Position numbers and translations under genes: made by a program
Source of the DNA: an uncultured Chloroflexia bacterium
GTDB lineage: Bacteria > Chloroflexota > Dehalococcoidia > DSTF01 > JACRBR01
Assembly: GCA_963736015.1 (NCBI GenBank)
Contig: CAVTNG010000009.1
Coordinates: 129,005-193,004 of the forward strand
Direction of reading: 5' to 3'
DNA: 64,000 bases
In this document: piece after piece, positions 1 through 64,000 of the stretch
Position numbering within the stretch: position 1 is the stretch's first letter
Layout of the letters: every line of letters begins with the position of its first letter
Notes under the pieces: model-generated
Told to the model about the DNA's origin: nothing
Databases searched by the model: none
The model's input: the letters and a program-made list of their open reading frames with translations, nothing else

Positions 1-532
1 GCACCCGACCGCGTCGTCGCCGAGATGACCGTGCGCGAGGATCTGCACCGTGCCCGGCATCATGCACGGCGGAGCCATCATGGCCTTCGCCGACACGCTT
101 GGCGGCACTGCCACCGGCCAGAACCTGCCGAAGGGCGCCGGCACCACGACGATCGAGTCCAAAACCAACTTCTTCTCGCCCGCCCGCACGGGCGAGACGA
201 TCCGCGGTGAGTGCGTCGCCCTGCATCGCGGCAAGCGCACGATGGTGTGGCAGACTCGCGTCACCGCCCCCGGCGGCCGCGTCGTCGCGCTCGTGACACA
301 GACCCAGATCGTGCTCGAGCCGAAGCAGACGCCGCAGCAGCAGCTCGCCGGCCTCTTCGTCGGCATCGGGCTCGATGAACAGAAGGCGCTCCTCGCCCAG
401 CTCGAGCGCGCCGGCGCCGCCATGTACCGCACCTTCGCCGAGTCCGAGTCCGACGCCGCCGCCCGCGCCGCCCTCCTCGACTCCGCCCGCCGCGAAGAAG
501 AAAACGCCGAAGTACTCGAAGGTCAGGCGTAG
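1..532 (+). pseudogene. PaaI/4HBT hotdog-fold thioesterase; 5' end cut by window edge, apparent frame change near nt 45-55
   Basis: Frame 1 (nt 1-45) reads APDRVVAEMTVREDLH. Frame 2 continues PGIMHGGAIMAFADTLGG...ESKTNFFSPAR...LHRGKRTMVWQTRV (PaaI signature). Stop at 530-532. Confidence 0.7.
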
Positions 533-581
533 GGCGGCGCCCGCCCGGTTAGCGTCAATTCAACTTGCCGCGGGAGGCGCC

Positions 582-996
582 GTGATCCCCGACAACGTCC
601 GCTCTGTCATCAACTCTGGCCGCCTCGCCCATCTCGTCACGCTCAACCGTGACGGCAGCCCGCAGATGTCATGTGTGTGGGTTGGCATCGAGGACGATGA
701 CATCGTCGTCGGCCACCTGCGCACCGGCGTCAAGGTACCGCAACGCCCGCCGAGATCCGCGCGTCAGCCTCTCGATCGAGACAGAGAACGTGAACCCGAT
801 CGGCCTGCTCGAATACCTGGTCGTCCACGGCCGTGCCCGGATCACCGAGGGCGGCGCCCCCGAGCTGCTGCAGCGCCTCGCCCACGTCTACCTGGGCCCC
901 GACGTGAAGTTCCCGCCGATGCCCGACCCGCCGCCTGGCGTCGTCATCCGCATCACGCCCGAGCGCTACAGCGGCGTCGGCCCCTGGGCCATATAA
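582..996 (+). pseudogene. PPOX-class (pyridoxamine 5'-phosphate oxidase family) probable F420-dependent enzyme, frameshift near 737
   Basis: GTG 582 follows GGAGG. Frame 0 reads VIPDNVRSVINSGRLAHLVTLNRDGSPQMSCVWVG. Frame 1 continues YRNARRDPRVSLSIE...GVVIRITPERY. Length 415 nt = 3n+1. Confidence 0.7.
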
Positions 997-1049
997 CCCT
1001 CCGACAGGCCACCGTCGCCGCATCCGATGTACGCCGGGCGTCCCACTCC

Positions 1050-1859
1050 TCACCCCTCCAGCACCTTCCGCGGGTGCCGCCCGTCGACATAGCCCATGAA
1101 CGGCGGGTGGATGTTGTAGCCCAGCAGCTCCTGCAGCCGAGGGTCGAGCGTCTTTACGACGTCGCGCGGCACCGCCAGCACGTGGTTCTCCTGCTGCCGC
1201 AGCCACCCCGCGACGTACTCCAGGATCGTCCCCAGTCGGGGCTTCTGCGTCTGGTTCGCGCCGCCGCCGTGGAACACGCTCCCGGTGAAGAACATCACCG
1301 ATCCCGCCGGCATCTCCGCGCAGATCGTCGGCGTCGATGCATCGGGCCGCTGGTCCAGCCACTTGTGGCTGCCCGGCACCACGCGCGTCGCGCCGTTCGC
1401 TTCCGTGAAGTCGTCGAGCGCCCACATCGTGTTCAGCACGATCTCCCTGCCGCCGCGCGGCAGCGGGTAGATGCCGTTGTCCGTGTGCAGCACCTGCGCC
1501 GTCTCGCCCGGCCCGATCTGGATGCCCACTGGCGCGCTGAGCTGATAGCTCTGCCCCAGCACGCGGTCCAGCACGCCCAGGATCAGCGGATGCGTCGCCG
1601 GCCCATCGAACGCGCGCGTCTTCGCGAACAGCGCGTAGATGCGCTGCGTCTTGAACCCCTCGAAGTCGTTGCGGCCCGTCGGCGTCTCCTGCAGCACGCG
1701 CGTCAGCTCCGCCCGCTTCGCCGCAGCCTCCTCGCGCGAGAGCACCCCCTCCACGACGGCGTACCCGTCGCGGTCCAGCGCCTCCGCAACATCATCCGCC
1801 GTCGCCGCCGATGTCAGAGCCGTGCGCCATGCGTCACCTCCGATCTCAGCCGCCATCAT
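1050..1859 (-). CDS. phytanoyl-CoA dioxygenase (PhyH) family Fe(II)/2-oxoglutarate oxygenase
   Basis: 269-aa ORF from ATGATG at 1859 inside the longer track ORF 1050..2318. Motifs: QVLHTDNGIYP, GATRVVPGSHKW, VFHGGGAN. Confidence 0.8.
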   Translation of the reverse strand: MMAAEIGGDAWRTALTSAATADDVAEALDRDGYAVVEGVLSREEAAAKRAELTRVLQETPTGRNDFEGFKTQRIYALFAKTRAFDGPATHPLILGVLDRVLGQSYQLSAPVGIQIGPGETAQVLHTDNGIYPLPRGGREIVLNTMWALDDFTEANGATRVVPGSHKWLDQRPDASTPTICAEMPAGSVMFFTGSVFHGGGANQTQKPRLGTILEYVAGWLRQQENHVLAVPRDVVKTLDPRLQELLGYNIHPPFMGYVDGRHPRKVLEG

Positions 1860-1933
1860 CTCACATGCACCCCTATCGCGAAGCTGTCGGCCATGCCGCT
1901 TCCCGCGTCTCGCTTCTCGTTTCCCACTTCGCC

Positions 1934-3259
1934 TCACACCTCGTACGCCCGCGCCGCCTCCGCCCGAAGCTCCGCCCGGAAATCCGGGTGCGCAATCCCG
2001 GTGATCTCCTCGATCCGCCGCCGCAGCGTCGCTCCACGCACCCGCGCGATGCCGTACTCCGTGACGATGATGTCCGCGTACCCGCGCGGCACGGTCACCG
2101 CGCTGCCCATCGGCATCATCGCCACGATGCGCGAACGGCGCTCGCCATCCACCACGCTCGTCGAGGGCAGCACGGTGACGCTGCGGCCGTTCTTTGCATG
2201 CATCGCTCCGATCGCGAAGGCAAAGGCGCCGCCCGTCCCGCTGTAGATCCGCGGCCCGATCGTCTCGCCGTTGATCTGTCCCGTCGCATCGACGAACAGC
2301 GCGTTGTTCACAGCGCACATGTTCTCGTGCGCCGCGATCACCTGGATGTCGTTCGTGTGGCTCATGCAGTACAGCTCGTACCGCATGTCGCCGTCGACCG
2401 CCGCAAACTCCTCCGCGCTCAGCGGCCCGAACGAAGCCCCGACGATCTTGCCCGCATGCACCGTCTTCCGCGCGCCCGTCACGACGCCCGCATCGACCAG
2501 CGCCGGTATACCGCCGAAGATGAGCTCCGAGTGCACACCCAGGTCGCGCCGATGCGACAGGAACGGCGCGAGACCGGCCGACACCGTCCCCGTGCCCAGC
2601 TGAAACGTGTCGCCGTCCTCGATCACCTCCGACGCCACCAGCGAGCAGATCACCGCCGCGATCTCGCTCTCCTCATCGCTCGGCGCCGGGCGCCGCAGGA
2701 ACTTCCACGCCGGCGGCGCCTCCACCAGGCGCTCGAACGCCGACACGTGGATGCGGTTGTCGCCGCCCGTGCGGATCAGCCGCTCGTTCACTTCCCCGAT
2801 GACGTGCGCCGCCTCGCGCGCGACCTCGGGCGCCCCCCACACGCTCATCCCAAAGCTGCACCAGCCTTCGGCATCCGGCGGCGAGACGCTGACCAGGAAT
2901 ACGTCCGGTGCGCGGTCCAGCCAGTAACTGCGGTCCTCTCGCGTCGGCGGCGCGATGACGTAATCAAGCAGCCCTTTGCGCATCGCGGGCCGGTCGCCCG
3001 CCTGCAGGAAGAACGACCGCACGTCGAAGCTGTTCGGCGCATCACCGTCCCACCACGAGATGAAGGTGGCGATCGAGTTCTCGATCTCGACGTCGCTCAG
3101 CTCGTCCGCGCGCGCCGCCAGCGCCCGGCAGAGCGCCAGCGGCGTCTGGTAGTGCATGCCGATGACGACGCGGTCGCCGCTGCGCACCACGCGCACCGCC
3201 TCCTCGGGCGTCGTCAGTTTCGAGGCATATCGCTCGCGCCAGTTAGTCTCGAAGTCCAT
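1934..3259 (-). CDS. acetyl-CoA hydrolase/transferase family protein (4-hydroxybutyrate CoA-transferase-like)
   Basis: Track ORF 1934..3277, with ATG at 3259 (MDFETNWRERY) preferred over GTG 3277. Family motifs GTGTVSAGLAP and YSGTGGAFAFAIGA. Confidence 0.8.
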   Translation of the reverse strand: MDFETNWRERYASKLTTPEEAVRVVRSGDRVVIGMHYQTPLALCRALAARADELSDVEIENSIATFISWWDGDAPNSFDVRSFFLQAGDRPAMRKGLLDYVIAPPTREDRSYWLDRAPDVFLVSVSPPDAEGWCSFGMSVWGAPEVAREAAHVIGEVNERLIRTGGDNRIHVSAFERLVEAPPAWKFLRRPAPSDEESEIAAVICSLVASEVIEDGDTFQLGTGTVSAGLAPFLSHRRDLGVHSELIFGGIPALVDAGVVTGARKTVHAGKIVGASFGPLSAEEFAAVDGDMRYELYCMSHTNDIQVIAAHENMCAVNNALFVDATGQINGETIGPRIYSGTGGAFAFAIGAMHAKNGRSVTVLPSTSVVDGERRSRIVAMMPMGSAVTVPRGYADIIVTEYGIARVRGATLRRRIEEITGIAHPDFRAELRAEAARAYEV

Positions 3260-3301
3260 CGTGGCAGAGGCTAACACACAGCCGCCGCGCGGTCGGATGA
3301 C

Positions 3302-3763
3302 TTAGGCCTCGCGTTCGAGATCTCCCGGCAGCGGCCGCTGCGGCGGCGTCTCCGGCGTCACCGCCACGACGTTGAGCGTGTGCGGGAAGTAGTCGACCAC
3401 CACGCGCATTCCCTCGTCCACCATGACGTAGTCGTGCGGGTCGATGCGGAACATCTTGCGGTTCAGCGCGATGTAGTAGCTCTGCCAGGCGATGATCAGG
3501 TCCGCCTTCTGCCACTTCTTCGCGATCGCGCCCTCCGTCCGCGCCATCGGATGGGTCAGGTCGCGTATGTGCTGCAGCATCTGGAACGCGAACAGCAGCC
3601 CGATGCCGCCCACAACCGCGATCGTGATAAACGCCGCGTTCGAAGCCCGGTTCATGAACACGAGCACGCAGATCGTGATCGCAACAGCCGTCAGCGCCAG
3701 GTAGAGCAACACGCCGCGCCGCAGACCGCCTCTGCCGCGCGCTTCGCCATCGGTCGCCTGCAT
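3302..3763 (-). CDS. hypothetical membrane protein
   Basis: 153-aa ORF with two hydrophobic helices (LLYLALTAVAITICVLVF, AFITIAVVGGIGLLFAF). No recognisable family. Confidence 0.5.
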   Translation of the reverse strand: MQATDGEARGRGGLRRGVLLYLALTAVAITICVLVFMNRASNAAFITIAVVGGIGLLFAFQMLQHIRDLTHPMARTEGAIAKKWQKADLIIAWQSYYIALNRKMFRIDPHDYVMVDEGMRVVVDYFPHTLNVVAVTPETPPQRPLPGDLEREA

Positions 3764-3772
3764 GCGCTCAGC

Positions 3773-4435
3773 CTATTGCACGGGCTTCGGTAGCAGCACG
3801 ATCTGCCCGACCTGGATGTTGGGGTTGTCGTAGTCCCAGCCGTTGAGCGTCGCGATCGCGTGCATGAAAGCGATGATGTCGTCGCCCACCGGCACATACT
3901 GCTGGGCAATGCCGAACAGCGAGTCGCCGTCCTGCGCCGTGTACTCGATGAACGGCTGCTCGGTCCCGCTCGCCGTCGCGGTGCCGGATGCCGGGGGCGT
4001 CCCCGTCGTCGATGCTGCCGGAGTCCCCGTCTCGCCTGCCGATGCCGTGCCGGTCTCACCCGCACCCGGCGTCCCGCCACCTGCCGTGCTCGATGCCGCG
4101 GCCGCCGCTGCAGTCGCGCTCGCGCCCGGCGTCGCTGCCGCCACCGTCGGCTCCGTCTTACCGCCCGATGCCGTCGGCGTCGGTCCTCGGTTGCCGACGA
4201 CGACCGGAGGCGCGCCCTTCGTCTCTCCCGGTGGGCGCAGCAGCAGGAACACCGCCAGCGCCGTGCCGACGAGCATCACCAGCAGCGCACCGCGGTACAG
4301 GTTGAACGAGGGCATCGCGCTCGCCGGCTTCAGGCAGTCGGCGCAATACGAAGCGTTGCCGTGGTCTTCGCAGTACGGCTTTGCGCAGCGCTTGCAGGCG
4401 TTGATCGCCGGCTCTTCGCAGGAGTAGCAGTCCAC
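3773..4435 (-). CDS. membrane-anchored LysM domain protein with N-terminal Cys-rich zinc-ribbon-like motif
   Basis: MDCYSCEEPAINACKRCAKPYCEDHGNASYCADC, then a TM helix and an Ala/Thr/Gly/Pro low-complexity linker. C-terminal LysM: YTAQDGDSLFGIAQQY...IQVGQIVLLP. Confidence 0.7.
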   Translation of the reverse strand: MDCYSCEEPAINACKRCAKPYCEDHGNASYCADCLKPASAMPSFNLYRGALLVMLVGTALAVFLLLRPPGETKGAPPVVVGNRGPTPTASGGKTEPTVAAATPGASATAAAAAASSTAGGGTPGAGETGTASAGETGTPAASTTGTPPASGTATASGTEQPFIEYTAQDGDSLFGIAQQYVPVGDDIIAFMHAIATLNGWDYDNPNIQVGQIVLLPKPVQ

Positions 4436-4504
4436 AGCGGGCCTAATGATACACCCCGCCCACCGCCCGATTCAGACGTTGGGCCAGGGACGAATCTCGC
4501 CTGC

Positions 4505-4894
4505 TTACGCCAGCTCGACCGCGGCGCCCGCTTCGGTGAGCTTCGTCTTCACCGCTTCTGCCTCGTCCTTGGCGATGCCCTCCTTCACGTTTACGGGCGC
4601 GCTCTCGACCAGGTCCTTCGCTTCCTTCAGGCCCAGCGTCGTCACCTCGCGCACAGCCTTGATGACGTTGATTTTGTTCGCGCCAGCGTCCTTGAGGACG
4701 ACGTTGAACTCCGTCTTCTCCTCTTCCACCGCCGCGGCCGCACCGCCGCCGCCACCCGCTGCGGGCGCCGCCATCATCATCGCCGGCGCCGCCGCCGTGA
4801 TGCCGAACTCGTCCTCGATCTTCTTGTTCAGATCGCGCAGCTCGAGGATCGTCATCCCCTTGATGATGTCAAACGCCTCTTCAACCTTCGCCAT
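4505..4894 (-). CDS. rplL: 50S ribosomal protein L7/L12
   Basis: 129-aa ORF with [31 protein letters not shown]...[27 protein letters not shown]. Confidence 0.97.
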
Positions 4895-4925
4895 GTGATC
4901 GCTCCTTCCACCCGCCGCAGCGGGT

Positions 4926-5462
4926 CTATGCCTCTGCCGATGTCTCTTCCAGCTGCGCCGCCCGCGCCTCCATGAGCCGCGCGAACGACTGCATGCTGTC
5001 GTTGATCATGTTCGCGAACGTCTGCACCTGCGAGATGAAGACGCCCGCCAGCTTGCCGATCAGCTCCTCGCGCGACGGCAGGCTCGCCAGCTCGCTGACG
5101 ACGCTCCCCGCGACGACCTGGCCGTCCATGTATGCCTTCCTCGGCGCGAAGGTATTGCGCGCGGCCCGCACGTATTCCTGGATCGCCTTCGCCGGCGCCA
5201 CGATGTCGCCGTGCCCGAAGATCACCATCGTTGGCCCCTCGACGACCTCGCCCGCCGCCTCTGCACCGGCCTGCGTCGCCGCGATCTGGAACAGCCGGTT
5301 CTTCACCACCCGCGCCTGCACGCCGGCGTCACGCAACGCGCGCCTCAGTTGCGTCATCTCCTTCACCGACAATCCGCGGTACTCAGCGCCGATGACGATC
5401 GTCGCGCCGTCCATCAGCGCCTTCAACTCGGCGACATTCGCCTCTTTCCTCGCTGTGGGCAT
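4926..5462 (-). CDS. rplJ: 50S ribosomal protein L10
   Basis: Start at internal ATG 5462 ([19 protein letters not shown]) preceded by GGAGGTGACG. Lies directly upstream of rplL. Confidence 0.93.
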
Positions 5463-5700
5463 CGTCACCTCCGTGACAACAACAAACCCCTGCCATCGGG
5501 ACAGGGGCGCACGCGCGAAACGACCGCCACGCGGGCGATCGATGTTCGACTCACGTATTGCGCCTCGGCAGGCTGTGATTATGGCCCGAAGGTTGCCGAA
5601 GGAACCCGAAGGCACGCCTGCTGTCTCTGGCGTCCGAAGTGTACCGAGCCGGTCCAACGCCGGCAAACGCAGGATGCGCCCCGCGTGCTCGCCCCGTAGC
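5463..5700 (-). promoter_or_regulatory. rplJ 5' leader with terminator-like hairpin (candidate L10-leader attenuator)
   Basis: Minus-strand CCCCTG-N9-CAGGGG hairpin (5487-5507) followed by TTTGTTGTTGT, just before the rplJ RBS. Three CTTCGG motifs lie upstream. Confidence 0.35.
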
Positions 5701-5746
5701 ATGTCGCTGTCGACGCGTGTCCACGCGCCCCAGGAGTAACCGCCAC

Positions 5747-6881
5747 ATGACCACCCACATCGTCGTCTGCGGCGCCGGCTTCGGCGGCCTCGAGCTTAGC
5801 GCGCGCCTCTCCGCCGCCTTCGGCGAACAGGTCCAGGTCACGCTCATCGACAAGAGCGATGGCTTCGTCTTCGGCTTCTCGAAGTTCGAGCTCATGTTCG
5901 GGCGCCAGGAGCGCGCGGCCGTCACATCGAGCTACGCCAGCATCAACAAGCCCGGCGTTACCTTCCGCCAGGAGCTCGATCACGTCGATCGATCCCACCG
6001 CGCGTCGTGTCATCACCGATGGCGGCACCTACGACGCCGACATCCTCGTCGTCGGCCTCGGCGCCGACTACGACGTGAACGCCATCCCGGGCTTCACTGA
6101 AGGCGCGCGCGAGTTCTACTCCGTCGATGGCGCGAACGCCCTGCGCGACGTCCTACCCGACGTCACGTCCGGCCACGTCGTCGTCGCCGTCATGCGCGAG
6201 CCGTTCAAGTGCCCGCCCGCCCCCTGCGAGGCCGCGATGCTCCTCGACCAGTACTTCACCGAGCGCGGCGTCCGCGATGCCATCGGCATCAGCGTCGTCT
6301 CACCGTGGGCAATCCCCATCCCGGCGACTCGTCCCGCGTCCGAGGCCATCCTTGAGCGATTCCGGGAGCGCCGCATCGATTGGGTCCCGCAACAGACCGT
6401 TGAGTCCATTGACGCCCGCGCGAAGTCCATGCGCCTCCGCGACGGCTCGAACTTCGCGTACGATTTCCTGCTCGGCATCCCGGTGCACCGCGTGCCGAAC
6501 GTGGTCGAGGAGTCGGGGCTCCCCGAGAACGGCTCGATCCCCGTCGAGAAGACGAGCCTCGCGACGCGCTTCCCCGACGTCTACGCCATCGGCGACGTCA
6601 CGAGCGCGCCCGTCCCCAAGGCCGGCATCTTCGCCGAGAGCGCTGGCCGCGCCGTCGCGGAACACATCATCGTCCGCCTGCGCGACTCCGGCGAGGCCAG
6701 GCCGTACGACGGCGCCGGATCCTGCTTCATCGAGTTCGGTGACGACACCGTCGGCCGCGTCGACGTCGATTTCCTCACCGGCCCCTCCGTCACAGCCCCG
6801 TTCATCCCACCGTCCCTCGACGGCACCGCCGAGAAGAAGCAGTTCGGCGCCTCCCGCCGCGCCCTGTGGTTCGGCAGCTGA
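5747..6881 (+). pseudogene. FAD-dependent pyridine nucleotide-disulfide oxidoreductase (sulfide:quinone oxidoreductase/NDH-2-like), frameshift near 5970
   Basis: ATG 5747 follows AGGAG. N-terminus MTTHIVVCGAGFGGLE (Rossmann GxGxxG) in frame 2. Frame 0 continues ITSIDPTARRVITDGG...VYAIGDV. Length 1135 = 3n+1. Confidence 0.75.
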
Positions 6882-6897
6882 CGCGAGCGCAGCGCGT

Positions 6898-6945
6898 GTC
6901 ATCCCGTGCGCGCGCCATGTCATTCCGAGCGCAGCCCGAGGAATC
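6898..6945. repeat. dispersed intergenic repeat family A (GTCATCCYGAGCG...), half unit plus full unit
   Basis: gtcatcccgtgcgcgcgccat + gtcattccgagcgcagcccgaggaatc. Related copies at 33041, 38256 and 39132. Confidence 0.6.
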
Positions 6946-7028
6946 TCAGCGGCCTCGGCAATCCGCGACCGGCCCGCCTCGCGCCCCACGCGACCCCTCG
7001 TGCACCACGCACCCGGCAGCGAGCAGCC

Positions 7029-7057
7029 CAACAAAACGGCCCGCACAAGCGGGCCGC
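7029..7057 (-). terminator. rho-independent terminator downstream of rplA
   Basis: CGGCCCGC-ACAA-GCGGGCCG hairpin (7038-7057). On the minus strand it is followed by TTTTGTTGGG. Sits 39 nt past the rplA stop. Confidence 0.6.
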
Positions 7058-7095
7058 TACTGAATCACTGAACAACTGAACAACTGACCGACTCC

Positions 7096-7806
7096 CTACC
7101 CCGCCTTCATCGCCATCGCCGGCGCCGGGTCCACCCGCACTCCCGGCCCCATCGTCGTCGTCAGCGTGATCGTCTTGATGAACTGGCCCTTGCCGCCCGT
7201 CGGCTTCGACTTCACGATCTCCGACATCAGCATTGCCATGTTCTCTTCGAGCGCAGCTTCGCTGAAGCTCACCTTCCCGATCGGCACGTGGATGATCGCC
7301 GTGCGGTCCAGCCGGAACTCCACCCGCCCCTGGCGCGCGTCGTTCACGGCCTTGGCCATGTCAGCGCCCTCGACCACCGTGCCCGAGCGCGGGTTCGGCA
7401 TCAGCCCCTTCGGGCCCAGCACGCGACCCAGCCGCCCGACCTTGCCCATCAAACTGCGCTCGGCCAGCGCGACGTCGAACTCCGTGTAGCCGCCTTCGAC
7501 CTTCTTCATCAGCTCGTCGCCGCCCACCTCGTCCGCGCCGGCCTCCGTCGCCAGCCGCGCCGCCTCGCCCTCGGCGAAGACGAGCACCCGCACGGTCTTG
7601 CCCAGCCCGTGCGGGAGCAGCGCCGTGCCGCGGATCTGCTGGTCCGCGTGCCGCGGGTCCAGACCCGTCCGCAGGTGCAGCTCGACCGTCTCGTCGAACT
7701 TCACGAACGAAGCCTCTTTCGCCAGCTTGATCGCCTCGTCCGGCGGATACAGCTTCTCCGGCTCGATGAGCTTCGACTTCTCTGTGTACTTCTTCCCGCG
7801 CTTCAT
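7096..7806 (-). CDS. rplA: 50S ribosomal protein L1
   Basis: 236-aa ORF with [20 protein letters not shown]...[18 protein letters not shown]. Confidence 0.97.
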
Positions 7807-7926
7807 TCCTCGTGCTCCTTACTCCGGCGGCGTCTCCCTTGCGGGCCGAGGCGACCTACTTCCGTTTCGGTCTCCGTCGCCGGGCTACTTCGTGTCCACA
7901 GATGGACACGTAATGACGCGTCTTGA

Positions 7927-8349
7927 CTAGCTGACCTCGATGCCCATGCTGCGGGCCGTGCCCTCGACCATGCGGATCGCGGCATCGATGTCGTTCGCGT
8001 TCAGGTCCTTCATCTTGATCTCGGCGATCTTCTGCAGCTCGGCGCGGGAAAGCGTCCCGACCTTCTCGCGCTTCTGCGCGCGGCTGCCCTTCTCCAGCCC
8101 GGCCGCCTTCTTCAGCAGGTCCGATGCCGGCGGCGTCTTCAGCACGAACGAGAACGAGCGGTCCTCGTACACCGTGATCTCCGCCGGCACGATCGTCCCC
8201 GCCTGGCTCGATGTCTTCTCGTTGTACTCCTTGCAGAAGCCCATGATGTTGATGCCGTGCTGGCCCAGCGCCGGTCCCACCGGCGGCGCGGGGTTCGCCT
8301 TCCCCGCCTCGATCTGCAGCGTCAGCATCGCCCGTATCTTCTTTGCCAT
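7927..8349 (-). CDS. rplK: 50S ribosomal protein L11
   Basis: 140-aa ORF with [43 protein letters not shown]. Confidence 0.97.
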
Positions 8350-8465
8350 CGTTCAGTTCTCCATCCGCCGTGCCGTGCGTGCGGCTTCGCCTCGCATACA
8401 CAGCGAAGCCTCGCCCGCGGCGAGGCATCTTACTCCGTCCCTGCGCCCGCAGGTAGCGCGCCGCC

Positions 8466-9110
8466 CTAGAGCCGCTCGACCTGCAGGAAGTCCAGCTCGA
8501 TCGGCGTCTCGCGCCCGAACATGTTCACCAGGATCTTCACCTTCCCCTTCTCGAGGTTGATGTCGTCCACGGTGCCCGTGAAGTCCTGGAACGGCCCATC
8601 GACAATGCGCACGTTCTGCCCGACCTGGAACCCGACTTTGACCTTCGGCGCTTCGACGCGCATCTGGCGCAGGATGCGCTTCACCTCCGGCGGCTCCAGC
8701 GGCACTGGCCGCGTGCCCGAGCCCACGAATCCCGTCACACCCGGCGTGTTCCGCACGACGAACCACGCCCGGCTCGACTCGATGTCGTCTTCCTTCAGCT
8801 CGATCATCTGAGTCAGCACATAGCCCGGGAAGATCTTCCGCGCCACGGTGCGCCGCTGGCCGTCGCGGATCTCGATCTCGTCCTCGGTCGGGATCACCAC
8901 CTGGAAGATCAGGTCCTTCGCGTCCATCGTCTGGATGCGGTGCTCCAGGTTCGTCTTTACCTTGTTCTCGTACCCGGAGTACGTGTGGATCACGTACCAC
9001 GCGCGGCCCTCCTGGATCGCCTCATCTTCGGGCGATGCCGGTGGGTTGCCATCGGCATCCAGGGCTGGCTCGACGGCGACCTGCGCGGTGGCCTTGCCTT
9101 TACGCGCCAC
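8466..9110 (-). CDS. nusG: transcription termination/antitermination factor NusG
   Basis: 214-aa ORF with WYVIHTYSGYENKVKTNLE...KVGFQVGQNVRIVDGPFQDFTGTV (NGN + KOW). secE-nusG-rplK synteny. Confidence 0.95.
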   Translation of the reverse strand: MARKGKATAQVAVEPALDADGNPPASPEDEAIQEGRAWYVIHTYSGYENKVKTNLEHRIQTMDAKDLIFQVVIPTEDEIEIRDGQRRTVARKIFPGYVLTQMIELKEDDIESSRAWFVVRNTPGVTGFVGSGTRPVPLEPPEVKRILRQMRVEAPKVKVGFQVGQNVRIVDGPFQDFTGTVDDINLEKGKVKILVNMFGRETPIELDFLQVERL

Positions 9111-9111
9111 C

Positions 9112-9438
9112 CTATTGCCTCAACAGCGTGTGATCGACGAGCCAGTTGAAGAAGATGTCGATGCCGCCCAGCGCCATTCCGATTGCCGCCGATACGACGA
9201 TCACGGCGATCGTCAGCCGCAGCGTCTCCTCCCGCGTCGGCCACGTGACCTTCTTCAGCTCGCTGACAATGTCGCGGAAGTAGCGGACGATCGGGTCGTA
9301 AAAGTGCTTCGGCCGCGCCGTCTCGGCTGCGGCCGCTGACTGCTGCTTCGGCGCAGGGCGCGCGCCCGAAGGCCGGAACGAAGGCGTCTTCGACGGCGGC
9401 TTCTGTACGAGCGACTGCCGGCGCATTGCGCGGCTCAT
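9112..9438 (-). CDS. secE: preprotein translocase subunit SecE
   Basis: 108-aa ORF. C-terminus has FRDIVSELKKVTWPTREETLRLTIAVIVVSAAIGMALGGID. Lies between rpmG and nusG. Confidence 0.9.
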   Translation of the reverse strand: MSRAMRRQSLVQKPPSKTPSFRPSGARPAPKQQSAAAAETARPKHFYDPIVRYFRDIVSELKKVTWPTREETLRLTIAVIVVSAAIGMALGGIDIFFNWLVDHTLLRQ

Positions 9439-9456
9439 GCTGCTCTCTCTCCCTGC

Positions 9457-9621
9457 CTACCGCACCTCGCGGTGGGCCCGGTGGATGCGGCACCTGGGGC
9501 AGAACTTGCTCAGCTCCAGGCGGTCTGGGTCGTTGCGGCGGTTCTTGCTCGTCGTGTACGTACGCTCCTTGCACTCCGTGCAGGCGAGCGTGATGATCTG
9601 CCGGTCTTCCTTCTTCGCCAT
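9457..9621 (-). CDS. rpmG: 50S ribosomal protein L33
   Basis: Not in the ORF track (54 aa). Hand translation: [54 protein letters not shown]. Confidence 0.9.
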
Positions 9622-9724
9622 CTATTCCTCGCGGGCCCTCGACCCGCCGCCGTTCGCGGCCGCCATGCGCGCGTAGGCACCGCCCTACAGTCTATATCGG
9701 GCGGGGCGGGCCCTGCGGCAATGC

Positions 9725-10925
<1,201 letters not shown>

Positions 10926-11060
10926 CGCCTCGCTACTCCTTCTCCGCCCGATCCGCGGGCACGCTGCTCATGACTGCGTATGCCGGAGCGCCGCGCGCTC
11001 TGTGTCTCTGACGTCCTGCGAACCGGCGGCATACGGCCTGTCGAGGGACGATAATCCGGC

Positions 11061-11136
11061 TGGAGCCCACAATCGGATTTGAACCGATGACCTCACCCTT
11101 ACCAAGGGTGTGCTCTGCCAACTGAGCTATGTGGGC
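11061..11136 (-). tRNA. tRNA-Thr (anticodon GGT), CCA encoded
   Basis: Reverse complement GCCCACATAGCTCAGTTGGCAGAGCACACCCTTGGTAAGGGTGAGGTCATCGGTTCAAATCCGATTGTGGGCTCCA folds as a cloverleaf. Anticodon loop is TTGGTAA. Confidence 0.9.
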
Positions 11137-11208
11137 ATCGGTCTCTGTGGTCCGCGCCCGCCTGCCCTCCCGCTGCGAGCGCCGATCCAGCCCACCGTTG
11201 AACTCCTG

Positions 11209-11284
11209 TGGAGCCCGAGAGGGGATTCGAACCCACTAACCTACCGATTACAAATCGGTTGCGCTGCCGTTGCGCCACTCGGGC
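11209..11284 (-). tRNA. tRNA-Thr (anticodon TGT), CCA encoded
   Basis: Reverse complement GCCCGAGTGGCGCAACGGCAGCGCAACCGATTTGTAATCGGTAGGTTAGTGGGTTCGAATCCCCTCTCGGGCTCCA. Anticodon loop TTTGTAA. One U-C mismatch in the T stem. Confidence 0.8.
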
Positions 11285-11392
11285 CCGAACGCCTCCCTGC
11301 GTGTACAGGAACCCCTGACCGACGCTGGTGGGCTGAAATGTAAAAGTGCGTAACAAAAATAGGCCCCGCCACGAGGCGGGTTACGCGGCCAC

Positions 11393-11422
11393 AGTATAGG
11401 AATCCAGATTCGGGCAAGTCAA
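11393..11422 (-). promoter_or_regulatory. sigma70-like promoter candidate upstream of the tRNA-tuf block
   Basis: Minus strand TTGACT-18 nt-TATACT in an AT-rich island. Caveat: a hairpin plus T-tract (11353-11380) follows immediately. Confidence 0.3.
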
Positions 11423-11445
11423 GGAATCAGGGCTTCCCCGCAAGT

Positions 11446-11913
11446 TCACATCCCCTCGCCCCGCACCGCCCCGAAGTCCTCCGGCGCGACATCGGCCACC
11501 GACTGCGAAAACGCCCACCGATGCCCCTCCAGGTCCTCGGCCGTGTACTGTCGTTCTCCGAACGGATGCGTCTCCGGCGCATGCACGATGCGCGCGCCGA
11601 ACTCCTTCGCCCGCTCATGATGCGCGTCGATGTCATCGACGTGTACGCCGGCGATCGCGTTCATGCCTCCGCCCGCGGGCGGGCGCAGAACGGCGCTGTC
11701 TCCCCAGTTCGGGCTCTGCCCCACTCGCGACTTCCCGAGCATCACGATGCCATCGCCGGCGCCGTGATGCGCGCCCTGCGCGTCGCCCGGCGGTCCGTAC
11801 CGGAAGCGCTCCCGAAACCCGAACGCCCCGCACAGCCACGGGATCGCCTTCTCGACATCGTCGTAGTACAGCGTCGGAATCACGCCCGCCGGCCGCGATC
11901 GAGTGACAACCAT
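11446..11913 (-). CDS. VOC (glyoxalase/bleomycin-resistance/dioxygenase) family protein
   Basis: 155-aa ORF with PTLYYDDVEKAIPWLCGAFGF...VHVDDIDAHHERAKEFGARIV...ERQYTAEDLEGHRWAF. Confidence 0.75.
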   Translation of the reverse strand: MVVTRSRPAGVIPTLYYDDVEKAIPWLCGAFGFRERFRYGPPGDAQGAHHGAGDGIVMLGKSRVGQSPNWGDSAVLRPPAGGGMNAIAGVHVDDIDAHHERAKEFGARIVHAPETHPFGERQYTAEDLEGHRWAFSQSVADVAPEDFGAVRGEGM

Positions 11914-12138
11914 CCGGCGATCCTAAGCGCGCCTCAAGACCGTACGCAACCGCCAGGTGGCGCGCTCCCGCCTCCCGCCTCCCGTCTCCAGCTTCCCGCC
12001 TTCCACGGCGCGCCTTGCCTCGCCCGCGTGCGATCTGCTTCACTGCGCCCACAACGCAGATCCGGGAGAGTGCAATGAGCCGAACGTCTATTTCCGTCCA
12101 GAAGGTACTCACGACCTGTCGGAAGGACATGACGTTCG

Positions 12139-14130
12139 ATGCGCACGCTCAATCTCGGGATCCTCGCCCACGTAGACGCCGGTAAAACCACCCTCACTGA
12201 ACGCATCCTCTACGCCGCCGGCGTCATCGACGCCATCGGTAGCGTCGACGACGGCAGCACCCGGACCGATACCCTCCGCCTCGAGCGTCAGCGCGGCATC
12301 ACCATCAAGTCCGCCGTCGTCTCCTTCGTCGTCAACGGCGTCACCGTCAACCTGATCGACACTCCCGGCCACCCCGACTTCATCGCCGAGGTCGAGCGCG
12401 TGCTCGGCGTGCTCGATGGCGCCGTGCTCGTGATCTCCGCCGTCGAGGGCGTCCAGGCACAGACCCGCATCCTCATGCGCACGCTACAGCGCCTCCGCAT
12501 CCCGGCGCTCATCTTCATCAACAAGCTCGACCGCACGGGCGCCGATGCCGACTCTGTCCTGCGCGAAATCGCCGCGAAGCTCACGCCCGCCATCATCGCG
12601 ATGGGCGCCACAACGGGCCTCGGCACGCGCGCCCCGGCGTTCATGCCCTACGCCGAAGACGACACGTCCTTCAGTCAAACGCTCGGCGACGTCCTCGCCG
12701 CGAACGACGATGCGCTGCTCGCCGCATACGTCGATGAACCCGACGCCGTGCCCTACTGCCGCCTGCGCGAGGTGCTCGCCAGCCAGTCGAAGCGCGCGCT
12801 CGTGCACCCGGTGTTCCTCGGCTCAGCGATCACCGGCGCCGGCGTCCATGCGCTGATCGACGGCATCACCGAACTCCTGCCCGCCGCCGAAGGTGACGCC
12901 GCCCGTCCGCTCTCCGGCACCGTGTTCAAGGTCGAGCGCGGCCCTGCCGGCGAGAAGATCGCGTACGCCCGCATCTTCTCCGGCGCAGCGCGCGTGCGCG
13001 ATCGCATCACCTTCGGCGACGGCGGCGAGGCGAAGGTCACCGCCGTCGGCGTCTTCGAAGACGGCGGCGAAGCGCAGTGCGACCGGCACCGCCGGACAGA
13101 TCGCGAAACTCCGCGGCCTGGCCGATGTCCGCATCGGCGACGCCATCGGTGAGGGGCCCGAGCCGCGCCGGATCAGCCAGCCACTTCCCGCCGCCGACGC
13201 TCGAGACCGTCATCGTGCCCCGCCGCCGCGACGACGCGCGCGCTCTCTACGCCGCGCTCACGCACCTTGAGGAGGCGGACCCGCTGATCAACCTCCGCCA
13301 CGACGATGTCCGCCGCGAGATCTACGTCTCCCTCTACGGCGAAGTGCAGAAGGAAGTGCTGCAGGACACACTCGCCGCCGACTTCGGCGTCGAAGTCGAC
13401 TTCCGCGAGACGACGCGCCATCTGCATCGAGCGACCCGTCGGCTGCGGCGAAGCGGCCGAGTTCATCGAGCAGGCGCCTAATCCGTTCCTCGCGACCGTC
13501 GGCCTGCGCATCGAGCCCGCGGCCATCGGCGCCGGCGTCGAGTTCCGGCTCGCCCAGGACGTCCTGGGCACCATGCCCGCTGCCTTCGTGAAGGCCGTCG
13601 AGGACACGGCGCGCGAAACACTGCGGCAGGGCCTCCACGGCTGGCAGGTCACAGACTGCGGCGTGACGCTCACACACACGGGCTACTTCCCGCGCCAGAG
13701 CCACGCCCACCAGGGCTTCAGCAAGGCCATGTCCAGCACCGGCGAAGACTTCCGCAAGCTGACGCCCCTCGTCGTCATGGCCGCCCTGCGCCGCGCCGGC
13801 ACCGCCGTGTTCGAGCCGATGCACCGCTTCCACCTGGAAGTGCCGCCCGATGCCTTCGGCGCCGTCATGCCGGCGCTCGCCCGCCTTCGCGCCATCGCCG
13901 ATACACAGGAACTGCGCGGCGCCGCCTTCATGATCGAGGGCGAGATCCCCGCCGCCCGGATCCACGAGCTGCAGCAGCAGATCCCCGGCCTCACCCGCGG
14001 CGAGGGCCTGCTCGAGTCCGCCTTCGAGCGCTACGAGGCCGCTTCCGGCGAGATACCGAGACGGCCCCGCACGGACCACAACCCGCTCGACCGCAAGGAG
14101 TACCTGCTGCACGTCCTGCGACGCGTCTGA
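12139..14130 (+). pseudogene. Tet(M)/Tet(O)/OtrA-like ribosomal protection GTPase (EF-G family), three frame changes (~13078, ~13175, ~13418)
   Basis: N-terminus MRTLNLGILAHVDAGKTTLTERILY...RTDTLRLERQRGITIKS...DTPGHPDFIAEVER closely parallels TetM. Pieces lie in frames 1/2/0/1. C-terminus EGEIPAARIHELQQQIPGLTRGEG. Confidence 0.85.
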
Positions 14131-14173
14131 CGCACCGACGGATGCGCCCCCTTCAACGAAGGAGTCACCGAAC

Positions 14174-15065
14174 ATGGCGAAGATGCACGCCGATGAAGTC
14201 GATACCGATGCCGCGCTCGTCCGGCGCCTGCTCGCGGACCAGTTCCCGGACTACGCGGATCGCCGGATCACCCGCATCGAGCATCCCGGCACCGACAACG
14301 CGATCTACCGCCTCGGCGATGACCTCTGCGCGCGCCTGCCGCGCTCCGGTTCGCGAGCATCCAGCCCGCGCGCGAGCATCGCTGGCTCCCCGTCCTTGCG
14401 CCGCATCTTCCGCTCGCCATCCCCGTCCCTCTCGCGCTCGGCGAGCCCGCGCATGGCTATCCGCACCGCTGGACGATCTGCCCCTGGCTCCCCGGCCACA
14501 ACGCAACGCCCGACCGCCTCGACGATCTCACGCAGACCGCGCGCGACCTCGCTGCATTCATCGTCGCCCTTCGCGCGATCGACGCTACCGGCGCGCCGGC
14601 CCCCGGACCTACCGGCCGCGGCCTGCCTCTCGAGACGCGCGACCGCTACGTCCGCGACGCCATCGCCCGCTTGCAGGGCCAGGATGGCGTCGACGCCGAC
14701 GCAATCACACACGCATGGGACGCAGCACTCGCCGCGCCCGTGCACGATGGCCCCTCCGTCTGGATCCATGGCGACCTCCAGTCCGGCAACATCCTCGCCG
14801 TTGATGGCTCCCTCAGCGCCGTCATCGACTGGGGTTGCATGGCGGCGGGCGATCCCGCAGCCGAGCTCCGCGTCGCCTGGTCGCTGTTCTCCGGCGAAAG
14901 TCGCGCCGCGTTCCGCGTCGCCCTCAACGTCGAAACGCAGCGTGGGCGCGCGCCCGCGGTTGGGCGCTCTCATCCGTGATCGGCCTGCCCTACTACCGCC
15001 ACACGAACCCCGCGATCATCGCCACTTCTCGACACACGATCGCGGAAGCCCTCGCCGACGCGTAG
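14174..15065 (+). pseudogene. aminoglycoside phosphotransferase (APH) family kinase, two frame changes (~14350, ~14935)
   Basis: MAKMHADEVDTDAALVRRLLADQFP..., then EHRWLPVLAPHLPLAIPVP..., then VWIHGDLQSGNILAVDGSLSAVIDWG (catalytic HGDxxxxN, DWG). Length 3n+1. Confidence 0.8.
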
Positions 15066-15228
15066 CCTGGCTTCACGCTCACGCCAGCATCGCCCGCCGC
15101 ATCAACACGCCTGGCCGCACCCGCCAGCCGGTATCTCCCGATCTCGCTCCCGCTTCCCGCACCTCGTTTTCCGCGTCCCGCATCCCAATTCCCGCCCCTA
15201 CTCTCACGCGCGATTTCCCTCATCCCTA

Positions 15229-15258
15229 TTTACAAACACCCACGTTTCTGTCTAGATT
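15229..15258 (+). promoter_or_regulatory. sigma70-like promoter candidate
   Basis: TTTACA-18 nt-TAGATT in an otherwise GC-rich spacer, about 130 nt upstream of ATG 15389. Confidence 0.3.
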
Positions 15259-15388
15259 GAAGCAGGGCACGGATGCCGAGAGTGCCCGCGCAAGATTCTC
15301 CCCTCTCTTGCGAAGCCACTTTGAGCCGATATTAGGACAGGCGGCCGCGCTCGCCGAGCGCCCGGCTTGCCGATGCTCATGAGGTGTC

Positions 15389-15628
15389 ATGTCAAAGAAT
15401 CGTGGTAAGCGCCGCGGCCCGGTGAAGGACGGAATGCGTCCCTCCACCAACAACGGCAAACCCGTCGACCCGACGGCCGCGTCATCGGACCGATACCAGA
15501 AGTTCCTGCCGGAGTGGATGCGCGGCGGAGCTGCGCCGGTCGCCCGCCCGCGCCCGAAGCGCGCGCGTCAGCCGCGCCCCGCCGGCGGCTACACCCCCGG
15601 CAAACTCGCCATCACCGACTTCCACTAG
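15389..15628 (+). CDS. small basic hypothetical protein
   Basis: 79-aa ORF (MSKNRGKRRGPVKDG...). Weak GAGGTG just upstream. No family recognised. Confidence 0.35.
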   Translation: MSKNRGKRRGPVKDGMRPSTNNGKPVDPTAASSDRYQKFLPEWMRGGAAPVARPRPKRARQPRPAGGYTPGKLAITDFH

Positions 15629-15747
15629 AACGGCGCCCTTCGCCGCCAGGTCCTGCCCTCATATCGCCTCGACGAGACATCCTCTCGCGTCCCGCTTCCC
15701 GTCTCTCGCCTCCCATCTCCCCTGCCGCCCGCCGATACCATGACAAC

Positions 15748-16432
15748 ATGATCGCTGTCACGCCCGCGCGCGTTCTGTTCGCGATCGCCGTCGTTGTCGC
15801 GATCGTGCTCACGGCGGTCGCCGCGACCGGCGCGCTCATGCCCGGCGACCGTGTCATCGCCGATGCGCTGCAGGCCACGCCGGCGGATCATTCTTCGACG
15901 CCATCGCCGACTTCATCTCGCCGAGCGCTTCCAGTTCCCCATCGTCTGCATCGCCGCCGCCTACACGCTGATCCGCCGCAACTACGCGCTCGCCGCCGTC
16001 GCGCTGTTCGCGTTGGCCGCCACATATCTCAACCCGGCCGTGAAGAATCTCATCGAGCGTCCACGCCCCGGCCCTGACGACGTCATCATCCGCGAGGGCG
16101 CGCCAGGGTTCGGTTACCCGAGCGGCCACGTCTGGATCGCGACGCTCACCTTCGGCTACGCCATCGCTGTCGCATTGCGCCACGCGAGCGGCGCCGCGCG
16201 CACCGCCATCGTTGCCGCCTGCGCGGCCGCTATCGCGCTCATCGCCTGGAACCGCGTCTGGGACGGCGCCCACTGGCCCTCCGACACCCTCGGCTCCCTC
16301 ACCATCTGCGGCCCCGCCCTCGCCGCCGCCATTGCCGTCGCCACCCTTCCCTCACGACGCCACCGCCGCGATGCCGGACTCAACGCAGAGCATGCCGTCA
16401 CCCTCACCCCCCCGATGCGCGACACCGCATAG
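15748..16432 (+). pseudogene. PAP2 (phosphatidic acid phosphatase type 2) family membrane phosphatase, two frame changes (~15885, ~15925)
   Basis: MIAVTPARVLFAIAVVVAIVL (frame 1), GSFFDAIADFISP (frame 0), then ERFQFPIV...RPRPG...PSGH...HWPSD (frame 2, PAP2 motifs). Length 3n+1. Confidence 0.7.
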
Positions 16433-16489
16433 CGGACAAGAGGTGCGGGCCCGTTCGGCGGTGCCTAATCGCCCGCCGCGCATCAACCC

Positions 16490-16514
16490 ATCTGTGCCAT
16501 CTGTGTAATCTGTG
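16490..16514. repeat. three tandem 9-bp units ATCTGTGNN
   Basis: ATCTGTGcc ATCTGTGta ATCTGTGga, located 40 nt upstream of the PAC2 gene start. Confidence 0.6.
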
Positions 16515-16554
16515 GATTCCCTCGCCCCCAAACCGCCCCGTGTTACGCTGACGT

Positions 16555-17431
16555 ATGGAGATGACCAGTCCCCCTGAGCTCGACCGCCCCAACGTCATCG
16601 CCGCCTTCCAGGGCTGGAACGACGCCGGCTCGGCCACCCACCACCGCCGCCCGATACCTCGTCGAATCGTGGAAGGCCGAACTCTTCGCCCACATCGACC
16701 CGGAGGAGTACTACAGCTTCACCGACACGCGCCCGCAGATCCGCATCGTCGATGGATTGCAGCGCGAGCTGGAATGGCCGAAGAACGAGTTCTACTTCTA
16801 TAAGGGCACCGATACCGCGCCGTCCGCCGTCGTCATGATCGGCACCGAACCCAACCTCAAGTGGCGCTCCTACTGCGGCGAGGTCACGCGCTTGGCGAAG
16901 TCAGTCGGCGCGCAGCGGATGGTCACGATGGGTTCGCTCGTCACCGACGCCGTGCACACGCGGCCCGTGCCGATCACCGGCTTCAGCACCGACTCCGCTG
17001 TCCAGGCGAAGCTCGCCGCACGTAGCATCATGCGTTCGTCGTACGAGGGTCCGACGGGCATCGTCGGTGTCCTGCACGATGCCTGCCGCCGCGCCGAGTT
17101 GCCCGCCGCCAGCGTCTGGGCCGCGTCGCCGTACTACCTCGGCCAGACCCCGAACCCGAAGACCGCTCTCGGCCTCCTCGATTCACTGGATGAGGTCCTC
17201 GGCGCTCCGCCTGAACCTTACGCAGCTCCGCCGCATCAGCGATGAGTTCGAGCAGCAGGTGACGCTCGCCGTCCCGACAATAGCGAGATGCAGGAGCAGA
17301 TCCGCCCCTCCAAGAAGCGCGACGACGCCACCGGCGAGGCGCCCACGCAGTCAGGCGCCGACCTCCCGCCCGCCGGCGAGATGATCGCCGACCTCGAGCA
17401 GTTCCTGAAACAGCAGCGCGACGACACCTAG
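16555..17431 (+). pseudogene. PAC2 (proteasome assembly chaperone 2-like) family protein, three frame changes (~16635, ~17205, ~17270)
   Basis: LDRPNVIAAFQGWNDAGSA, then TTAARYLVESWKAELFAHIDPEEYY...GPTGIVGVL, then LNLTQLRRISDEFEQQV, then DNSEMQEQ...EMIADLEQFLKQQRDDT. Confidence 0.7.
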
Positions 17432-17819
17432 GCGGCGCCCGTAGCCACACCCTCGCCGTCCGTGCGCCAGCCATTTGTCGCCTTGGCGGCTACGCGTCGG
17501 CATCCTAGCCCGCATGTCAGCCCGAGCGCCCAGCGAGCGATGCAACTCTGTTGACTACAACATCCCGACGCCAGCCGCACACAGACAGAACCACCTCTCG
17601 GGGAGCGGGCCGGGCCCGCCGGGCGCGAGCACGGTAACTTGACAACCGCCCTCACCCTCGTGCGCTAGAATCGAACGGCGCTGCTCCGGCGTACCCTACC
17701 CAGGGCCCGCCCGCCGCGCAGCTTCGGAGGCCCCGCCCCGCCGAACGCAATACCCGCCTGCCGGGCCCGTTTTTCCAGTAGGGACAGCCTCGCCGCCGTC
17801 CCGCTGCTGGGGCGCCAAT

Positions 17820-20800
17820 TTGAACTCACTCCCTCGCCACCACACCTCTCGCGCGCAGCTGCTCGGCGTCCTGGCGATGCTCGTCGCCCTCATCGGCACC
17901 GCCCGCTACGCCCCGACGCCCGCCGCCGCCGCCAGCGGCGCCTGGACCGGCGACTTCTACAACAACAAGACACTCAGCAATCCCAAGGTCATCACAGTCA
18001 CCGATCCGGCCAACGCCCTCCTCGGCGCCACTCCCACGCTCGACAAGTACTGGACGGGCTCCCCCGCCTCCGGCGTCAACGCCGACAGCTTCAGCGTCCG
18101 CTGGCAGCGCACCGATACCTGGGCCGCCGGAACCTACCGCTTTACCGTCAAGACCGATGACGGCATGCGCCTTTACGTCGACAACACGAAGATCCTCGAC
18201 CAGTGGATCGACCAGCCCGTCACGACCTACTTCGTCGACTTCGCCGTCAGCGCCGGCCCGCACACCCTGAAGCTCGAGTTCTACGACGCCGTCAACGACG
18301 CCGTCGCACAGCTCACCGTGCAGGACGTCAACACGCTCCCGCCCGGCTGGAACGGCCAGTACTTCTCGAACATGACGCTCGCCGGCAGCCCGACATTCAG
18401 CCGCAACGACGGCGATGCGATCGACTTCCAGTGGAACACCGGCTCCCCCGGCGGCGGCGTCCCGGCCGATGCCTTCAGCGTGCGATGGACGCGCAGCATC
18501 ACCTTCAACGAAGGCGTGTATCAGTTCAGCACCAACAGCGACGACGGCTCACGCGTCTTCGTCGATGGCCAGCTCATCCTCAACGCATGGCAGGATCAGG
18601 CCCTCACCCTCACCACCGCCAATAAACAGATGACGGCCGGCGCCCATACCGTCGTCGTCGAGTACTTCGAGCACGCCGGCGGCGCTGAGATGCACTTCGC
18701 CTACGAATACCGCCCCGATCTCGGCGGCTTCGTTACCGAGCCCATCGTCACCGGCTTCGCCACGGCGACCGTGTTCGCCTTCGCCCCCGATGGCCGCATC
18801 TTCGTCGGCCAGAAGGACGGCACCATCCGCATCTTCAAGAACGGCGCCCTGCTCGGCACGCCCTTCTACACCATCTCCCCGGTGAACAACTACCACGACC
18901 GCGGCCTCATCGGCCTCACGCTCGACCCGAACTTCGCCTCCAACCACTACGTCTACGCGTCCTACACCTACGACCCGAACCCGATCGCCTCGAAGATCGC
19001 CGATCCGAAAAACGCCCAGGTGATCCGCGTCACCGCCAACGGCGATGTCGCCGTGCCTAACAGCAAGGTCGTCCTGCTCGGCACCGTCGTCGGCACACCG
19101 TCCACACCGTCCTGCGAAAGCCTCGACCTCGCCGCCGACTGCATCCCGTCGGACTACGACAGCCACAGCATCGGCAACCTGAAGTTCGGCCCGGACGGCA
19201 AGCTCTACGTCGCCACCGGCGATGGCGCCAGCTACGCCACCGTCGATAGCCGCGCCCTCCGCGCGCAGAACATCGACCGCCTCGCCGGCAAGATCCTGCG
19301 CGTCGACCCCGCCACCGGCCAGGGCCTCTCCGACAACCCCTTCTGGAACGGCAACGCCAACGCCACCCGCTCGAAGGTCTGGGCCTACGGCGTCCGCAAC
19401 GACTTCCGCTTCAACTTCAAGCCCGGCACGAACATCATCATCAGCGGCGAGGTCGGCTGGGATACCTGGGAGGAGCTCAACGTCGTCACCGCCGGCGAGA
19501 ACCTCGGCTGGCCCTGCTACGAGGGCGTCGATGAGCAGCCCGGCTACGCCGCCTTCACTCAATGCCAGTCCCTGTACTCCGCCGGTGGCGTCACCGCCCC
19601 GCTGTACCAGTGGGACCATTCCGCGGGCACGGCCGCCGCCGTCGGCGGCGCCTTCACCGGCACAAACGGATACAGCTCCGCCTACCAGAACGCCTACTTC
19701 TTTGGCGACTACGCCGTGAACCGGATCAGCGCCGCCAAGCTCGACGCCTCCAACAACATCATCCCCGGCAGCCTGCTCACCTTTACGACGGCGGCCGACG
19801 GCCCCGTCGATATCGAGATCGGCCCCGAAGGCGATGTCTATTACCTGGCGATCAACGCCAACGAGATCCGCCGCATCCACTTCGTCGGTGACAACCGTCC
19901 GCCCATCGCCGCCGGAACCGCCTCGCCGTCCGCCGGCCTCACACCGCTCACCGTGAACTTCAACGGCACCGCCTCGAGCGATCCCGATGCCGGGCAGGCC
20001 ATCACCTACGACTGGAACTTTGGCGATGGCAGCGCCCACGCGACGACGGCAACGACCTCGCACCAGTACAACACCATCGGCACCTACACCGCCGTCACTG
20101 ACCGTCACCGATCCGTTCTTCCTCACCGATACGAAGACGTTCCAGATCCAGGCCGGCAACACGCCGCCGAACGCCACGATCACGTCCCCGGCGAACGGCG
20201 GCCACTACGATATCGGCGACATGATCTCCTTCTCCGGCACCGCGAGCGATGCGCAGGACGCCAGCATCCCGCCGTCGAGCATGGCCTGGAGCGTCATCCT
20301 CAACCACTGCTCCGACGCCACGTACACGATCTGTCACACGCACCCGCATCTCACCATGACCGGCACCGGCGGTTCGTTCTCGGCCGATGACCACGGCGAC
20401 TTCACCAACTTCGACATCTTCCTCACCGTCACCGACAGCGGCGGGCCTCACTACGACGAAGCAGGTGAACATCACGCCCAACCGCGTCAACCTCAACTTC
20501 GCCTCCAATATCGCCGGCATCAACATCACCGTCGATAGCGGCAGCGAGACCGTGCCCTTCACGCACAGCGTCCCGCGTAAGTCCGTGCACGTGATCTGTG
20601 CGCCATCACCCCAGACCGTCGGTGCCAACACCTACTTCTTCACCGGCTGGTCCGATGGTGGCGCCGGCTGTCCGTCCGGTGAGCCCCTCCACCGCGTCAC
20701 CGCCGACGTGAACAAGACGCTCACCGCCACCTTCGCTCTGCCCACGCCGACGCCCACGAGTACGCCGACGTTCACGAGCACGCCGACGCCGACGCGCACG

Positions 20801-21801
20801 CCGACACCGACCCGCACCAACACGCCGACAGCCACACACACGCCGTCGCCCACGGCCACGAGCACGCCCACCCTGCCCGACGCCGATAGCGATGGCATGC
20901 CCGACGCGTTCGAGGCGGCCCACCCGTGCCTCAACGCCGCCGTCAACGACGCCGGGCTGGACCCGGACGTCGATACCGTCACCAATCTCGCCGAGTACGG
21001 AAACGGCACGAACCCGTGCGCTGCCGACACCGACGGCGACGGCTTCAAGGACAAGCCCGCGACGCTGCATCTCGCCGTCAACGCCGATACCGCCGTCGAT
21101 AACTGCCCGCTCGTCGCCAACGCCGGCCAGCAGAACTCCGATGCCGTGATCGACAACGGCCCGGACATCGTCGCGCCGGACGTCACCGTGGCCAGGAGCG
21201 ACGCGCTCGGCGATGCCTGCGATCCCGACGTCGACAACGACGGCCTGCCCAACGCCGAGGACATCGAGCCCCTCGGCGCCACCGGCATCTGCGCCGCCTT
21301 CGCGGGGGAGTCCGACGGACACCCCTTCCCCGCCGGCGGCGACATCACCAGCGACGACAACGCCGACGGAGACTCCGCGCCGCCCCTCGGAACCGACGCC
21401 GCCGACAACGGCCCATCATGGGACACCGACAACGACGGCGTGCTCGATGGTGTCGAGTGTCAACTCGGCACCAACCCCCGAAACGCCGCCTCGCGCCCAT
21501 CGAGCGCGCAGTGCGGCGGCGCCGTGGACGCCGATGGAGATCTTCTCCGGCCTCAACCGAGACATGCAAGTGGGGGACGTCCGACTCCAGCACCGACAGC
21601 GATGGTGACGGCATCGCCGACTGCGTCGAGGTGAATGACCTGGACGGTAATGGCGTGCAGAATTTCCCGGGCGACACAATAAAAATTGCCAATGCCACGG
21701 CGGGAAACGCCGCGAAGTCCCTGGACTTCGATCTCAACGGCGATGGCATCGTGAACTTCCCCGGAGACGCGGTCCTTTCCGCCAAGATCGCGCTGCGGTA
21801 A
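17820..21801 (+). pseudogene. ~1327-aa secreted multidomain protein: signal peptide, 2x PA14, PQQ/glucose-sorbosone dehydrogenase-like beta-propeller, PKD-like, PT linker, TSP3 repeats, dockerin-like tail; three frame changes (~20096, ~20445, ~21548)
   Basis: TTG start and hydrophobic leader LLGVLAMLVALIG. PA14-like GDFYNN...FSVRW twice. Propeller segment PDGRIFVGQKDGTIRIF. PT-rich 20738-20877. Tail DLDGNGVQNFPGD...DLNGDGIVNFPGD. Confidence 0.8.
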
Positions 21802-21917
21802 CACTTGCTCGTAGACGCGTTGCCTCTCATGTGCTTTACGTCGCCCCGCCATGCGCGTATGCTCTGCGCTGTTAGCCCCGCACGTCGCCCGCTAGGCCGC
21901 CAGGATCGGAGATAACG

Positions 21918-24563
21918 GTGCGCCTCAACCTTCGACGCTGCCCCGTGTTGTCAGGCTTCGTTCTGCCTCTCATGGTCGTCGCGTCAGCCGCGGGCGTCAT
22001 CCCCACTGGCGCTGACCATCAACGCGTGCTCGCGCAGTCGCCCGTCCGGCACTGGAATGGCAACGCGACCGCGCCCGCGATCGATACGCTCTCGATCCAT
22101 GCCGGCAAGCCCGCCAACGCGAAGCTCGATAGCCATCTCGCCGATCTCGCCTCCGTCGTCACCTTCCAGCGCGGCCTCGGCCTCGCGCCCTCCACCAGCG
22201 GCGCGGCGCTCCCCGCCGATCTCGCCTCGCTCGAGGCGGCCGGCGTCCTCCACACCGATGGTCACGGCCGGGTCCAGGTGTACGTCCACTACCAGGGCAA
22301 CGCCGACACGTGACGCAAGGACTCGCCGCGCTCGGCGCCACCGTGCGAGGCGTCCAGTGATGACGATCGCATCATTCAGGCGGAGGTCGATGCAGGCGCA
22401 CTACCCGCCGCCTCCGCCATCGCCGGCGTGACGTTCATCTCACCGCCGGACTACGTCATCCCCGCGACCGGCGCCGCCCTCACACAGGGCGATGCCCTCC
22501 TGCTCGCAAGCCAGGCCCGCACCAACCTCGGCGTCGATGGCACGGGCGTCCGCGTCGGCGTCATCTCCGATGGCATCGCTGGTCTCGCCGCGAGCCAGGG
22601 CTCGAACGACGTCGGCCCCGTGACCTCACAGTCGTTCCGCGCCGACATGAACCTCAACGCCGGGCCGGAGGGCACGGCCATGCTCGAGATCGTGCACGAC
22701 CTCGCCCCCGGCGCCGAGCTCTGGTTCGCCAACGCCAGCACCACCATCGAGTTCGCCAACGCCGTCACTTTCCTCGCTGGCAACGTCGATGTAGTGGTCG
22801 ATGATCTGCGCGCGTTCGGCGGTCCCTACGACGGCACCAGCACCATCTCGATGGCGAGTTCCTCGAACTCCACGAACCCCGCGAAACGCGAGCGCGTCCA
22901 CCTCAACGCCGTCGGCAACGACGCCCTCGACCACTACCAGGAGCCGTTCGTCGCCTCGGGCTTCACTTTCAACGATGGCGGCGTCGCGGCCCCCGTCCAT
23001 GGCTTCCAGGCAACAGCCTCGACAACAGACGGCGGCTTCCCCCAGTTCTGCAACGGCACGAGCGGCATCTCCTGCTGGAACATGCTCGCCCTCCCCGTCG
23101 GCGGTACCGCCACCGTCTTCGTTGAGTGGAACGACCCCTTCGGCGCGTCCTCGAACGACTACGACGCCTTCCTGTTCGACGCCACAAGTCCCGGCCCCAT
23201 CAGTACGAGCACCAACCGGCAGAACGGCACTCAGAATCCCGTCGAGGTCGTCGGCGTAACCAACAACACCGCGCAGCCGCAGGCCTACTTCCTGCTCCTC
23301 GCGAAGTTCGCCGGCGCCACGCGCACCTTCGACATCTTCCTCAGCTGCTCGCCGTTCTGCCTCTTCTTCAACAACAACGCCGACCTCAACTTCAACACCA
23401 TCTCCAGCAGCGTCCCTAACAACTCCGATGCCGGCGGCAACGTCCTCGGCCTCGCCGCCATCGACCAGGCCGATCCCGGCACCGACACCGCCGAGCTCTA
23501 CTCCAGCCGCGGGCCGACGAACGACGCCCGCAACAAGCCCGATATCACCACCGTCGACGGCGTCGCCATCACCGGCAACGGCGGGTTCCCCGTCCCCTTC
23601 TTCGGCACCTCCGCCGCCGCGCCGCACGCAGGCGCCATCGCCGCCCTCGTGCTCCAGTGCTTCCCCGCGCTCAAATCGGGCGAGGTCGGTGACAACCCGG
23701 CCGCGGATCGCGCCACCGTCCGCACGAAGCTCACCTCGGGCCTCACAGATCTCGGCACCGCCGGCGTTGATACCACCTTCGGTGCCGGCCGCATGAACGC
23801 CGTCACCTCCACCACCGGATGCGACAGCGACGTCGATGGCGTCGTTAACGCTTCGGACAACTGCCCCATCCTCGCGAACGCATCGCAGGCCAACTTCGAT
23901 GCCGCGCCCATCGACAACGGCATCGGCATCGTCGGTAACGACGCCTCTGTGCCCGGCGCGGACAACCTCGGCGACGCCTGCGATCCCGACCGCGACAATG
24001 ACGGCCTGCCGGATGCGTCCGAATCCCCGCTCGCCGGTTGCGGCGCCTTCAACGGGATCGTCTCGACGCACCCTAACCCCGCCGGCGGCGACGCCACCGA
24101 CGACGACAACGCCAACGGGGACCCCGCCCCCCTTGATGGTGCCGATCTCGCCGACAACGGCCCCTCCTGGGACACCGACAACGATGGCGTCCGGGATGGT
24201 TACGAGTGCGCCAACGGCTCCAACCCGCGCGACGCCGCGTCGCTTCCGCTGCCCCTCGGCGATGACGCCGCGGACACCGACAACGACGGCCTACTCAACG
24301 GCTGGGAACGCCGCGGCTGGGGCACCGACCCCACAAAGGCCGACACCGATGGCGATGGCAAGTCGGACTGCGCCGAAGCCGGCGACGTCGATGGAAACGG
24401 CAGCTTCAACTTCCCCGGCGACAGCCTAGCCGTCGCCCGCGCCGCCCTCGTCCCGGGCTTTGGCCGCACCAGCGACCTGGACCTCAACAAGGACGGCGTC
24501 GTGAACTTCCCCGGTGATGCCATCAACAGCGCCAAGCGCGCCCTCGGCGTCATCCCCTGCTGA
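21918..24563 (+). pseudogene. ~881-aa secreted S8 (subtilase)-like peptidase with TSP3 + dockerin-like tail; compensating -1/+1 pair at ~22310/~22358 leaves an in-frame TGA
   Basis: GTG 21918 after GGAG, plus a signal peptide. Motifs GVRVGVISDGI and GTSAAAPHAGAIAAL. The local frame-2 stretch VTQGLAALGATVRGVQ bridges TGA 22311-22313. Tail DVDGNGSFNFPGD...DLNKDGVVNFPGD. Confidence 0.8.
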
Positions 24564-25131
24564 CCGCGTCTCCCGGACCCCGTACGCGCTCCGAGAACTC
24601 CGCCAGCGACCGCACCAGCACGAGCCCGGGCGGCGGCTCCGTATCGCCGTGCGCCCCGGCATGGTCCAGCAGGTACACGCGCTGTACACCGTGCGTCGCC
24701 AGGTGATACGCCGTGCGTGGGTCATCGTCGATGTGTGCGTCCAGCGACAGCCGCAGCGCCGTCGCCAGCTTGTGCTGCGGAGGGCGCAGTCCCGGCGGCG
24801 CCATCTCAATCCCTCGCACGCTCGCATCCAGCCCGTGCCCGCGTAGCCAGCGCCGGATCAGCGGCTCCCCGGCGCGGCTCCGCCCCGTGACGATGTAGAT
24901 CTCATGCGCCGCCGCGATCTCGCCCAGCACCTTCGGCGCGTCCGGCGCCATGCGGCGCCACCCGAACCGCAGGTACTCGATCGCCAGACGCAACGGCTGC
25001 GCTCGCCCCGGCGTCCCGTACAGGTCTTGGTAGTTCGCCGGAAGGTCATCCACGGGCGACGGCGCGTGCACCGCCATGCGGCCGAACGGCGTCTGGCACA
25101 GCACCCCATCGAAGTCGAAGCCGATACGCAT
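24550..25131 (-). CDS. HAD-superfamily hydrolase-like protein (nucleotidase-like)
   Basis: MRIGFDFDGVLCQTPFG (DxDGV motif)...IYIVTGRS...HIDDDPRT. Read in the same frame as upstream ssuE with no stop between them. Confidence 0.6.
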   Translation of the reverse strand: MRIGFDFDGVLCQTPFGRMAVHAPSPVDDLPANYQDLYGTPGRAQPLRLAIEYLRFGWRRMAPDAPKVLGEIAAAHEIYIVTGRSRAGEPLIRRWLRGHGLDASVRGIEMAPPGLRPPQHKLATALRLSLDAHIDDDPRTAYHLATHGVQRVYLLDHAGAHGDTEPPPGLVLVRSLAEFSERVRGPGDAVSRG

Positions 25132-25641
25132 CAGCGCGGCGACGCGAGCGCGATCGCCGTCCGCTGCGACGCCCGCCACGCGCTCCCGCAGCCGCGGTTC
25201 CGGCTGCCCCTCCGGGAACTGCTCGTCCGTCGCGTACACGCCCGCGATCGCCACGCCATCGAGGCTCGCGAACAGCGGCCGCATCCCGTACTCCACCGCC
25301 AGGAAATGCTGCGGCGCCGCCCCGGTCTGCACCGGCACGCAGATCTTCCCCGCCAGGTGCGCCGGCGGCATCAGGTCGAAGAACGCCTTCATCACGCCCG
25401 TGTACAGCGCCCGGTACGTCGGCGACGCCGCCACCACGATCGCCGCCCCGCCCACCGACGCGATCGCCTCATCGAGCGCCGACGCCGATGCGCGCGCGAC
25501 GAGCGCCTCCGCCGGCAGTTCCGCGACATCGATGATCGACGTCTCGCACCCGGCGCCCGCCAGGTCGGCCAACATCAACTCCGCCAGCAGCTTCGACTTC
25601 GAGGGCGAGCGCGGGCTGCCCGATATCGCGACCGCGCGCAT
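25132..25641 (-). CDS. ssuE: NAD(P)H-dependent FMN reductase (SsuE-like)
   Basis: MRAVAISGSPRSPSKSKLL...AASPTYRALYTGVMKAFFDLMP...LAVEYGMRPLFASL parallels E. coli SsuE. The stop codon is not seen in this frame. Confidence 0.7.
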
Positions 25642-25649
25642 CCCCGCCA

Positions 25650-26739
25650 CTACGCCGGCGTCAGCTCGCGCGGCGCCGCGGGCACCGCCGCTTCGCCGCG
25701 GAAGTGCGGCATCACGTACCGCCCGAAACGCTGCCGCCTCCTCCAGGTGCGGGTAACCCGACAGGATGAACGTATCGATGCCCTCGTCCACGTATTCCCG
25801 CAGCCGCGCCGCCACGCTCTCTCCGGATCCGACGAGCGCCGTACCGACGCCGAGCCGCGCCTTGCCGATGCCGCTCCACAGGTTCGGGCCCAGCCATTCA
25901 TCCTGCGACGCAACCAGCGCGCGTTGCCGCTTCTCACCTTCCGAGTCGCCGGCCGCATGATGCTTGTCCATCATCTTCTGGAAGTTCTCCGGTATCTCCG
26001 ACACCAGCGCCTCCGCCGCCGCGCGCGCCTCCGCGTCCGTCTCCCGCACGCACACGTGGATGCGCATCCCGAACCGCAGCGTCCGCCCCAGCTCCGCCGA
26101 CCGCGCGCGCATGTCCGCGATGCGCTCCCGCACCATCGGCAGCGGCTCGCCCCACAGCAGGTACACGTCGGTTTCCGCCGCGCCCACCTTCTTCGCCGCC
26201 TCCGATGCGCCACCGAAGTAGAACGGGGGGCTCGGCAGCTGGTACGGCTTCGGGTGCACGTCGCCGTTTTCGATGCGGTAGTAGCGGCCCTCGTGTCCCC
26301 ACTTCTTCGGCTCCGTCCACGCCCGCCGCACCACCTGCATGAACTCCTGCGTGCGTGCGTATCGCTCGTCGTGCTCGGTGAAGTCGCCGTCCGCCGCCAG
26401 CTCCGCCGGGAACCCGCCCGTTACGACGTTGATCAGCACGCGCCCGCGCGTCATCTGGTCCAGCGTGTTGGACATCTTCGCCGCCACCGTCGGCGCGATG
26501 AACCCCGGCCGCATTGCCACCAGAAACTTCAGCTTCTCCGTCCGCGCCGCTACGACCGCAGATGCCAGCCAGGCGTCCTGGCAGGTCGTGCCAACCGGCA
26601 CCAGCGCGAACACGAAGCCCGCCTCCTCGGCGGCGCGCGCCACTTCCGTCAGGTAGTCGGCCGTCGCCGGCCGCGTCGGCGGGCCGATGACCTCGCTGTC
26701 ACCCATGGTCGGGAGAAACCAGCCAAAATCGATGGTCAT
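25650..26739 (-). pseudogene. ssuD: FMNH2-dependent alkanesulfonate monooxygenase (SsuD-like, LLM class), frame change near 25735
   Basis: MTIDFGWFLPTMGD...CQDAWLASAVVAA...LKFLVAMRPGFIAPTVAA...ILSGYPHLEEAA. The true C-terminus RFGRYVMPHFRGE...* lies in ORF 25650..25958. Confidence 0.85.
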
Positions 26740-26880
26740 GCTTGACTCCGAAGGCGTTGTCCGGCGGTGGCTGGAGTATAGGCACGCTTCCGGCTGCGCT
26801 CAATTGGGCCGAAAGCGTTCATCTGGCCGTAACCTGACGCCGCTATACTCCGACCATTCCAGCGGGAGGAACGTCCGGTC

Positions 26881-27546
26881 GTGCACAAGATCCTGTTCGT
26901 CGATGCCTCGGAGGAGTTGGCCCCGCTCGCGTCCACGCTCGAGGAGCACGGCTTCGGCATCACCCACGCCACCCCCATCCGCGCACTCGAGCGCGCCGGC
27001 GCCGAGCAGCCCGCCGTGATGCTCTTCAGCCTCCTGGGCCGCCCCGACCTCCCCGCAATCCGCAACCTCCTGCGCGCCGCTGATCTGCCGCACGGCGTCG
27101 CCTCGATCGCCCTCCTCCGCAGCGATCAGCTCGAGTCCCTCGACTTCTCCACCGGCTTCGATGACTTCCTCGTCTACCCGGCGCTCACCGAGGAGATCAC
27201 CGCCCGCCTTCGACGCGCGATCTGGCTGAAGTCCGGCATCGAGAGTGACAACACCCTCCGCGCGGGCGACCTGCACATCGACCTCGCGAACTACAAGGTC
27301 TTCGTCGCCGGCCGTGCCGTCGATTTCACGTACAAGGAGTACGAGCTCCTCCGATTCCTCGCCACGAACCGCGACAAGGTCTTCACCCGAGAGGCTCTCC
27401 TCAACCGCGTCTGGGGCTACGACTTCTACGGCGGCGCCCGCACCGTCGACGTCCACATCCGCCGTCTCCGCAGCAAGATCGAAGACCGCGCGCACACCTT
27501 CATCGAAACCGTGCGCAACGTCGGCTACCGCTTCCACCTCGACTAA
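26881..27546 (+). CDS. OmpR/PhoB-family winged-helix regulator with degenerate (pseudo-)receiver domain
   Basis: GTG start. The C-terminal part LRAGDLHIDLANYKVFVAGRAVDFTYKEYELLRFL...RTVDVHIRRLRSKIE is a canonical trans_reg_C domain. The receiver lacks the acceptor Asp (MLFSLLG). Confidence 0.8.
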   Translation: MHKILFVDASEELAPLASTLEEHGFGITHATPIRALERAGAEQPAVMLFSLLGRPDLPAIRNLLRAADLPHGVASIALLRSDQLESLDFSTGFDDFLVYPALTEEITARLRRAIWLKSGIESDNTLRAGDLHIDLANYKVFVAGRAVDFTYKEYELLRFLATNRDKVFTREALLNRVWGYDFYGGARTVDVHIRRLRSKIEDRAHTFIETVRNVGYRFHLD

Positions 27547-27577
27547 GCGTCGACCCTGCGACCAATACCCTTCGTAG

Positions 27578-27597
27578 GGGCGCAGCCTGCTGCGCCC
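27578..27597 (+). terminator. GC-rich hairpin downstream of the regulator gene (REP-like, no U-tract)
   Basis: GGGCGCAGC-CT-GCTGCGCCC, 32 nt past the stop at 27546. Similar GTAGGGG-prefixed hairpin at ~28464-28497. Confidence 0.3.
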
Positions 27598-27675
27598 TCG
27601 CCGTCGCGCACCGGCATCGACAAAACCACGACTGATGCCCGGTCGCGCTCACGCACCCACTCGCTATCGTGACGC

Positions 27676-28434
27676 GTGACCCGGACTACCGAACCGCCCC
27701 CCACCGCCCCGCGCACGACGCGCGTCGACCGCATCCGCGCACGTTGGGATCGCTCCATCCGCCGCATCCGCACTCGCTGGGATCGATTCCTCGATCGCTT
27801 CGAGCACCTCATCGTGCGCTGGGAGGCCGAAGGCGCCACCGTCGACAACAAGCCCATCGTCACCGCCGGCAACCGCCGCATGGCCATCATCGGCATCGGC
27901 AGCGCCCTCGTCGGCACCATCGCCGCCCTCGTCGTCGCCTACACCATCGGCGGCGTCCAGCTCGTCAAGCGCCTCGGCTACGTCGGCGTGTTCCTGTCGT
28001 CCGTCATCGGCTCCGCGTCGATGTTCATCCCCGTCCCCGGCTCCCTCGCCGGCATCACCTTCGGCCTCTTCCTCACGCCGATCCCGCATGTCCCGCAGCC
28101 GCTCACCGTCGCCGTCGTCGTCGCTGCCGGCTCGGCGGTGGGCGAACTCACCGGCTACTCCACCGGCATCGGCGGCCGCGCCGTCATCGGCAACAGCCGC
28201 ATCGGCCGACTCCTCGTCGCCCTCATCCACCGCCACGGCTCGATCACCGTCTTCCTCATCGCCGCCGTTCCCAACCCCTTCATCGATGTCGGAGGCATCG
28301 CCGCCGGCGTCGCCGGCATGCCCATTCGCCGCTTCATGGCGATGATGTTCTGCGGGAAGACCATCAACTACCTGGCCATCGCCTACATCGTCAGCAGCGG
28401 CATCGAGTGGGCCCAGCGCTTCGTCAACGCCTGA
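27676..28434 (+). CDS. DedA/VTT (SNARE-associated, TVP38/TMEM64-like) family membrane protein
   Basis: 252-aa ORF (GTG start), Arg-rich N-terminus, multiple TM helices. Motifs FLSSVIGSASMFIPVPG and FLIAAVPNPFIDVGGIAAG. Confidence 0.65.
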   Translation: MTRTTEPPPTAPRTTRVDRIRARWDRSIRRIRTRWDRFLDRFEHLIVRWEAEGATVDNKPIVTAGNRRMAIIGIGSALVGTIAALVVAYTIGGVQLVKRLGYVGVFLSSVIGSASMFIPVPGSLAGITFGLFLTPIPHVPQPLTVAVVVAAGSAVGELTGYSTGIGGRAVIGNSRIGRLLVALIHRHGSITVFLIAAVPNPFIDVGGIAAGVAGMPIRRFMAMMFCGKTINYLAIAYIVSSGIEWAQRFVNA

Positions 28435-28560
28435 CGCACACCGCTAGACTCACCCGATGCGACGTAGGGGCCGGCTTGTGTGTCGGCCGTGCGCACCCGA
28501 GTCGAAGCTCACGCTTCGCGAACCATGGCGTAGCAATAACCGACTGAACCGGCCGATCCT

Positions 28561-28952
28561 CTACGACGCCTCGATCTTCCACGGCGGATTCAGCCGGTAG
28601 TCGCGCTCCTCGCTGTACAACCTCAGTTCGTGGCCGTCCGGATCGCGAAGGCGCGCCTCGCGCCAGAGGTAGAACATGTCCGTCGGCTCCTGGTAGAACA
28701 CGATCCCCCGCTCCTTAGCGCACGCACGTCGTCATCCACCGACTCGCACTGGAAGAACAGCTCCGCCGGTCCGCCTGCTGAACCCGATGCCTCCCCCTTG
28801 ACCTCGACCGACAGCGTCGCGTCCCCGTCCGGAAACGTGAAGCGCGCGTAGCGCGGCGGCGCATCGACGATCTGGGTCAGCCCGAGCGTCCGGTAGAACG
28901 TCTTCGAGCGTTCGAGATCGCTGACGATGAGCGTGACGTGATTGAAACGCAT
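28561..28952 (-). pseudogene. VOC/glyoxalase family protein, frame change near 28725
   Basis: MRFNHVTLIVSDLERSKTFYRTLGL...FFQCESVDDDV, then in another frame ...IVFYQEPTDMFYLWREARLRDPDGHELRLYSEERDYRL. Length 392 = 3n+2. Confidence 0.7.
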
Positions 28953-29056
28953 GACGTTGCCTCCTCACACCATCATGGCGCGCGGCGTCGCCGCAGGCAT
29001 CGGCCCGCCGGCGCAAACGGCACTACACCTTTGGACGGAGGATGCGCGGCCCGTCG

Positions 29057-29635
29057 CTAGCCCGCGCGACGATGCACTTCAAGCACCGTCGGCTGCGAAA
29101 CATCGGTCTCGACACGCTCGATCCTGTCGCCCGCTCGGACGTCTCCCGCCTCGACCACGCTCGCGTAGAAGCCCGTGCGTCCGGTCTCGCGCATCCGCTC
29201 CTTGAACTCCGGCATCGCCATCCGGATATCGAGCTTGTAGCAGGGCCCCCGCGGCTCCGTCACCCGGAGCAGCGCCTTCCCCGCGCGCAGCACGTCTTCA
29301 ACGCGGACCTCGTCCTCCAGCATCCCCTCCACCGTGAGGTTCTCCCCGAACTGACCGTGGGGAAGCGCCCGCCCCAGCTCCTGCGACCATGTTTCGTAGT
29401 GCGCGGCCGGATAGACGTAGACGGCTTTCCGCTCGCCCCCGTGCACCTGGCGACCGTTGAAGACGCGCGTGTCCGCCTGTCCGTCGCCCGCCAGCCCCCA
29501 CAACCGGACCCGCACCGGACCTTCGACGGCCGATTTGTAGATCCCCGTAACCACGGTGTGCTCGCCGACGACGATCGCGCGCGGCTGCCCGACGTTCACC
29601 GACAGGATCGACAAACTCGTCTCGACCTCGGTCAT
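29057..29635 (-). CDS. MOSC domain-containing protein
   Basis: Start at internal ATG 29635 (MTEVETSLSILSVNVGQP). Motifs: GDGQADTRVF...HGGERKAVYVYP...GENLTVEG...RVTEPRGPCYKL. Confidence 0.8.
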   Translation of the reverse strand: MTEVETSLSILSVNVGQPRAIVVGEHTVVTGIYKSAVEGPVRVRLWGLAGDGQADTRVFNGRQVHGGERKAVYVYPAAHYETWSQELGRALPHGQFGENLTVEGMLEDEVRVEDVLRAGKALLRVTEPRGPCYKLDIRMAMPEFKERMRETGRTGFYASVVEAGDVRAGDRIERVETDVSQPTVLEVHRRAG

Positions 29636-29755
29636 GGCAAAAGTGTAGCGGGCAGGTTGAACGGCGTATGACATTCCAGAGCTGTCGATCCCGGCCTGTC
29701 GTGCGGCGTCGTATCATCAGGCTACTGTCGGGCCACCGGATGAAGTGATCAAACG

Positions 29756-30328
29756 ATGAGTAACGACCGGGCCGAGGCAGCACCTGCGGCGGATGCGGAG
29801 CCGGCACCGACGCCGCGCGATCGCGTGCTGATGTCGATTCGGGCTGACGCGGCGCTGCTTCGCGATGAACTCGTCGCGCGCGTGCGGGCCGTGCAGGACG
29901 AGCTTCTCGGTATCTTCGCCGCAGGGCCTGGCGATGAGCGCGCCCGCTATCACGAAGGCGCCGACTGGTCGATGTCAGACCTGGCGCGCCATGTCATCGA
30001 CGTGGCGGAACGCATCGCTGCGCAGATCGGTGCGCTCGGTGCGGGACAGACGCCGCCGCCGTACAACGTGCCGGACGGGATGGAGATGCAGGTCGAGGAC
30101 GGCGGCGAGACGTTAGAGCAGTGGTGCTCGCGGTTGGGCGGCGCGCACGCATCGGTGCTGGCGGCAATAGACGGCCTGCCCCAGGAGCCCGACCTGGCTG
30201 TTACGTCCGGGCATGACTACTTCGGCCAATTCACCGCGCTCGAGTGGGCCGGGTTCCAGCGGTTTCACATCCTGATCACGCTGGATTACGCGCGTCAGCT
30301 ACTGGAGACTGCCGACACTCGACGCTAG
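29756..30328 (+). CDS. DinB-like / mycothiol-dependent-enzyme-type four-helix bundle protein
   Basis: 190-aa ORF with WSMSDLARHVIDV...EWAGFQRFHILITLDYARQL. Family assignment is tentative. Confidence 0.5.
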   Translation: MSNDRAEAAPAADAEPAPTPRDRVLMSIRADAALLRDELVARVRAVQDELLGIFAAGPGDERARYHEGADWSMSDLARHVIDVAERIAAQIGALGAGQTPPPYNVPDGMEMQVEDGGETLEQWCSRLGGAHASVLAAIDGLPQEPDLAVTSGHDYFGQFTALEWAGFQRFHILITLDYARQLLETADTRR

Positions 30329-30361
30329 GACGGGCGCGGCTCTCGGTACTAACTCGAAGGC

Positions 30362-30416
30362 CTGTGGTGCGGTGAACCCACCTCTCCGCGCCTTCTGCGT
30401 CTCTGCGGTGAACCCC
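30362..30416. repeat. dispersed repeat family B (TCCGCGCCYTCTGCGGTGAACC)
   Basis: ctgtggtgcggtgaaccca...ctccgcgccttctgcgtctctgcggtgaacccc. Second copy at 38389-38413. Confidence 0.55.
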
Positions 30417-30423
30417 AACCCCC

Positions 30424-31270
30424 CTACAGCCCCAGGATCTCCGCCAGCACCGGCCGCACATACTCCATGAACAGCCCCGGATTCTCGCTCATCGGAAAGT
30501 GCCCGAGCCCCGGCATGTCCTGATAACCGCGCCCGGAATCCGCTCCGCCAGCGCCTCGCCATCGCCGGCGTCGATGACCAGTCGTACTCGCCGTACATGA
30601 TGTCGACCGACACGCTCCGACGTATCGATCTGCTCCGCGGTTTCCGTCAGGTCGTGGTCGACGGAGTAGTAGTACAGGTCGCCCTTGAACACCGGCGGCG
30701 CGCCCTGGCTGTACACCCACGATGTCTCGTGCCGCAACGCCTCCGGGCTCGTCGGCGACATCAGCCCGTACATGACGCTTGCCTTGAAATCGTTCGAGAT
30801 CCGCGGGTGATGCCACATGTCCGGCGTACCCGCCGGGCGTGCGCGCCGACGCCTCGAGCCCGACGACCGCGCGGAAACGCTCCGGGTGATGCAGCGCCAG
30901 GTCGATCGCCAGGTGCCCGCCGATCGAACTGCCCATGAACGCGGGCCGCTCCAGCTCCAGCGCGTCCGCGAGCGTCAGCGGCACCTGCATCAGGAAGTCC
31001 TTCGTCAGCCGGTACTCCTGCGTCCACCAGTCCGTGCTCTCTGGCGGCAGCGACTTGCCGTGATACGGCAGGTCGTACGCGATCACGCGGAAACGTTCGC
31101 GCGAGCTCCGCGTCTCCGAGCACGTGCCGCCACTGGCGTCCATCCGCGCCGGCCGTGTGCTGCAGCAGCAACGGAATGCCCGCCCCCGCCTCTTCGAAGT
31201 ACACGCGATGCTCGACGCCGTCGATGGGCAGGTACACGTAGCGCCCGCTGATCGCGTCGAATCGCGCCAT
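30424..31270 (-). pseudogene. alpha/beta-fold hydrolase, about five frame changes
   Basis: MARFDAISGRYVYLPIDGVEHRVYFEEAGAGIPLLLQHTAG / RVIAYDLPYHGKS...AFMGSSIGGHLA (nucleophile elbow GSSIGG) / ...MPGLGHFPMSENPGLF. Pieces lie in three frames. Confidence 0.7.
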
Positions 31271-31642
31271 CACGCCTCTCCGTCCGCGCGCGCCAGCTCG
31301 ATCAGCCGCCGCAGCGCCGCGTAGTACGGCCCCACGATCCTCGACGCGTCCCTCCATCATGAAGCCGTGACGCGCGACAGCGCCGTACAGGTCCTGGTAG
31401 AACGGCCGCGGCCGCGGCTCCAGCATCGCGGCCCACCCGTCCTCGGGCCCGCTGATCCGTATCGCCCCGCTCGTCTTCCGCGGCACCTCGCTCGCTTCTT
31501 CGATGCGGCCGCCGCGCACGGTCATCCGCACCGTGTCTGCCCCGCCCGCGAACACGACGTCTGCATCCCACATGCGCGCCGCCAGCGCGAACTCGCCGTC
31601 GTCGTTCGCCCGCCGCATCGCCGCCAGCATCCGCTCCTTCAC
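31270..31642 (-). pseudogene. small conserved-looking protein (possible SCP2-like fold), frame change near 31335
   Basis: GTG overlaps the PrpD-family stop (GTGA). VKERMLAAMRRANDDGEF...RISGPEDGWAAMLEPRPRPFYQDLYGAV..., then GPYYAALRRLIELARADGEA*. Its stop overlaps the next ATG. Confidence 0.45.
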
Positions 31643-32972
31643 GAAGCCTCCGGCCGCGCGAGCGCGATGATCTCCCGCACAGACGTCGCCGTCTCGATGC
31701 CGTCGATGGCGTCCCGAAGCCGCTCCGCGCGCTCCCGCCCGATCACCGGCGACGCCAGCCCGAAGAACTTCGCCGACAGCGCCTCCCACTGCCGCTCGAG
31801 GTCCGCCGCCGGCCGCCCCGTGTCTGCGTCCGCGCACAGCTCCCGCCCGTCCGCGATCACCCGCACCGATCCCCGCGTCGAGGGCAGCCCCTGCTGCGGC
31901 GCGTACGTCACCCGCTCGAGCATGCCGCGCAGCTCCGCGCTCGCCATCCGCTCGTCCGTGAACGCCTCCGGATCGCCCGTGTCGTCGCCCAGCAGCGCCA
32001 TCGCCGTCGTCGCCCGCAGGCTGAACTTGCCCTCCAGACCCGTCCGCGGCTCCGCGATGTCGCACACGCCGATGCACTCCGCCGATCCCAGGATCGTCGA
32101 CCGACTCGATGTCCTCCGCGCGCAGCCCGTCGCGCCGCAGCGTGAGCGCGGCCTCGATCGGCGCGTGCGTCAGGTAGCACGATGCGTGGTACTTGAACAG
32201 CGTGTCGCGGATCACGAACCGTTCGCCGACGCGCATCGAGCCGCGCCGCGTCCGGCTCGCCGCCGCCGTGCGTCGAAGCGAACCCCTGCGCCGTCTCGAT
32301 GATCGACGTGTTCCCCGTGTACCCGCCGCGCGCCAGCAGCGCCGAGAGCAGCCCGTTCTGCGCCGCCCGCCCCGCGTGCAGCGGCTTCGCCATCGTCCCG
32401 AAGCCGGATTTCAGCCCCGCCGCCTGCGTCCCCGCCAGTGCCATCGCCTGCAGCGTCCGCTCCCGGTCGAGCCCGAGCAGCCGCGCGCACGCCATCGCCG
32501 CGCCGAACGTCCCCAGCGTGCCCGTCGCGTGGAAGCCCAGCGCGTAGTGCCCCGGATTGAGCAGCGCCCCCAGCCGGCACTCCGTCTCGACGCCCGCGAT
32601 CACCGCATCGATGAACGCCGCACCGCCGATGCCCTCCCGCTCTGCAAGCGCCAGCGCCGCCGGCACCACGGGCACGCTCGGGTGCCCCGACATCATCGTG
32701 TGCGTGTCGTCGAAATCCAGCGCGTGCGACGCCGCCCCGTTGATCAGCGCCGCCGACAGCATCCCCGCCCGCTGGCACCGCCCCACCAGCCCCGCGTCGC
32801 CGCCCTCGATCGCCTCCCGCGTCAGGATCTCCGCCAGCGGCTCCCGCGCCCCCGCGATCGCGCACCCGAACCAGTCCAGCAGGCAATGCCGCGCAACGAT
32901 GCGCGCCTCATCACTGACCGCGCCCCGCATCATCCCATCGATGCGCTCAACCAGATCGAGAGTGATCCCCAT
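31639..32972 (-). pseudogene. MmgE/PrpD family protein (2-methylcitrate dehydratase superfamily), two frame changes (~32240, ~32097)
   Basis: MGITLDLVERI...CLLDWFGCAIAG...ASHALDFDDTH...GFHATGTLGTFGAA, then ERFVIRDTLFKYHASCYLTHAPIEA, then STILGSAECIGVCDIAEPRTGLEGKFS. Confidence 0.8.
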
Positions 32973-33040
32973 AAACAACCCTGTCGCCTTGAACCGCAGC
33001 TCGTCAGCAGCAACCAGGCCCGTCAACCGAGTCCAAGCCT

Positions 33041-33066
33041 GTCATCCTGAGCGTAGCGAGGATCCG
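33041..33066. repeat. dispersed repeat family A copy
   Basis: gtcatcctgagcgtagcgaggatccg, in the spacer upstream of the PrpD-family gene. Confidence 0.55.
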
Positions 33067-33134
33067 TCCGACTTGTCCCGACCGATCGTAGCTCGCGCCG
33101 GGTCCGAGGGCGGCCACCATTATGCCCCCGATTC

Positions 33135-33210
33135 ACGATACTCCCCTCATGCCCGACTTCGACCCCTCCGCCTACACCCTCCTCCGCAAAGGCCACGCCT
33201 TCGAGGACTT
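33135..33210 (+). repeat. direct repeat DR1: duplicate of the 5' UTR plus first 21 codons of the MaoC-like gene
   Basis: 75/76 nt identical to 33784-33859 (offset 649). Carries ATG 33149 and a truncated 29-codon ORF ending with TGA at 33236-33238. Confidence 0.85.
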
Positions 33211-33272
33211 GACGCCGTCGGCCCTCAATCGCACCTGACCGGCACCGAGTGGATAAGGCGCGCGCCTTCGCG

Positions 33273-33695
33273 TCAGCTCTTGCGCGTCAGCACGACGACC
33301 GGGATCGTCCGCGCCGCATTCTTCGCGTACTCGATGAACTGAGGCATCTTCTCCGCATGCTGCGCGTACAGGCGCTCATGCTCCGCGCCGCTGGCGATCG
33401 TCGCTTCTACGGCGATCACTTCGGTGTCCACCTCGATCACCGCGGATGGGTTCGCGACGAGGTTGTGGAACCAGTCGGGACTCGACGGCGCGCCGCCCTT
33501 GGACGCCACGATCACGAATCGGTCGCCGTCCCTGCTGTACGCAAGCGGGTTCCAGCGCGTCTGCCCCGTTCGCGCCCCCGTCGTCGTGAGGATGAGGATG
33601 TCCATCCCTTCCAGCCGCCCGCCCACCTTGCCGCCGTTCGCGTGGAACTCGGCCATGATCTGCCTGTTGAAGTCGTCCATAGCCGGGTTGGGCAT
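33273..33695 (-). CDS. deazaflavin (F420)-dependent nitroreductase family protein (Ddn/DUF385-like)
   Basis: ATG 33695 follows AGGAGG. MPNPAMDDFNRQIMAEFHANGGKVGG...ILILTTTGARTGQTRWNPLAY...VIVASKGGAPSSPDWFHNL. Confidence 0.8.
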   Translation of the reverse strand: MPNPAMDDFNRQIMAEFHANGGKVGGRLEGMDILILTTTGARTGQTRWNPLAYSRDGDRFVIVASKGGAPSSPDWFHNLVANPSAVIEVDTEVIAVEATIASGAEHERLYAQHAEKMPQFIEYAKNAARTIPVVVLTRKS

Positions 33696-33783
33696 CGATG
33701 CGCCTCCTGTCGTTGCGTGGTCCGACCAGTCCCGGCCCGTGCCGGCACGTCGCTGCGGGTAGCCGCCCCCACATCCCCGATCT

Positions 33784-33859
33784 ACGATACTCCCCTCATG
33801 CCCGACTTCGATCCCTCCGCCTACACCCTCCTCCGCAAAGGCCACGCCTTCGAGGACTT
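33784..33859 (+). repeat. direct repeat DR2 (functional 5' end of the MaoC-like gene)
   Basis: Partner of DR1. Weaker similarity extends about 30 nt further upstream on both copies. Confidence 0.85.
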
Positions 33860-34293
33860 CACACCCGGCGCCACTTTCACGCACCACTGGGGCCGCACCC
33901 TCACCGACGCCGATAACGCCATCTTCACCGCCGCCACCCTCGCCTACAACCCCCTCTACTTCAACGCCGAGCACGCCCGCGCCAACGGCCATCCCACGAC
34001 CGTCATCAATCCGATGCTCGTGCTCTGCACCGTCGTCGGCCTCTCCGTCGAGGACCTGAGCGAGGCCGGCGGCCCATTCCTCGGCGTCGATGACTGCGAC
34101 TTCCGCGCCGCCCGTCTACCCCGGCGATACTCTCACCGCCGAAAGCACCGTCGTGTCAGCACGCGAGTCTGGCTCCCGTCCCGGCTTCGGCATCGTCACG
34201 TGGCGCACAACCGGCCGAAACCAGCGCGCCGAGACCGTCGTCGAGTACACCCGAACGAACCTCGTCGCGAAGCGGCGCGGAGGCTCCTCGTGA
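33798..34293 (+). pseudogene. MaoC-like (R)-specific enoyl-CoA hydratase (itaconyl/mesaconyl-CoA hydratase-like), frame change near 34103
   Basis: MPDFDPSAYTLLRKGHAFEDFTPGATFTHHWGRTLTDADNAIFTAATLAYNPLYFN..., then PVYPGDTLTAESTVVSARES...IVTWRTTGRNQ. Length 3n+1. Confidence 0.8.
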
Positions 34294-35492
34294 GCGAAGG
34301 CAACCCCTACCTCACCGAAGAGCGTCTCGAGATCCAGGCCGCCGCCCGCGCCTTCGCGATGGACGAAGTGCTCCCGCTCGCCAACGAGCTCGACAAGCAG
34401 AAGGCCGACATCCCCCGCGACTTCCTCCGCCGCCTCGGCCAGGCCGGCTACTTCGGCATCATGATCGGCCGCGAGCACGGCGGCATGGGCCTCGGCGTCT
34501 TCGAGTACGCCCTCATCACCGAGGAGCTCGCCCGCGGCTGGATGTCCGTCGCCAGCATCATCGCCCGCGGCAACGGCATGGGCACCAACTCTCGCGATCC
34601 GCAGCGCCGCGCCGAGTTGCTCCGAAAGAGCGCCGCCGGCGAATGGATCGGCGCCGCCGCGCTCTCCGAGCCGAGCGCCGGCTCCGATCTCGCCAACATC
34701 CAGTGCCGCGCCACGCGCGATGGCGACGACTACGTCATCTCCGGCGAGAAGCGCTGGTGCGGCAACGCCCTCGCCGCCGACTTCATCATGCTCCTCGCCC
34801 GTTCCGCGGACCCGGCCGAGGGCGAGAACCGCTCCCGCGGCCTCGAGAGCTTCCTTATAGAGAAGAAGCGCGACGCCTTCCCCGAAGGCCTCACCGGCAC
34901 CCCCATCGACAAGATCGGCTACTACGGCATCACGACGTTCCACCTCGTCTTCGACGACCTCCGCGTCCCCTCCGATGCGCTCCTCGGCGCCCGCGCCAAC
35001 GACGCCGCCCACACCCCGCGCGCCGCCGGCCGCGCCTTCAACGCCACCATGCACGGCCTCAACATCGCCCGCATCCACACCGCCGCCCGCGCCATCGGCC
35101 TCGCCCGCGGCGCCCTCGAGGACTCGCTCGCCTACGCCGCCGAGCGCGTGCAGTTCGGCCGCCCCATCGGCGCCTTCCAGGCCATCCGCTTCAAGCTCGC
35201 CGACATGGCCACCCAGATCGAGGCCGCCCGCGCCCTCATGTACCAGGTCGCGCAGCGATGCGACGCCGGCGAGAACATAGAGAAGGAAGCGGCCATGGCG
35301 AAGCTCTTCGCCACCGAGATGGCCGAGCGCGTCACCGGCGAGGCCATCCAGGTCCACGGCGGCAACGGCTACACCACCGAGCGCGCGGTCGAGCGCTACT
35401 GGCGCGATGCCCGCCTCACCACCATCTTCGAGGGCACGTCCGAGATCCAGCGCGTCATCATCTCCGACCGCCTCCTCGGCCGCTCCCGATGA
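34290..35492 (+). CDS. acyl-CoA dehydrogenase (canonical FEGTSEIQ type)
   Basis: GTG overlaps the upstream stop (GTGA). 400-aa intact ORF with GAAALSEPSAGSDLANI...GEKRWCGN...IFEGTSEIQRVIISDRLLG. Confidence 0.9.
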   Translation: MSEGNPYLTEERLEIQAAARAFAMDEVLPLANELDKQKADIPRDFLRRLGQAGYFGIMIGREHGGMGLGVFEYALITEELARGWMSVASIIARGNGMGTNSRDPQRRAELLRKSAAGEWIGAAALSEPSAGSDLANIQCRATRDGDDYVISGEKRWCGNALAADFIMLLARSADPAEGENRSRGLESFLIEKKRDAFPEGLTGTPIDKIGYYGITTFHLVFDDLRVPSDALLGARANDAAHTPRAAGRAFNATMHGLNIARIHTAARAIGLARGALEDSLAYAAERVQFGRPIGAFQAIRFKLADMATQIEAARALMYQVAQRCDAGENIEKEAAMAKLFATEMAERVTGEAIQVHGGNGYTTERAVERYWRDARLTTIFEGTSEIQRVIISDRLLGRSR

Positions 35493-35966
35493 CGAGTCAC
35501 CGGCGCGCACAACTATTTCGAAGACTTCATCCCCGGCGCCCGCTACCGCCACGCCCGCGGCACCACCGTCGGCGAGGTCGAGAACCAGCTCCTCACCAAG
35601 CTCGTCATGAACACCGCCCACGCCCACTTCAACGAGCACGCCATGAAGGACGGTCCCTTCGGCCAGCGCATCGTCTTCGGCCTCGTCACCGGCTCCATCA
35701 TCATCGGCCTCGCCACCCAGGACTGCGCCGAGAACGCGCTCGCCGAGCTCCGGCTCGATAAGATGCGCTTCACGGCCCCCGTCTTCCACGGCGATACCCT
35801 CTACGCCTACACCGAGGTGCTCGCCGTCGACGACGCCGATCGCCCGGACGCCGGCGTCGTGCGCTTCAAGCACACCGGCACGAATCAGGACAACGCCGTC
35901 GTCTTCGAATGCGAGCGCACGGTGCTGATCAAGCGCCGCCCGCCGCAGCAGCAGGAGCAGCCATGA
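35489..35966 (+). pseudogene. second MaoC-like hydratase, frame change within the first few codons
   Basis: Frame 0 reads VTGAHNYFEDFIPGARYRHARGTTVGEVENQLLTKLVMNTAHAHFNEH...FTAPVFHGDTLYAYTEV but has no start. ATG 35489 (ATGA overlap with the ACAD stop) is in frame 2. Confidence 0.75.
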
Positions 35967-37183
35967 CCGAGCGCACCGGCCCCCTCACCGACCTGCGCGT
36001 GATCGATCTCACCCAGGCGCTCGCCGGTCCCTTCTGCACCATGCTCCTCGCCGATCTCGGCGCCGACGTCATCAAGGTCGAACCTGCCCGCGGCGACATG
36101 ACGCGCGGCATGCCCCCCTGGCGCGGCGACCGCGAGGCCGCGCCCTACGGCGGCTACTTCGCCAGCATCAACCGCAACAAGCGCAGCATCGCCCTCGATC
36201 TCCGCAAGGACGCCGACCGCGAGGTCCTCTTCCGCCTCGTCGAGACCGCCGACGCCGTCGTCGAGAACTCGCGCACCGGCGTCATGGACCGCCTCGGCGT
36301 CGGCTACGAGACCATGCGCGCCCGCAACCCCCGCATCGTCTACGGCGCCATCCGCGGCTTCGGCGATCCCCGCACCGGCGCCAGCCCCTACGCCGACTGG
36401 CCCGCGTTCGATGTCATCGCGCAGAGCATGGGCGGCGTCGTCGGCCTCACCGGCCCCACCGGCTCGAAGGGCTTCCCCGCCGGCTCCAGCATCGGCGATC
36501 TCGTCCCGGGCACCATGACGGCGCTTGGCATCGTTTCCGCCATCTACCGCGCGAAGCAGACCGGCGAGGGCCAGTTCGTCGATGTCGCCATGTACGACGC
36601 CATCCTCGCCATCTGCGAGAACCTCGTGTACCAGTACTCGTTCGCGGGCCGCGTGCTCGAGCCGAAGGGCACCGGTCACGCCGCCCTCTGCCCGTTCGAC
36701 GTCTTCGAGACGTCGGACGGCGCCGTCGCCATCGCCGCCCCCACTCCGCACCACTGGAGCGTGCTCTGTGCCATCATCGATCGCGTCGACCTGATCGATG
36801 ATCCCCGCACGTTCGAGAACATCGCCCGCCTCGAGCACAGCGACATCGTCATCGACGCCATCTCGTCGTGGACGAAGCAGCGCACGCGCCTCCAGGTCGT
36901 CGAAGAGCTGTCCGGCCGCGTACCCTGCGGCCCGGTGAACACCGCCACCGACATCTTCAACGACCCGCACGTCGCCGCCCGCGGCATGCTCGCCGATGTC
37001 GAGCTGCCCGATGGCGAGCGCGTCCAGATCGCCGCCCCGCCGATCAAGTTCACAGAGACCCCCACGCGCGTCTACCGCCGTCCACCGCTCCTCGACGAGC
37101 ACCGCGCCGAGATCCTCGCCGAAGCCGGCATCGAAGACCCCGGCTCATCAGCGAAGGTGCCAACGAAGGACACCGCATCATGA
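35963..37183 (+). CDS. family III CoA-transferase (CaiB/BaiF; itaconate/mesaconate CoA-transferase-like)
   Basis: ATGA overlap. MTERTGPLTDLRVIDLTQALAGPFCTMLLADLGADVIKVEP...YFASINRNKRSIALDL. 406 aa, intact. Confidence 0.9.
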   Translation: MTERTGPLTDLRVIDLTQALAGPFCTMLLADLGADVIKVEPARGDMTRGMPPWRGDREAAPYGGYFASINRNKRSIALDLRKDADREVLFRLVETADAVVENSRTGVMDRLGVGYETMRARNPRIVYGAIRGFGDPRTGASPYADWPAFDVIAQSMGGVVGLTGPTGSKGFPAGSSIGDLVPGTMTALGIVSAIYRAKQTGEGQFVDVAMYDAILAICENLVYQYSFAGRVLEPKGTGHAALCPFDVFETSDGAVAIAAPTPHHWSVLCAIIDRVDLIDDPRTFENIARLEHSDIVIDAISSWTKQRTRLQVVEELSGRVPCGPVNTATDIFNDPHVAARGMLADVELPDGERVQIAAPPIKFTETPTRVYRRPPLLDEHRAEILAEAGIEDPGSSAKVPTKDTAS

Positions 37184-38088
37184 CCACCCGCCTCCGCCGC
37201 TCCGAGCTCGCCGTCCCTGGCTCCCAGCCCCGCATGATCGAAAAGGCGCCAACCTCCGGCGCCGACCTCGTCTTCCTCGACCTCGAGGACGCCGTCGCGC
37301 CGCCGCAGAAGGAACACGCGCGCGCCGCCGTCATCGACGCCCTCAACGACCTCGACTGGGGCCGCACCGTCCGCGCTGTCCGCGTCAACTCCGTCGACAC
37401 CGTCTGGGCCCACGACGACGTCATCGACGTCGTCACGAACGCCGGCGCGAATCTCGACATCATCATCGTCCCGAAGGTGAAGGCCCCGCGCGACGTCTGG
37501 TTCGTCGACACGCTTCTCTCGCAACTCGAAGCGAAACTCCGCCTCGATCACCGCATCGGCCTCGAGCTGCTGATCGAAGAGACGGAAGCCCTCGCGCGCG
37601 TCGAGGACATCGCCGCCTGCTGTCCCCGCGTCGAGGCGCTGATCCTCGGCGTCGGCGACCTCTCCGCCAGCCAGGGCATCCGCTCCGGCCACGTCACCGA
37701 CCCGTCGATGCGCTACCCCGGCGACATGTGGCACTACGCCCGCAACCGCATGATCGTCGCCGCCCGCGCCAACGGCCTCGACGCCATCGACGGCCCCTAC
37801 CCCAACTATCGCGACGCCGATGGTTACCGCCGCGACGCCACCTGGGGCAGCACGCTCGGTTGCGCCGGCAAGTGGTGCATCCATCCCTCGCAGATCGAGA
37901 TCGCCAACGACGTCTTCGCCCCCACCGAAAAGGAGATCGCCCTCGCCCAACGCATGTGCGATGCCTACGAATCCGCCCAGAGCGGCGGCGCCGGCGCCGC
38001 CGGCGAGTCCGGCGTCCTCGTCGACGCCGCCTCCGTCCGCATCTTCCAGGCCGTCCTCGACCGCGCCCGCCTCACCGGCCGCCTCTAA
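37180..38088 (+). CDS. HpcH/HpaI aldolase / citrate lyase beta (CitE)-like acyl-CoA lyase (citramalyl/malyl-CoA lyase-like)
   Basis: ATGA overlap. MTTRLRRSELAVPGSQPRMIEKAPTSGADLVFLDLEDAVAP...IIVPKV...GVGDLSAS...GKWCIHPSQI. Confidence 0.9.
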   Translation: MTTRLRRSELAVPGSQPRMIEKAPTSGADLVFLDLEDAVAPPQKEHARAAVIDALNDLDWGRTVRAVRVNSVDTVWAHDDVIDVVTNAGANLDIIIVPKVKAPRDVWFVDTLLSQLEAKLRLDHRIGLELLIEETEALARVEDIAACCPRVEALILGVGDLSASQGIRSGHVTDPSMRYPGDMWHYARNRMIVAARANGLDAIDGPYPNYRDADGYRRDATWGSTLGCAGKWCIHPSQIEIANDVFAPTEKEIALAQRMCDAYESAQSGGAGAAGESGVLVDAASVRIFQAVLDRARLTGRL

Positions 38089-38116
38089 CCCGCGCTCGCC
38101 GCCACCCACACGCGGA

Positions 38117-38198
38117 GGGCAGGCGCCCGCCTGCCCAGGCACCTGATCGCGCCCGCGACCCGTCCACCACCGTGGGGCGCAGGCGCCCCCGCCTGCGC
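38117..38198 (+). terminator. two related GC-rich hairpins downstream of the lyase gene (REP-like; no U-tract)
   Basis: GGGCAGGC-GCCC-GCCTGCCC (38117-38136) and GCGCAGGC-GCCCCC-GCCTGCGC (38177-38198). Confidence 0.3.
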
Positions 38199-38255
38199 GA
38201 GCGTCGATCATGGCACTGTGCGATGGGCCCTTGACGCCTCCGCTGCACCCGATAC

Positions 38256-38313
38256 GTCATCCTGAGCGCCAGCCCTGTCATCCTGAGCGCCAGCGAAGCA
38301 ACTGGCTCGATCC
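38256..38313. repeat. dispersed repeat family A, half unit plus full unit
   Basis: gtcatcctgagcgccagccct + gtcatcctgagcgccagcgaagcaactggctcgatcc. Confidence 0.6.
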
Positions 38314-38388
38314 GCAACCACCGCCACAACTCCCGGGCATACCCGCGCGCTCCGCGTCATCACGCCCTACCGCCTCCCTCCCCTAAAG

Positions 38389-38413
38389 CCTCCGCGCCCT
38401 CTGCGGTGAACCG
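38389..38413. repeat. dispersed repeat family B copy
   Basis: cctccgcgccctctgcggtgaaccg. Compare 30384-30416. Confidence 0.55.
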
Positions 38414-38483
38414 ATCCCCGAAACCTTGAGCATTGTGACCCCCTGCACTAACCTGCCCCCGAAGCCAGAATCCGGAGACCCAC

Positions 38484-39023
38484 ATGTCCCTCGATACCCG
38501 CTGGACCGACGTCGACGCGCTCCTCACACGCTCCCCCCGGACCCAGGAGGAGACGCTCGCCCAGGCCGTCACCCAGATCGCCGAGCTGCGCTTCAAGTAC
38601 CCCACACCCGAGCTCCCCTCCTACCGCTCCTACGTCAACGTGCCCGCGGTCACCATGGCCGTGCAGTCCGGCAAGGATGAGCTCACTCCCGACATCGTCG
38701 TCGTCGAGCGCATCAACACCGGCGAGACCGAGCTTCGCATCACGGCCGCCGTCGCCAATGAGGAGCAGGTGACCGAGGCCGAGGCGAAGCTCCGCTGGGC
38801 CCGCTTCGCAGCCATTCCCGACACGGCCTTCTACCTCTTTGTGCCCGTCGGCTACGGCGCTCAGGCGAAGAAGATCGCCCACGGCCTGAAGATCCGCGTC
38901 GAAGGCTTCCGCACCTGGCGCACCACCCCGCGCGGCTTTGAGATCAACGACATCTCCGGCGCCCCCGGCGCCTTCAACGCCCTCATGCCCGGCTTCGTCC
39001 GCCGCTTCATGGCCACCCCGTAA
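38484..39023 (+). CDS. hypothetical protein (orphan, flanked by repeat-dense spacers)
   Basis: 179-aa ORF, GGAG about 10 nt upstream of the ATG. No family recognised by eye. Confidence 0.5.
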   Translation: MSLDTRWTDVDALLTRSPRTQEETLAQAVTQIAELRFKYPTPELPSYRSYVNVPAVTMAVQSGKDELTPDIVVVERINTGETELRITAAVANEEQVTEAEAKLRWARFAAIPDTAFYLFVPVGYGAQAKKIAHGLKIRVEGFRTWRTTPRGFEINDISGAPGAFNALMPGFVRRFMATP

Positions 39024-39131
39024 CGCGCACTTCCCACATCCGTCTCTTCGAAGGGCGCCACATCGAATGTGGCGTCGCCTGGTTCTGACGACGGTCGAAC
39101 GCCTCTACGGCCCGCACGCCCCGAACGCCCT

Positions 39132-39178
39132 GCCATCCCGAGCGCCAACCATGTCATCCCGAGCGCTAGCGAGGGATC
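39132..39178. repeat. dispersed repeat family A, half unit plus full unit
   Basis: gccatcccgagcgccaaccat + gtcatcccgagcgctagcgagggatc. Confidence 0.6.
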
Positions 39179-39327
39179 TACTCCGCACCACCTCCACCGT
39201 CACATCTCCCGCTACCCCGGCGCGCGCCGCCCACCGCTCGGAGTTCGACCCCCGCCCGGCGTACCATCGCCACATGCGCATCGGGACCGACACCTCACTC
39301 CAACACCACCGGCCGCCAAGCACCCTG

Positions 39328-39484
39328 CGTTCGATTGCCCCGGGCCCGGTCCAATCAAGTCCAATCAAACGCAATCAGACAATTCCGCCTCGCGCACGCC
39401 GCCGCAGATTCAAAGCACCCGGGAACCGTGCCCTCAGACCCTCGCAACACGCCGCAGAAAAACGCGCGAGAACGCAATCAAAGC
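39328..39484 (+). mobile_element. MITE-like ~155-bp repeat, copy A (family C)
   Basis: Aligns along its length with the reverse complement of 58219-58363. Imperfect termini cgttcGATTGC...GCAATCaaagc. Internal CAATCA(A/G) reiterations. Confidence 0.5.
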
Positions 39485-39500
39485 CCGGACGCCAGCCGAT

Positions 39501-39528
39501 GTAACCTTTCAGTGCCCCCTTCCGTCTA
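39501..39528 (+). promoter_or_regulatory. ECF-type promoter candidate (GTAACC-16 nt-CGTCTA) upstream of the ECF sigma gene
   Basis: Matches the generic ECF pattern of an AAC-containing -35 and a CGTC -10. Sits 24 nt upstream of GTG 39552, suggesting autoregulation. Confidence 0.45.
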
Positions 39529-39551
39529 ACTCTGTGAAAGGGGAAAGAGAC

Positions 39552-40232
39552 GTGGACGACCCGCGCGGCGGCTCCGCACTCGCGCTCCTCGAGCGCGCAA
39601 AATCCGGCGATAAGGACGCCTTCGGCCTCCTCGCCGAGGAGCATCGCGCCGCTCTCCTCCGCCTCTGCTACAAAATGACCGGATCGCACGAAGAGGCCGA
39701 GGACCTCGTCCAGGAAACCCTCCTCAAGGCCTTCACCCACATAGGGGAGTTCGAGCTCCGCGCCTCGCTCTCAACGTGGCTCTTCCGCATCGCCACCAAC
39801 GCCTGTCTCGACCACCAGCGTGGCCGCAAGCCCTGGGATCTCGACAGCCGCTGGCAGTGGTTTCGCGAGAACGGCGAGCTCGTGAAGCAGGTCGAGCAGA
39901 CCCTCTACCTCTCGCCCGAGCGCTCCGCCGAAGTGCGAGAGGTCGCCGCGACGTGCGTCAACTGCATCGCCATGTCGTTGCCCGCGAAGCAGCGCGCCGC
40001 CCTCGTCCTCTGCGACCAGATCGGCCTCTCTCGCGAGGAGGCCGCGCACTCCATCGGCGCCTCGGTCGCCTCCGTGAAGACGGAGCTGCACCGCGCCCGC
40101 AAGACCATGACCGACGTCTTCGAGAAGCGCTGCGCCCTCGTCGACGCCAACAACGAGTGCGATGGCTGCCTCGTCGCCGGCCGCATACAGCGCACGCGGC
40201 GGCCCGAAGCAGTCAGCGAAGGAGAAGTCCCC
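39552..40232 (+). CDS. ECF (sigma-70 family, group 4) RNA polymerase sigma factor
   Basis: GTG 39552. Region 2 is HEEAEDLVQETLLKAFTHIGEF...STWLFRIATNACLDHQR. Region 4 is LPAKQRAALVLCDQIGLSREEAAHSIGASVASVKTELHRARK. No stop before the next gene in this frame. Confidence 0.8.
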
Positions 40233-40568
40233 ATGACCTGCGACCAGATCGAGGAGCTCATGTCCGACCTCATCGATGACGAGCTCGCTGCAGGAGTGCG
40301 CGCTGGCGTCGAGGCCCACCTCGCATCCTGTGAGCGCTGCGCGAAGTCCTTCCGCGCGCTTGAGCGCACCGTCCGCTTCGTGCGCGCTAACTCGCGCCCG
40401 CGCCTCGCCTCGCACACACCCGGCGGCGTCTACGCCGACTTCACCCGCGCTCTCGCGGATGACGCCTACAACCGCGATCCGGTCGAGGTGCTCGTCAGCG
40501 GCATCGGAGACCTCATGCCCGCGCAGTCAGAAGCAGCGGACCGCATCAGCGGACGCAAGGAGGACTGA
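40233..40568 (+). CDS. zf-HC2-type anti-sigma factor (cytoplasmic, no TM segment)
   Basis: Own AAGGAG RBS 8 nt upstream. MTCDQIEELMSDLIDDELAAGVRAGVEAHLASCERCAKSFRAL (H-x3-C-x2-C motif). Confidence 0.7.
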   Translation: MTCDQIEELMSDLIDDELAAGVRAGVEAHLASCERCAKSFRALERTVRFVRANSRPRLASHTPGGVYADFTRALADDAYNRDPVEVLVSGIGDLMPAQSEAADRISGRKED

Positions 40569-40569
40569 A

Positions 40570-41919
40570 ATGCAGAGCGATGTTGTCATCATCGGCGGCG
40601 GCCTCACCGGCCTGGCGACAGGCGCTCTGCTCGCGAAGGCGGGCAAGCGCGTCACCGTTCTCGAGAAGGGCAACACGCCCGGTGGCCGCGCCTACACCTA
40701 CGAGGACAAGGGCTTCACGCTGAACTACGGCCCGCACGCCGTCTACCGCCCCGACACCGGCTTTCTCGGCGAGCTCATGGCGCGTCTCGGCCGCCCCGTC
40801 CCGAAGTGCGGCTACCCCGAGCCGATCAAGAGCTACTGGGCCGATGAAGACCGCTTCGCATCCGTCGGCGCGAAGCCGCACCAGCTTCTCGGCACAAAGC
40901 TCTTCTCGCTCGGCTCGAAGGTCACCCTCGCCCGCCTCTTCCTCAAGCTGAAGGGCGAGAAGCCCGACCGCCTCGCCGATGACATGACGTGGGGTGACTG
41001 GATCGACCGCTTCACCGATGACCAGGCGCTTCGCCGCTTTGCCCGCGCTCTCGGCACCGTGAACACCTACACGCGCCCTTCACGCGAGCTGAGCGCGCGT
41101 TTCCTCATCGACGCGCTGCAGCGCAACATGTTCGCGAAGGACTATGTCGGCTACATGTGGGGCGGCTGGAGCGTCATGTACGACGCCTTCATCGACGTCA
41201 TCAACGCCCATGGCGGCGCGCTCGTCACCGGCGCGCGCGTCGACGCCCTGGATCTCACAGCCGATGGTGCGATCATCGCCGCCATCGCCGGCAGCGATCG
41301 CTACGAAGCTGGCGCCTTCGTCTGCACCCTCCCGCCGCAGGACGCACCGGACATCGCGGCACCGGGCTCCCCGCTCGCGGCGGAGCTGTCCCAGTGGTCG
41401 AAGCTCCAAGACGTCCGCGCCGCCTGCATCGACCTCGGCTTCAACCGCATCGTCCGCGATGACCTCACGTTCATCTACGACATCGAGTCCGACCTGTACT
41501 ACAGCATGCACTCCGCCACGGCGCCCGATCTCGCTCCCGCCGGCGGCCAGCTGCTCCACGCCATGGCCTACCTCTCGCCGGGCGAAGCCGCCGACGACAC
41601 GCTCCTCGCGCAGCGGAAGGAGCAGCTCATCGCCGGACTCGATCGCTTCTTCCCCGGCTGGCGCGATGCAGTTGCCGTCGAGCGCACACTGCCGAACGCG
41701 CGCGTCGTCGTCGCCCGCAACACGCCGCAGCAGTTCACCCGAAACCGCGTGCCGCTGCGATCGACGACCGCAGCGAATCTCTACTTCGCCGGCGATGGAC
41801 GCGATCTCCCGCTCAACTTGAGCGAACTCTGCCTCGCCTCCGCCATGGAGGCCGCAGACGCAATCACGCGCGACCTCCCCGTAGGTGAGCGTGTCGCGGA
41901 GGCTGTCGCCCGAGCCTGA
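40570..41919 (+). CDS. NAD(P)/FAD-dependent oxidoreductase (phytoene desaturase/CrtI-like amine-oxidase fold)
   Basis: 449-aa ORF with MQSDVVIIGGGLTGLATGALLAKAGKRVTVLEKGNTPGGRA...LYFAGDG. Confidence 0.8.
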   Translation: MQSDVVIIGGGLTGLATGALLAKAGKRVTVLEKGNTPGGRAYTYEDKGFTLNYGPHAVYRPDTGFLGELMARLGRPVPKCGYPEPIKSYWADEDRFASVGAKPHQLLGTKLFSLGSKVTLARLFLKLKGEKPDRLADDMTWGDWIDRFTDDQALRRFARALGTVNTYTRPSRELSARFLIDALQRNMFAKDYVGYMWGGWSVMYDAFIDVINAHGGALVTGARVDALDLTADGAIIAAIAGSDRYEAGAFVCTLPPQDAPDIAAPGSPLAAELSQWSKLQDVRAACIDLGFNRIVRDDLTFIYDIESDLYYSMHSATAPDLAPAGGQLLHAMAYLSPGEAADDTLLAQRKEQLIAGLDRFFPGWRDAVAVERTLPNARVVVARNTPQQFTRNRVPLRSTTAANLYFAGDGRDLPLNLSELCLASAMEAADAITRDLPVGERVAEAVARA

Positions 41920-41991
41920 CGCGCCACGAAATCGCAGGAGCAAACATAATCGTCTGGCGCTCGATGCGGTGGGCCGCGAAGATACCGCTCA

Positions 41992-43393
41992 ATGCGCCGG
42001 TTCATCGTGTTTGTCGCCGTAGTCGCACTCGCACTGTCGTCGCTCCCGCGGCCGGTGGCCCGCGTGGCCGCCGACCCGCAGGGCAGCCCGCATTTGGAGC
42101 TCGACGCCGACCCTACGAACGGCACGCGCCCGTGCGATCCGATTGACGCGACCGCTACCGTCCCCGCAAGCACGCCGACCTACAACGTTGCCATCTGCAT
42201 CGATGAGCAGCTACCCGAAGCGATCTGGGGTTTCGAGGCCCGCGTCATCTGGTCCGGCGGCGTCGCGACCGCCATTGAGGTCCCGGACGTACCCGTCGCA
42301 CTCGACGACAACCCCGACTTCAACGATGCCCCGGGACCCGACGGCAACGGCGATGGCTGGGGCTGCACTGGCTATAACACCGCCTGGCCGAAGGGGAGAT
42401 GGGCCGGACACGGCCGAGACGGATGCGTACATCACGTGCGTCGTGAGTCCGCCCGGGCCTGGCGAGATGGCAGCATCGCCGGGACTCCTCGCCACGGTCA
42501 CGATGCAGGCGAGCGGTGCTGGCACCGAGACATTCGCGTTCTCAACGCTCGGCGATTCACAGATCGGATACCTAACGGCGAACTACGCCTGCAGCCAGGG
42601 CGTCTCGTGCCCGGGCGCCATGGTGATCCAGGCGTCGGAGGACGCGGACGGCGACGGAGTAGATGACGCCACTGACAACTGCCCGGGAATCGCGAACCCC
42701 GGGCAACAGAACACCGACCGCGAGATTGACAACGGCCCGGGGATTGCCGCGAAGGACATTACCGTCCCCAACGCCATTAGCGACACTGATGGCGACGCGT
42801 GCGAGACCGACGGCGATGCCGACAACGACGGGCTCGCGGACGCGAGCGAAGCGCCGCTCGGCAACTGCGGCGACTTCGACGGCACGGCCGCCTCGCACCC
42901 GAGTCCTGCCGGCGGCGACCTCACGAACGACGATAACGGAAACGGTGTGCCCGCACCGACGGATGTCGCCGACAATGGACCATCGTGGGACACGGACAAC
43001 GATGGAGCGCTCGACGGCGCCGAGTGCCAGCTCAACTTCAACCCGCGCTCGAGTTCGAGACCAAGCGCCGCCCAGTGTGGCGGCGCCGTCGACGCGGATG
43101 GCGACGGGCTACCGCTGTCTGCCGAGCGCTGTAAGTGGGGCACGATCGACACTGCCGTCACGGGCGTTGACTCCGACGGCGATGGCAAGAAGGACTGCAT
43201 CGAGGCCAACGACACGAACGGCGACGGTGTGCAGAACTTTCCCGGCGACACCATCAACTCGGCGAAGGCCGCGAACAGCATCATCGCCAAGACGATGGAC
43301 TTCGACCTCAACGGCGACGGCGTCGTCAACTTCCCGGGCGACACTATCCTGAGCGCCAAGCTGTCCAACCACGTCGGCGGAATCTGCGTCTAG
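41992..43393 (+). pseudogene. ~467-aa secreted protein: signal peptide, cohesin-like N-terminal domain, TSP3 repeats, dockerin-like tail; frame change near 42396
   Basis: MRRFIVFVAVVALALSSLP. Cohesin-like strands YNVAICIDEQLPEAIWGFEARVIWSGG and PGLLATVTMQASGAGTETFAFS. Tail DTNGDGVQNFPGD...DLNGDGVVNFPGD. Length 3n+1. Confidence 0.7.
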
Positions 43394-43427
43394 CCCGGCG
43401 GCCGCCGTGAAACGGACTCCTTGGGGA

Positions 43428-43454
43428 TTGACGGGGGGTGGCTGCCGTTATATC
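43428..43454 (+). promoter_or_regulatory. sigma70-like promoter candidate for the TetR gene
   Basis: TTGACG-15 nt-TATATC. The palindromic operator starts 13 nt downstream of the -10. Confidence 0.4.
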
Positions 43455-43466
43455 GTGGTTTTGCGC

Positions 43467-43486
43467 TAGTGAGTGTTCACTCACTA
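43467..43486. promoter_or_regulatory. perfect 9-2-9 inverted repeat, candidate TetR operator
   Basis: TAGTGAGTG-TT-CACTCACTA, 13 nt upstream of ATG 43499. Confidence 0.6.
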
Positions 43487-43498
43487 AGCAAGAGGCAC

Positions 43499-44182
43499 AT
43501 GCAGCAGGCTCGGGCACGCCGCCTTCCCGCCGACAAGCGCCGCCGTCAGATCATCGAGAGCGCGCGCGGCGTCTTCGCGTCTCAGAGCTACGGCCGCGTC
43601 GGCACCGCCGACCTTGCGAAAGCCGCCGGCATCTCCGAACCTGCTCTGTACCGCCACTTCTCCGGCAAGAAGGACCTCTTCGTTGCCACCATCCGCGCGA
43701 CGGGCCCGCGCCTCCTCCGCATCTGGGAGGAGATATCGGTCGACTACGAGGACCCGATCGAGACGCTGTGGGCGATCGGCGTCTACTACTACGACCACCT
43801 GGAATCCCACGCCGCGAACATGAAGCTCCAGTTCCGCGCCCTTTCCGAGGCGGACGACCCCGAGATCCAGGTCGCCCTGCGGGACAACTTCGAGGCGTTC
43901 GTGGACTTCGTCGCCGACACGCTGGAGGAGGGAAAAGCCCGTGGCGTCGTGAAGGACGACGTCGACACGCGCTTGATCGCCTGGCAGTTCCTCGGCATCG
44001 GCATGACGCTCGACCTGATGCACATGCTTGGGCTCGAGGACGAGATGGACCGGACGCGAGCGGACCTCTGGGGGCGTGTATACCTCGAGACCGTGCGCCG
44101 GAAGGACCATCAAGGCAACCTGCGCTACGTGACGGCCGAAGCGACGCCAATGCGCGCACCGGAGGGCGTCGGCGGTCTATGA
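43499..44182 (+). CDS. TetR/AcrR family transcriptional regulator
   Basis: Start at internal ATG 43499 (MQQARARRLPADKRRRQIIESARGVFASQSYGRVGTADLAKAAGISEPALYRHFSGKKDLF, HTH). Confidence 0.85.
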   Translation: MQQARARRLPADKRRRQIIESARGVFASQSYGRVGTADLAKAAGISEPALYRHFSGKKDLFVATIRATGPRLLRIWEEISVDYEDPIETLWAIGVYYYDHLESHAANMKLQFRALSEADDPEIQVALRDNFEAFVDFVADTLEEGKARGVVKDDVDTRLIAWQFLGIGMTLDLMHMLGLEDEMDRTRADLWGRVYLETVRRKDHQGNLRYVTAEATPMRAPEGVGGL

Positions 44183-44256
44183 AGGAAGTTGACGTTAACG
44201 TGAGAGTCCTACAAGATCATCCGGCTTTCTCACTCCCATCCGGGCCGAAGGTAAGC

Positions 44257-45479
44257 ATGGACTTCAACGACACGCCTGCCGAAGCTGCGTTTCGCACGGA
44301 AGTGCGAGCATTCATCGAAAACGAGTGCCCTCCGAGCATCAAGCGCCGCGGTTTCCGCGCTGCGTTCGGCGGTGGCGGCTGGGACGACATCCACATGCCG
44401 CGCGAGGAGTACTTCGCACGCAATGGCGAGTGGGTGAGAGAAGCTCGCGGACCGGGGCTGGATCGCGCCGGCGTGGCCGAAGGAGTACGGCGGCGCCGGC
44501 ATGACGGTCATGGAGCAGTTCATCTTCAGCCAGGAGATGTCCGCTGTCGGGTGCACCGCGCGGCGGCAACTTCGGCATCGGCACCGGCTGGGCCGGGCCG
44601 ACGATCATCCTCCACGGCACCGAAGAACAGAAGAAACGTACCTGCCGGGCATCGTCAAGGGTGACGAGGTCTGGTGCCAGGGCTTCAGCGAGCCGGGCGC
44701 GGGGAGCGACCTTGCGGCGGTGCAGACGCGGGCAATCAAGGATGGTGACGACTACGTGGTCAACGGCCAGAAGATCTGGACCAGCGGCGCACACGTGGCG
44801 AAGTACATGATCCTGCTCGCCCGGAGCGATCGCCGATGCGCCGAAGCACAAGGGCATCAGCTACTTCATCGTCGACATGAAGTCGCCCGGCATCACCGTG
44901 CGACCGCTCGTGAACATGGCCGGCAACCACGACTTCAACGAGGTGTTCTTCGAGGACGTCCGCGTGCCGGCAAGAGAACATGATCGGCGAGGAGAACCGC
45001 GGCTGGTACGTCGGCACGACCACGCTCGACTTCGAGCGCTCCGGTATCGCCACGAGCATCTCGCACTCCCTGATGGTGCAGGACCTCGCGACGTTCGTGC
45101 GCGAGAACCGCGACGAGGGCTGGATCTCGAAGAGCCGCTCTGTGAAGCATGAGATCGCGGACCGCATGATCGAGGCCGGCGTCGAGGAGATGCTGTCGTA
45201 CCAGGTGATTTCGATGCAGAACCGCGGCCTTGTTCCCAATAAGGAATCCTCGATCGCGAAGCTGTACTCATCTGAGCTGGACATGCGCATCGCCGGCACG
45301 GCCATGCGTGTGCTCGGGCCTCTACGGACAGCTTGGCGGCGGCAGTCCTCACGCAGCGGCGAACGGGCGCGTGCGAGAGCATGTATCTCTACGCAACGAC
45401 GAGCACCGTCGGCGGCGGGACGAGCGAAATCCAGCGGAACATCATCGCCTCTCGCGGGCTGGGGATGCCGCGGGCGTAG
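44257..45479 (+). pseudogene. acyl-CoA dehydrogenase paralog 1, about seven frame changes
   Basis: MDFNDTPAEAAFRTEVRAFIE / RGWIAPAWPKEYGGAG / NFGIGTGWAGPTIILHGTEEQKK / WCQGFSEPGAGSDL / [12 protein letters not shown] / [17 protein letters not shown] / GGGTSEIQRNIIASRGLGMPRA*. Length 1223 = 3n+2. Confidence 0.8.
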
Positions 45480-45528
45480 ACACGTGAACAAGCCCCCGGC
45501 GGGGCACGGAAACGGCAGGAGGAATCAG

Positions 45529-46707
45529 ATGGACTTCCGCGACAACACCGAAGAGGCAGCGTTCCGCGAAGAGGTGCGCGACTTCATCAAGACCGAGGTG
45601 AAGTCGAATGACCAGATGGAGGACCTCGAGCGCGGGATGTACCGCGGCGCGTTCGAGCGCCTGCGCGACCTGCGCGGCAAGCTCTCTACGCGCGGCTGGA
45701 TCGCCCCGGCGTGGCCGAAGGAGTACGGCGGCGCCGGCCTCGACGTGATGCGGCAGTTCATCATGAACGAGGAGTTCGCCGAGAACCGTGTTCCACCGGT
45801 CGGCGGCATGGGCGTCTCGATGGTGGGCCCCACGCTGATCACCCACGGCTAAGAGGAACAGAAGAAGGAGCACCTCGGCCGCATCCTGGCGGGCGAGGTG
45901 CAATGGTGCCAGGGGTTCAGCGAGCCCGGGTCGGGCTCCGACCTCGCGTCATTGCAGACCCGTGCCGTGAAGGACGGAGACGACTACATCATCAACGGCC
46001 AGAAGATCTGGACCTCGGGCGCGCAGTACGCGCACTGGATGTTCATGATGGCGCGCACCGACCCGGACGCTCCCAAGCACAAGGGCATCAGCTACTTCCT
46101 GGTCGACATGAAGTCGCCGGGCGTCGAAGTACGCCCGCTCACGAACCTGGCGAACCAGAACATGTTTAACGAGGTGTTCTTCGAGGACGTGCGCGTTCCC
46201 GCGAAGAACATCGTCGGCGAGCTCAACCGCGGCTGGTACGTCGGTACGACCACGCTCGACTTCGAGCGCTCGAGCATCGGCAGCGCGGTCGGCGTCAAGC
46301 TCCAGCTCGACGGCCTGGTGAAGTACGCCAGGCAGAACGAGAAGGCGGGTGTCGCCCGCACGGGCTACCTCCCCTCGATCAAGGCTGAGCTGGCCGACCG
46401 CTACGTCGAGGCCAATGTCGCACGCATGATGTCGTACCGGGTTGTGACCATGCAGGCGAAGGGCCTGATCCCCAACCACGAAGCGTCGATGACCAAGCTC
46501 TTCGCGTCGGAGCTGAACCAGCGCATCTCACGCACCGGCATGAAGGTGCTGGGCCTGTACGGCCAGCTCTACGGCGACGAGTCGCCGATGAAGGGGCGGT
46601 ACGAGAGCAGCTACATGACATCGCTGGCATCGACGATCGCCGGCGGTACGAGCGAGATCCAGCGCAACATCATCGCGACGCGAGGCCTCGGGCTTCCGCG
46701 CGACTAA
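45529..46707 (+). pseudogene. acyl-CoA dehydrogenase paralog 2, single in-frame TAA at 45850-45852
   Basis: AGGAGG RBS. The same frame runs on both sides of the stop: ...GPTLITHG*EEQKKEHL...WCQGFSEPGSGSDL...GGTSEIQRNIIATRGLGLPRD. Paralogs have Thr or Ser at the stop position. Confidence 0.8.
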
Positions 46708-46741
46708 GCGCAGACGTAACACCCAGCACGAGGAGGAAGAC

Positions 46742-47923
46742 GTGGATTTTACCGACAGCCCCGAAGAGGCCTCATTCCGCAAGGAAGTGGCCAGGTTCAT
46801 CGAGACCGAGGCGCCACGCCCGAAGCCGGGACAGTCGGCTGAGGAGGCGCTGGTTTCCGGCTGGCAGGCGAACCAGGAGTGGTTCAAGAAGCTGGCGCAG
46901 AAGGGGTGGATCGCGCCGGCGTGGCCGAAGGAGTACGGCGGCGCCAGCATGACGACGGTGCAGCAGTTCATCTTCAACGAGGAGATGGCGCTGCACAAAG
47001 CGCCACGGCCGATGCACATGATCATCGGGCTCGGCATGGCGGGCCCTACGCTCATCGTGCACGGCACGGAGGATCAGAAGCAGAAGTACCTGCCGGGCAT
47101 GCTGAAAGGCGAGGACATCTGGTGCCAGGGCTACAGCGAGCCCGGCGCCGGCTCGGACCTGGCATCGCTCCAGACGCGCGCCGTGCGCGACGGTGATGAC
47201 TACGTGGTCAACGGTCAGAAGATTTGGACGACGCTGGCGCACATGGCGAAGTACATGATCCTCCTCACGCGCACGGATCCCGACGCGCCCAAGCACCGCG
47301 GCATCACGTACTTCATTCTCGATATGAAGTCGCCGGGCGTAGAAGTGCGGCCGCTGTACAACCTGGGGAACTCGCACGAGTTCAACGAGGTGTTCTTCGA
47401 CAACGTCCGCATCCCGAAGGACAACGTCATCGGTGAGGAGAACCGCGGCTGGTACTCCGCCGTGACGACGCTGGACTTCGAGCGCTCGAGCATCGGCTCC
47501 GCGACGGGCATGAAGCAGCACGTCGAGGAGCTCATCGAGTACGCGCGCAAGCACGCGGACGACCCCACGAGCACGCTGCGCACGAATCCGATGCTTCGGT
47601 ACGAGCTCGCCGACCGCATGGTCGAGACGGAAGTGGCGCGGATGCTCTCGTATCGCGTCGCCAGCATGCAGGCACGCGGCCTCATCCCGAACTACGAGGC
47701 GTCCTCGCTGAAGCTGTTTTCGACGGAGCTGAACCAGCGCATCGCGCGCTCGGCCGTCCACATCCTGGGCCTGTACGGTCAGCTCAAGGGCGATGAGGCG
47801 CCGAACCGCGGCCGATGGCTCGCGACGTACCTGCGGTCGCAGGCGTTCACGATCGAGGGCGGAACGTCAGAGATCCAGCGGAACATCATCGCGCAGCGCG
47901 GGTTGGGGTTGCCGCGCGACTAG
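46742..47923 (+). CDS. acyl-CoA dehydrogenase paralog 3 (intact)
   Basis: GTG after AGGAGGAAG. 393-aa uninterrupted ORF with the same motif set as paralogs 1, 2, 4 and 5. Confidence 0.9.
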   Translation: MDFTDSPEEASFRKEVARFIETEAPRPKPGQSAEEALVSGWQANQEWFKKLAQKGWIAPAWPKEYGGASMTTVQQFIFNEEMALHKAPRPMHMIIGLGMAGPTLIVHGTEDQKQKYLPGMLKGEDIWCQGYSEPGAGSDLASLQTRAVRDGDDYVVNGQKIWTTLAHMAKYMILLTRTDPDAPKHRGITYFILDMKSPGVEVRPLYNLGNSHEFNEVFFDNVRIPKDNVIGEENRGWYSAVTTLDFERSSIGSATGMKQHVEELIEYARKHADDPTSTLRTNPMLRYELADRMVETEVARMLSYRVASMQARGLIPNYEASSLKLFSTELNQRIARSAVHILGLYGQLKGDEAPNRGRWLATYLRSQAFTIEGGTSEIQRNIIAQRGLGLPRD

Positions 47924-48034
47924 CGACGAGCCTGGCCGACCGCCGTGAGTCGTGGCGTCTGTGACGGACGGGTCTGAAGACCTTCTACTACAAACATCGG
48001 CGGCGGAATCGAACGGGCCATGCGCAGGGGCAAC

Positions 48035-49218
48035 ATGAGGTTCACGTTCACGGCACGAGCAGGAGACGTTTCGACGGGAAGTTGAGGACTTTCTGCGCGG
48101 GGCGCTGCCTGCTGACTGGGAGGGCGCGGACAACGCGATCGACGACGAGTCCTACCAGTTCGGACGCGAGTTCCTGAAGAAGCTGGCGCCGAAGCACTGG
48201 ATCGCGCCCGCGTGGCCGAAGCAATACGGCGGGCTGGAGCTATCGCTCTGGGATCAGGTGGTGTTCAACGAGGCGATGGGCTACGCGCGCGCGCCGATCG
48301 TCAACACGGCCGCGGTCGGGTACCTGGGACCGACGATCATGCTCTACGGTTCCGACGAGCAGAAGCAACAGCATCTGCCCGGCATCACCTCTGGCGATGT
48401 AGTGTGGTGCCAGGGATACAGCGAGCCGAACTCCGGCTCGGATCTCGGCCTCGCTCCAGACGCGAGCCATGCAGGACGGCGACGACTTCATCCTGAACGG
48501 CCAGAAGATCTGGACGAGCCAGGCGCACTACGCCGACTGGATGTTCGTGCTGGCGCGCACAGACCCGGATGCGCCAAAGCATCGCGGCATCAGCTACTTC
48601 CTGATGGATATGAAGACGCCCGGCGTGTCGGTGCGGCCGCTCATCAACATGGCGAACGGCGAGGGATTCAACGAGGTGTTCTTCGAGAACGTCCGCATCC
48701 CGCGATCCGGCCTGCTCGGTGAACTGAACCGCGGCTGGTACATCGCCACGACGACGCTGGACTTCGAGCGATCGTCGATTGGCGGAACGGCGCAGGCGCG
48801 CCGCGCGCTCGAGGATCTGGTGCGGTTCGCGAAGTCGGAGCGCGAAGCGGGGACACGCAAGGCGCTCTGGGGCCGTGCGAACGTGCGCCATGCGATCGCC
48901 GATCTCTGGATCGATCTCGAGATGGCGCGGATGCTGTCGTATCGGGTGGTGAGCATGCAGGAACGAGGCCTGGTGCCGAACTACGAGGCATCGATCATCA
49001 AGGTGTTCTCTTCAGAATACGTGCAGCGGCAGGCGCGCGTCGGGCTCAGCATCATGGGGCTATACGGCGGCCTCTGGGGCGATGGACCCTGGGCGAAGCT
49101 GCGCGGGCGGTTCTCGAAATCGTATGTCGCGACCGTTGGGACGGCCATCGCCGGCGGCACGTCCGAGATCCAGCGAAACATCATCGCCCAGCGCGGGCTC
49201 GGGCTGCCGAGACAGTAG
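48035..49218 (+). pseudogene. acyl-CoA dehydrogenase paralog 4, two frame changes (~48053, ~48455)
   Basis: MRFTFT / HEQETFRREVEDFL...WIAPAWPKQYGG...YGSDEQKQQHL...WCQGYSEPNSGSDLG / LQTRAMQDGDDFILNGQKIW...GGTSEIQRNIIAQRGLGLPRQ*. Confidence 0.8.
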
Positions 49219-49220
49219 CG

Positions 49221-50393
49221 ATGGATTTTCGAGACTCACCGGCTGACGCTGCGTTCCGTACCGAGGTGCGTGAATTCATCGAGCATGAGCTGCCGGAGGG
49301 CTTCCGCGGCGCGGACGACGCCATTCTCGGCGTGGGTATCGGCGAGGATCAGCGCGAACGCGGCTGGCTTCGCACGCTCGCGAAGCGAGGCTGGGTCGCG
49401 CCGGCGTGGCCGAAGGAGTACGGCGGCGCGGGCCTCGGCGTCATGCAGCAGTTCGTGTTCAACGAGGAGATGGCGCGCGCAAACGCGCCCCGCCCCAATT
49501 TCCTGGCGATCGGTCTCGCCGGGCCGACGATCATCGTGCACGGAACGGACGAGCAGAAGCGCGAGCACCTTTCGAGCATCCTCTCCGGGGAAGCGTTCTG
49601 GTGCCAGGGGTTCAGCGAACCCGGCTCCGGTTCGGATCTGGCATCGCTGCAGACGCGAGCAGTCGCCGACGGAGACGACTTCATCATCAACGGTCAGAAG
49701 ATCTGGACCTCGGGCGCGCACCGCGCCGACCGCATGATGCTGCTCGCTCGCACCGATGCTGAGGCGCCGAAGCACAAGGGCATCAGTTACTTCCTGCTCG
49801 ATATGAAGTCGCCCGGCATCACGATTCGGCCGCTGACGAACATGGCGGACACGCCGAGCTTCAACGAGGTCTTCTTCGACAACGTGCGCGTGCCGAAGCG
49901 CGACATGCTCGGCGAGCTGAACCGCGGCTGGTACGTGGCGACCACGACGCTCGACTTCGAGCGCTCCGGGATCATCAACGGCGTCGGACTGCAGCGCCTC
50001 GTACGCGACATCATCGAATTCGCAAGACAACACGGCCGGCGCGACGGCGGCGAGCGTCAGCTGCGGCTGGAGCTGGCGGACCGCGAGATCGAGGCGCAGA
50101 TCGCGATCGTACTGTCGTATCGGGTCGTCACGATGCAGGCGAAGGGGCTCGTTCCGAACCAGGAGGCGTCAATCACCAAGCTGTACTCATCGGAGCTCGC
50201 GCAGCGGATTGCGCGCACAGGCGTGAAGACAGCGGGGCTATACGGGCAGCTGCGCGAGAGCTCGCCGTGCGCCGCCGATGGCGGGCGGCTTGACTCTGTG
50301 TACCGGATCAGCATTGGCTCGACGATCGCGGGCGGTACGAGCGAGATCCAGCGCAGCGTCATCGCGCAGCGCGGGTTGGGGTTGCCGCGATGA
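49221..50393 (+). CDS. acyl-CoA dehydrogenase paralog 5 (intact)
   Basis: 390-aa uninterrupted ORF starting 2 nt after the paralog 4 stop. Confidence 0.9.
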   Translation: MDFRDSPADAAFRTEVREFIEHELPEGFRGADDAILGVGIGEDQRERGWLRTLAKRGWVAPAWPKEYGGAGLGVMQQFVFNEEMARANAPRPNFLAIGLAGPTIIVHGTDEQKREHLSSILSGEAFWCQGFSEPGSGSDLASLQTRAVADGDDFIINGQKIWTSGAHRADRMMLLARTDAEAPKHKGISYFLLDMKSPGITIRPLTNMADTPSFNEVFFDNVRVPKRDMLGELNRGWYVATTTLDFERSGIINGVGLQRLVRDIIEFARQHGRRDGGERQLRLELADREIEAQIAIVLSYRVVTMQAKGLVPNQEASITKLYSSELAQRIARTGVKTAGLYGQLRESSPCAADGGRLDSVYRISIGSTIAGGTSEIQRSVIAQRGLGLPR

Positions 50394-50782
50394 AGCGACT
50401 GCTCATGGCCGTCGGCATCGCAGCGGCGATCTACGGCGCGTCGGCGGGGATCGGTCTCCTCCTGTACGCGACGGGCAACATCGCGACCGGAGCGACGCAC
50501 AACGACTGCGCCGACATCAAGGCGCAGATCGCGGCGGAGCAGGGAGTCGCCGAGGAAGACGTCGTGCAGAGCGAGGTGGCGGCGCGTACGCAGGCGTGCC
50601 TCGATGAACACGAGCTGACACCGGAGTACGCACTGCGGACGGAATACCTGACGTGGCCACTGTGGGGCGCCCTGGTGGTTGCGGGCGTCTTCCTGCTGTG
50701 GCCGCTGTGGACACGCGTGCTGGAGAACCAGGACAAGGCCGACCCCGCGAAGGAAGCGCCCCGGTTGGAGATGGGTCAGTGA
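50390..50782 (+). CDS. hypothetical two-TM membrane protein
   Basis: ATGA overlap with paralog 5. 130 aa with N- and C-terminal hydrophobic helices. Confidence 0.5.
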   Translation: MKRLLMAVGIAAAIYGASAGIGLLLYATGNIATGATHNDCADIKAQIAAEQGVAEEDVVQSEVAARTQACLDEHELTPEYALRTEYLTWPLWGALVVAGVFLLWPLWTRVLENQDKADPAKEAPRLEMGQ

Positions 50783-50927
50783 AAGGAGCGGCGTAGCGAA
50801 AGACGAAAACGCACGCTCGAGGTCAGCGGCGAGCGGTACGCAGGGCGGACCCTTCGCCCCTGACCTTGCAGCAACGGAAGACGGCGGGTAGATCAATGGA
50901 CGCAACGGCCGAAAGGAGCCTCAACGC

Positions 50928-52052
50928 ATGGACCTGGGACTGTCTGAAGAACAAGAACTGCTGAAGAACGCGGCGCGCGACTTCCTCGAGAAGGAGTGCC
51001 CGGAAACGCTGGTACGGGAGATGGAGGAGGACGAGAAGGGTTACTCGCCGGACCTCTGGAAGAAAATGTCCGAGCAGGGCTGGCAGGGTCTGCTGATCCC
51101 CGACCAGTACGGCGGTGCGGGCTTCGGCTACCTGGACCTGATCATCCTCATCGAGGAGTTCGGGCGCGCGCTGGTGCCGGGACCGTTCATCTCGACCGTC
51201 GTCGGCGGGACGCTGCCGCTGCTCGAGGGCGGAAGCGAGGACCAGAAGAAGCAGTACCTTCCGCAAATCGCGAGCGGCAATGCGATCTGGGCCCTCGCGT
51301 ACACCGAGCCGTCGGCTCGGTTCGACACCGAGGGCGTCTCGCTCGAGGTGAAGGACGACGGTGGCGATGTCGTGCTGAACGGCACGAAGCTGTTCGTGCG
51401 AGACGCCAACGTCGCCGACTTCATGACGGTCGTCGGCCGGCGACCTGGCACGAAGGGCGAGGACGGCATCGAACTGGTGATCGTCGACGCGAAAGCATCA
51501 GGCATCTCGCAGACCCAGCTCAAGACCATCGCCGCGGACAAGCAGGCCGAAGTGAAGTTCGAGAACGTCCGCGTGCCGAAGGGCAACGTGATCGCGGGCG
51601 GCTCGGCCCTGCTGAAGAAGGTGCAGCGCAAGGCGACCGTCATCGAGTGTGCGTACCTCGTTGGACTCGCGCAGATGGACTTCGAGATCAGCGTCCAGTA
51701 CGCGAAGGACCGCATTCAGTTCGGCAGGCCGATCGGGTCGTTCCAGGCGATCCAGCACAAGGCTGCCGACATGGTGACGGACGTCGACGGCGCCCGCTTC
51801 ATCATGTACCGCGCGGCATGGTCCGTGGACCAGGACGAGGCCGACGCCGACATGAACGTGCACATGGCGAAGGCGTGGTGCAGCGAGGCGACACGCCGCG
51901 TCGTTGCGCACGGTCAGCAGATCCACGGCGGCATCGGCTTCACGAAGGACTACAAGGTCCAGCTGTACTTCCGCCGCCAGAAGGCGTCGGAGCTGGCGTG
52001 GGGCGACGCCGACTACCACCGTGAGCTCGTCGCGGAGGAGCTGGCGGTCTAG
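50928..52052 (+). CDS. acyl-CoA dehydrogenase family protein (divergent, 374 aa)
   Basis: AAAGGAG RBS. MDLGLSEEQELLKNAARDFLEKECP...FGRPIGSFQAIQHKAADM...IHGGIGFTKDY. C-terminus ELAWGDADYHRE differs from the tandem paralogs. Confidence 0.85.
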   Translation: MDLGLSEEQELLKNAARDFLEKECPETLVREMEEDEKGYSPDLWKKMSEQGWQGLLIPDQYGGAGFGYLDLIILIEEFGRALVPGPFISTVVGGTLPLLEGGSEDQKKQYLPQIASGNAIWALAYTEPSARFDTEGVSLEVKDDGGDVVLNGTKLFVRDANVADFMTVVGRRPGTKGEDGIELVIVDAKASGISQTQLKTIAADKQAEVKFENVRVPKGNVIAGGSALLKKVQRKATVIECAYLVGLAQMDFEISVQYAKDRIQFGRPIGSFQAIQHKAADMVTDVDGARFIMYRAAWSVDQDEADADMNVHMAKAWCSEATRRVVAHGQQIHGGIGFTKDYKVQLYFRRQKASELAWGDADYHRELVAEELAV

Positions 52053-52076
52053 GCCGCAGCAGCGTGAATCGACAGA

Positions 52077-52103
52077 GCGGGCCGTCTCGATGAGACGGCC
52101 CGC
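52077..52103 (+). terminator. rho-independent terminator after the ACAD array (possibly bidirectional)
   Basis: 12-bp stem GCGGGCCGTCTC-GAT-GAGACGGCCCGC followed by TTCTTCAT. Lies between convergent genes. Confidence 0.6.
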
Positions 52104-52135
52104 TTCTTCATCACGTCACTCGAGAAGCGGCCCGC

Positions 52136-52540
52136 CTAACGGACGGGCTTGACCACAAGCGTGCCCGCGATCTTGTCGGACCAGCCCTGTTTCTTCGGGT
52201 CCCAGATGATCCACAGGAACCCGAGGCCGAGCGCCAATCCCGAGACGATATAGCCGACGTAGCGCAGGAAGCAGGCGCCGAGTCCCAGCGGGCTACCGTC
52301 CTCTCGAACCACCTGCAGGCCGAGCGCCATCTTGCCGGGCGTAGCGCCAACTGCGTACCAGAACCCGATGGTGTACATGGCGCCGGCAAGGATCGCGAGG
52401 GCCGCCCCCGCGTCGCCAAAGGCGAGCCGGAGAACGATGTCGATGGTGATGAGGATCACGAAGTCGATGAGATAGGCGACCAGGCGAATCCCGAATCCCT
52501 GCACCTCCGCGTAGACCTGCTGCTCGTGCGATCCGATCAT
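52136..52540 (-). CDS. RDD family membrane protein
   Basis: 134 aa with GFGIRLVAYLIDFVILI...PGKMALGLQVV...WDPKKQGWSDKIAGTLVV. Confidence 0.75.
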   Translation of the reverse strand: MIGSHEQQVYAEVQGFGIRLVAYLIDFVILITIDIVLRLAFGDAGAALAILAGAMYTIGFWYAVGATPGKMALGLQVVREDGSPLGLGACFLRYVGYIVSGLALGLGFLWIIWDPKKQGWSDKIAGTLVVKPVR

Positions 52541-52610
52541 GACTTCCCTCCACCTGATCTATCGGCAGCCGCCCTGAGTGCCGGAAGAGGCGGCGTTCGT
52601 CGCACGCCCG

Positions 52611-53537
52611 TCAGCCGAGCACTGTCCGCAGCCAGAAGTCCGCGAACTCAGGCATCTTCACTGAGCGTACGACCTCGACCTCGTGCCCGGCCGCTGGATC
52701 GATGAAGGTACGGACGTGCCCCTGGTGCATGGCAACGGTCACCGGCAGCTGCTCGATGGTGACGAAGGCTCGCCCTTCTTCCGTCATACATGCAACGGCG
52801 AGCGGATCGTGCAGGAGCGCCACGTACTCGGGCGGGATCACGCCGCGGCCGCCGCGATGCATACGGGGCATCCAGACCTCGACCTGGCGGACCAACTCGC
52901 GGCAGAGGGCATCGCCCTTGCGCAGTGCATCGAGGTTCGAGGCGGTGAGCCAGGTGGTGAACGTGACTTCGCAGCCGATGTAGATCCCGCCGATGCCGGC
53001 GTTCAGCGCGAGCAGCGATGCCTGCTGGTCGACGTTGAGATTGTGATCCACCGACGGCGGCAGCGGGTTCTCGAGGAAGCGGACCGGCCCGAACACGCCG
53101 CCCATGACCGTGAGGCTGCCAATGTCATCGGCGAACGAGCGATCGCGCTGTAGCGCGGCGGCGATGTTGGACTGCATGCCGATCGTCGCGACGGCATAGT
53201 GGTGCTCCGCGCACTCATCGAGCAGCAGCGAAACGCCGTCGCGGTCTGAGATCTCGATCGCGTCTGCGCCCCCGCCGAGCATGTCATCCTCGTGTCCGCC
53301 TTCGGCGCTGCGGTGTGGCTGGCTCTGCTCGCCCCGCTCTCCCGCCGCAACTTCGATGTCTCCGCGACCGGCAATGCGCAGCACCTTCGCGGCGATCTTC
53401 GCGCGTCGCACCGTGTCGCCGGAGACGGTCGTGACGGCGCGCAGGTCCAACTCCGGGTGGCGCAGGCAGAACGCCAGTGCGAGCGTGTCATCGACGTCGC
53501 TGCCGATGTCAGTGTCGAGGATCATCGAGATGGACAT
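52611..53537 (-). CDS. nucleoside hydrolase (inosine/uridine-preferring family)
   Basis: MSISMILDTDIGSDVDDTLALAFCL (DxDxxxDD motif). 308 aa. Confidence 0.85.
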   Translation of the reverse strand: MSISMILDTDIGSDVDDTLALAFCLRHPELDLRAVTTVSGDTVRRAKIAAKVLRIAGRGDIEVAAGERGEQSQPHRSAEGGHEDDMLGGGADAIEISDRDGVSLLLDECAEHHYAVATIGMQSNIAAALQRDRSFADDIGSLTVMGGVFGPVRFLENPLPPSVDHNLNVDQQASLLALNAGIGGIYIGCEVTFTTWLTASNLDALRKGDALCRELVRQVEVWMPRMHRGGRGVIPPEYVALLHDPLAVACMTEEGRAFVTIEQLPVTVAMHQGHVRTFIDPAAGHEVEVVRSVKMPEFADFWLRTVLG

Positions 53538-53572
53538 GAAGCGCAGCGTACACGAGTCGTGGCAAACGGGGG

Positions 53573-54340
53573 CTAGTCGGGCTGGTCTTCCGTACGGCGG
53601 CGGCGCATCTGGTACGCCAGCAACATCTGCTCGCGCTCCGCATGTGAGGACTCCGCGGGGACCATGAGACGCGCCATCGCGTTGGTCGCGGACTTCGTCA
53701 TGGCAACGGCGAGCGGGTCCTTGGCGAGGATGCGCTCCGCCAGCTTGCGCGCTTCGAGCAGCACCTGGTCATCCGGATAGACCCGGTTCACGAAGCCCCA
53801 CTCAAGCGCCTCGCGCGCGCTGAAGCGGTCGCACATGAGCACCAGCTCCTTCGTGCGGGCGGGGCCAAGCTCGCGCATCAGGCGAGGCAGCGCGCCCCAC
53901 GTGAGCGGCAGCTCCAGGTCGACTTCGGGAATGGAAAACCAGGCAGATTCCGCCGCGAGCCGCATGTCGAGGCAACTCAGGAACACCACCGCACCACCGA
54001 TGGCGAGGCCGTTGACGGCGGCGATCGTCACCTGGTCGAGGCCTTCGAGCGCGGCGGACGTGCGGTCGCCCATGCTGACGCGAAGGCGGCGGTCGAGATC
54101 GCTCTGCGGGTGGCCGCCCTGGCGGCTCGAGAGCTCGGCGCCGGAGGAGAAGGCGCGACCCTCGCCGGTGACGATGACGACGCGCGTATCGAAGTCGTCC
54201 TGCAGGTCACGGCACGCCTGCTGCAGCTCTTCGTGCATCGTCACGTTGATGGCGTTGAGCTTGTCGGGGCGACTCAGCGTGATCGTCGTGAGGCCCGGCA
54301 GTTCGTCGTCGCGATCGATGCGTATGGTTTCCATTGTCAA
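53573..54340 (-). CDS. enoyl-CoA hydratase/isomerase (crotonase) family protein
   Basis: ITLSRPDKLNAIN...VVIVTGEGRAFSSGAEL...AAVNGLAIGGAVVFLSCLDMRLA. Confidence 0.85.
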   Translation of the reverse strand: MTMETIRIDRDDELPGLTTITLSRPDKLNAINVTMHEELQQACRDLQDDFDTRVVIVTGEGRAFSSGAELSSRQGGHPQSDLDRRLRVSMGDRTSAALEGLDQVTIAAVNGLAIGGAVVFLSCLDMRLAAESAWFSIPEVDLELPLTWGALPRLMRELGPARTKELVLMCDRFSAREALEWGFVNRVYPDDQVLLEARKLAERILAKDPLAVAMTKSATNAMARLMVPAESSHAEREQMLLAYQMRRRRTEDQPD

Positions 54341-54631
54341 CCTCGCGCCGCGTCAAGTTTCACACTGTAAGCGTAGCGGTGACGCACGCGCAGCGCTCGC
54401 CGGGTGTGCGCACCCAGCCGACAGGCGAAATAGGGGTTCGCGTCGGCTCAGGTGAGTGAGGGGGCCCTGATATACTCAGTGCGGCCCGCCACACTTCGCG
54501 TCGATATATCATCGCACCGGCATGACGGCTAGCAGGCGCCCGCAGGCGTCGCGCCCGCGTCGGGGCGACTCCTGGCAGCGTTCGCATGGATGCGCGATCG
54601 GTTGCACTGCGGATGAGCTGACTGGAAAGAG

Positions 54632-55231
54632 ATGACGTCCGACACCACGCCAGAGCCGAACGACACCACCGACCGGGCCGTCCAGATCATCGCCCAGTCC
54701 CTGGCACAGGGACTCATGGAGGCGGAGGTCATCCTCGCCGCTGATCGCGCGGCGCGGGAACGCCAGATCCCGGCGGAGGTCCTCGACACGCTCGAGCGCT
54801 TCAGCGCAGTGCTAACGCGGCTCGTCGAGCACACGGAGCAGCTCGCTGAACGCATGGCGGACCTCACGGAGGCGGTGGCAGCGCTGGCCGAGGCGCGCAT
54901 CCCTGAGGCAGCGCCGGGCAAGCCACAACTTCCCGAGATGGAGCCATCGTTCTCACCGGGGGGCGAAGGCGTCGATGTGACGATCGCGGCTGTGCCCGGC
55001 TTCCAGGGCTTGATGGAACTGCAGAGGGCGCTCGTCCGGCTGCCGCAGGTGCAGTCCGCGGCCGTGCGCCGGTACCAGGACGACGAGGCGGCGATCCAGC
55101 TCGTGCTCTCACAGCCGATGGCCGCGAGCGCGATCGCCGAAGGCGTGAGCATGGCGACGGGCAAGCGCCTGTTCGTCGACGAGTCGCGGCCGGACGCGCT
55201 GCGGCTGCGCCTGCGCTTCCTCGAAGCCTGA
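54632..55231 (+). CDS. hypothetical protein
   Basis: 199-aa ORF, helical acidic N-terminal half. No family recognised. Confidence 0.45.
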   Translation: MTSDTTPEPNDTTDRAVQIIAQSLAQGLMEAEVILAADRAARERQIPAEVLDTLERFSAVLTRLVEHTEQLAERMADLTEAVAALAEARIPEAAPGKPQLPEMEPSFSPGGEGVDVTIAAVPGFQGLMELQRALVRLPQVQSAAVRRYQDDEAAIQLVLSQPMAASAIAEGVSMATGKRLFVDESRPDALRLRLRFLEA

Positions 55232-55285
55232 GCTAGCCACGTCAGGCGCTGCAATCAACGGCGGCGCCGCGATACGCTTTTCTCG

Positions 55286-56452
55286 ATGCACCTCACGCGC
55301 CTGTCCCTGACCAACTTCCGCAACTACGCCAGGCAGGATCTCGATCTGTCCGAAGGCACCGTGTTGCTGTTCGGCGAAAACGCACAGGGCAAGACAAACA
55401 TCCTCGAGGCCGCGTTCCTGCTCGCGGCGGGGCGCTCGGAACGGGCCTCAGTCGATGCCGACTACATCGCCTGGGATTCCCGGGGCGACGCGCAGCCGTT
55501 CGCGCGAATCGCCGCGAAGGTCACGCGCACCGCCGGAGACGCGACGGTGGAACTGACGTTCGCGGGGCGGGAAGGCGCAGCCGGTCGGCTGGTGGCCTCG
55601 AAGCGGTTCAAGCTCAACGGCGTAGCGAAGCGCGGCTCGGACGTGACTGGCGTGATCACTTGCGTGCTATTCACCACCGACGATATGGACCTGGTACGGG
55701 GCGCGCCGTCCGGCCGGCGCCGATTCATGGACACGATGCTGGTGCAGGCGGACCGGCCGTACGCGCGCGCACTGCAGCACTACAACAAGGTGCTGCCGCA
55801 GCGAAACGCGCTGCTCAAGCGCATCAAGGAGGGTGCGGCGGACCGGGACGAGCTTTCGTACTGGGATGAGGAGCTCGCGCGGGAGGGCGCCATACTGGTC
55901 GCGGCGCGCGCCCGGGCGATCGAGGAGCTGAAAGCGATAGCGAGCGAGCTTCACGCGGAGCTGAGCGGCGGACAGGAAGCGTTCGCCATCGAGTACGCGC
56001 CACGCCTCTCGGAGCGCGACGCCACGGGCGAAGGACTCAGCCACGCGGACGAGACCGCGTCGAGGTTGCTCCAAGCGTTGGGTGCGGGCCGCACGCGCGA
56101 TATCGCGGCAGGGCTGACACTGATGGGGCCGCATCGTGATGACATCGAGATGACGCTCGACGAGCATCCGGCGGCGTCGTTCGCCTCGCGGGGGCAGCAA
56201 CGAACGGCGGCGCTCGCGCTGCGGCTGGCGGAGGCCAGGCTCTTGCTCTCGCGGACGGGCGAGCGGCCCGTCCTGCTGCTCGATGATGTGCTCAGCGAAC
56301 TTGACGCGTCGAGGCGCGCCGGCGTGCTCGGCGCGGTCGAGTCGGACCAGGTGATCGTCACGAGCGCGGATGCGGACCGCTTCGATGCCGCGGTCACCCG
56401 GACGGCGCAGGTGTGGCGGATCGAGGCGGGCAAGGCCTCACGAAACGCATAG
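55286..56452 (+). CDS. recF: DNA replication and repair protein RecF
   Basis: MHLTRLSLTNFRNYARQDLDLSEGTVLLFGENAQGKTNILEA (Walker A)...LLLDDVLSELD (Walker B). Confidence 0.9.
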   Translation: MHLTRLSLTNFRNYARQDLDLSEGTVLLFGENAQGKTNILEAAFLLAAGRSERASVDADYIAWDSRGDAQPFARIAAKVTRTAGDATVELTFAGREGAAGRLVASKRFKLNGVAKRGSDVTGVITCVLFTTDDMDLVRGAPSGRRRFMDTMLVQADRPYARALQHYNKVLPQRNALLKRIKEGAADRDELSYWDEELAREGAILVAARARAIEELKAIASELHAELSGGQEAFAIEYAPRLSERDATGEGLSHADETASRLLQALGAGRTRDIAAGLTLMGPHRDDIEMTLDEHPAASFASRGQQRTAALALRLAEARLLLSRTGERPVLLLDDVLSELDASRRAGVLGAVESDQVIVTSADADRFDAAVTRTAQVWRIEAGKASRNA

Positions 56453-56464
56453 TCCGAACGGCAC

Positions 56465-56494
56465 TTCAATGAAGCTGCGTATCCGATGTAGAAT
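56465..56494 (+). promoter_or_regulatory. sigma70-like promoter candidate
   Basis: TTCAAT-18 nt-TAGAAT, 28 nt upstream of ATG 56522. Confidence 0.35.
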
Positions 56495-56521
56495 ACGCTC
56501 CCCAAGATCGGGGGACGATAT

Positions 56522-57391
56522 ATGGCTGAGCGCCGACCCGGCTCGAACGGAACGCAACGTGCGCAGGACCCGTGGCGCGAGACACTGCGCGACGCACGGA
56601 GGCGCATCGGCCTGAGCCAGATTGGCCTGGCAAAGCTCGCCGGTCTGTCGGCGGAGACGGTGCGCGCGTACGAGAGCGGTCGGCGCATGCCGCGTCGGGA
56701 GCACCTGCTGGCGCTCCTTCGTGCGCTTGATGCTCCGCTGGATGTCGCCAACGACATCCTTGAGGGAGCCGGGTTCGCGCCGGAACCGACGCTGTTTCCT
56801 CTCGACGAGTTTCCCGATTTCTTCTTCACCATCGATGAACTGCAGACGGAAGTGGAGCGCGTGCCATGGATCGAATTCGTGGTGAACGAGCAGATCGAGC
56901 TCGTCGCGGCGAACACCGCGGCCCAGGCGGTATGGGACGTGGACTTCCGCCACGAGCGTCACGCGCGCAGCGCAGCGCAGATGAACCTGCTCTCAGTGGC
57001 GAGCGACCGGAAGTTCGCCGAACGAATGACGAACTGGGACGAGTGCGTCGCCACGATGATCGCCGTCGCAAAGGGGCGACCGGAGCGCCCGCATTCGATG
57101 GAGGCGCCGAACACGTACTTCGAAGAGGTGCTGAAGGAGTTCGCGAGCCGCAATGGCGCGTTCCTTGAGCGACTGCTCGAGTTGTGGGGAACGACGCCGG
57201 CGCGCGAGGCAAAGGTGCGCTGGGACTATCGGGTCGTCTGGGGTGATCCGCAGTTCGGTGAGATGCGGTTCATGTCACTCGTGAGTATGGCGAGCGCGCC
57301 AGACGCCCTGTCGTTCAACGACTGGATTCCGGTGGACGCAGAGAGCTGGCGCGTGCTGGAGCTTGTGAAGTCGCGGTGGAAGGCCCGATGA
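56522..57391 (+). CDS. XRE-HTH / MmyB-like transcriptional regulator
   Basis: LRDARRRIGLSQIGLAKLAGLSAETVRAYESGRR (HTH), then a ligand-binding-type domain PWIEFVVNEQIELVAANTAAQAVW...NLLSVASD. Confidence 0.7.
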   Translation: MAERRPGSNGTQRAQDPWRETLRDARRRIGLSQIGLAKLAGLSAETVRAYESGRRMPRREHLLALLRALDAPLDVANDILEGAGFAPEPTLFPLDEFPDFFFTIDELQTEVERVPWIEFVVNEQIELVAANTAAQAVWDVDFRHERHARSAAQMNLLSVASDRKFAERMTNWDECVATMIAVAKGRPERPHSMEAPNTYFEEVLKEFASRNGAFLERLLELWGTTPAREAKVRWDYRVVWGDPQFGEMRFMSLVSMASAPDALSFNDWIPVDAESWRVLELVKSRWKAR

Positions 57392-58204
57392 CCACACCGG
57401 ACTGGCGGGTGCGGCTGCGGGCGGCGCGGAAACGGCTCGGTGTGAGCCAGGCGCGGCTGGCCGAACTGGCGGGGCTGTCGCTCGAGACAGTCCGCGGATA
57501 CGAAAATGGCCGCCGCCGCCCGAAGCGCGAGCATCTGATCGCCGTGCTGGCGGCGCTGCGCGTCGAGCATTCGGAGCAGCATGAGATCCTCTCCGCGGCG
57601 GGTTTCGCGCCCGAGCCGCGCGTGAGCGTCGAGATGATGGAGCGCATCTGGCACACGCGGGAGTCGGCGATCGCGGAGTGCGAGCGCCACACGTGGCCGG
57701 CGTTCGTGGTGAACGAGTTCGCGGACGTCGTAGGGGCGAACACGGTCGCGCGTCGGCTCTGGGGTGTCGAGCTGGAGGACATCGATCCGTCGACGACCGT
57801 GCCGATGGCGCGGAACCTGCTCAGCGTCGCGAGCGACCCGCGCTTCGTCGACCACGTTATCAACTGGGAAGAGGCAATGACGGCGGTGCTGGCGGTGTTC
57901 AAGGCGCACGACTGGGCGCCCGAGGACATCGAGCAGCCGGGGCCATATCTGAAGGCGGTACTGGAGCGGTTCCTGGCGGGGAACCAGCGCTACGTGAACC
58001 GGCTCATCGAGCTGTGGCAGCAGACGCCTTCGACGTGGGAGCGGAAAGAGCACTGGTCGTATCCCATCGTATGGTGCGGGCCGAACCGGCGTGGAGATGC
58101 ACTTCGAGGCGATCGTGACGTCGGCGAGCCTGATGGAGGGGCTGACGATCAACGATTGGATCCCACTCGACGCGCAGACGTGGCAGGCGCTGGCGCTCGC
58201 GTAA
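57388..58204 (+). pseudogene. second XRE-HTH / MmyB-like regulator (paralog), frame change near 58090
   Basis: ATGA overlap. LRAARKRLGVSQARLAELAGLSLETVRGYENGRR...WPAFVVNEFADVVGANTVARRLW. C-terminus VEMHFEAIVTSASLMEGLTINDWIPLDAQTWQALALA* is in another frame. Confidence 0.7.
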
Positions 58205-58218
58205 GCAGCGCTGCCGAG

Positions 58219-58363
58219 CCTTTGATTGCATTTCGTGTTTTTTCTTCGCCACCTGTTTCCATGCGTGCGGCAGGCACGTGAATCTGAAAGACGCTGATCT
58301 CGCACGCTTGCGGGGCGGATCTCTGATTGGGTTTGATTAAACCAGGCCCGGCGCAATCAAAGG
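58219..58363 (-). mobile_element. MITE-like repeat, copy B (family C), perfect 11-bp terminal inverted repeats
   Basis: CCTTTGATTGC (58219-58229) and GCAATCAAAGG (58353-58363). The interior aligns with 39328-39484 in reverse orientation. Confidence 0.55.
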
Positions 58364-58686
58364 TAGTCCGGCGACGAGCGGGTGTTGGGCGGGAGCCAGC
58401 GACGGCGATCATGGCGGGATCGTATGCCAGGCGGGACAGCCGTCTAAGGGCTTGATGACGCTGGTCGCGAGCGGTGCGGGGGTTGCGGGCGTCGAGGCGG
58501 ATCGGCGTAGATGCTTCGCTGGCGCTCAGCATGACAGGACCCGCGCATCGCACGACGCGAGGGCGGCATCCAAACCCCGCTTGGGCGCGGGCGCATGCGT
58601 CCCAGGGCCCGGTCGAGTTCGCTGCTGGCTGGCCGGGGCGTCCGGCGGCGGCGGGCGGAGTGGTATGCGGCTCGCAGGCAGGTTCG

Positions 58687-59817
58687 ATGACCTACAATCC
58701 TGCCATGGAGCCACGGCGCGAAGGTTACCTGGTGCTCGCCGATATCTCCGGCTACACGGCGTTCCTGACAGGAACGGAACTCGAGCACGCGCAGTCGATC
58801 ATCGAGGAGCTGACGGCATGCATCCGTAAGTGCCTCGTGCCGCCGCTTCGCTTCGTGAAGCTCGAAGGCGACGCCGTCTTCTGCCACGGCGATCCAACGA
58901 GCATCAAGGACGGCGAGCGGCTGGTTGAGCTACTGGAGGTCTGTTACTTCGAGTTCTCGAACCTCCTGTTCAACATGGCTCGCTCGACAACATGCCGCTG
59001 CGCGGCGTGCGCCTCGATCGATGGCCTCGGGCTGAAGTTCGTCGCGCACTACGGCACCTACCTCGTCCAGCGCAGCGGCGCGGCCGAAGACCTCGCCGGC
59101 CCGGACGTCATCCTGCTCCATCGCCTACTGAAGAACACCATCACCGCTGCCACCGGCATCGGCGCGTACGCGTTCTTCACCGAGGCGTGCATCGAGCGCC
59201 TGCCGGCGGGCTTCGCGCTCGAACGACACACGGAGACCTACGAGACGCTCGGGGAGGCCGCGGGCGGGGTGTACGACCTTGCGCCGGTACTCGCGCAGAT
59301 GCGCGACGCGCGCCGTGAGTACGTCGATGTGGCGGAAGCTGATCACGTGACGCTGATCCAGGTCGATCGACCACCGCCGATCGTCTGGCAGTACGTGGTC
59401 GACCCCACGCAGCGCCTCCGTTGGGCTTGCGTGCTGTTCAACAAGGACCCGGACGAGACGACACTGAATCCGAGCGGCCGCTCGGGTACAGGTACAAAGA
59501 GCCACTGCAACCACGGACCGGCCGCGGCTTACCGCGAGATCGTCGACTGGCGGCCGTTCGACTACTTCACAAGCCGCGGAACGACACGGTTTCGAGGCGG
59601 ATTGCTCCCGGCGAGACCCATCATGGAAACGCTTGCTCTCTCGCCGCGCCCCGATGGTGGTACGGAGCTCTCGTGGCGTCTCCGCTACATGGACCGAAGG
59701 CTGCTCTCGAGCCTCATGAGCAGGACGATGTCGCTGATGTCCCGTGGCGGCATGGACCGTGCGAGCATGAAGCTACAGGCCGCGATCACGGAAGACCTCG
59801 CGCGCGCGCCGAGCTGA
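58687..59817 (+). CDS. DUF2652 (nucleotidyl-cyclase-like fold) protein with C-terminal SRPBCC/START-like domain
   Basis: Start at internal ATG 58687. EGYLVLADISGYTAFLTGTELEHAQ...FVKLEGDAVFCHG...LKFVAHYG. C-terminal part PPIVWQYVVDPTQRLRW. Confidence 0.65.
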   Translation: MTYNPAMEPRREGYLVLADISGYTAFLTGTELEHAQSIIEELTACIRKCLVPPLRFVKLEGDAVFCHGDPTSIKDGERLVELLEVCYFEFSNLLFNMARSTTCRCAACASIDGLGLKFVAHYGTYLVQRSGAAEDLAGPDVILLHRLLKNTITAATGIGAYAFFTEACIERLPAGFALERHTETYETLGEAAGGVYDLAPVLAQMRDARREYVDVAEADHVTLIQVDRPPPIVWQYVVDPTQRLRWACVLFNKDPDETTLNPSGRSGTGTKSHCNHGPAAAYREIVDWRPFDYFTSRGTTRFRGGLLPARPIMETLALSPRPDGGTELSWRLRYMDRRLLSSLMSRTMSLMSRGGMDRASMKLQAAITEDLARAPS

Positions 59818-59822
59818 GCGAG

Positions 59823-60698
59823 CTAACCGCGCGCTGGCTCCAGAGCGATGCCTGCCAGTTCGTCGAGGCCGCGCACCAGTCCATCCTCGTCCTGGGCGGC
59901 GAAAGCGAACAGGAGCTGATCGACGCCGGCCTCACGGTACTGCCGCACGAGGTCGGCGGTTGCCGGCCGCAGGTAGGGACACATCGTGACAACGATGTCT
60001 TCCCGGGTACGGCCCCGCTCTGCCAGGAAGTCGGTCAGTCGCACGATCTTCGCAGCGGTCTCCTGCGGCGACAGATTGAAGCCGTACCATCCCTGCGCGA
60101 GGTCGGCGGCGCGCCTGAGCGCAGCATCTGCGTTGCCTCCCATGTGGACGGGCGGATACGGCTGTTGCACGGGTTTCGGGTACTGACGCGTGCGCGGCAG
60201 GTGATAGAACGGGCCGTCGTACTCGGAGTGGGCATCGCACCACAGCCGAGTCATGACCTCGAGGTAGGCGCGTGTCCTCGCTGCGCGGCGTTCGAACGGG
60301 ACGCCCAGCGCCTCGAACTCCTCCGCGAGCCAGCCGATGCCCACGCCGAAGTCGACGCGGCCCGCCGAAAGCCAATCGAGCGTGGCGACTTCTTTCGCCG
60401 TGTAGACCGGGTTGCGCTGCGGCACGAGGCAGATGCCGGTCCCGAGCCGTATCCGCTCGGTGACGGCGGCGAGGAAACTCAGAGCCTGGAACGGGTCGAG
60501 AATCCCCGAACCATCACGTACCGGGATGCGCCCGTTGTCTCCATAGGGATAGCGCGATGCGTATTCGTCGAAGAGCACGACGTGTTCGGCCACCCAGATG
60601 GAGTCGAAGCCCAGCTCCTCGGCCGCGCGGCCGAGCGTGCGAAGGTACGGTCCCGTAGCGGCCGGATTCGCGAGCGGGGCGAAGAGTCCGATGTCCAT
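59823..60698 (-). CDS. LLM-class (luciferase-like) F420-dependent oxidoreductase
   Basis: ATG 60698. MDIGLFAPLANPAATGPYLRTLGRAAEELGFDSIWVAEHVV...GTGICLVPQRNPVYTAKEVATLDWLSAGRVDFGVGIGW. Confidence 0.8.
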   Translation of the reverse strand: MDIGLFAPLANPAATGPYLRTLGRAAEELGFDSIWVAEHVVLFDEYASRYPYGDNGRIPVRDGSGILDPFQALSFLAAVTERIRLGTGICLVPQRNPVYTAKEVATLDWLSAGRVDFGVGIGWLAEEFEALGVPFERRAARTRAYLEVMTRLWCDAHSEYDGPFYHLPRTRQYPKPVQQPYPPVHMGGNADAALRRAADLAQGWYGFNLSPQETAAKIVRLTDFLAERGRTREDIVVTMCPYLRPATADLVRQYREAGVDQLLFAFAAQDEDGLVRGLDELAGIALEPARG

Positions 60699-60832
60699 AC
60701 ACGCTCCGGGCGGCGCGCCTGACGCCGAGTTGCAGCCGATCGTAGGTGCCCTATGGCAGGCAGAGCAACGAGCGCCGAGCGCGGCGCCCCGGCATCGATA
60801 GGGCACGGGCGGGCGCGTGCGCCCGATAGCGA

Positions 60833-61672
60833 TCAGCCGTTGAGTTCGAGCACGGAGCCTTCCGTGCCGGGGGTGAGCTTGAATGGCAGCCGATCCCCGT
60901 GGGGTGCGTCGTCGAGCATGCGGTCCAGGGCGGCGTCGTCATGCGACGGATCGTGGTGGAATGTCACCAGCTCACGGACGCCAGTCAATCGCGCGAAGTC
61001 GAGCGATTGGCAGAGGGAGCTGTGGCCCCAGCCGACATGCTCGGCGTATTCGGCGTCGTCGTACTGCGTGTCGTGGATCAGGACATCGGCGCCGTCCGCA
61101 AGCGCAAAGCCGGACGTCCAGTCGGCATCGGCCGGGACGCGCCCCGTCGCGAGAGCCGGCTCGTGGTCGGGCAGATAGGTCAAGGTGACACCGCCCTCGG
61201 TGATGCGATAGCCGACGGTCGGCCCGGGATGGCATACGAGGTCCGCCATGATCTCGAAGCCGCCGACGCTGAAGCGCTCCCGCGCGACGTCGTGGAGTGT
61301 CAGGCGACAGGGCAGATCGCGGATACGGACCGGGAAGAGCGGCGGGGAGAGATACCGCGCGAGCCGCTCCCGCATGTCGAGCGTGACGGACGGAGGGCCC
61401 CAGATGTGCACGTCCAGGTCCGGTCGAAAGAGCGGCTTGAAGAACCCGAGGCCCTGGATGTGATCCATGTGCAGATGCGTGAGCAGCAGGTCGATGCGCG
61501 GCGCATCGGCCAGCCGTTCGCCGAGCGCGAGAATGCCGGTGCCGGCGTCCAGCACCACGACGGTGCCATCGTCTCCTCGCACTTCCACGCACGATGTGTT
61601 GCCGCCGTAGCGCACGGTGTTCGGCCCCGCGTTCGCCATCGAGCCGCGCGTGCCGTGAAGCGTTACCTTCAC
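60833..61672 (-). CDS. MBL-fold metallo-hydrolase
   Basis: GTG 61672 overlaps the PAS gene stop (GTGA). VVLDAGTG...LLLTHLHMDHIQGLGFF (HxHxDH motif). Confidence 0.8.
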   Translation of the reverse strand: MKVTLHGTRGSMANAGPNTVRYGGNTSCVEVRGDDGTVVVLDAGTGILALGERLADAPRIDLLLTHLHMDHIQGLGFFKPLFRPDLDVHIWGPPSVTLDMRERLARYLSPPLFPVRIRDLPCRLTLHDVARERFSVGGFEIMADLVCHPGPTVGYRITEGGVTLTYLPDHEPALATGRVPADADWTSGFALADGADVLIHDTQYDDAEYAEHVGWGHSSLCQSLDFARLTGVRELVTFHHDPSHDDAALDRMLDDAPHGDRLPFKLTPGTEGSVLELNG

Positions 61673-62094
61673 GGCGCGGGTACCTCCCACCAGATGGCGA
61701 TGGCGCCGAGCGGTCGGCGTCCCTCGCCCTCGAACGGGAACGCCGTCACCTCGACATCGCGCCACACCTTGTCGAGCGCGCAGTAGCGGAGCCTTCGATG
61801 GCTCGGTCGCCGCTCCTGGAGCGCGACTGCGAGCGGGAACTCATCGACAGTCAGGGGAGAGCCGTCGGCGGCAGCAATCTGGAAGACATCGGAGAGCTGG
61901 GCGAGCGGCATCGCGCCGGCTTCGTCGAAGCGCATGCCGAGCAGCGCCTCGGCGGGCTCGTTGTAGTAGAGCAGGTCGCCGTCGAGCCCGGTCACCCAGA
62001 TGGGCAGACTCATGTGGCTCGCCCACTGGCGCAGCAGGATGATCTCGAATCTCTCGTTGAGGCACCGCCGACCGACACCGCCTTTCGGTGCCAT
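61669..62094 (-). CDS. PAS domain protein
   Basis: 141 aa with LPIWVTGLDGDLLYYNEPAEALLG...GSPLTVDEFPLAVAL...VEVTAFPFEG. Confidence 0.65.
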   Translation of the reverse strand: MAPKGGVGRRCLNERFEIILLRQWASHMSLPIWVTGLDGDLLYYNEPAEALLGMRFDEAGAMPLAQLSDVFQIAAADGSPLTVDEFPLAVALQERRPSHRRLRYCALDKVWRDVEVTAFPFEGEGRRPLGAIAIWWEVPAP

Positions 62095-62307
62095 GCTACA
62101 CCTGCCAGTGCCCTATGGGCGCGTGCTTGCCTTTCAGACTCGGGGCGCGGCCGTGGAGCGGCCGGTCGCATCTGCAATCTGGAGGCGGGCAGGGCATCCC
62201 GGGGGGGTGCCTCATTGGAGCGGGATGCCGATCATAGACTCGAGGGCCGCGGCGCGAGCCGGTCATGTAACGCGATCGCAATCGGGGGCGCCTACAATCG
62301 AGGGACG

Positions 62308-63108
62308 ATGCTGGAGGAGCGGGTCCGCGAACTGAAGGGGATCATCTCGGGCGCCGACGGGCGCAACGCCGTCGACGCGCGGTTCGCGCGCGCGGTCGAC
62401 GAGCTGGTGAGCGCCGTCTACGACGACATCGGCGAGATCAAGAGGCTGCCGACGCGCGCCCTCTTCGACCTCTTCGTGATCAAGGTCTTGTACATCGGAC
62501 GCCGGAGCTCTGACGCAGGGGTCGTCGATTACCTCGGACAACTGCTGGAGTCGCGGCTCGATGCCGGCGAGCTGTTTCCGCCGGACGAGCAGGGCCGGCC
62601 GCGGCGGATGTACTTCTCGGACATGCTCGACCCAAACATGCGTGGACGCCACCAGAACATGTTCGAGGCATGGCGTGGCTACGCCGACAACGCACTCTTC
62701 GTGACGGGCATGTTCCCGCACAGCGTGCAGCCGCGGCAGGCGGCGAGGGGAGTGGTGCGGCGACGCAGCTCGCGACCGGGCATCGACGCGGGCTACTACG
62801 TGAGCACCGGCAAGACGATGTACCGGATGGCGGCGCGCCACGAGCTGGCGGAGGACACGCAACAGCGAGTGACGCTGGAAAAGCTCGCACGCTATTTCGA
62901 GGTGTACGCGGACGCGCTCAACGAGATGAGCGAGCGGTACATCATGGGCTTCGACATGGAGCTGATCGCGGACAAGATGCTCGACAACTTCAACCGCTAT
63001 CGGGTCTCGCGCGATGAGGCGTACCTCACAAACGCGCGGCGCTACGCTGCAATCCTGCAGCTCGACCGCGATCGCTTCCCATCGCTCTTCAGCCAGCCGG
63101 GAGCGTAG
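62308..63108 (+). CDS. hypothetical protein
   Basis: 266-aa ORF from ATG 62308, inside track ORF 61594..63108. TACAAT lies 10 nt upstream of the ATG (possible leaderless mRNA). Confidence 0.5.
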   Translation: MLEERVRELKGIISGADGRNAVDARFARAVDELVSAVYDDIGEIKRLPTRALFDLFVIKVLYIGRRSSDAGVVDYLGQLLESRLDAGELFPPDEQGRPRRMYFSDMLDPNMRGRHQNMFEAWRGYADNALFVTGMFPHSVQPRQAARGVVRRRSSRPGIDAGYYVSTGKTMYRMAARHELAEDTQQRVTLEKLARYFEVYADALNEMSERYIMGFDMELIADKMLDNFNRYRVSRDEAYLTNARRYAAILQLDRDRFPSLFSQPGA

Positions 63109-63214
63109 CACCACCCGGCCCGTCGATAGCTCGACCGGCACAAACCTGCTTCAATTCCCCCGGCGGCACCAAGGCTCACACGGGCAGCCCGGCGACCGGT
63201 GAAGGGACCACCTC

Positions 63215-63694
63215 ATGACGACGATCGGCACGAAGCGCGTGGACCACGTGAGCATGGCCGTGTGGAGCATCGAACAGGCGCTCCCGCTGTTCACGGAACT
63301 GTTCGGGTGGGCGGAGGCAGGAGGGCCGGGGAAGGGGCGGTTCCGGAACGAGGATGCCGGGTTTGCCGGTGTCGTGCTGGACGTGCCGGGGGCGGACGGA
63401 CAGCGGCAGATGCAGTGGGAGATCCTGGAGCCGATCGGCGAGGAGAGCTTCATCGCGAAGTTCCTGCGCGAGCGCGGGCCGGGGCTGCACCATGTGACGA
63501 TCGAAGTGGAGGACGCGGACGCAGCCGCGGCGGCGATGCGGGCGAAGGGCATCGAGCCGTTCGGCGGGCCGCGCGTATCGTGGGACTGGAAAGAGATGTT
63601 CATCCACCCGAAGGCGACGCAAGGGGTGCTGTTCCAGTTGTTCGAGCACCTGGACGTACCCGGGTACCTGGGCGGCCCGCCGCAGAGCGAGTGA
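63215..63694 (+). CDS. VOC family protein (methylmalonyl-CoA epimerase/glyoxalase-like)
   Basis: KRVDHVSMAVWSIEQALPLFTELFG...GPGLHHVTIEVEDADAAAAAMRAKGIEPF...FIHPKATQGVLFQLFE. Confidence 0.75.
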   Translation: MTTIGTKRVDHVSMAVWSIEQALPLFTELFGWAEAGGPGKGRFRNEDAGFAGVVLDVPGADGQRQMQWEILEPIGEESFIAKFLRERGPGLHHVTIEVEDADAAAAAMRAKGIEPFGGPRVSWDWKEMFIHPKATQGVLFQLFEHLDVPGYLGGPPQSE

Positions 63695-63903
63695 CGCTGG
63701 CCGGGGCTAGAGCTTACGACAAGCAAGGATGCGGTCATTACGCCCCGGTGTGCGTGGGTGCAGCATGCGGATGACATGGGCGTCTCACAACTTCTCATTA
63801 CTTGACGCGCAATTATTGACGTAGCCCAAGCTCCCGCCTACGGTGGAGCCTCGGGCCGCAGGGGTGGGGTCCAATCGGCAATCCCTCAGCGAAAGGACCT
63901 CAC

Positions 63904-64000
63904 GTGCAGAAACACATCGTCGCGCTCGTTGCGATCGTGCTGATCGGAGCGGGAGCACTCCTCGCCGCCGGACAGGTGTTCGCGTCCGCCGGCAGCGGTC
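63904..64000 (+). CDS. secreted/membrane protein, 5' fragment (runs off window)
   Basis: GTG 63904 follows GAAAGGA. VQKHIVALVAIVLIGAGALLAAGQVFASAGSG is signal-peptide-like. TTGACG-17 nt-TACGGT candidate promoter at 63816-63844. Confidence 0.4.
   Translation, partial: MQKHIVALVAIVLIGAGALLAAGQVFASAGSG

Follow-up and report, generated by a model that had tools for sequence, protein, structure and literature searches.

Cohesins and dockerins that do not belong to cellulosomes are reportedly widespread in bacteria and archaea. In cellulosome-free organisms the modules are also carried by peptidases and other proteins that are not carbohydrate-active enzymes. Type I dockerins (PF00404), such as those of Pseudobacteroides cellulosolvens Cel48 (2Y3N_B) and Clostridium thermocellum Xyn10B (1OHZ_B), occupy the C-terminal ~70 residues of secreted enzymes and contain two symmetric loop-helix segments, with Asp or Asn at loop positions 1, 3, 5 and 9. 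Cellulosomal scaffoldins combine a cohesin with a cell anchor, several cohesins with a dockerin, or a cohesin with a dockerin, and the enzymes carry dockerins. In the X-dockerin dyad of type II/III interactions, an Ig-like X module is located directly upstream of the dockerin. The termini of a dockerin are held together by a 'clasp' (PMC3821032).

The tail described here resembles the type I dockerins in module size, C-terminal position and segment pattern, and its termini would likewise be held together; the similarity of its profile and of its predicted fold to them extends over the entire terminal module. It differs from them in having 13-residue loops with the last acidic ligand displaced by one position towards the C-terminus, in its constant fusion to a conserved TSP3 region of ~170 aa, in cargo that is not carbohydrate-active, in a clasp that would be a disulfide and, for the copies studied in detail, in scores below the Pfam threshold. 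As in the X-dockerin dyad, a conserved module directly precedes the dockerin, but it is a TSP3 wire. The scaffoldin arrangements recur as well, except that the anchor is a membrane helix at the C-terminus and not SLH domains, and the tail system contains no cellulases. The original prediction regarded such a tail as unexpected in this lineage; given that non-cellulosomal cohesins and dockerins are known and widespread, this was overstated. No paper was found that describes a system of this kind for Chloroflexota or Dehalococcoidia.

The tail and its carriers

In the window, which is the whole 64-kb stretch of DNA analysed, an uncultured Chloroflexota bacterium from soil encodes three secreted proteins, designated P1, P2 and P3, that have one tail in common. 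Their features are as follows.

17820..21801, + strand: P1 (ORFs, three-frame translations)
18342-18710, + strand: second PA14 copy of P1 (Pfam PA14, 6.3e-28)
18774-19850, + strand: glucose/sorbosone-dehydrogenase-like propeller of P1 (Pfam GSDH, 5.8e-43)
19893-20093, + strand: PKD domain of P1 (Pfam PKD_4, 7.9e-12)
21026..21801, + strand: tail of P1 (motif scan, alignment, TSP3_bac and TSP_3 matches)
21592..21798, + strand: dockerin-like module of P1 (HMM of the last 74 aa, E 3e-32)
21918..24563, + strand: P2 (ORFs, translation; Pfam Peptidase_S8)
21918-22313, + strand: signal peptide and pro-region of P2 (translation)
23421-23789, + strand: Pfam match of the S8-like peptidase of P2 (Peptidase_S8, 7.5e-10)
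23817..24560, + strand: tail of P2 (alignment; TSP3_bac, 6.9e-16; AlphaFold2 model)
24339..24560, + strand: dockerin-like module of P2 (motif scan, profile alignments, model, Foldseek)
41992..43393, + strand: P3 (ORFs, three-frame translation)
42085..42628, + strand: N-terminal domain of P3, a putative divergent cohesin (homology to P0071; P0071 model; PDB fold matches)
42641..43390, + strand: tail of P3 (alignment, motif scan; complete copy ending in GGICV)
43166..43390, + strand: dockerin-like module of P3 (HMM, E 8e-36; NFPGD at 43235 and 43328)

ORFs, motif scan and alignment placed the tail at all three sites given by the original prediction (about 21026-21801 in P1, 23817-24563 in P2 and 42641-43393 in P3), and the predicted order of its motifs proved correct. 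Neither a six-frame motif scan nor an HMM of the last 74 aa found a fourth copy in the window. In global alignments that start at the DNCP motif and cover the rest of the tail, the P1 and P3 tails are 66.8% identical (frame-corrected, about 235 aa), in agreement with the earlier estimate of well over half; P1 and P2 share 58.3% and P2 and P3 57.0%. The local alignment of the P2 and P3 tails scored 600, as compared with 74 +/- 13 (maximum 114) in 200 shuffles of the Asp/Gly/Asn-rich sequence. Since the copies are only 66-73% identical in DNA, they are old paralogues and not the outcome of a recent duplication.

P1 consists of a signal peptide, two PA14 domains, the propeller, PKD, an Ig-like region, a Pro/Thr linker, TSP3 repeats and the tail. 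Its TSP3 wire, with DNCP at 21098, IDNGP at 21149 and NGPSWD at 21407, leads into the dockerin-like module, whose two loops of 13 residues have NFPGD at 21661 and 21754. Three frameshifts occur in P1 (about 20090, 20440 and 21545), two mutually compensating ones in P2 near 22300-22350, and a single one in P3 near 42392-42405 (~42400), within a G-rich run. They are attributed to assembly errors because EF-Tu is split as well. The tail similarity runs on across each frameshift and survives frame correction. A premature TAA at 21799-21801, 13 codons ahead of the conserved terminal Cys, deprives the P1 module of this residue; an 89%-identical orthologue (L022) has CAA at this position. P2, the true start of which is at 21918 with a signal peptide, provides the intact reference copy. 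Its module has a Cys ahead of loop 1 and another as its final residue, and the two loops end in NFPGD at 24408 and 24504.

The tail is composed of TSP3 calcium repeats over the first ~170 residues and a diverged dockerin over the last ~70. The P2 tail matched TSP3_bac with 58.2 bits (E 6.9e-16) and TSP_3 with 26.1 bits (cut-off 25 for both), the P1 and P3 tails likewise exceeded the Pfam TSP3 thresholds, and the two profiles (PF02412 and PF18884) match 24 and 19, respectively, of 26 tail-family members. The best whole-model Foldseek match of the P2 tail is the signature domain of thrombospondin-2 (1YO8, E 0.05). As in thrombospondin and bacterial TSP3 proteins, the repeats are of the Ca-binding DxDxDGxxDxxDNC type with disulfides. 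Unlike TSP3 repeats elsewhere, they are broken by conserved family-specific inserts (IDNGPGI..D.TVP, HPxPAGGD and ADNGPSWDTDNDG) and always end in a dockerin; TSP3 alone fails to describe the last 70 residues. The ~170-aa part is conserved as strongly as the dockerin part, a conservation for which a docking model offers no explanation.

Carriers of the tail are not confined to the window. The protein clusters of the family number at least 194 and are without exception unnamed or labelled 'hypothetical protein', and the named loci are mostly from Chloroflexota MAGs labelled Dehalococcoidia, with 2-8 carriers per MAG. One related MAG contains eight tail genes at seven loci, two of them in the locus L002; two further MAGs contain three and two tail loci. 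The cargo is varied and includes S8, M23-like and M28-like peptidases, GSDH, RCC1, FG-GAP, NHL, Kelch-like, lipase-like, penicillin-amidase-like and phosphatase-like domains, several of which were assigned by eye from the sequence. Carbohydrate-active enzymes, the main cargo of cellulosomes, do not predominate among the cargo found.

Diverse cargo with one common tail would also be expected of a C-terminal sorting or secretion signal recognized by a dedicated export or anchoring machine, comparable to LPXTG, PEP-CTERM or T9SS. All of the ~70 members examined carry the tail at the C-terminus, with a nearly invariant penultimate or terminal Cys (in most members 0-4 residues from the end, up to 5 in a few). 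Such a signal is nevertheless very improbable, and equally so a role of the terminal Cys as a processing or attachment site. With about 240 aa the tail is far larger than known sorting signals; it lacks the terminal membrane helix, i.e. hydrophobic helix and basic tail, that the cohesin proteins of the same organisms possess; the terminal Cys has a plausible disulfide partner in a second one shortly before loop 1; and in L012, where the entire tail is duplicated as a single unit, the first of the tandem tails is internal to the protein. None of the NCBIfam sorting-domain models matches the tail, which yielded only TSP3-type matches far below threshold. Signals of the LPXTG, PEP-CTERM or MYXO-CTERM-like kind were rejected, as the tails end in an amphipathic helix and Cys. 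Of the two functions originally proposed, cohesin-dockerin display or sorting, the latter is thus unsupported.

The terminal module and its relation to dockerins

The terminal module follows the loop pattern D-x-D/N-G-N/D-G-V-x-N-F-P-G-D, with 13 residues instead of the canonical 12. Alignments to canonical relatives and to the solved dockerin 2Y3N_B require exactly one gap per loop, in accordance with the extra residue noted earlier. In canonical EF-hand loops the acidic residue at position 12 is bidentate. In the NFPGD-type modules, position 12 is Gly and position 13 is Asp, a shift by which Ca coordination could be altered or lost; the 13-residue loop would presumably still bind calcium. 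Both tandem segments of ~22 residues (Ca loop plus helix) occur in all three window copies. Segments 1 and 2 of the same protein are on average 60% identical over 22 residues, and the helix faces of both are conserved, an internal two-fold symmetry that resembles that of type I dockerins.

Pfam Dockerin_1 did not match the three window tails at E <= 0.1, in contrast to the TSP3 profiles. The profile is passed by 5 of 26 tail-family members, those with canonical loops (best 1.8e-7), and a precomputed PF00404 match exists for about 25 of 120 listed clusters. A profile built solely from 13-residue-loop modules had as its best match the solved dockerin 2y3n_B (E 5.5e-4, both segments aligned), and it also aligned over the full length with 1ohz_B and 2ccl_B (E 0.15-0.26). 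The NFPGD-type modules are connected by hhalign with the canonical-loop members of the family at 99.3% probability (E 4.8e-20), and these in turn match ten solved dockerins (1.7e-8 to 5e-6). In the AlphaFold2 model of the P2 tail (pLDDT 77, pTM 0.73), helices are predicted at residues 201-211 and 231-242. Foldseek superposed the terminal two helices of the model on the dockerins 3ul4_B (TM 0.73, rmsd 2.6 A, 63 columns) and 2vn6_B (TM 0.71, rmsd 1.8 A, 58 columns), in both cases along the entire dockerin, with E-values of 1.2-1.6 that exceed 1 because the module is short. Profiles and model, together with the partner cohesins described below, support the original view that the two NFPGD segments are dockerin-like, and they support the interpretation of the terminal ~70 residues as a true but modified dockerin.

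The eight cysteines and many Asp/Asn Ca sites of the tail, together with the compactness of its model, might instead point to a Ca-loaded, disulfide-rich stabiliser or spacer that has no specific partner and, outside the cell, keeps diverse exoenzymes in solution and protects them from proteases. As would be expected of a structural disulfide, those of the members examined that lack the QCGG cysteine also lack that of CKWGT, P2 among them. A pure spacer would need neither the extreme C-terminal position nor the conserved helix faces, nor would it be expected on multi-cohesin proteins or beside anchored cohesins, and we regard this role as improbable.

Cohesins in related genomes and a predicted cohesin in P3

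Candidate partner domains for a dockerin were found in related MAGs and, in divergent form, within the window. A lack of further carriers and of a partner domain would have weakened the original prediction; both were found. A protein of 1307 aa from L002 contains five cohesins (Pfam Cohesin, 5.9e-19; PDB cohesins matched at 9e-6) and has the tail at its end. In L002, L011 and L016, single-cohesin proteins (signal peptide, linker and C-terminal membrane helix) are encoded no more than about 3 kb from tail genes; some of the C-terminal membrane anchors of cohesin proteins are preceded by PPxTGSG-like motifs. Cohesin and tail occur in one protein in L002, P3, P0075 and P0085. Cohesin types and tail types are found together in mixed combinations, which yield no rule of pairing.

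No Pfam-type cohesin was found in the 64-kb window. P3 consists of a signal peptide, an N-terminal domain and the tail, and the N-terminal domain, which contains a long insertion with an LDDNPDxN...GWxC motif, belongs to a family of 372 clusters missed by Pfam. The fold was examined in the homologue P0071 (48% identical, E 3.6e-39) instead of the frameshifted P3 sequence. The P0071 model has a pLDDT of 94-98 over the P3-type domain, and its best 50 matches in the PDB were all cohesins (E 3e-6 to 1e-3, probability 1.00; TM by target 0.5-0.71) of types I, II and III and of the archaeal, non-cellulosomal kind (2XDH of Archaeoglobus fulgidus). The N-terminal domain of P3 is accordingly predicted to have a cohesin beta-sandwich fold. 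Pfam Cohesin (PF00963) matched neither this domain nor 6 of 8 family members tested (members without another domain); two relatives scored below threshold (P0123 with 22.2 bits against a cut-off of 24.1; P0193 with E 0.0087), and hhalign to the L002 cohesins was weak (25% probability). The contexts of the family are of the scaffoldin type, with cell anchor, tandem copies or a dockerin on the same chain: in most of the 150 listed representatives the domain stands between a signal peptide and a Pro/Thr linker, which is followed by a membrane helix and a basic tail; in others it occurs in 2-4 tandem copies or is accompanied by a canonical dockerin or by the TSP3-dockerin tail. P3 is most likely an adaptor-like protein with one predicted cohesin and one dockerin.

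A putative docking system

With these partner cohesins, display, the other function originally proposed, gains support. The tail and the cohesins probably form a non-cellulosomal protein-docking system in which the two-part tail docks on cohesins, the most likely reading because P3 also carries a hidden cohesin. In kind it is that of the known non-cellulosomal cohesins and dockerins; unlike other such modules, those described here belong to a coherent multi-gene set with anchored cohesins, a protein with five cohesins, adaptors and numerous cargo proteins, and cohesin and dockerin are both structurally modified.

Two thirds of the tail consist of TSP3 repeats, conserved to the same degree as its end; this might be expected of a Ca-dependent adhesion or matrix module in which the TSP3 wire and the EF-hand-like pair bind a ligand other than cohesin, such as the S-layer, exopolysaccharide or another cell. 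The nearby cohesins would then serve other dockerins, and canonical-loop dockerins of the same lineages could be their real ligands; the changed loop length could signal a changed function. Such a role has been proposed for TSP3-rich cell-cohesion proteins, and the tail weakly matches one of them, MtsC of Myxococcus, in NCBIfam (E 4e-9, far below the cut-off), but this match is limited to generic TSP3 repeats. The terminal module is homologous to dockerins over its full length and retains the two-fold symmetry, tails of the canonical-loop and of the 13-residue-loop kind stand in for each other where the rest of the architecture is the same, and architectures and gene neighbourhood fit the logic of scaffoldins. 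A role in adhesion is therefore rather unlikely, although less so than that of a spacer.

In the docking system, signal peptides would export the tail-bearing proteins. The TSP3 wire of ~170 residues, disulfide-bonded and Ca-binding, would form the first part of an extracellular docking unit. The Cys ahead of loop 1 and the C-terminal Cys may be joined in a disulfide, a covalent clasp between the N- and C-terminal ends of the dockerin. The dockerin end would then bind cohesin modules, presumably in a Ca-dependent manner, and different cohesin types may pair with particular tails. The cohesins would be presented in three forms: as single modules that a membrane helix at the C-terminus keeps on the cell, as multi-cohesin scaffoldin-like proteins, and as adaptors with one cohesin and one tail, such as P3. 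The outcome would be the display or retention of peptidases, sugar dehydrogenases and binding proteins on the cells of soil Chloroflexota.

Three related tails and their broken reading frames

Three genes on the plus strand encode products that end in a common C-terminal tail, which consists of a thrombospondin type 3 (TSP3) part of about 170 residues and a dockerin-like module of about 70 residues with two loops ending in NFPGD. As revealed by the window ORFs and three-frame translation, the reading frames are broken:

17820-21801 (+): P1, a protein with two PA14 domains, a sugar-dehydrogenase-like part and PKD; frame changes near 20090, 20440 and 21545
22428-24563 (+): P2, an S8-like peptidase; intact ORF according to the ORF call
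41992-43393 (+): P3; one frame change near 42400

Once the frames are joined, the tails align from the DNCP motif to the end, with identities of 66.8% (P1/P3), 58.3% (P1/P2) and 57.0% (P2/P3). The order of motifs along the tail is that given in the original prediction, and the similarity runs on across all frameshifts rather than vanishing when the frames are corrected. Local alignment of P2 and P3 yields a score of 600, compared with 74 +/- 13 for 200 shuffles of the same Asp/Gly/Asn-rich sequence. The DNA identity among the three copies is only 66-73%, which indicates that the tails are old paralogues and rules out a recent duplication or gene conversion. Neither a motif scan in six frames nor an HMM built from the final 74 residues revealed a fourth copy in the window.

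The frameshifts in P1-P3 stem from errors of the assembly. The gene for EF-Tu, which is essential, is likewise split into two frames (ORFs 9963-10925 and 9725-10147, minus strand), which shows that not even such a gene is free of indel errors in the window assembly. A public contig (ERZ25039520 contig_133483, designated L022) that is 89% identical to window positions 17638-31689, with the same gene order, has 195 gap positions relative to the window in 14.2 kb, and orthologous tails in related assemblies are frameshifted elsewhere (database representatives P0011, P0035, P0041, P0048 and P0053). Programmed frameshifting and pseudogenisation of P1-P3 are ruled out by the split EF-Tu, the L022 gaps and the differing frameshift positions in the relatives. 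A signal-peptide ORF at 21918-22313 shares the frame of P2, with a stop codon between them. Three-frame reading places the true start of P2 at 21918, signal peptide included, and reveals two compensating frameshifts near 22300-22350, so that P2 is longer than the 22428 ORF. P1 stops at a TAA (21799-21801) in a position where the L022 orthologue has CAA (about 10900). The conserved terminal Cys of P1 is located 13 codons beyond the TAA and the last 13 or so residues are thus cut off. Either a sequencing error or a genuine nonsense mutation could account for the TAA.

Two further features of the window were recorded. The GC skew is -0.08 to -0.21 from the window start to about 44 kb and +0.02 to +0.09 beyond, with the shift at about 40000-46000; the sign change may reflect a switch of replication strand or a shift in gene orientation. 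A 729-aa minus-strand ORF (24550-26739) seems to combine three parts: a luciferase-like monooxygenase, an FMN reductase and an additional C-terminal portion. The first two correspond to distinct, fragmented genes in L022; the window ORF may represent a genuine fusion or an artefact of the reading frame.

The C-terminal module and its relationship to dockerins

Pfam recognized only TSP3 repeats in the tails (P2: TSP3_bac 58 bits, TSP_3 26 bits); Dockerin_1 did not match the window tails at E <= 0.1, nor did the NCBIfam sorting-domain models match. With the P3 tail as query, 70 clusters were retrieved from 5.8 billion proteins, all from metagenomes or MAGs and all unnamed or 'hypothetical'; a 26-tail profile yielded at least 194 (E <= 1e-40), including one labelled Chloroflexi. 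In the roughly 70 members first examined the module forms the extreme C-terminus. In the alignment the terminal loops of the family form a continuum: the window-type loop comprises 13 residues and ends in ..N-F-P-G-D, other branches have loops that end in ..D-F-V-G-D or are longer, and more distant branches have a canonical 12-residue loop, e.g. DVNGNSLVSAAD. Pfam Dockerin_1 recognizes tails with the canonical loop (5 of 26 members, best 1.8e-7).

A profile built from modules with the 13-residue loop only (A3) matched, as the best hit among PDB sequences, the solved dockerin 2y3n_B (E 5.5e-4), with both segments aligned and one gap per loop; calmodulin EF-hands ranked next, ahead of the C. thermocellum dockerins 1ohz_B and 2ccl_B. 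The profile of canonical-loop members of the same tail family (A8) matches ten solved dockerins (1.7e-8 to 5e-6), and A3 and A8 match each other with 99.3% probability (E 4.8e-20). The AlphaFold2 model of the P2 tail (pLDDT 77, pTM 0.73; 80-95 in the C-terminal half) ends in two helices, which Foldseek superimposed on 3ul4_B (TM 0.73, rmsd 2.6 A) and 2vn6_B (TM 0.71, rmsd 1.8 A), with E-values >1 because the domain is short; the top match of the whole model is the TSP3 wire of thrombospondin-2. The two segments within one protein share a mean identity of 60% over 22 residues, with the loop consensus D-x-D/N-G-N/D-G-V-x-N-F-P-G-D and the helix consensus x-I-x-S-A-K-x-A, and thus display the internal symmetry of type I dockerins. 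The profile matches, the model superposition and the segment symmetry bear out the original description of a dockerin-like pair whose loop is one residue longer. The end of the tail is very probably a dockerin homologue, and its 13-residue loop would bind Ca.

The tails contain up to eight Cys residues. Those of the QCGG and CKWGT motifs are jointly missing in P2, P0010, P0031 and others in the tail alignment, which fits a disulfide between them. One Cys is always present within about ten residues before loop 1, and another at the C-terminus, where in most of the roughly 70 members it lies 0-4 residues (up to 5 in a few) from the end. Judging by their positions, these two probably form a disulfide that joins both ends of the dockerin. 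Dockerins are stabilized by a non-covalent N-to-C 'clasp' (PMC3821032), of which the putative tail disulfide would be a covalent form.

In a scan of one genome per species, 20 tail loci were found, nearly all in MAGs labelled Dehalococcoidia, Chloroflexia or Anaerolineaceae with a GC content of 0.55-0.69. The LejiaD_68_21 MAG contains seven loci, one of which (L002) has two tail genes, giving eight genes; two further MAGs contain three and two loci. The scan used a six-sequence alignment and only two peptide patterns, which makes these per-genome counts lower bounds. The tails are attached to diverse cargo. Pfam matches back S8, GSDH, RCC1, penicillin-amidase-like, purple-acid-phosphatase-like and alpha/beta-hydrolase domains, and M23-like and M28-like peptidases, FG-GAP, NHL, Kelch-like and other propeller repeats were assigned by eye from the sequence. 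Three loci outside the window deserve separate mention:

L012:862-3282: protein in which two complete tandem tails follow a P3-type cohesin
L005:4915-6810: tail carrier in a MAG of low GC (0.40)
L015:4942-6750: tail carrier in a MAG of low GC (0.43)

The tandem of complete tails in L012 indicates that TSP3 part and dockerin act as a single unit. It also bears on the proposal that the tail is a sorting signal, since one of the two tails lies inside the protein; considering, in addition, the size of the tail and its lack of a terminal hydrophobic helix, this proposal is highly improbable. A second P3-type cohesin gene adjoins the two-tail gene on the other strand (L012:3-674, minus). L005 and L015 stem from MAGs labelled Saccharimonadales and Patescibacteria. 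The tails of L005 and P2 share 50% identity, but the catalytic parts of the peptidases do not align. Module transfer between lineages, mis-binning and attachment of an episymbiont to its host are possible explanations.

Cohesins beside the tail genes and in P3

The L002 locus is arranged as follows:

L002:2827-10753: cluster of a five-cohesin tail protein, a predicted anchored single cohesin (7952-8680, opposite strand) and a tail-bearing protein (8645-10753)

The 1307-aa five-cohesin protein ends in the tail and matches Pfam Cohesin (5.9e-19). BLAST comparison of the protein with itself gave no match; the module boundaries were set by eye, and an HMM confirmed the modules. Their profile matches the solved cohesins 3l8q (9e-6) and 2vn5 (8e-4). 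A canonical dockerin-like segment is located directly upstream of the tail in this protein. The HMM of the L002 modules detected single-cohesin genes in L002, L011 and L016, each no more than about 3 kb from tail genes, and no cohesin of this type in the window. In each of the single-cohesin proteins a signal peptide precedes the cohesin, and a linker, rich in Pro/Thr/Ser in L011 and L016 but short in L002, leads to a C-terminal membrane helix and a basic tail; by these sequence features the proteins are membrane-anchored cohesins.

The N-terminal domain of P3 (42085-42628) does not match Pfam. An exhaustive HMMER search of 1.84 billion representatives assigned it to a family of 372 clusters, in which P0071 is the closest relative (48% identical). 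The sequence profile of the family retrieved nothing relevant from the PDB sequences, and two members have sub-threshold Pfam Cohesin matches (22.2 bits vs a cut-off of 24.1). Since the hhalign link to the L002 cohesins is weak (25% probability), the assignment as cohesin required a structure model, for which P0071, with 64 homologues, served as a stand-in. The model (pLDDT 94-98 over the domain) retrieved only cohesins among its top 50 PDB matches (types I, II and III and the archaeal 2XDH; E 3e-6 to 1e-3, probability 1.00). On the basis of this model, P3 is a signal peptide followed by a divergent cohesin and a dockerin-type tail, so the window would encode both partner types.

Of the 150 family representatives listed, most begin with a signal peptide, continue with the domain and a Pro/Thr linker, and end in a membrane helix and an Arg-rich tail, the anchor often being preceded by a PPxTGSG-like or VGGIAExPD motif; together the C-terminal elements look like sortase-type or other sorting signals. 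C-termini of this kind occur in P0076, P0101, P0105, P0123, P0124, P0134, P0141, P0153, P0170, P0190 and others. Some proteins contain 2-4 tandem copies of the domain, some end in a canonical dockerin, and P0075, P0085, P0087, P0115, P0146, P0148, P0152 and P0154 end in the TSP3-dockerin tail. Anchor, tandem copies and terminal dockerin or tail follow the logic of scaffoldins. In P0090, P0092, P0094, P0133, P0168 and P0174 another conserved C-terminal domain of about 90 aa replaces the anchor, with the motif ..AGCNPVASTYPDGTP..LW.F...W.GYSP...SDL...D.VF.CV..RP; a Pfam scan of one of them, P0092, gave no match.

The original prediction saw in the shared tail the architecture either of cohesin-dockerin display or of a sorting or anchoring signal. 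The partner domain sought for such display is encoded in L002, L011 and L016 and, according to the P0071 model, in the window itself. Module identities, architectures, gene neighbourhoods and distribution are observed; the physical interaction between cohesin and tail, and any pairing rule, are inferred. When a rule relating cohesin type to loop type was sought from co-occurrence in MAGs, the combinations were mixed and the data too few.

Proposed surface display by cohesin docking

The tail probably works by docking onto cohesins. According to this model, signal peptides (those of P1 and P3 were judged by eye) would export the tail proteins, and the terminal dockerin would dock onto cohesins of three kinds: those anchored in the membrane, those in multi-cohesin proteins and those in adaptors such as P3. 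Peptidases, dehydrogenases and binding proteins would thereby be held at the cell surface. By analogy with X-dockerin dyads, the conserved TSP3 part may play the role of the X module. Two other interpretations were weighed: a Ca-dependent adhesion module with a non-cohesin ligand, which we regard as unlikely, and a stabilizing domain that has no partner, which is distinctly less probable still.

Among the high-affinity protein connectors of bacteria, cohesin-dockerin pairs are the best understood. To our knowledge, their role outside cellulosomes is still poorly understood. In 2009 Peer et al. (cited in PMC2930009) reportedly found non-cellulosomal cohesins and dockerins to be widespread. A literature search on cohesins and dockerins in Chloroflexi or Dehalococcoidia found no paper that describes such a system in Chloroflexota. 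In contrast to the described systems, the loops of the tail comprise 13 residues, the dockerin is obligatorily fused to a conserved TSP3 wire and has a terminal Cys, the cohesin subfamily is undetected by Pfam, the cargo is non-CAZyme and anchoring is by a membrane helix. The system as a whole is well-founded, testable and in principle unsurprising to the specialist. A bolder extension is unlikely: soil Chloroflexota would possess an undescribed, self-contained display system with both partners rebuilt, i.e., a TSP3-dockerin with 13-residue Ca loops and a disulfide clasp, and an insertion-bearing cohesin subfamily of 372 clusters invisible to current domain libraries, and the Patescibacteria episymbionts of L005 and L015 would carry the matching dockerin on their peptidases for attaching to, or feeding at, cohesin-covered Chloroflexota hosts.

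If the pairing fails to hold, the finding shrinks to a lineage-specific Ca-binding tail. Domain libraries miss two families, the 13-residue-loop dockerin fused to a TSP3 wire and a cohesin subfamily of several hundred clusters, and modelling both would improve annotation. The design of orthogonal cohesin-dockerin connectors could draw on the altered Ca loop and on the probable disulfide clasp. The locus provides a concrete non-cellulosomal set of cargo enzymes, adaptor, anchored cohesins and multi-cohesin protein in an uncultured, abundant soil lineage, and the retention of peptidases and oxidoreductases at the surface of such cells becomes a testable question.

What the first reader, a model, noticed from the sequence alone, without database searches (positions are those of the whole stretch)
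33105..33865. Ddn-like F420 nitroreductase gene inserted between 76-bp direct repeats that duplicate the start of the MaoC gene
nt 33135-33210 and 33784-33859 are 75/76 identical (offset 649 nt), with weaker similarity about 30 nt further upstream. Each copy contains the 5' UTR, ATG and first 21 codons of the MaoC-like gene. The left copy is a dead 29-codon stub (33149-33238). The right copy heads the real gene. The 573 bp between them carry a complete opposite-strand Ddn/DUF385-type gene with its own AGGAGG RBS and a palindrome AAGGCGCGCGCCTT (33255-33268) just past its stop. This looks like a single-gene cassette insertion, or a duplication-mediated capture, into the divergent control region of the C5-dicarboxylate cluster. 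A 76-bp duplication is far longer than a normal transposase target-site duplication.
Basis: seen in the sequence. Interest (0 to 1): 0.6.

Follow-up and report, generated by a model that had tools for sequence, protein, structure and literature searches.

The report
Old gene insertion flanked by duplicated gene start
A small F420-dependent reductase gene sits between two copies of the control region and first 22 codons of a neighbouring hydratase gene; this is a real recombination scar shared by at least three related soil bacteria, not a fresh mobile-element insertion or an assembly error.

Summary
Copies at 33126-33216 and 33775-33865 are 95% identical (core 75/76) and 649 nt apart. They flank a 140-aa PF04075 (Ddn-type) gene on the minus strand. 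The left copy heads a dead 29-codon stub and the right copy heads the MaoC-type hydratase gene.

- **Extent.** Weaker homology runs further upstream, so the duplicated unit is about 150 nt (-78 to +68 of the MaoC ATG). It probably carries the divergent promoter region, not a 5' UTR.
- **Empty site.** More distant relatives have PrpD and MaoC directly adjacent, so the reductase gene is an insertion.
- **Age.** The insertion is not recent. A ~92%-identical contig has both copies and the same junctions. A ~87-90% lineage, seen in four short-read contigs, has PrpD-Ddn-MaoC but lacks the fresh left copy.
- **Mobile element.** No transposase, integrase or terminal inverted repeats are present.
- **Best reading.** An old recombination-driven insertion-duplication, after which the two copies kept recombining. 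The segment bounded by the copies differs by only ~1.3% from the 92% relative, while its flanks differ by 10-17%.
- **Elsewhere in the genome.** At least four other loci show the same stub-insert-intact-gene layout, with mostly synonymous differences between the copies.

Interest is moderate.

The parts
31651..32972 (-). MmgE/PrpD-family gene, start ATG 32970-32972, read in at least three frames (frameshifted in this assembly)
   Evidence: PF03972 at E 3.4e-61. tblastn pieces 32969-32235, 32221-32096 and 32085-31651 lie in different frames. An intact 442-aa orthologue at 88% identity exists in short-read contigs.
33041..33064 (+). REP-like hairpin element GTCATCCTGAGCGTAGCGAGGATC. It lies immediately left of the left copy and is absent from the same spot in L022.
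   Evidence: 16 copies in the genome at up to 4 mismatches, with stem variants ATCCT/AGGAT, ATTCC/GGAAT, ATTCT/AGAAT and ATCCC/GGGAT. Absent in the L022 alignment.
33066..33216 (+). Left copy of the duplicated unit (-78..+68 of MaoC): control region plus the first 22-23 codons. High-identity part 33126-33216.
33149..33238 (+). Dead 29-codon stub ORF (21 MaoC codons, then 8 unrelated codons and a stop)
   Evidence: Translation. In L022 the same stub has a 1-nt deletion and three amino-acid-changing substitutions in its first 26 nt.
33217..33272 (.). 56-nt junction piece J between the stub and the reductase stop codon; contains the palindrome at 33255-33268
   Evidence: Not a decayed continuation of MaoC (z 0.9). 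Identical in L022. Only its last ~16 nt are recognisable in the GD lineage. Fold not significant.
33273..33695 (-). 140-aa F420H2-dependent quinone reductase / deazaflavin-dependent nitroreductase family gene (Ddn-type, FDOR-A), with AGGAGG at 33703-33708
   Evidence: PF04075 at E 1.8e-39. PDB relatives 8d4w (2e-36), 3h96 (7e-29) and 3r5l/3r5r Ddn (1e-23 to 6e-22).
33720..33865 (+). Right copy of the duplicated unit, with the working control region and start of MaoC. High-identity part 33775-33865.
   Evidence: Its upstream part resembles the PrpD-MaoC intergenic region of another genus (L015: z 5.7; for the L023 version z 11).
33798..34293 (+). MaoC / mesaconyl-CoA-hydratase-type gene, broken by one extra base near 34100-34110
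   Evidence: PF19315 matches profile positions 19-109 in one frame and 110-168 in another. The alignment with the intact L109 gene shows CGCGCCGCCCG against CGCGC-GCCCG.
34290..35492 (+). Acyl-CoA dehydrogenase, the next gene of the operon
   Evidence: PF00441, PF02771 and PF02770.

Best explanation
This is a recombination scar, not a mobile element.

**Origin.** In an ancestor of at least three lineages that now differ by about 8-13%, a reductase gene was placed between the divergent PrpD and MaoC genes. The gene is of the Ddn / F420H2 quinone reductase family. It arrived without its own promoter: 24 nt of leader with the RBS, the 423-nt CDS and 56 nt of 3' flank. The event also left two copies of an ~150-nt unit that holds the MaoC-side control region and the first 22 codons of MaoC.

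**Resulting layout.**
- The right copy keeps the hydratase operon intact with its own promoter.
- The reductase gene takes the place that PrpD has relative to that control region.
- The left copy became a dead stub.

**Mechanism (inferred).** This layout (promoter plus 5' stub, insert, promoter plus intact gene) is what an insertion-duplication gives. Two routes fit:
1. A single homologous cross-over of a circular piece that carries the gene start.
2. One homologous cross-over inside the operon plus one illegitimate join at codon 22/23 of the resident gene.

**Later history (inferred).** The two direct copies have since acted as recombination substrates, through gene conversion and exchange between lineages. 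This would explain three facts:
- In this genome the stub is 75/76 identical to the live copy.
- In the 92% relative only the 3' 40 nt of the stub are identical to the live copy.
- In the 87-90% lineage the fresh stub is gone.

Shown here: the anatomy, the empty site in outgroups, the shared arrangement and the mosaic divergence. Inferred: the type of recombination.
For: **Anatomy.**

**Longer homology.** -78..+68, z 8.2.

**Ancestral state.**
- PrpD and MaoC are adjacent in G021 (L015) and L024.
- A different gene (glyoxalase) occupies the same gap in G011.

**The reductase gene came without its own control region.**
- Orthologues elsewhere (70-83% aa) share an upstream GCTGGCGGTACG...CCTGTCAGGCT motif that the window copy lacks.
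- Its upstream shows no significant similarity to theirs (z < 1).
- In four genera the orthologue sits at a conserved site. The counterpart of that site in this genome (C4:134.2 kb) holds only a 56% paralogue.

**The same arrangement occurs in other lineages.**
- L022 has both copies and identical junctions.
- L023 and L109 have Ddn-101 nt-MaoC.
- L110 and L111 have PrpD-122 nt-Ddn.
- A Logan contig has the same gene geometry.

**The stub is dispensable.**
- It is absent or heavily decayed in the GD lineage.
- It is frameshifted in L022.

**Recombination between the copies.**
- Window and L022 differ by about 1.3% over 33175-33861 (9 mismatches and 2 indels in 687 nt).
- The flanks differ far more: 17% in the PrpD 5' end and 12% in MaoC. 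The switch points lie inside the left copy and at the end of the right copy.

**No recombinase.** No transposase or integrase family appears in the +/-10 kb gene table, and no inverted repeats lie at the insert ends.

**Same layout elsewhere in the genome.**
- C12:153427/156701, C11:138750/140549, C9:337609/338274 and the mirror case C3:23024/24032.
- Over these four loci and the main locus, copy differences are 31 synonymous to 9 non-synonymous codons. One locus has 12 to 0.
Against: - The type of recombination cannot be read from the sequence. Neither a donor arrangement lacking the stub nor a close relative (above 90% identity) with an empty site was found.
- The window-versus-L022 mosaic could partly reflect strain-switching in error-rich long-read assemblies. 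L022 has at least 7 indels in 500 nt of MaoC, and the window's genome scores only 51% complete on 13 contigs.
- It is unresolved whether the GD lineage keeps a decayed stub (GD versus the unit: z 5.4-6.0) or only the native intergenic region (its L022 orthologue versus L015: z 4.8).
- The upstream half of the window's left copy is closer to the GD right copy than to its own right copy. A simple recent conversion from its own partner does not explain that.
Confidence: 0.6

Rival explanations
1. The unit is an actively mobile, recombinase-free cassette. The 649-nt unit (one repeat copy, J and the reductase gene) is excised as a circle by RecA-type recombination between its direct repeats. It re-integrates by a single cross-over into the MaoC start of related genomes that have an empty site. 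The window and L022 would then have acquired it separately and recently.
For: - The near-identical tract shared with L022 starts inside the left copy (about +27) and ends at the end of the right copy (about +64).
- The 5' part of each left copy and everything to its left is lineage-specific.
- This is the pattern a single cross-over in the +27..+62 stretch predicts.
- The window's left control region looks like an ordinary native intergenic region.
- Similar stub-insert-gene layouts recur in the genome.
Against: - A double cross-over between two genomes that already carry the structure gives the same pattern, because the repeat core is the longest identical stretch nearby.
- No empty site was found in any relative closer than 81% MaoC identity.
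- No circle junction or second insertion site was found. The unit is unique in the genome and in the collections searched.
- The GD lineage carries an older, 12% diverged version at the same place, which fits vertical descent.
Confidence: 0.17
2. One reading: a recent insertion or duplication-mediated capture in this genome, with the 76-91-nt copies still nearly identical because the event is young.
For: - Core identity of 75/76.
- The reductase gene is absent from this position in other genera.
Against: - The same insertion occurs in lineages 8-13% diverged.
- The outer ~55 nt of the duplicated unit are only about 68% identical.
- The stub is partly decayed in L022 and missing or decayed in the GD lineage.
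Confidence: 0.05
3. The left copy is kept by selection because it works. For example, it could be a second operon-type promoter that drives a leaderless micro-ORF, or an antisense transcript running into the 3' end of the reductase gene and coupling its expression inversely to the hydratase operon.
For: - The left copy keeps the TACGAT-like box (CACGAT) and the ATG at the same spacing as the right copy.
- It faces the reductase gene convergently.
- It shows almost no decay in this genome.
Against: - The stub reading frame is broken in L022.
- The whole left copy is dispensable in the GD lineage.
- No consensus promoter, terminator, Rfam family or significant fold was found.
Confidence: 0.08
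4. Assembly artefact: the two copies are one sequence that was duplicated or mis-joined by the assembler.
For: The assembly is rich in indel errors: MaoC, PrpD and the FO-synthase gene are all split, and completeness is 51%.
Against: - A second contig that differs by about 8% carries the same two junctions base for base.
- Short-read contigs from four other samples independently place the reductase gene between PrpD and MaoC.
- The sequences next to each copy are unique and different.
Confidence: 0.03

Closest known systems
Insertion-duplication by single cross-over (Campbell-type integration of a circle carrying a 5' gene fragment; textbook knowledge)
   Same: The product has the same layout. 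A promoter plus truncated 5' fragment comes first, then the inserted DNA, then a promoter plus complete gene. The insert is bounded by direct repeats equal to the homology segment.
   Different: - No plasmid or phage backbone is present.
- The insert is a single 0.5-kb gene.
- The homology is only about 150 nt.
- No circular form has been observed.
Homology-facilitated illegitimate recombination (de Vries & Wackernagel 2002; Prudhomme et al. 2002; Meier & Wackernagel 2003, as cited in PMC5361080; E. coli case PMC3240628)
   Same: - One end of the incoming DNA is anchored by homology (here the MaoC operon).
- The other end is joined illegitimately (here at codon 22/23 of the resident gene), trapping foreign DNA next to the anchor.
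- It predicts that the stub and the live copy are alleles from two lineages. This fits the mostly synonymous differences at the other stub loci.
   Different: - The mechanism is described experimentally for transformation or conjugation in a few model species, usually with deletion of resident DNA.
- Here the process is only inferred.
- The donor arrangement has not been found.
Sequential displacement of gene ends at Rhs, CDI and T6SS effector loci ('orphan' modules; PMC5361080 and the papers it cites)
   Same: - Incoming modules recombine in a conserved part of a gene.
- They push the old variable end aside as a dead fragment that keeps a short stretch of the conserved sequence.
- The proposed mechanism is the same.
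   Different: - Those are 3' ends of toxin genes, displaced downstream under diversifying selection.
- Here the 5' end and promoter of an ordinary catabolic operon are displaced upstream.
- The gained gene is a redox enzyme.
Transposon or IS target-site duplication, and integron gene cassettes
   Same: A single gene is bounded by direct repeats and carries its own RBS but no promoter, as in an integron cassette.
   Different: - The repeats are 91-150 nt of host gene sequence, against 2-14 bp for target-site duplications.
- There are no terminal inverted repeats.
- No transposase or integrase lies nearby.
- No attC-like site was recognised.
Ddn (Rv3547) and the FDOR-A F420H2-dependent quinone reductases of mycobacteria (PMC3567243; review PMC8498797)
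   Same: - Same Pfam family over the full length.
- Same size.
- Closest solved relatives are FDOR-A proteins and Ddn.
   Different: - The substrate is unknown.
- The organism is a Chloroflexota/Dehalococcoidia-type soil bacterium.
- No N-terminal membrane-anchoring extension was examined.

Membership tests
F420H2-dependent quinone reductase / deazaflavin-dependent nitroreductase family (PF04075, FDOR-A) | Full-length match to the family profile above the curated cut-off | tested here: met
   135.3 bits against a cut-off of 22, E 1.8e-39, profile positions 3-129 of 130.
F420H2-dependent quinone reductase / deazaflavin-dependent nitroreductase family (PF04075, FDOR-A) | Sequence relatives with solved split-beta-barrel FDOR structures | tested here: met
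   8d4w (2e-36), 3h96 FDR-A (7e-29) and 3r5l/3r5p/3r5r Ddn (1e-23 to 6e-22). The fold itself was not predicted here.
F420H2-dependent quinone reductase / deazaflavin-dependent nitroreductase family (PF04075, FDOR-A) | The organism can make cofactor F420 | tested here: inconclusive
   - CofH/FO-synthase-like pieces lie at C12:115.7-118.0 kb. They are split over four frames and each falls below the cut-off.
- CofD-family hits were found, but that family also hits non-F420 organisms.
F420H2-dependent quinone reductase / deazaflavin-dependent nitroreductase family (PF04075, FDOR-A) | F420H2-dependent reduction of a quinone, nitro or enoate substrate | not testable with these tools
   Needs an enzyme assay.
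Transposable element with target-site duplication | Transposase gene and/or terminal inverted repeats at the insert ends | tested here: not met
   - No inverted repeat lies at 33217 or 33719.
- No transposase or integrase Pfam family appears among the genes within +/-10 kb of the equivalent locus.
- The unit occurs once in the genome.
Integron gene cassette | attC recombination site and a nearby integron integrase | tested here: not met
   - No integrase family in the +/-10 kb table.
- The only palindrome is a 14-nt GC palindrome with no significant fold.
- No attC model was run.
Insertion-duplication product (single cross-over / Campbell type) | Direct repeats bounding the insert, with a truncated copy upstream and a complete copy with its own upstream region downstream | tested here: met
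Insertion-duplication product (single cross-over / Campbell type) | A circular or excised form and an empty site within the population | not testable with these tools
- An empty site was seen only in more distant lineages.
Homology-facilitated illegitimate recombination product | Stub and live copy are alleles of two lineages, so they differ mainly at synonymous sites | tested here: inconclusive
   - Main locus: 3 synonymous against 1 non-synonymous, too few to decide.
- Other stub loci in the genome: 12:0, 10:7, 5:1 and 1:0.
Itaconate / C5-dicarboxylate-type CoA-ester degradation cluster (context) | Hydratase, acyl-CoA dehydrogenase and family III CoA-transferase in one operon | tested here: met
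   - PF19315, PF00441/PF02771/PF02770 and PF02515 hits.
- A tblastn match to the downstream presumed HpcH/CitE-type lyase ORF in L013 and L015 shows that the same gene order is conserved there. The lyase was not scanned against Pfam here.
- The substrate was not tested.

The most novel reading that the evidence does not exclude
The repeat-bounded reductase gene is one instance of a general, recombinase-free way of moving single genes in this uncultured Chloroflexota lineage. Genes bounded by copies of a neighbour's start (or end) would loop out by homologous recombination and re-enter related genomes at the same gene start, or be trapped by one-sided homologous recombination. Either route leaves a trail of 5' stubs. 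The four further stub-insert-gene loci in this genome, and the cassette-shaped low-divergence tract shared with a ~92% relative, would be its footprints.
Probability: 0.15. Interest if true: 0.65.

Novelty: new member of a known kind. Interest (0 to 1): 0.35.

Why it matters
- **A rare three-stage record.** The locus is a clean natural example of how a gene can be added next to an operon without breaking it, by copying the operon's control region and first codons. Three stages are preserved in related genomes: a fresh stub, a half-decayed stub, and a stub that is lost or decayed.
- **A possible regulatory consequence.** The incoming gene arrived without its own promoter and now sits where PrpD sits relative to the duplicated control region. 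An F420-dependent reductase may therefore have been wired to a C5-dicarboxylate catabolic regulon. This is an inference.
- **A possible general process.** If the other stub loci in the genome have the same origin, recombination with diverged relatives is a common route of gene-order change in this poorly known soil lineage. Such dead 5' stubs could then be used as markers of past gene flow.
- **What it is not.** It is not a new kind of genetic system.

Tried and rejected
- **Exact-protein look-up of the window's reductase.** Nothing was returned. The 98% cluster representative gave L022 instead.
- **Metagenome scan with the reductase protein.** It returned 80 loci, none with MaoC or PrpD next to the gene and none matching the flanks.
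- **Contexts of the 83%-identical orthologues (L105-L108).** They are unrelated to this locus.
- **J as a decayed continuation of MaoC.** Rejected (z 0.9).
- **Native reductase promoter carried along.** Rejected (z < 1 against five native upstream regions).
- **Palindrome as a terminator or structured RNA.** Rejected.
- **Rfam.** No match.
- **A third, older stub in L022.** I considered this because the orthologous GD gap resembles the duplicated unit (z 5.4-6.0). However, the L022 segment itself aligns with the ordinary intergenic region of another genus (z 4.8) and not with the unit (z 0.3-0.9). The question is left unresolved.
- **CofD (PF01933) as a marker of F420 synthesis.** Uninformative, because it also hits E. 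coli and other non-F420 controls.
Full report
**1. Observation**

- The repeat finder returns one two-copy direct family, 33126-33216 and 33775-33865. It is 91 nt long, 95% identical and 649 nt apart. The core 33135-33210 / 33784-33859 has a single mismatch.
- A word-size-7 BLAST of both copies and of the piece between them against the whole 2.7-Mb assembly finds the 91-mer only at these two places. The insert matches only a 71% paralogous gene on another contig.
- The left copy opens a 29-codon ORF (33149-33238) that leaves the MaoC reading after codon 21.
- The right copy opens the hydratase gene at ATG 33798 (PF19315 / PF01575).
- Between them, on the minus strand, 33273-33695 encodes a 140-aa protein. 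It matches PF04075 (F420H2-dependent quinone reductase, the Ddn family) over the whole profile at E 1.8e-39. Its closest solved relatives are FDOR-A proteins and Ddn itself. AGGAGG lies 7 nt before its ATG.
- The 14-nt GC palindrome lies at 33255-33268. It is neither a consensus terminator nor a significant fold, and Rfam finds nothing in 32800-34000.

**2. The duplicated unit is longer than 76-91 nt**

A local alignment of the DNA upstream of the two ATGs is significant (z 8.2, 0 of 300 shuffles). It pairs 33066-33216 with 33720-33865. The outer ~55 nt are only about 68% identical and contain small indels.

The unit therefore spans about -78 to +68 of the MaoC start. The truly inserted piece is about 33217-33719. 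It consists of 56 nt of 3' flank ('J'), the 423-nt CDS and 24 nt of leader with the RBS.

MaoC has no Shine-Dalgarno sequence, and a TACGAT box lies 9 nt upstream of its ATG. This is an inference from the sequence; the sigma-70 consensus scan finds nothing.

**3. The reductase gene is an insertion and came without its own control region**

The window's species is the only member of its genus among 36 species of its family.
- In another genus (G021, locus L015) and in a metagenome contig whose MaoC is 81% identical (L024), PrpD and MaoC are divergently adjacent. About 100-110 nt lie between them and no gene.
- In G011 a glyoxalase-family gene occupies the same gap, so this intergenic region accepts genes repeatedly.
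- These intergenic regions share boxes (GCGGCCAGTATAGC ... GATCTA.GAT.G..CCCTCATG). The window's right copy and, even better, the right copy of L023 also contain them (z 5.7 and 11).
- Orthologues of the reductase (70-83% aa) lie elsewhere. In four genera they sit at one conserved site whose counterpart in this genome (C4:134.2 kb) holds only a 56%-identical paralogue. Other orthologues lie in other contexts.
- Several of these native copies share an upstream motif, GCTGGCGGTACG..CCTGTCAGGCT, which the window's copy lacks. Its upstream shows no significant similarity to theirs.

**4. The arrangement is real and old**

- *L022.* The reductase protein's cluster representative (98% identical) lies on an 82.7-kb ENA metagenome contig, L022. 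This contig is colinear with the window over 20 kb at about 92% identity. It has both copies, the same stub-J junction and the same reductase-control-region junction.
- *The 'GD' lineage.* A third lineage is about 87-90% identical and is represented only by short-read contigs from four Chinese soil samples.
  - L023 and L109 show the reductase gene, 101 nt, then an intact MaoC and the start of the acyl-CoA dehydrogenase gene.
  - L110 and L111 show the 3' end of the reductase gene, 122 nt, then an intact PrpD.
- *A Logan contig.* It carries a 96% MaoC and has a minus-strand gene ending 101 nt upstream. No DNA was available for it.

An assembly artefact is excluded for practical purposes.

**5. 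What happened to the left copy in the three lineages**

- *Window.* The stub is 97-99% identical to the live copy.
- *L022.* The last ~40 nt of the stub, J and everything up to the right copy are virtually identical to the window. The first 26 nt of the stub carry a 1-nt deletion and four substitutions, three of which change the amino acid. The DNA to its left is barely alignable with the window's and lacks the REP-like element.
- *GD lineage.* The 122-nt gap is clearly orthologous to the left intergenic region of L022 (z 20.6). It stops at ...CGCAAAGG and continues after 16 nt into the reductase stop codon. About 119 nt (-13..+68 plus most of J) are missing, flanked in L022 by an AAGG microhomology.
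- *Unresolved point.* The GD gap resembles the duplicated unit under lenient scoring (z 5.4-6.0). Its L022 orthologue, however, aligns with the ordinary intergenic region of another genus (z 4.8) and not with the unit (z 0.3-0.9). So the GD gap may hold a very decayed stub or none.

Either way the left copy is dispensable. This argues against a conserved function.

**6. Recombination between the copies and between lineages**

In MaoC the three lineages are roughly equidistant: 10-14% mismatches, with L022 inflated by errors. Yet over 33175-33861 the window and L022 differ at only 9 positions plus 2 indels in 687 nt. The PrpD 5' end differs by about 17% and MaoC beyond +70 by about 12%.

The low-divergence tract begins inside the left copy (about +27) and ends at the end of the right copy (about +64). 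Other low-divergence patches occur in the 20-kb comparison, for example 38100-39300. Exchange between these lineages, or strain-switching in the assemblies, is therefore not unique to this spot.

A dead stub inherited from before the split of lineages 10% apart should not be identical to its partner over 36-76 nt. Gene conversion, or re-creation of the structure by a new cross-over, is therefore required. Both of the following give the observed pattern, and I could not separate them:
- a double cross-over between two genomes that already have the structure;
- a single cross-over of an excised circle into an empty site.

**7. How the structure arose**

The layout 'control region plus 5' stub, insert, control region plus intact gene' is the textbook product of insertion-duplication by one homologous cross-over.

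It is equally what homology-facilitated illegitimate recombination gives when the incoming DNA carries an extra gene upstream of the anchor. That mechanism was shown experimentally in Acinetobacter, S. pneumoniae, P. stutzeri and E. coli (references in PMC5361080; PMC3240628).

The latter mechanism has been proposed for the displaced 'orphan' ends at Rhs, CDI and T6SS effector loci (PMC5361080). A transposase or integrase origin has no support.

**8. The same layout elsewhere in this genome (followed up only in part)**

A self-comparison lists several short, high-identity direct repeats 0.5-3.3 kb apart.
- Three have the upstream region and/or first 17-58 codons of a gene repeated upstream of the intact gene, with unrelated DNA between: C12:153427/156701, C11:138750/140549 and C9:337609/338274.
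- One is the mirror image at a gene's 3' end: C3:23024/24032.

Differences between each stub and its intact partner are mostly synonymous: 12:0, 10:7, 1:0 and 5:1, and 3:1 at the main locus. This pattern is expected if the two copies diverged as functional alleles in different lineages before being brought together. It is not expected from neutral decay after an in-genome duplication. That favours recombination with diverged relatives as a general source of such stubs.

**9. Function**

The reductase family uses F420H2 to reduce quinones and other activated compounds (PMC3567243; PMC8498797). FO-synthase-like sequence is present in the genome but is split by the assembly's frameshifts.

The insertion may put the gene under the C5-dicarboxylate regulon. 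The gene may also act on an unsaturated intermediate of that pathway. Both ideas are speculation.

**10. Verdict**

- This is a new, well-documented member of a known kind of recombination scar.
- Interest is moderate, raised somewhat by the multi-lineage series and by the recurrence within the genome.

Noticed in passing
window 34100-34110: The MaoC hydratase gene is broken by one extra base (CGCGCCGCCCG, against CGCGC-GCCCG in the intact short-read orthologue L109). Through the wrong frame it runs on into the acyl-CoA dehydrogenase gene as a 747-codon ORF. Given the rest of the assembly, this is probably a sequencing indel.
   Followed up: partly
window 31651-32972, and the genome as a whole: - PrpD is read in at least three frames.
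- The FO-synthase (CofH-like) gene at C12:115.7-118.0 kb is split into four.
- The genome scores 51% complete despite only 13 contigs.
This points to an indel-rich long-read assembly, so apparent pseudogenes here should not be trusted.
   Followed up: partly
window 33041-33064 (also C7, C9, C10, C11 and C12 of the genome): - The REP-like element GTCATCCTGAGCGTAGCGAGGATC has 16 copies at up to 4 mismatches.
- The 5-bp stem changes in a compensatory way (ATCCT/AGGAT, ATTCC/GGAAT, ATTCT/AGAAT, ATCCC/GGGAT) around a constant GAGCGTAGCGA loop.
- Related genomes of the family also carry it.
- The copy here sits exactly at the outer edge of the left repeat and is missing in L022.
   Followed up: partly
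genome C12:153427-153673 / 156701-156947; C11:138750-138926 / 140549-140722; C9:337609-337733 / 338274-338397; C3:23024-23132 / 24032-24140: - Four more loci have a gene's start (or, on C3, its end) repeated 0.7-3.3 kb away from the intact gene, with unrelated DNA between.
- Differences between the copies are mostly synonymous (12:0, 10:7, 1:0, 5:1).
- They may share one origin with the finding.
   Followed up: partly
genome C4:134209-134631; loci L018-L021: - In four genera of the family the orthologue of the window's reductase lies at one conserved site between the same neighbours.
- This genome has only a 56%-identical paralogue there, while its closer copy sits at MaoC.
- Either the gene moved, or the resident copy was replaced.
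   Followed up: partly
L016, L017, L025 and L105, upstream of the reductase orthologues: A conserved upstream motif, GCTGGCGGTACG(N10-14)CCTGTCAGGCT, lies about 35-70 nt before the start codons of reductase orthologues in unrelated contexts. It is a candidate operator or promoter of this gene family and is absent from the window's copy.
   Followed up: no
L013 (G011) 7911-8377: In another genus a glyoxalase/VOC-family gene occupies the same PrpD-MaoC gap, on the MaoC strand and directly behind the conserved intergenic boxes. The gap appears to be a recurrent landing place for small genes.
   Followed up: no
L023 positions 1-133 (reverse of the contig end): The last 133 nt of this 1060-nt short-read contig match the acyl-CoA dehydrogenase gene in inverted orientation (window 34537-34405). 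This is probably a chimeric contig end. L109, from the same lineage, is colinear.
   Followed up: no
window 28200-39300 compared with L022: Divergence between the window and the related contig is mosaic. Patches of 0.3-2% (for example 38100-39300 and 31500-31800) alternate with 8-15%. One ~1.2-kb block (29100-30300) is unalignable. The cause is either frequent exchange between lineages or strain-switching during assembly.
   Followed up: partly

What the first reader, a model, noticed from the sequence alone, without database searches (positions are those of the whole stretch)
39501..43393. ECF sigma / anti-sigma / FAD oxidoreductase / cohesin-like scaffold candidate in one co-directional block
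The third tail-bearing protein (41992-43393) has no enzyme-like domain. After its signal peptide it has a ~190-aa region with the strand pattern typical of cohesin modules. Examples: YNVAICIDEQLPEAIWGFEARVIWSGGVATAIEV, then AYITCVVSPPGPGEMAASPGLLATVTMQASGAGTETFAFS. It could therefore be the binding partner or scaffold for the dockerin-like tails of the two enzymes at 17820-24563, and it carries such a tail itself. It sits directly downstream of an ECF sigma gene, a soluble zf-HC2 anti-sigma gene and a CrtI-like flavoprotein, all on the same strand. The sigma gene has an ECF-type promoter candidate (GTAACC-16-CGTCTA at 39501-39528). Together this suggests a signal-regulated surface display module.
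Basis: inference. Interest (0 to 1): 0.7.

Follow-up and report, generated by a model that had tools for sequence, protein, structure and literature searches.

The report
Divergent cohesin–dockerin scaffold protein beside ECF cassette
The gene at 41992-43393 encodes a secreted protein with a highly divergent cohesin-fold module and a dockerin-like tail, probably part of a non-cellulosomal enzyme-tethering system in a Dehalococcoidia bacterium, but nothing shows that the neighbouring ECF sigma cassette controls it.

Summary
The four genes and the promoter motif are at the stated coordinates. However, the raw window carries two 1-nt insertions, at 40194 and at 42393-42396. The first fuses the sigma gene to the anti-sigma gene. 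The second splits the "cohesin-like" gene into two frames. A ~99% identical contig (L003) has both genes intact. EF-Tu is also frameshifted in the window, so these are most likely assembly errors.

The cohesin guess holds up. With a 66-sequence alignment, AlphaFold2 gives pLDDT 95, and the 41 best PDB matches are all cohesins. 13 of 66 family members hit Pfam Cohesin, although the window's own module does not. The ~250-aa tail consists of TSP3 repeats plus a divergent dockerin (hhalign 94% to Pfam-verified dockerins).

In relatives the module is combined with membrane or sortase-like anchors or with dockerins. It often lies next to tail-bearing genes, including an orthologue of the window's PA14-GSDH enzyme. 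An adaptor-scaffoldin role is therefore plausible, but binding is untested.

The sigma / ZAS anti-sigma / FAD-oxidoreductase trio is a conserved cassette with an invariant promoter. The cohesin gene follows it only in the near-identical contig, and the promoter motif occurs nowhere else in the window. The idea of a signal-regulated display module is not supported.

The parts
39500..39529 (+). ECF-type promoter TGTAACCTTT-N12-CCGTCTAA, 22 nt upstream of the sigma start codon
   Evidence: Invariant in 5 loci whose surrounding upstream DNA has diverged. Unique in the window with up to 3 mismatches, against 0 expected.
39552..40236 (+). ECF sigma factor gene. The true product is about 227 aa. In the raw window an extra A at 40194 makes it read through to 40568.
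   Evidence: Sigma70_r2 E=3e-19 and Sigma70_r4_2 E=1e-10. P0189 is 95-97% identical, 227 aa, and ends in the other frame. The indel was located by DNA alignment.
40233..40568 (+). Soluble zinc-binding (ZAS) anti-sigma factor, 111 aa, with C3...H29-x3-C33-x2-C36, a GAAGGAG ribosome-binding site and an ATGA overlap with the sigma stop
   Evidence: zf-HC2 E=2e-9. It is a separate 111-aa gene in L003 and a 112/102-aa gene in L006/L007. No hydrophobic segment is visible in the sequence.
40570..41919 (+). Cytoplasmic FAD-dependent oxidoreductase of the amine-oxidase superfamily (CrtI/HpnE-like), 449 aa; the conserved third gene of the sigma cassette
   Evidence: Amino_oxidase E=4e-27 and NAD_binding_8 E=1e-18. 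All NCBIfam equivalog hits are below cut-off. It is conserved directly after the anti-sigma gene in L003, L006, L007 and L008.
41992..42069 (+). Signal peptide (MRRFIVFVAVVALALSSLPRPVARVAA) of the cohesin-dockerin protein
   Evidence: Read from the sequence. Relatives also have N-terminal hydrophobic leaders.
42070..42640 (+). Divergent cohesin-fold module (~190 aa; six conserved Cys; a ~50-residue ordered insert containing DDNPDxN and GWxC). It is interrupted by a 1-nt insertion in the GGGG run at 42393-42396.
   Evidence: AF2 pLDDT 95.2, pTM 0.92. The top 41 Foldseek PDB hits are all cohesins. The family has 297 representatives. Pfam Cohesin hits 13 of 66 members. Frameshift.
42641..43168 (+). 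Thrombospondin type-3 (calcium-binding) repeat region forming the first part of the shared ~250-aa tail
   Evidence: TSP_3 E=3e-6. NCBIfam throspo3_MtsC E=3e-8, below cut-off. It is 55-60% identical to the two other tails in the window.
43169..43393 (+). Divergent dockerin-like module: two D-x-N-G-D-G-x-x-N-F-P-G-D loop + helix segments (starting at 43211 and 43304), flanked by Cys residues
   Evidence: Motif scan. hhalign against Pfam-verified dockerins of the same family gives prob 94.4%, E=9e-8. Pfam Dockerin_1 itself gives no hit at E<=1.
21598..21798 (+). Dockerin-like end of the tail of the frameshifted PA14-GSDH-PKD enzyme gene (17820-21798)
   Evidence: An intact 1305-aa orthologue lies next to cohesin-like genes in L004.
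24345..24563 (+). Dockerin-like end of the tail of the subtilase (Peptidase_S8) gene

Best explanation
Two independent units lie side by side.

Unit 1 (39500-41919) is a conserved, autoregulated cassette: an ECF sigma, a soluble RsrA-like ZAS anti-sigma and a cytoplasmic FAD oxidoreductase. It probably acts as a cytoplasmic redox or thiol-stress switch whose conserved output is the flavoprotein (inferred).

Unit 2 (41992-43393, after removal of a 1-nt assembly insertion) encodes a secreted 466-aa protein. Its parts are a signal peptide, a highly divergent cohesin-fold module, TSP3 calcium-binding repeats and a divergent dockerin. It most likely acts as an adaptor-scaffoldin-like component of a non-cellulosomal cohesin-dockerin system of a Dehalococcoidia bacterium. 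In this model its cohesin-like face would bind the dockerin-like tails of secreted enzymes, here the PA14-GSDH-PKD dehydrogenase and the S8 protease. Its own dockerin would plug into membrane- or wall-anchored relatives of the same cohesin family, so that enzymes are tethered at the cell surface.

Shown here: the fold, the family membership by transitive homology, the tail homology, the domain architectures and the gene neighbourhoods. Inferred: the actual cohesin-dockerin binding, its specificity and the surface localisation.
For: Fold: AF2 pLDDT 95.2. Foldseek ranks 1-41 are all type I/II/III cohesins, with E from 5e-5 to 1e-3 and target-normalised TM up to 0.70.

Sequence: the family profile's only PDB hit is the cohesin dyad 3L8Q, at the two hallmark strands. 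Pfam Cohesin hits 13 of 66 members (best E=1e-6) and P0012 at 64 bits.

Tail: hhalign to Pfam-verified dockerins gives 94.4%, E=9e-8. Both kinds of tail occupy the same C-terminal position in the family and share flanking Cys residues.

Architectures among the 153 relatives inspected: about 64 end in a TM helix plus basic tail, at least 25 end in a two-loop dockerin-like tail, and 29 carry 2-3 cohesin-like modules.

Neighbourhoods: L004 has the order [tail protein] [PA14-GSDH-PKD-tail enzyme] [cohesin-like + 2 tails], followed by a divergently oriented [cohesin-like + TM anchor] gene. L002 has a tail protein next to an anchored cohesin-like gene. Of 25 metagenome loci, 7 have a separate tail-bearing ORF directly adjacent.

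Independence of the sigma cassette: the trio is conserved in L006-L008 without the cohesin gene. The promoter is invariant upstream of the sigma gene only.

Frameshifts as errors: L003 is intact, and EF-Tu is split in the window.
Against: The window's own module does not reach Pfam Cohesin, nor its tail Pfam Dockerin_1, even at E<=1.

The structural match is moderate (query-normalised TM about 0.5, rmsd 4-7 A), and the module has a ~50-residue insert absent from canonical cohesins.

No co-fold or binding test could be run.

The hhalign score is partly driven by generic EF-hand-like DxNxDG loops.

[quoted passage not shown] 2009, cited in PMC2930009).

There is no + strand terminator in the 72-nt gap between 41919 and 41992, so read-through from the sigma promoter cannot be excluded.
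Confidence: 0.6

Rival explanations
1. One reading: the four genes form one signal-regulated surface-display module. The ECF sigma, released from its anti-sigma, drives the cohesin-like scaffold gene and the tail-bearing enzyme genes.
For: The genes are co-directional. Only 72 nt separate 41919 from 41992 and no + strand terminator is found there. The same four-gene order is present in L003. The sigma promoter is genuine.
Against: L003 is ~99% identical, so it is not an independent observation. In L006, L007 and L008 the trio is followed by unrelated genes. About 30 other cohesin-like loci lack this sigma. The motif is absent upstream of 17820, 21918 and 41992, even with 3 mismatches allowed. 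The anti-sigma is cytoplasmic and has no extracellular sensor, unlike the RsgI anti-sigma factors that control cellulosome genes (PMC12484212).
Confidence: 0.15
2. The cohesin-fold module does not bind dockerins. It would instead be a structural or adhesive beta-sandwich that binds a glycan, the S-layer or another ligand. The TSP3 + dockerin-like tail would be a calcium-dependent cell-envelope attachment or stabilising module in its own right.
For: The module has a large Cys-rich insert and lies below the Pfam Cohesin threshold. Cohesin-like folds occur in non-scaffoldin proteins, for example the C. perfringens GH84C hits 2jh2 and 2w1n. No binding data exist.
Against: The module family and the tails are repeatedly adjacent, and they are combined in anchor, adaptor and cargo architectures like those of cellulosomes. 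Some family members carry Pfam-grade Cohesin and Dockerin_1 in one protein.
Confidence: 0.2
3. The frameshifts are real. In this strain the cohesin-dockerin gene is a pseudogene, and the sigma is truly fused to its anti-sigma.
For: The raw sequence shows both changes. All three tail-bearing genes in the window are disrupted. Genuine sigma-ZAS fusions exist in a sister clade.
Against: The essential EF-Tu gene and an acyl-CoA dehydrogenase are also frameshifted, which points to assembly indels. The 42393 change is in a G homopolymer. L003 is intact at both sites. The window's read-through linker (RTRRPEAVSEGEVP) differs from the conserved sigma C-terminus of close relatives.
Confidence: 0.1

Closest known systems
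Cellulosomal adaptor scaffoldins (cohesin + dockerin in one secreted protein, e.g. Acetivibrio cellulolyticus ScaA/ScaB; PDB 3L8Q, 1QZN, 4UMS)
   Same: A secreted protein that combines a cohesin-fold module with a C-terminal dockerin. Relatives carry 1-3 modules and either anchors or dockerins. Dockerin-bearing enzymes are encoded nearby.
   Different: Sequence identity to cohesins is 8-14%, and the module has a ~50-residue insert and six conserved Cys. A TSP3 spacer replaces the usual linkers or X-modules. The dockerin calcium loops are one residue longer (NFPGD). The cargo is a PQQ-type sugar dehydrogenase and a subtilase rather than glycoside hydrolases. The host is Dehalococcoidia, not Clostridia. 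Binding is untested.
[quoted passage not shown] 2009, FEMS Microbiol Lett 291:1, cited in PMC2930009; candidates in Saccharophagus degradans, PMC2386152)
   Same: Cohesin-like and dockerin-like modules in an organism without a cellulosome, attached to diverse non-cellulolytic proteins, with unknown function.
   Different: This is a distinct, largely Pfam-invisible subfamily (297 clusters at 50% identity). It has its own anchor types and clear genomic clustering of cohesin-like and dockerin-like genes. I found no description of it in the searched literature.
SigR-RsrA type ECF sigma with a soluble ZAS anti-sigma (own knowledge)
   Same: A two-domain ECF sigma. A ~110-aa cytoplasmic anti-sigma with C-x25-H-x3-C-x2-C spacing. 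Translational coupling. An autoregulatory AAC...CGT promoter.
   Different: The sigma has extra invariant Cys residues (CxxC at 135-138; C194, C203, C206). The conserved partner gene is an amine-oxidase-type flavoprotein. A sister clade fuses sigma and anti-sigma into one chain. The ECF group was not assigned.
SigI-RsgI control of cellulosome genes in Clostridium thermocellum (PMC12484212)
   Same: An alternative sigma/anti-sigma pair proposed to regulate cohesin-dockerin components.
   Different: RsgI is a membrane protein with an extracellular carbohydrate sensor. Here the anti-sigma is soluble, and comparative genomics shows no link to the cohesin-like genes.

Membership tests
Cohesin (Pfam PF00963; cellulosomal cohesin modules) | Beta-sandwich jelly-roll fold of cohesin type | tested here: met
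   AF2 pLDDT 95.2 and pTM 0.92. Foldseek PDB ranks 1-41 are all cohesins, probability 1.00, target-normalised TM 0.5-0.70.
Cohesin (Pfam PF00963; cellulosomal cohesin modules) | The window's own sequence matches the Pfam Cohesin HMM above the gathering score | tested here: not met
   No Cohesin hit even at E<=1 for the repaired protein, or at E<=0.1 for the isolated module (member 1).
Cohesin (Pfam PF00963; cellulosomal cohesin modules) | Homology to bona fide cohesins through intermediate sequences | tested here: met
   13 of 66 aligned family members hit PF00963 (best E=1e-6), and no other Pfam family recurs. P0012 scores 64.2 bits against a cut-off of 24.1, inside the family domains. The family profile's only PDB hit is the cohesin dyad 3L8Q, E=0.16.
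Cohesin (Pfam PF00963; cellulosomal cohesin modules) | Calcium-dependent binding of a cognate dockerin | not testable with these tools
Only indirect neighbourhood evidence exists.
Dockerin (Pfam PF00404) | Two tandem segments, each an EF-hand-like calcium loop followed by a helix | tested here: met
   DTNGDGVQNFPGD...SAKAA starts at 43211 and DLNGDGVVNFPGD...SAKLS at 43304. The loop is one residue longer than the canonical 12.
Dockerin (Pfam PF00404) | Match to the Pfam Dockerin_1 HMM | tested here: not met
   No hit at E<=1. Relatives with the same tail type also show no Dockerin_1 hit at E<=0.01 (P0007, P0009, P0015, P0020).
Dockerin (Pfam PF00404) | Profile-profile relationship to verified dockerins | tested here: met
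   hhalign of 19 NFPGD tails against 10 canonical tails of the same family (five of them verified by Pfam Dockerin_1) gives prob 94.4%, E=9e-8 over 59 columns.
Cellulosome | The dockerin-bearing cargo consists of plant-cell-wall glycoside hydrolases | tested here: not met
   The cargo in the window is PA14 + GSDH + PKD and Peptidase_S8. The L004 cargo is the same GSDH type.
ECF sigma / ZAS anti-sigma pair | Sigma with only regions 2 and 4, and an anti-sigma with H-x3-C-x2-C | tested here: met
   Sigma70_r2, Sigma70_r4_2 and zf-HC2. HLASCERC is visible in the sequence.
ECF sigma / ZAS anti-sigma pair | Two separate, co-transcribed genes | tested here: inconclusive
   The raw window has one 338-codon ORF. 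L003, L006 and L007 have two genes with an ATGA overlap. The window differs by one extra A at 40194, most likely an assembly error.
ECF sigma / ZAS anti-sigma pair | Autoregulatory ECF-type promoter (AAC -35 element, CGT -10 element) | tested here: met
   TGTAACCTTT-N12-CCGTCTAA is invariant in 5 loci. Its function was not tested.

The most novel reading that the evidence does not exclude
Dehalococcoidia (Chloroflexota) have their own multi-tier, cellulosome-like surface assembly system. It would be built from a previously undescribed, Cys-rich cohesin subfamily. Anchoring versions carry uncharacterised C-terminal sorting signals such as PP[DS]TGSGG-TM-RRR, and adaptor versions resemble this gene. 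The matching dockerins would be TSP3-spaced, possibly disulfide-clasped, with 13-residue calcium loops. The system would display non-cellulolytic enzymes (sugar dehydrogenases, proteases) on cells whose envelope is poorly understood.
Probability: 0.4. Interest if true: 0.65.

Novelty: new variant of a known kind. Interest (0 to 1): 0.5.

Why it matters
Cohesin-dockerin pairs are the standard example of extracellular protein assembly and are widely used in synthetic biology. Outside cellulosomes, however, their function is largely unknown.

This lineage offers a compact and testable case. It has a divergent cohesin subfamily that standard domain models mostly miss, clear anchor, adaptor and cargo architectures, genomic clustering with the cargo, and non-carbohydrate-active cargo enzymes.

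If binding is confirmed, three things follow. It would add an orthogonal cohesin-dockerin pair. It would show how uncultured Dehalococcoidia organise exoenzymes on their surface. It would also point to new C-terminal sorting signals.

There is a practical lesson as well. The window is indel-prone, so gene-level claims from it need frame repair against relatives.

Tried and rejected
- Pfam and NCBIfam scans of the repaired protein found only TSP3, with no Cohesin or Dockerin hit.
- The first AF2 run, with a 5-sequence alignment, gave pLDDT 44 and was unusable. It was rescued by a 66-sequence alignment built from the exhaustive HMMER search.
- The word-indexed homologue search found only 4 relatives of the module and 11 tail fragments. 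The tail hits are short ORFs on long contigs, consistent with frameshift-fragmented genes.
- The search for related loci with the 66-sequence alignment failed because no stretch was conserved enough.
- NCBIfam models for sorting signals did not match the relatives' C-terminal anchors.
- Peer et al. 2009 is not held in the paper library. Searches for cohesin or dockerin in Chloroflexi or Dehalococcoidia found nothing specific.
- A GC3-phase scan meant to count frameshifts across the window was too noisy to use on its own. It was replaced by Pfam checks of split ORFs.
- Programmed +1 frameshifting at the GGGG run was rejected, because the near-identical L003 has an uninterrupted gene.
- A true sigma/anti-sigma fusion in this organism was rejected as the more likely reading, because the closest relatives have the conserved sigma C-terminus in the other frame.


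Full report
**1. What is in the sequence**

The window is about 67% G+C. On the + strand between 39500 and 43393 there are four coding regions.

- An ECF sigma starts at GTG 39552. It has Sigma70_r2 (E=3e-19) and Sigma70_r4_2 (E=1e-10).
- A zf-HC2 domain (E=2e-9) begins at ATG 40233, behind a GAAGGAG ribosome-binding site. It has the spacing C3-x25-H29-x3-C33-x2-C36 and no hydrophobic segment.
- A 449-aa amine-oxidase/CrtI/HpnE-like flavoprotein lies at 40570-41919. Amino_oxidase scores E=4e-27, and every NCBIfam equivalog hit is below its cut-off.
- A protein with a signal peptide lies at 41992-43393. Its only Pfam hit is TSP_3.

The motif GTAACC-N16-CGTCTA is exactly at 39501-39528.

**2. 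Two silent frame repairs**

Removing one G from the GGGG run at 42393-42396 gives a continuous 466-aa protein. Four homologues align straight across the junction.

In the raw sequence the sigma and the zf-HC2 domain form one 338-codon ORF with no stop between them.

A contig from ENA sample ERZ25039502 (L003) differs at 48 positions over these 4.1 kb. It carries a 227-aa sigma, a 111-aa anti-sigma overlapping it by ATGA, the flavoprotein, and an intact 468-aa orthologue of the fourth gene. Relative to L003, the window has exactly two frame-breaking changes in this block: an extra A at 40194 and an extra G at 42393. The sigma C-terminus read in the L003 frame (RIQRRGGPKQSAKEKSA) is the one shared with other relatives.

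The window is generally indel-prone.

- EF-Tu is split between two frames near 10,200, and an acyl-CoA dehydrogenase near 48,500.
- The PA14-GSDH-PKD gene at 17820-21798 changes frame at least twice, and the subtilase gene has an in-frame stop.

I therefore treat both indels as assembly errors, at about 85-90% confidence.

**3. The N-terminal module is a divergent cohesin**

An exhaustive HMMER search with a profile of the module found 297 cluster representatives, 39 of them at E<=1e-30. The family has six conserved Cys residues and the motifs NGxxPCxPxD, DDNPDAN and GWDC.

With only 5 sequences AlphaFold2 failed (pLDDT 44). With 66 sequences it gave pLDDT 95.2 and pTM 0.92. The model is an all-beta domain with an ordered, non-regular insert at about residues 68-116.

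Foldseek against the PDB returned cohesins of types I, II and III at ranks 1-41. E-values ran from 5e-5 to 1e-3, probability was 1.00, and TM was up to 0.70 normalised to the target and about 0.5 normalised to the query.

Three independent sequence results agree.

- The family profile's only hit among PDB sequences is the cohesin dyad 3L8Q. The hit is weak (E=0.16), but it falls at the two hallmark strand motifs in both cohesins of the dyad.
- Pfam Cohesin is the only recurrent Pfam hit among the 66 aligned modules: 13 hits, best E=1e-6.
- The three-module relative P0012 scores 64 bits on PF00963.

The window's own module does not reach the Pfam model. Membership therefore rests on transitive homology plus fold.

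**4. The tail is TSP3 repeats plus a divergent dockerin**

The three tails in the window are each about 250 aa and 55-60% identical along their whole length. Each ends with two D-x-[DN]-x-[DN]-G-x-x-N-F-P-G-D loop-helix segments.

Pfam Dockerin_1 does not detect them. However, other members of the same cohesin-like family carry Pfam-verified Dockerin_1 at the same C-terminal position (P0005, P0011, P0022, P0037, P0042). A profile-profile comparison of the two tail types gives 94.4% probability and E=9e-8.

Both tail types are bracketed by a Cys just before loop 1 and a Cys within the last few residues. This suggests a disulfide clasp (inference).

**5. Architectures and neighbourhoods fit a cohesin-dockerin system**

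Among the 153 relatives inspected:

- about 64 end in a hydrophobic helix plus a basic tail, some preceded by PP[DS]TGSGG;
- at least 25 end in two-loop dockerin-like tails;
- 29 have two or three cohesin-like modules.

In a Dehalococcoidia MAG (L004), four adjacent genes encode, in order:

- a tail-bearing protein;
- a PA14-GSDH-PKD-TSP3-tail enzyme with the same architecture as the window's 17820 gene;
- a cohesin-like protein with two complete tails;
- on the opposite strand, a cohesin-like protein with a C-terminal membrane anchor.

In L002 a tail-bearing protein directly precedes an anchored cohesin-like gene.

Of 25 further metagenome loci, 7 have a separate tail-bearing ORF directly adjacent, 7 carry a tail on the cohesin-like protein itself, and 6 have two cohesin-like genes in tandem. 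Many of these contigs are only a few kb long, so these counts are lower bounds.

This is the anchor, adaptor and cargo logic of cellulosomes, but with non-cellulolytic cargo (GSDH-type dehydrogenase and S8 protease). Actual binding was not tested.

**6. The sigma cassette is a separate unit**

The order sigma, ZAS anti-sigma, flavoprotein is conserved, with overlapping or abutting genes, in L006 (87% identical sigma) and L007 (81%). In L008 the sigma and anti-sigma are genuinely fused. In all three loci the gene downstream of the flavoprotein is unrelated: Flp/Fap, DUF3291 and PNPOx respectively.

The sequence TGTAACCTTT-N12-CCGTCTAA is invariant upstream of the sigma gene in all five loci, although the flanking DNA is unalignable. 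This is good comparative evidence for an autoregulated ECF promoter. In the window the motif is unique even when 3 mismatches are allowed. It is absent upstream of 17820, 21918 and 41992.

None of the roughly 30 other cohesin-like loci carries this sigma.

The only argument for co-regulation is a 72-nt gap without a recognisable + strand terminator. The four-gene order recurs only in the ~99% identical L003.

**7. Comparison with known systems, and novelty**

Non-cellulosomal cohesin-like and dockerin-like modules across many phyla have been catalogued. Examples are Peer et al. 2009 (cited in PMC2930009; the details are from my own knowledge because the paper is not held) and the candidates noted in Saccharophagus degradans (PMC2386152). 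The kind of system is therefore known.

What appears new is this particular subfamily.

- It is mostly invisible to Pfam.
- It has a Cys-rich insert.
- It is coupled to TSP3-spaced dockerins with a longer calcium loop.
- It occurs in Dehalococcoidia, judging from source names and record titles.
- It has its own anchor types, which match no NCBIfam sorting-signal model.

Literature searches found no description of it. I rate it a new variant of a known kind.

**8. Verdict**

- Observation: partly confirmed. The genes and the motif are real, but two frameshifts were glossed over.
- Interpretation: partly supported. The cohesin-like fold holds, and the scaffold role is plausible. ECF-regulated display is not supported.
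- Interest: 0.5.

Noticed in passing
window 9725-10925 (- strand): The essential EF-Tu gene is split by a frameshift near 10,200-10,225. The GTP_EFTU domain is in ORF 9963-10925, and domains 2 and 3 are in ORF 9725-10225 in another frame. This shows that the window comes from an indel-prone assembly.
   Followed up: yes
window 48039-49218 (+ strand): An acyl-CoA dehydrogenase is split between two overlapping frames. The N domain is in one ORF, and the middle and C domains are in the other.
   Followed up: partly
window 17820-21798 and about 22311: The PA14-GSDH-PKD-TSP3-dockerin enzyme gene changes frame at least twice, whereas its 1305-aa orthologue in L004 is intact. The subtilase gene starting at 21918 has an in-frame stop (NADT*RKDS).
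   Followed up: partly
proteins P0154-P0216 (e.g. L008 7001-8077): A sister clade (64-71% identical) has genuine single-chain fusions of this ECF sigma with its ZAS anti-sigma domain. The fusions are 330-360 aa, have variable linkers and no Met at the junction. P0192 is seen on more than 20 contigs, including a SPAdes-named contig.
   Followed up: partly
window 39552-40236 (sigma residues 135-138 and 194-206): The sigma carries invariant cysteines: CxxC between regions 2 and 4, and C-x8-C-x2-C in a short C-terminal extension. They are conserved in both separate and fused forms. This may be a metal or redox site in the sigma itself.
   Followed up: no
window 39056-43400 versus L003 9505-13850: The sigma-to-cohesin block is about 99% identical to L003. 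Upstream of 39056 there is no detectable similarity. Downstream of about 43400, identity drops to about 88% with many indels. Possible causes are recombination, transfer of the block, or assembly problems among acyl-CoA dehydrogenase paralogues.
   Followed up: partly
P0001, P0003, P0004, P0016, P0060 and others (C-termini): Relatives of the cohesin-like module end in [RQ]PP[DS]TGSGG followed by a TM helix and a basic tail, or in GSGW...TM...YARRRR. Neither pattern matches any NCBIfam sorting-signal model. They are candidate uncharacterised sorting or anchoring signals in Chloroflexota.
   Followed up: partly
window 43190-43390; tails of P0005, P0011, P0042, P0133 and others: Both canonical and variant dockerins of this lineage have a Cys about 5 residues before the first calcium loop and a Cys within the last 1-4 residues. 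This suggests a disulfide clasp joining the two ends of the dockerin.
   Followed up: no
JGI metagenome 3300033233 (contigs Ga0334722_...; loci L009-L016, L001, L006): One sample holds at least eight distinct cohesin-like genes (47-52% identical to the window's module) on different long contigs. It also holds an 87% identical copy of the sigma cassette. This suggests a related organism with a large cohesin-like repertoire.
   Followed up: partly
window 8466-10925 (- strand): A conserved housekeeping cluster, nusG (8466-9110), secE (9112-9456) and tuf, is present. It could be used to place the organism phylogenetically.
   Followed up: no

Follow-up and report, generated by a model that had tools for sequence, protein, structure and literature searches.

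Organization of the locus

The window, i.e. the whole stretch of DNA that was analysed, comprises 64,000 nucleotides of contig CAVTNG010000009.1 from an uncultured Chloroflexia bacterium. It contains, in this order, a TetR gene, five paralogous acyl-CoA dehydrogenases (ACADs; p1 to p5), a two-helix membrane protein, a sixth and divergent ACAD (p6) and a hairpin. The individual features are as follows.

43428..43456, + strand: promoter-like site TTGACG-17-TATCGT 5' of tetR (sigma-70-like match)
43467..43486, no strand: palindromic operator candidate TAGTGAGTGTTCACTCACTA, i.e. TAGTGAGTG-TT-CACTCACTA, directly after the promoter-like site
43499..44182, + strand: TetR-family regulator heading the operon (Pfam TetR_N, 7.5e-15)
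44257..45479, + strand: p1, putative alpha-type ACAD, with seven 1-nt indels private to the assembly (six insertions, one deletion)
45529..46707, + strand: p2, putative alpha-type ACAD, with a single in-frame TAA at 45850-45852
46742..47923, + strand: p3, putative alpha-type ACAD, intact, three Pfam ACAD domains
48035..49218, + strand: p4, putative alpha-type ACAD, with two 1-nt insertions private to the assembly
49221..50393, + strand: p5, putative alpha-type ACAD, intact (Pfam; pimC_large, 263 bits)
50390..50782, + strand: 130-aa protein with two hydrophobic helices (hydropathy profile)
50928..52052, + strand: p6, sixth ACAD of 374 aa, putative beta-type and candidate non-catalytic partner
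52076..52106, no strand: perfect, GC-rich hairpin of 14 bp, terminator candidate between the operon and the convergent RDD gene

The gene identities given in an earlier sequence-only reading of this DNA were correct, with all features in their places, including the five same-strand ACAD paralogs at the starts listed. For p3, p5 and p6, the N-terminal, middle and C-terminal domains of the ACAD superfamily (PF02771, PF02770 and PF00441) were found above the gathering score, and p1, p2 and p4 can be aligned to these along their whole length when the frames are followed. One promoter precedes the six ACAD genes, which all point the same way and keep their order in relatives. Two different ACAD genes thus share one operon, as described for heteromeric ACADs.

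TetR regulator, candidate promoter and candidate operator

The best NCBIfam similarities of the regulator are FasR and Bacillus FadR, both under the cut-off. Its orthologues, which show 59-88% identity, invariably stand first in the array. The promoter-like site is the sole sigma-70-like match across positions 43300-52300, and a TTGAC box lies at a similar distance from tetR in the relatives. The perfect palindrome that had been noted right after this candidate promoter was confirmed; it occurs once in the window and once in the genome, with 0 matches in 100 shuffles, and 11 of 12 relatives have its core TAGTGAG..CTCACTA conserved 5' of tetR. No further operator copy was found within the array or at any other place in the genome.

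The combination of a TetR_N helix-turn-helix domain with a palindrome that is conserved at the promoter of the regulator itself corresponds, at the sequence level, to an autoregulated operon of the TetR family. The previously proposed TetR control is plausible on these grounds and stands as a prediction. TetR would bind the palindrome overlapping its own promoter and repress the whole transcript, and an acyl-CoA-like ligand would free TetR and end the repression.

Small membrane protein and candidate terminator

The small membrane protein described after p5 was likewise found, with two hydrophobic segments and a loop of roughly 60 aa containing two Cys. The start of its reading frame overlaps the end of p5 by ATGA. 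No match was detected in Pfam or NCBIfam; the protein is conserved at 42-57% identity within the family and is missing from several order-level arrays.

The hairpin region after p6 folds with a minimum free energy of -52.3 kcal/mol (z = -5.4). Its U-tract (CTTCTTCAT) is weak, which is why a simple terminator scan missed it. The hairpin itself is strong, with a perfect stem of 14 bp, and is a candidate terminator.

Age of the array and synteny

The five paralogs are 55-62% identical to each other at the protein level. For each of them, the orthologues from the family and related families group in a separate clade, with a support of 94-100% (99% for p1). Recent amplification followed by loss, as proposed from the sequence, is contradicted by this phylogeny: the paralogs are not each other's closest relatives, and each is nearest to orthologues in other genera, not to its neighbours. 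The synteny (TetR-A5-s-B) with uninterrupted genes extends throughout the family, and in related families arrays of A2 to A5 are followed by B. The operon, unbroken and syntenic in each of the relatives examined, is old, and its five alpha-type genes diverged anciently.

Frame changes and the in-frame stop codon

The lesions listed in the sequence-only reading are present in the deposited sequence: seven frame changes in p1 (near 44438, 44541, 44635, 44832, 44971, 45315 and 45373), one TAA in p2 and two frame changes in p4 (near 48052 and 48446), p3 and p5 being intact. Each of the nine frame changes in p1 and p4 is an indel of one base that only this assembly has, as judged against six relatives with uninterrupted p1 and p4 orthologues, and eight of them are G/C insertions.

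This error type is found throughout the assembly, which has a CheckM completeness of 51% and consists of 13 contigs. A frameshift detector made 2831 calls, corresponding to 1.20 per coding kb, 68% of which were 1-nt insertions; the loci of the relatives (155 kb) gave 0.12 calls per kb, i.e. tenfold fewer. The essential gene rpoB contains 29 private indel events, among them 21 single-base insertions of which 19 are G/C, whereas rpoB of the relatives forms one frame of roughly 1250 aa with 0, 0 and 6 private indel columns. Genome-wide, 45% of all 1.2-kb segments are free of frameshift calls and 3.5% contain at least six; against this background, a set of six genes with three clean and one bad is unremarkable. 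Since even rpoB is broken, no "pseudogene" call resting on frameshifts can be trusted in this assembly. The assembly was probably built from long reads. Homopolymer slippage alone was rejected as an explanation for the indels, most inserted bases being outside runs of more than 2-3 bases. Collapse of near-identical repeats, another error source considered earlier, is no issue given the low identity between the paralogs.

The frame-corrected genes are under normal purifying selection. The dN/dS values relative to the nearest relative were 0.08 (p1), 0.13 (p2) and 0.13 (p4), compared to 0.155-0.164 for the intact p3 and p5, and the terminal branches of p1, p2 and p4 are no longer than those of the intact paralogs.

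The TAA of p2 is of a different kind. The orthologues have AAC, ACC or ACG at this codon. In-frame stops show no clear excess in the assembly (20 vs. 18 per Mb) and its rpoB has no nonsense codon, so this codon is not assignable to assembly error. It falls outside the dominant error class and the lesion could be real.

That p1, p2 and p4 are true pseudogenes produced by lineage-specific decay is consequently very improbable. The lesions do stand in the deposited sequence, and the substitution-type TAA is unexplained by the indel error mode. However, the private G/C insertions are denser in an essential gene than in the array, the lesion pattern matches the background of the genome, dN/dS and branch lengths are normal, and the genes are uninterrupted in every relative examined. 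The features of a pseudogene array, namely gene-specific lesions, relaxed selection and clean essential genes, were not found. The "different states of decay" reported for the five paralogs almost certainly stem from errors in sequencing and assembly, and the finding as first described is mainly an artefact. The six ACAD genes of the organism itself are most likely all intact, the p2 TAA being a possible exception.

Putative subunit types of the ACADs

In alpha2beta2 ACADs, isoalloxazine ring, catalytic Glu and substrate site belong to the alpha subunit, and the beta subunit contacts the ADP-ribose (PMC10925408, PMC8399759). The definition of this split of FAD contacts between the two types was taken from PMC10925408.

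The catalytic Glu (LDFER) was present in all 57 alpha sequences, as were S-EP, GSD and W-T. In p3, it aligns to E247 of ChsE4 (HMMER alignment). The motifs R..QFG and QIHGGxG are absent from all 57. The best PDB match of p3 is ChsE4 (4X28_A, 9e-66), followed by Tcur3483 (6.7e-65), and pimC_large is the best NCBIfam model for both p3 (288 bits) and p5. Judging from these features, p1 to p5 resemble the catalytic alpha subunits ChsE4, Tcur3483 and PimC.

Given the near-consensus alignment of p6 to canonical ACADs, we take its R..QFG and QIHGGxG to be contacts to the ADP-ribose of FAD. Its 12 orthologues all keep RIQFGRPIGSFQ and QIHGGIG. In none of the 12 are the flavin-ring contacts present, nor a Glu at either canonical catalytic position: F replaces the Ser of GSD and I/V-R replaces W-T. 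In p6 itself, the site of MCAD Glu376 is a W and that of IVD Glu254 an A (HMMER alignment to butyryl-CoA dehydrogenase). A joint MAFFT alignment placed 'MDFE' of p6 against LDFER of the alphas; this is a chance column, and the HMMER and hhalign alignments were used instead. The catalytic Glu at a canonical position is hence found in one subunit type only, with the caveat that a conserved Glu of p6 lies four residues past the IVD-type position, where the profile alignment (hhalign) is weak; because of this residue, p6 is only presumed to be catalytically incompetent. The loss of FAD contacts is complementary between the two types at the motif level. Among the matches of p6 are pimD_small (joint best NCBIfam model, 216 bits), IpdE2, Tcur3481 and ChsE5, although its overall score is higher against canonical homotetrameric ACADs (182 bits) than against known beta subunits (142 bits). 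Of the genes in the operon, p6 is the best conserved, and it always closes the array.

From these motifs, we infer p1 to p5 to be of the catalytic, flavin-ring-binding alpha type and p6 of the non-catalytic, ADP-ribose-contacting beta type. One TetR-led operon of five alpha-type and one beta-type ACAD, whose apparent pseudogenization is an artefact of an indel-rich assembly, is the main reading of the locus, with a probability of about 0.8.

Possible partnership and gene ratio

Each alpha would combine with the single beta p6 into an alpha2beta2 dehydrogenase carrying two FAD. Conserved pocket residues vary among the five alphas, from which the alpha-beta enzymes would be expected to cover different acyl-CoA substrates. 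The earlier reference to heteromeric ACADs was thus relevant, but the partner it suggested, an adjacent paralog, is not the likely one; judging from the motifs, this is probably p6. Pairing of adjacent alphas (p1-p2, p3-p4 and so on), like adjacent mycobacterial fadE pairs, agrees with the tight spacing of the paralogs. It is nevertheless hardly credible, as all five are of one subunit type, having the catalytic Glu and flavin-ring motifs without the ADP-ribose-contact motifs, so that no complementary partner exists among them; moreover, arrays with 2, 3, 4 or 5 alphas exist, odd numbers included.

The ratio of five alphas to one beta deviates from one alpha per beta. A close relative has 7 alpha-type genes and 1 beta-type gene genome-wide, and in eight other genomes of Chloroflexota one p6 orthologue stands against 9-19 genes of the alpha type; one genome of the same order has three adjacent 1:1 alpha-beta pairs. 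Many alpha-type genes are solitary, far from any beta gene, and these might work without a beta. Together with the best score of p6 to canonical ACADs and the catalytic Glu kept in all five alphas, these ratios would also fit six independent homotetramers, i.e. an ordinary beta-oxidation battery without any alpha/beta partnership. This is unlikely in view of the presumed ADP-ribose contacts, which are missing from every alpha and retained in p6, and of the flavin-ring contacts and Glu positions lost in every p6 orthologue. Furthermore, the closest characterized relatives of the alphas (ChsE4, Tcur3483 and PimC) are all obligate heteromer subunits, and the array invariably ends with p6.

With alpha-beta partnership preferred, 7-19 alpha-type genes per p6 orthologue suggest that one beta may serve many alphas. 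That the single conserved p6 is a shared hub, with alpha2beta2 ACADs built combinatorially from this scaffold and a large, diversifying stock of catalytic alphas, is a tentative idea that we consider somewhat improbable as it stands; if true, it would explain why no gene of the operon is more constrained than p6. FadE31 has two pairing partners. For an alpha:beta ratio of 5:1 locally or up to about 19:1 per genome, no counterpart was found in the literature searched. A beta serving many alphas would offer a simple and testable case of enzymes assembled combinatorially and would help to explain the diverse acyl-CoA handling of abundant soil bacteria; a hub would offer soil and subsurface Dehalococcoidia a modular route to a broad acyl-CoA substrate range.

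Comparison with known systems

In the literature covered, the alpha2beta2 ACADs with a structural and biochemical description were steroid and bile-acid enzymes of Actinobacteria and Proteobacteria as well as PimCD.

For ChsE4-ChsE5 (FadE26-FadE27) of Mycobacterium tuberculosis (PDB 4X28), an alpha2beta2 enzyme, p3 aligns full-length to ChsE4, including a Pro at the position of P91, and p6 aligns to ChsE5 (2.9e-34). Both systems have the complementary motif split between alpha and beta (PMC10925408) and genes in one operon under a TetR-family regulator. They differ in that identity is only about 35-40% and the ChsE4-ChsE5 genes are present 1:1, compared to five alphas per beta here. Unlike ChsE4-ChsE5, no steroid pathway is evident beside the operon, the host being a soil Dehalococcoidia.

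Tcur3481 of the alpha2beta2 ACAD Tcur3481-Tcur3483 from Thermomonospora curvata (PDB 6WY8/6WY9) matches p6 over its full length (2.5e-40). This enzyme acts on the side chains of bile acids as a 1:1 pair (PMC8399759), in contrast to the five-alpha array of this operon.

The best NCBIfam similarity was to the pimeloyl-CoA dehydrogenase PimC/PimD (TIGR03204/TIGR03203), yet the scores of 288, 263 and 216 bits compare to cut-offs of 624, 624 and 653. Orthology to PimCD was rejected, all scores being far under the equivalog cut-offs; no pimFAB-type genes adjoin the operon.

The canonical homotetrameric ACADs (MCAD, IVD and butyryl-CoA dehydrogenase) have the same three-domain fold as the ACADs of the operon, and the alpha Glu shares the IVD/LCAD-type position on helix G. 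In the canonical enzymes, FAD contacts and catalytic base reside in one chain, whereas here they are split across putative alpha-type and beta-type genes. The operon would thus extend the alpha2beta2 ACAD architecture to uncultured Chloroflexota.

Organization of the tetR-acyl-CoA dehydrogenase operon

The features listed by the sequence-only reading were all found again in this part of the source genome (2.70 Mb, 13 contigs, 67% G+C), as follows:

Before tetR: promoter-like site TTGACG-17-TATCGT
43467-43486: palindrome TAGTGAGTGTTCACTCACTA, single copy in the window (0/100 shuffles) and in the genome
43499-44182, plus strand: TetR gene (Pfam TetR_N, 7.5e-15)
Starts at 44257, 45529, 46742, 48035 and 49221: five acyl-CoA dehydrogenase (ACAD) paralogs, p1 to p5, all in one direction
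50390-50782: 130-aa protein with two hydrophobic helices, without family match
50928-52052: p6, a divergent 374-aa ACAD
52076-52106: GC-rich hairpin, perfect 14-bp

By frameshift-aware alignment, seven frame changes were located in p1, two in p4 and one TAA codon in p2 (at 45850), while p3, p5 and p6 are open frames.

The start of the small protein between p5 and p6 overlaps the p5 end by ATGA. Its two predicted membrane helices are accompanied by a two-Cys loop; the gene is kept within the family and is missing in several order-level arrays. Convergent with the operon, the minus strand of 52136-54340 encodes an RDD-family membrane protein, a nucleoside hydrolase and an enoyl-CoA hydratase. 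An RDD homologue downstream of the operon was seen in one relative only (L022).

Synteny and age of the array

The order tetR-p1-p2-p3-p4-p5-small protein-p6 is shared by eight or more genera of the family. The alpha-type (catalytic-type) genes p1 to p5 are uninterrupted in all of these, and p6 reads as broken in two copies (loci L021 and L031). Related families carry arrays of three to five paralogs together with p6. Among 80 loci of public genomes, the architectures were T-A5-s-B, T-A5-B, T-A4-B, T-A3-B and T-A2-B (T, tetR; A, alpha-type ACAD; s, small membrane protein; B, the beta-type p6).

The mutual identity of p1 to p5 is 55-62%, compared to 75-92% between each paralog and its orthologues in other genera. 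In the maximum-likelihood tree, each positional paralog forms one clade (SH-aLRT 94-100), and the order-level genes nest by position. Tree, synteny and orthologue identities therefore place the duplications before the origin of the family. The array had been proposed to result from recent amplification followed by loss, a proposal against which paralogs that are not each other's closest relatives were said to argue. The phylogeny suggested for this purpose shows clustering by position across genera, which together with the low paralog identity refutes a recent local amplification. The operon is a real, ancient and conserved unit.

Frame interruptions and assembly quality

For the analysis of the broken genes, the DNA of p1 and p4 was aligned to six uninterrupted orthologues. 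All frame changes are single-base indels private to this assembly; eight insert a G or C, and the ninth is a deletion. A codon-usage Viterbi frameshift detector trained on this genome found seven of the nine sites; it merges the last two changes of p1 into one call at 45315 and misses the change near the p4 start. Genome-wide, 2831 frameshifts were called (68% one-base insertions), corresponding to 1.20 per coding kb; applied to the coding sequences of twelve relatives (155 kb), the same detector gave 0.12 per kb. In this genome, the calls are over-dispersed, with none in 45% of the 1.2-kb windows and at least six in 3.5%. It is thus ordinary for this assembly that, of the six ACAD genes, three are clean, one has two calls and another has seven; the remainder of the window holds 30 further calls.

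The rpoB gene of this genome is broken across several frames, while relatives have a single frame of about 1250 aa. In its DNA alignment of about 3.75 kb, 29 indel events are private to this genome, a higher density than in p1; 21 of these are single-base insertions, 19 of them of G or C. For three relatives, the same alignment gave 0, 0 and 6 private indel columns. Since rpoB alone has 29 such events, every broken frame of this assembly is suspect. The CheckM completeness of 51%, despite only 13 contigs, fits broken marker genes.

The dN/dS analysis after frame correction, which had also been suggested, gave values versus the nearest relative of 0.08 (p1), 0.13 (p2) and 0.13 (p4), compared to 0.155 and 0.16 for the intact p3 and p5. 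The terminal branches of the broken genes are no longer than those of the intact ones. These results show that purifying selection acts on the broken genes as it does on the intact genes. As an indirect test, five independent lines (orthologue alignment, genome-wide rate, rpoB, background distribution and selection) point to assembly error as the probable source of the lesions, and the "different states of decay" of the sequence-only reading are unsupported.

The TAA codon of p2 corresponds to AAC, ACC or ACG in orthologues and therefore requires two changes, or an adjacent insertion and deletion. In rpoB, no in-frame stops were found after the indels were projected out, and stops with coding signal of the same frame on both sides number 20 per Mb across this genome versus 18 per Mb in controls. 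Nonsense errors are therefore no visible feature of this assembly, and the TAA might stem from a compound error, from polymorphism or from a real mutation that arose very recently.

Similar interruptions were seen elsewhere. About 26 frameshift calls fall in 8.5 kb of rpoB and rpoC (contig 5, 27900-36450, outside the window; rpoB locus L030). Within the window, a one-base insertion called by the detector near 42397 (41992-43393) merges the ORFs 41992-42666 and 42143-43393 to a single gene of 467 codons. Further ACAD loci of this genome, two of them alpha-type, are located on contig 6 (160958-162111, 166233-167265), contig 10 (91782-92776, 326439-327479), contig 2 (171084-171643) and contig 3 (10763-11561), and most appear frameshifted, matching the assembly-wide error rate. 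In the complete long-read MAG OY969567.1 (L031, 3058138-3059260), the p6 orthologue is broken into two frames, and the beta genes of a same-order genome in five contigs (G019) are also split. The translated p6 interval of L021, from the relative G016, contains a stop and was for this reason used neither for the tree nor for the profile. Among these public long-read Chloroflexota MAGs, indel or similar errors seem to be common.

Putative operator and regulation

In 11 of 12 relatives, the palindrome core TAGTGAG..CTCACTA was found directly upstream of tetR and 3' of a TTGAC box; no further copies were found in the array or elsewhere in the genome. Among loci L015-L026, the operator candidate occurs in two lengths, 7-2-7 (TAGTGAG-TG-CTCACTA) in most relatives and 9-2-9 (TAGTGAGTG-YT-CACTCACTA) here and in two relatives. 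The gap between tetR and p1 is merely 18-44 nt in some relatives. The simplest reading would be one autoregulated transcript that covers tetR through p6 and ends at the hairpin. The TetR protein is weakly similar to FasR and FadR, from which an acyl-CoA ligand appears plausible.

Alpha- and beta-type subunits

In heteromeric ACADs, isoalloxazine, catalytic Glu and substrate site all reside in the alpha subunit, and the beta subunit contacts the ADP-ribose of FAD; the Glu is present in one subunit only, with two FAD per tetramer (PMC10925408; PMC8399759). Among solved structures, p3 is closest to ChsE4 from the ChsE4-ChsE5 heterotetramer (4X28_A, 9e-66) and to Tcur3483 from Tcur3481-Tcur3483 (6.7e-65), followed by canonical ACADs (1e-47). 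The best NCBIfam model for p3 and p5 is the pimeloyl-CoA dehydrogenase large subunit PimC, although their scores (288 and 263 bits) are far under the equivalog cut-off. The divergent p6 matches the small subunit PimD (216 bits) as well as IpdE2, Tcur3481 (2.5e-40) and ChsE5 (2.9e-34), with somewhat higher scores for canonical ACADs than for these known beta subunits.

Table. Cofactor and active-site motifs of the alpha-type sequences (57) and of p6 (12 orthologues).
Flavin-ring contacts, alpha-type: S-EP, GSD and W-T (57/57)
Flavin-ring contacts, p6: F replaces the Ser of GSD; I/V-R replaces W-T
Catalytic Glu, alpha-type: Glu of LDFER (57/57), aligned to ChsE4 E247
Catalytic Glu, p6: W at the MCAD Glu376 position and A at the IVD Glu254 position, with, four residues past the IVD-type site, a conserved Glu; the profile-profile alignment is weak in this helix
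Presumed ADP-ribose contacts, alpha-type: (I/V)LGLYG replaces canonical QIHGGxG; without R..QFG...FQ
Presumed ADP-ribose contacts, p6: RIQFGRPIGSFQ and QIHGGIG (12/12)

The motifs retained by p6 are taken here to be ADP-ribose contacts. This assignment is our own, and PMC10925408 and PMC8399759 name no residues. If it holds, the motif split between p1-p5 and p6 would agree with the alpha/beta division in the way predicted.

Furthermore, 19 alignment columns are constant inside each paralog clade and different between clades. They are densest at residues 92-100, a segment that aligns with the P91 helix-unwinding region of ChsE4, which enlarges the substrate cavity (PMC10925408). The position of these columns suggests that the five alphas may act on different substrates.

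Of the seven alpha-type genes in the relative G016 (96% complete), five belong to the array and two stand alone. The sole beta-type gene of G016 is the p6 orthologue, and its other ACADs retain the flavin-ring motifs. Exactly one p6 orthologue (64-75% identity) was found in each of eight more distant Chloroflexota genomes (reached through L072, L076, L080, L091, L095, L102, L106 and L109), together with 9-19 alpha-type paralogs that are mostly dispersed on the chromosome; it adjoins at least one alpha in all three of these genomes that were checked. Within the family, no other gene of the operon is as conserved as p6 (85-93% identity), which also has the shortest terminal branch (0.026). Its dN/dS was 0.07 versus one relative, the lowest in the operon, and 0.12 versus the other, which is mid-range.

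Stoichiometry and p6 conservation would fit one beta serving many alphas. The many alphas beside a single p6 orthologue would also agree with alphas that work alone, without a beta. Three adjacent alpha-beta pairs (1:1) in a same-order genome support an alpha/beta partnership. The hypothesis of a shared beta is directly testable and carries more interest than the decay of the array as first posed. A literature search on such a five-alpha, one-beta arrangement found no description. The operon is best described as a putative variant of the alpha2beta2 ACAD system with five alphas and one beta.
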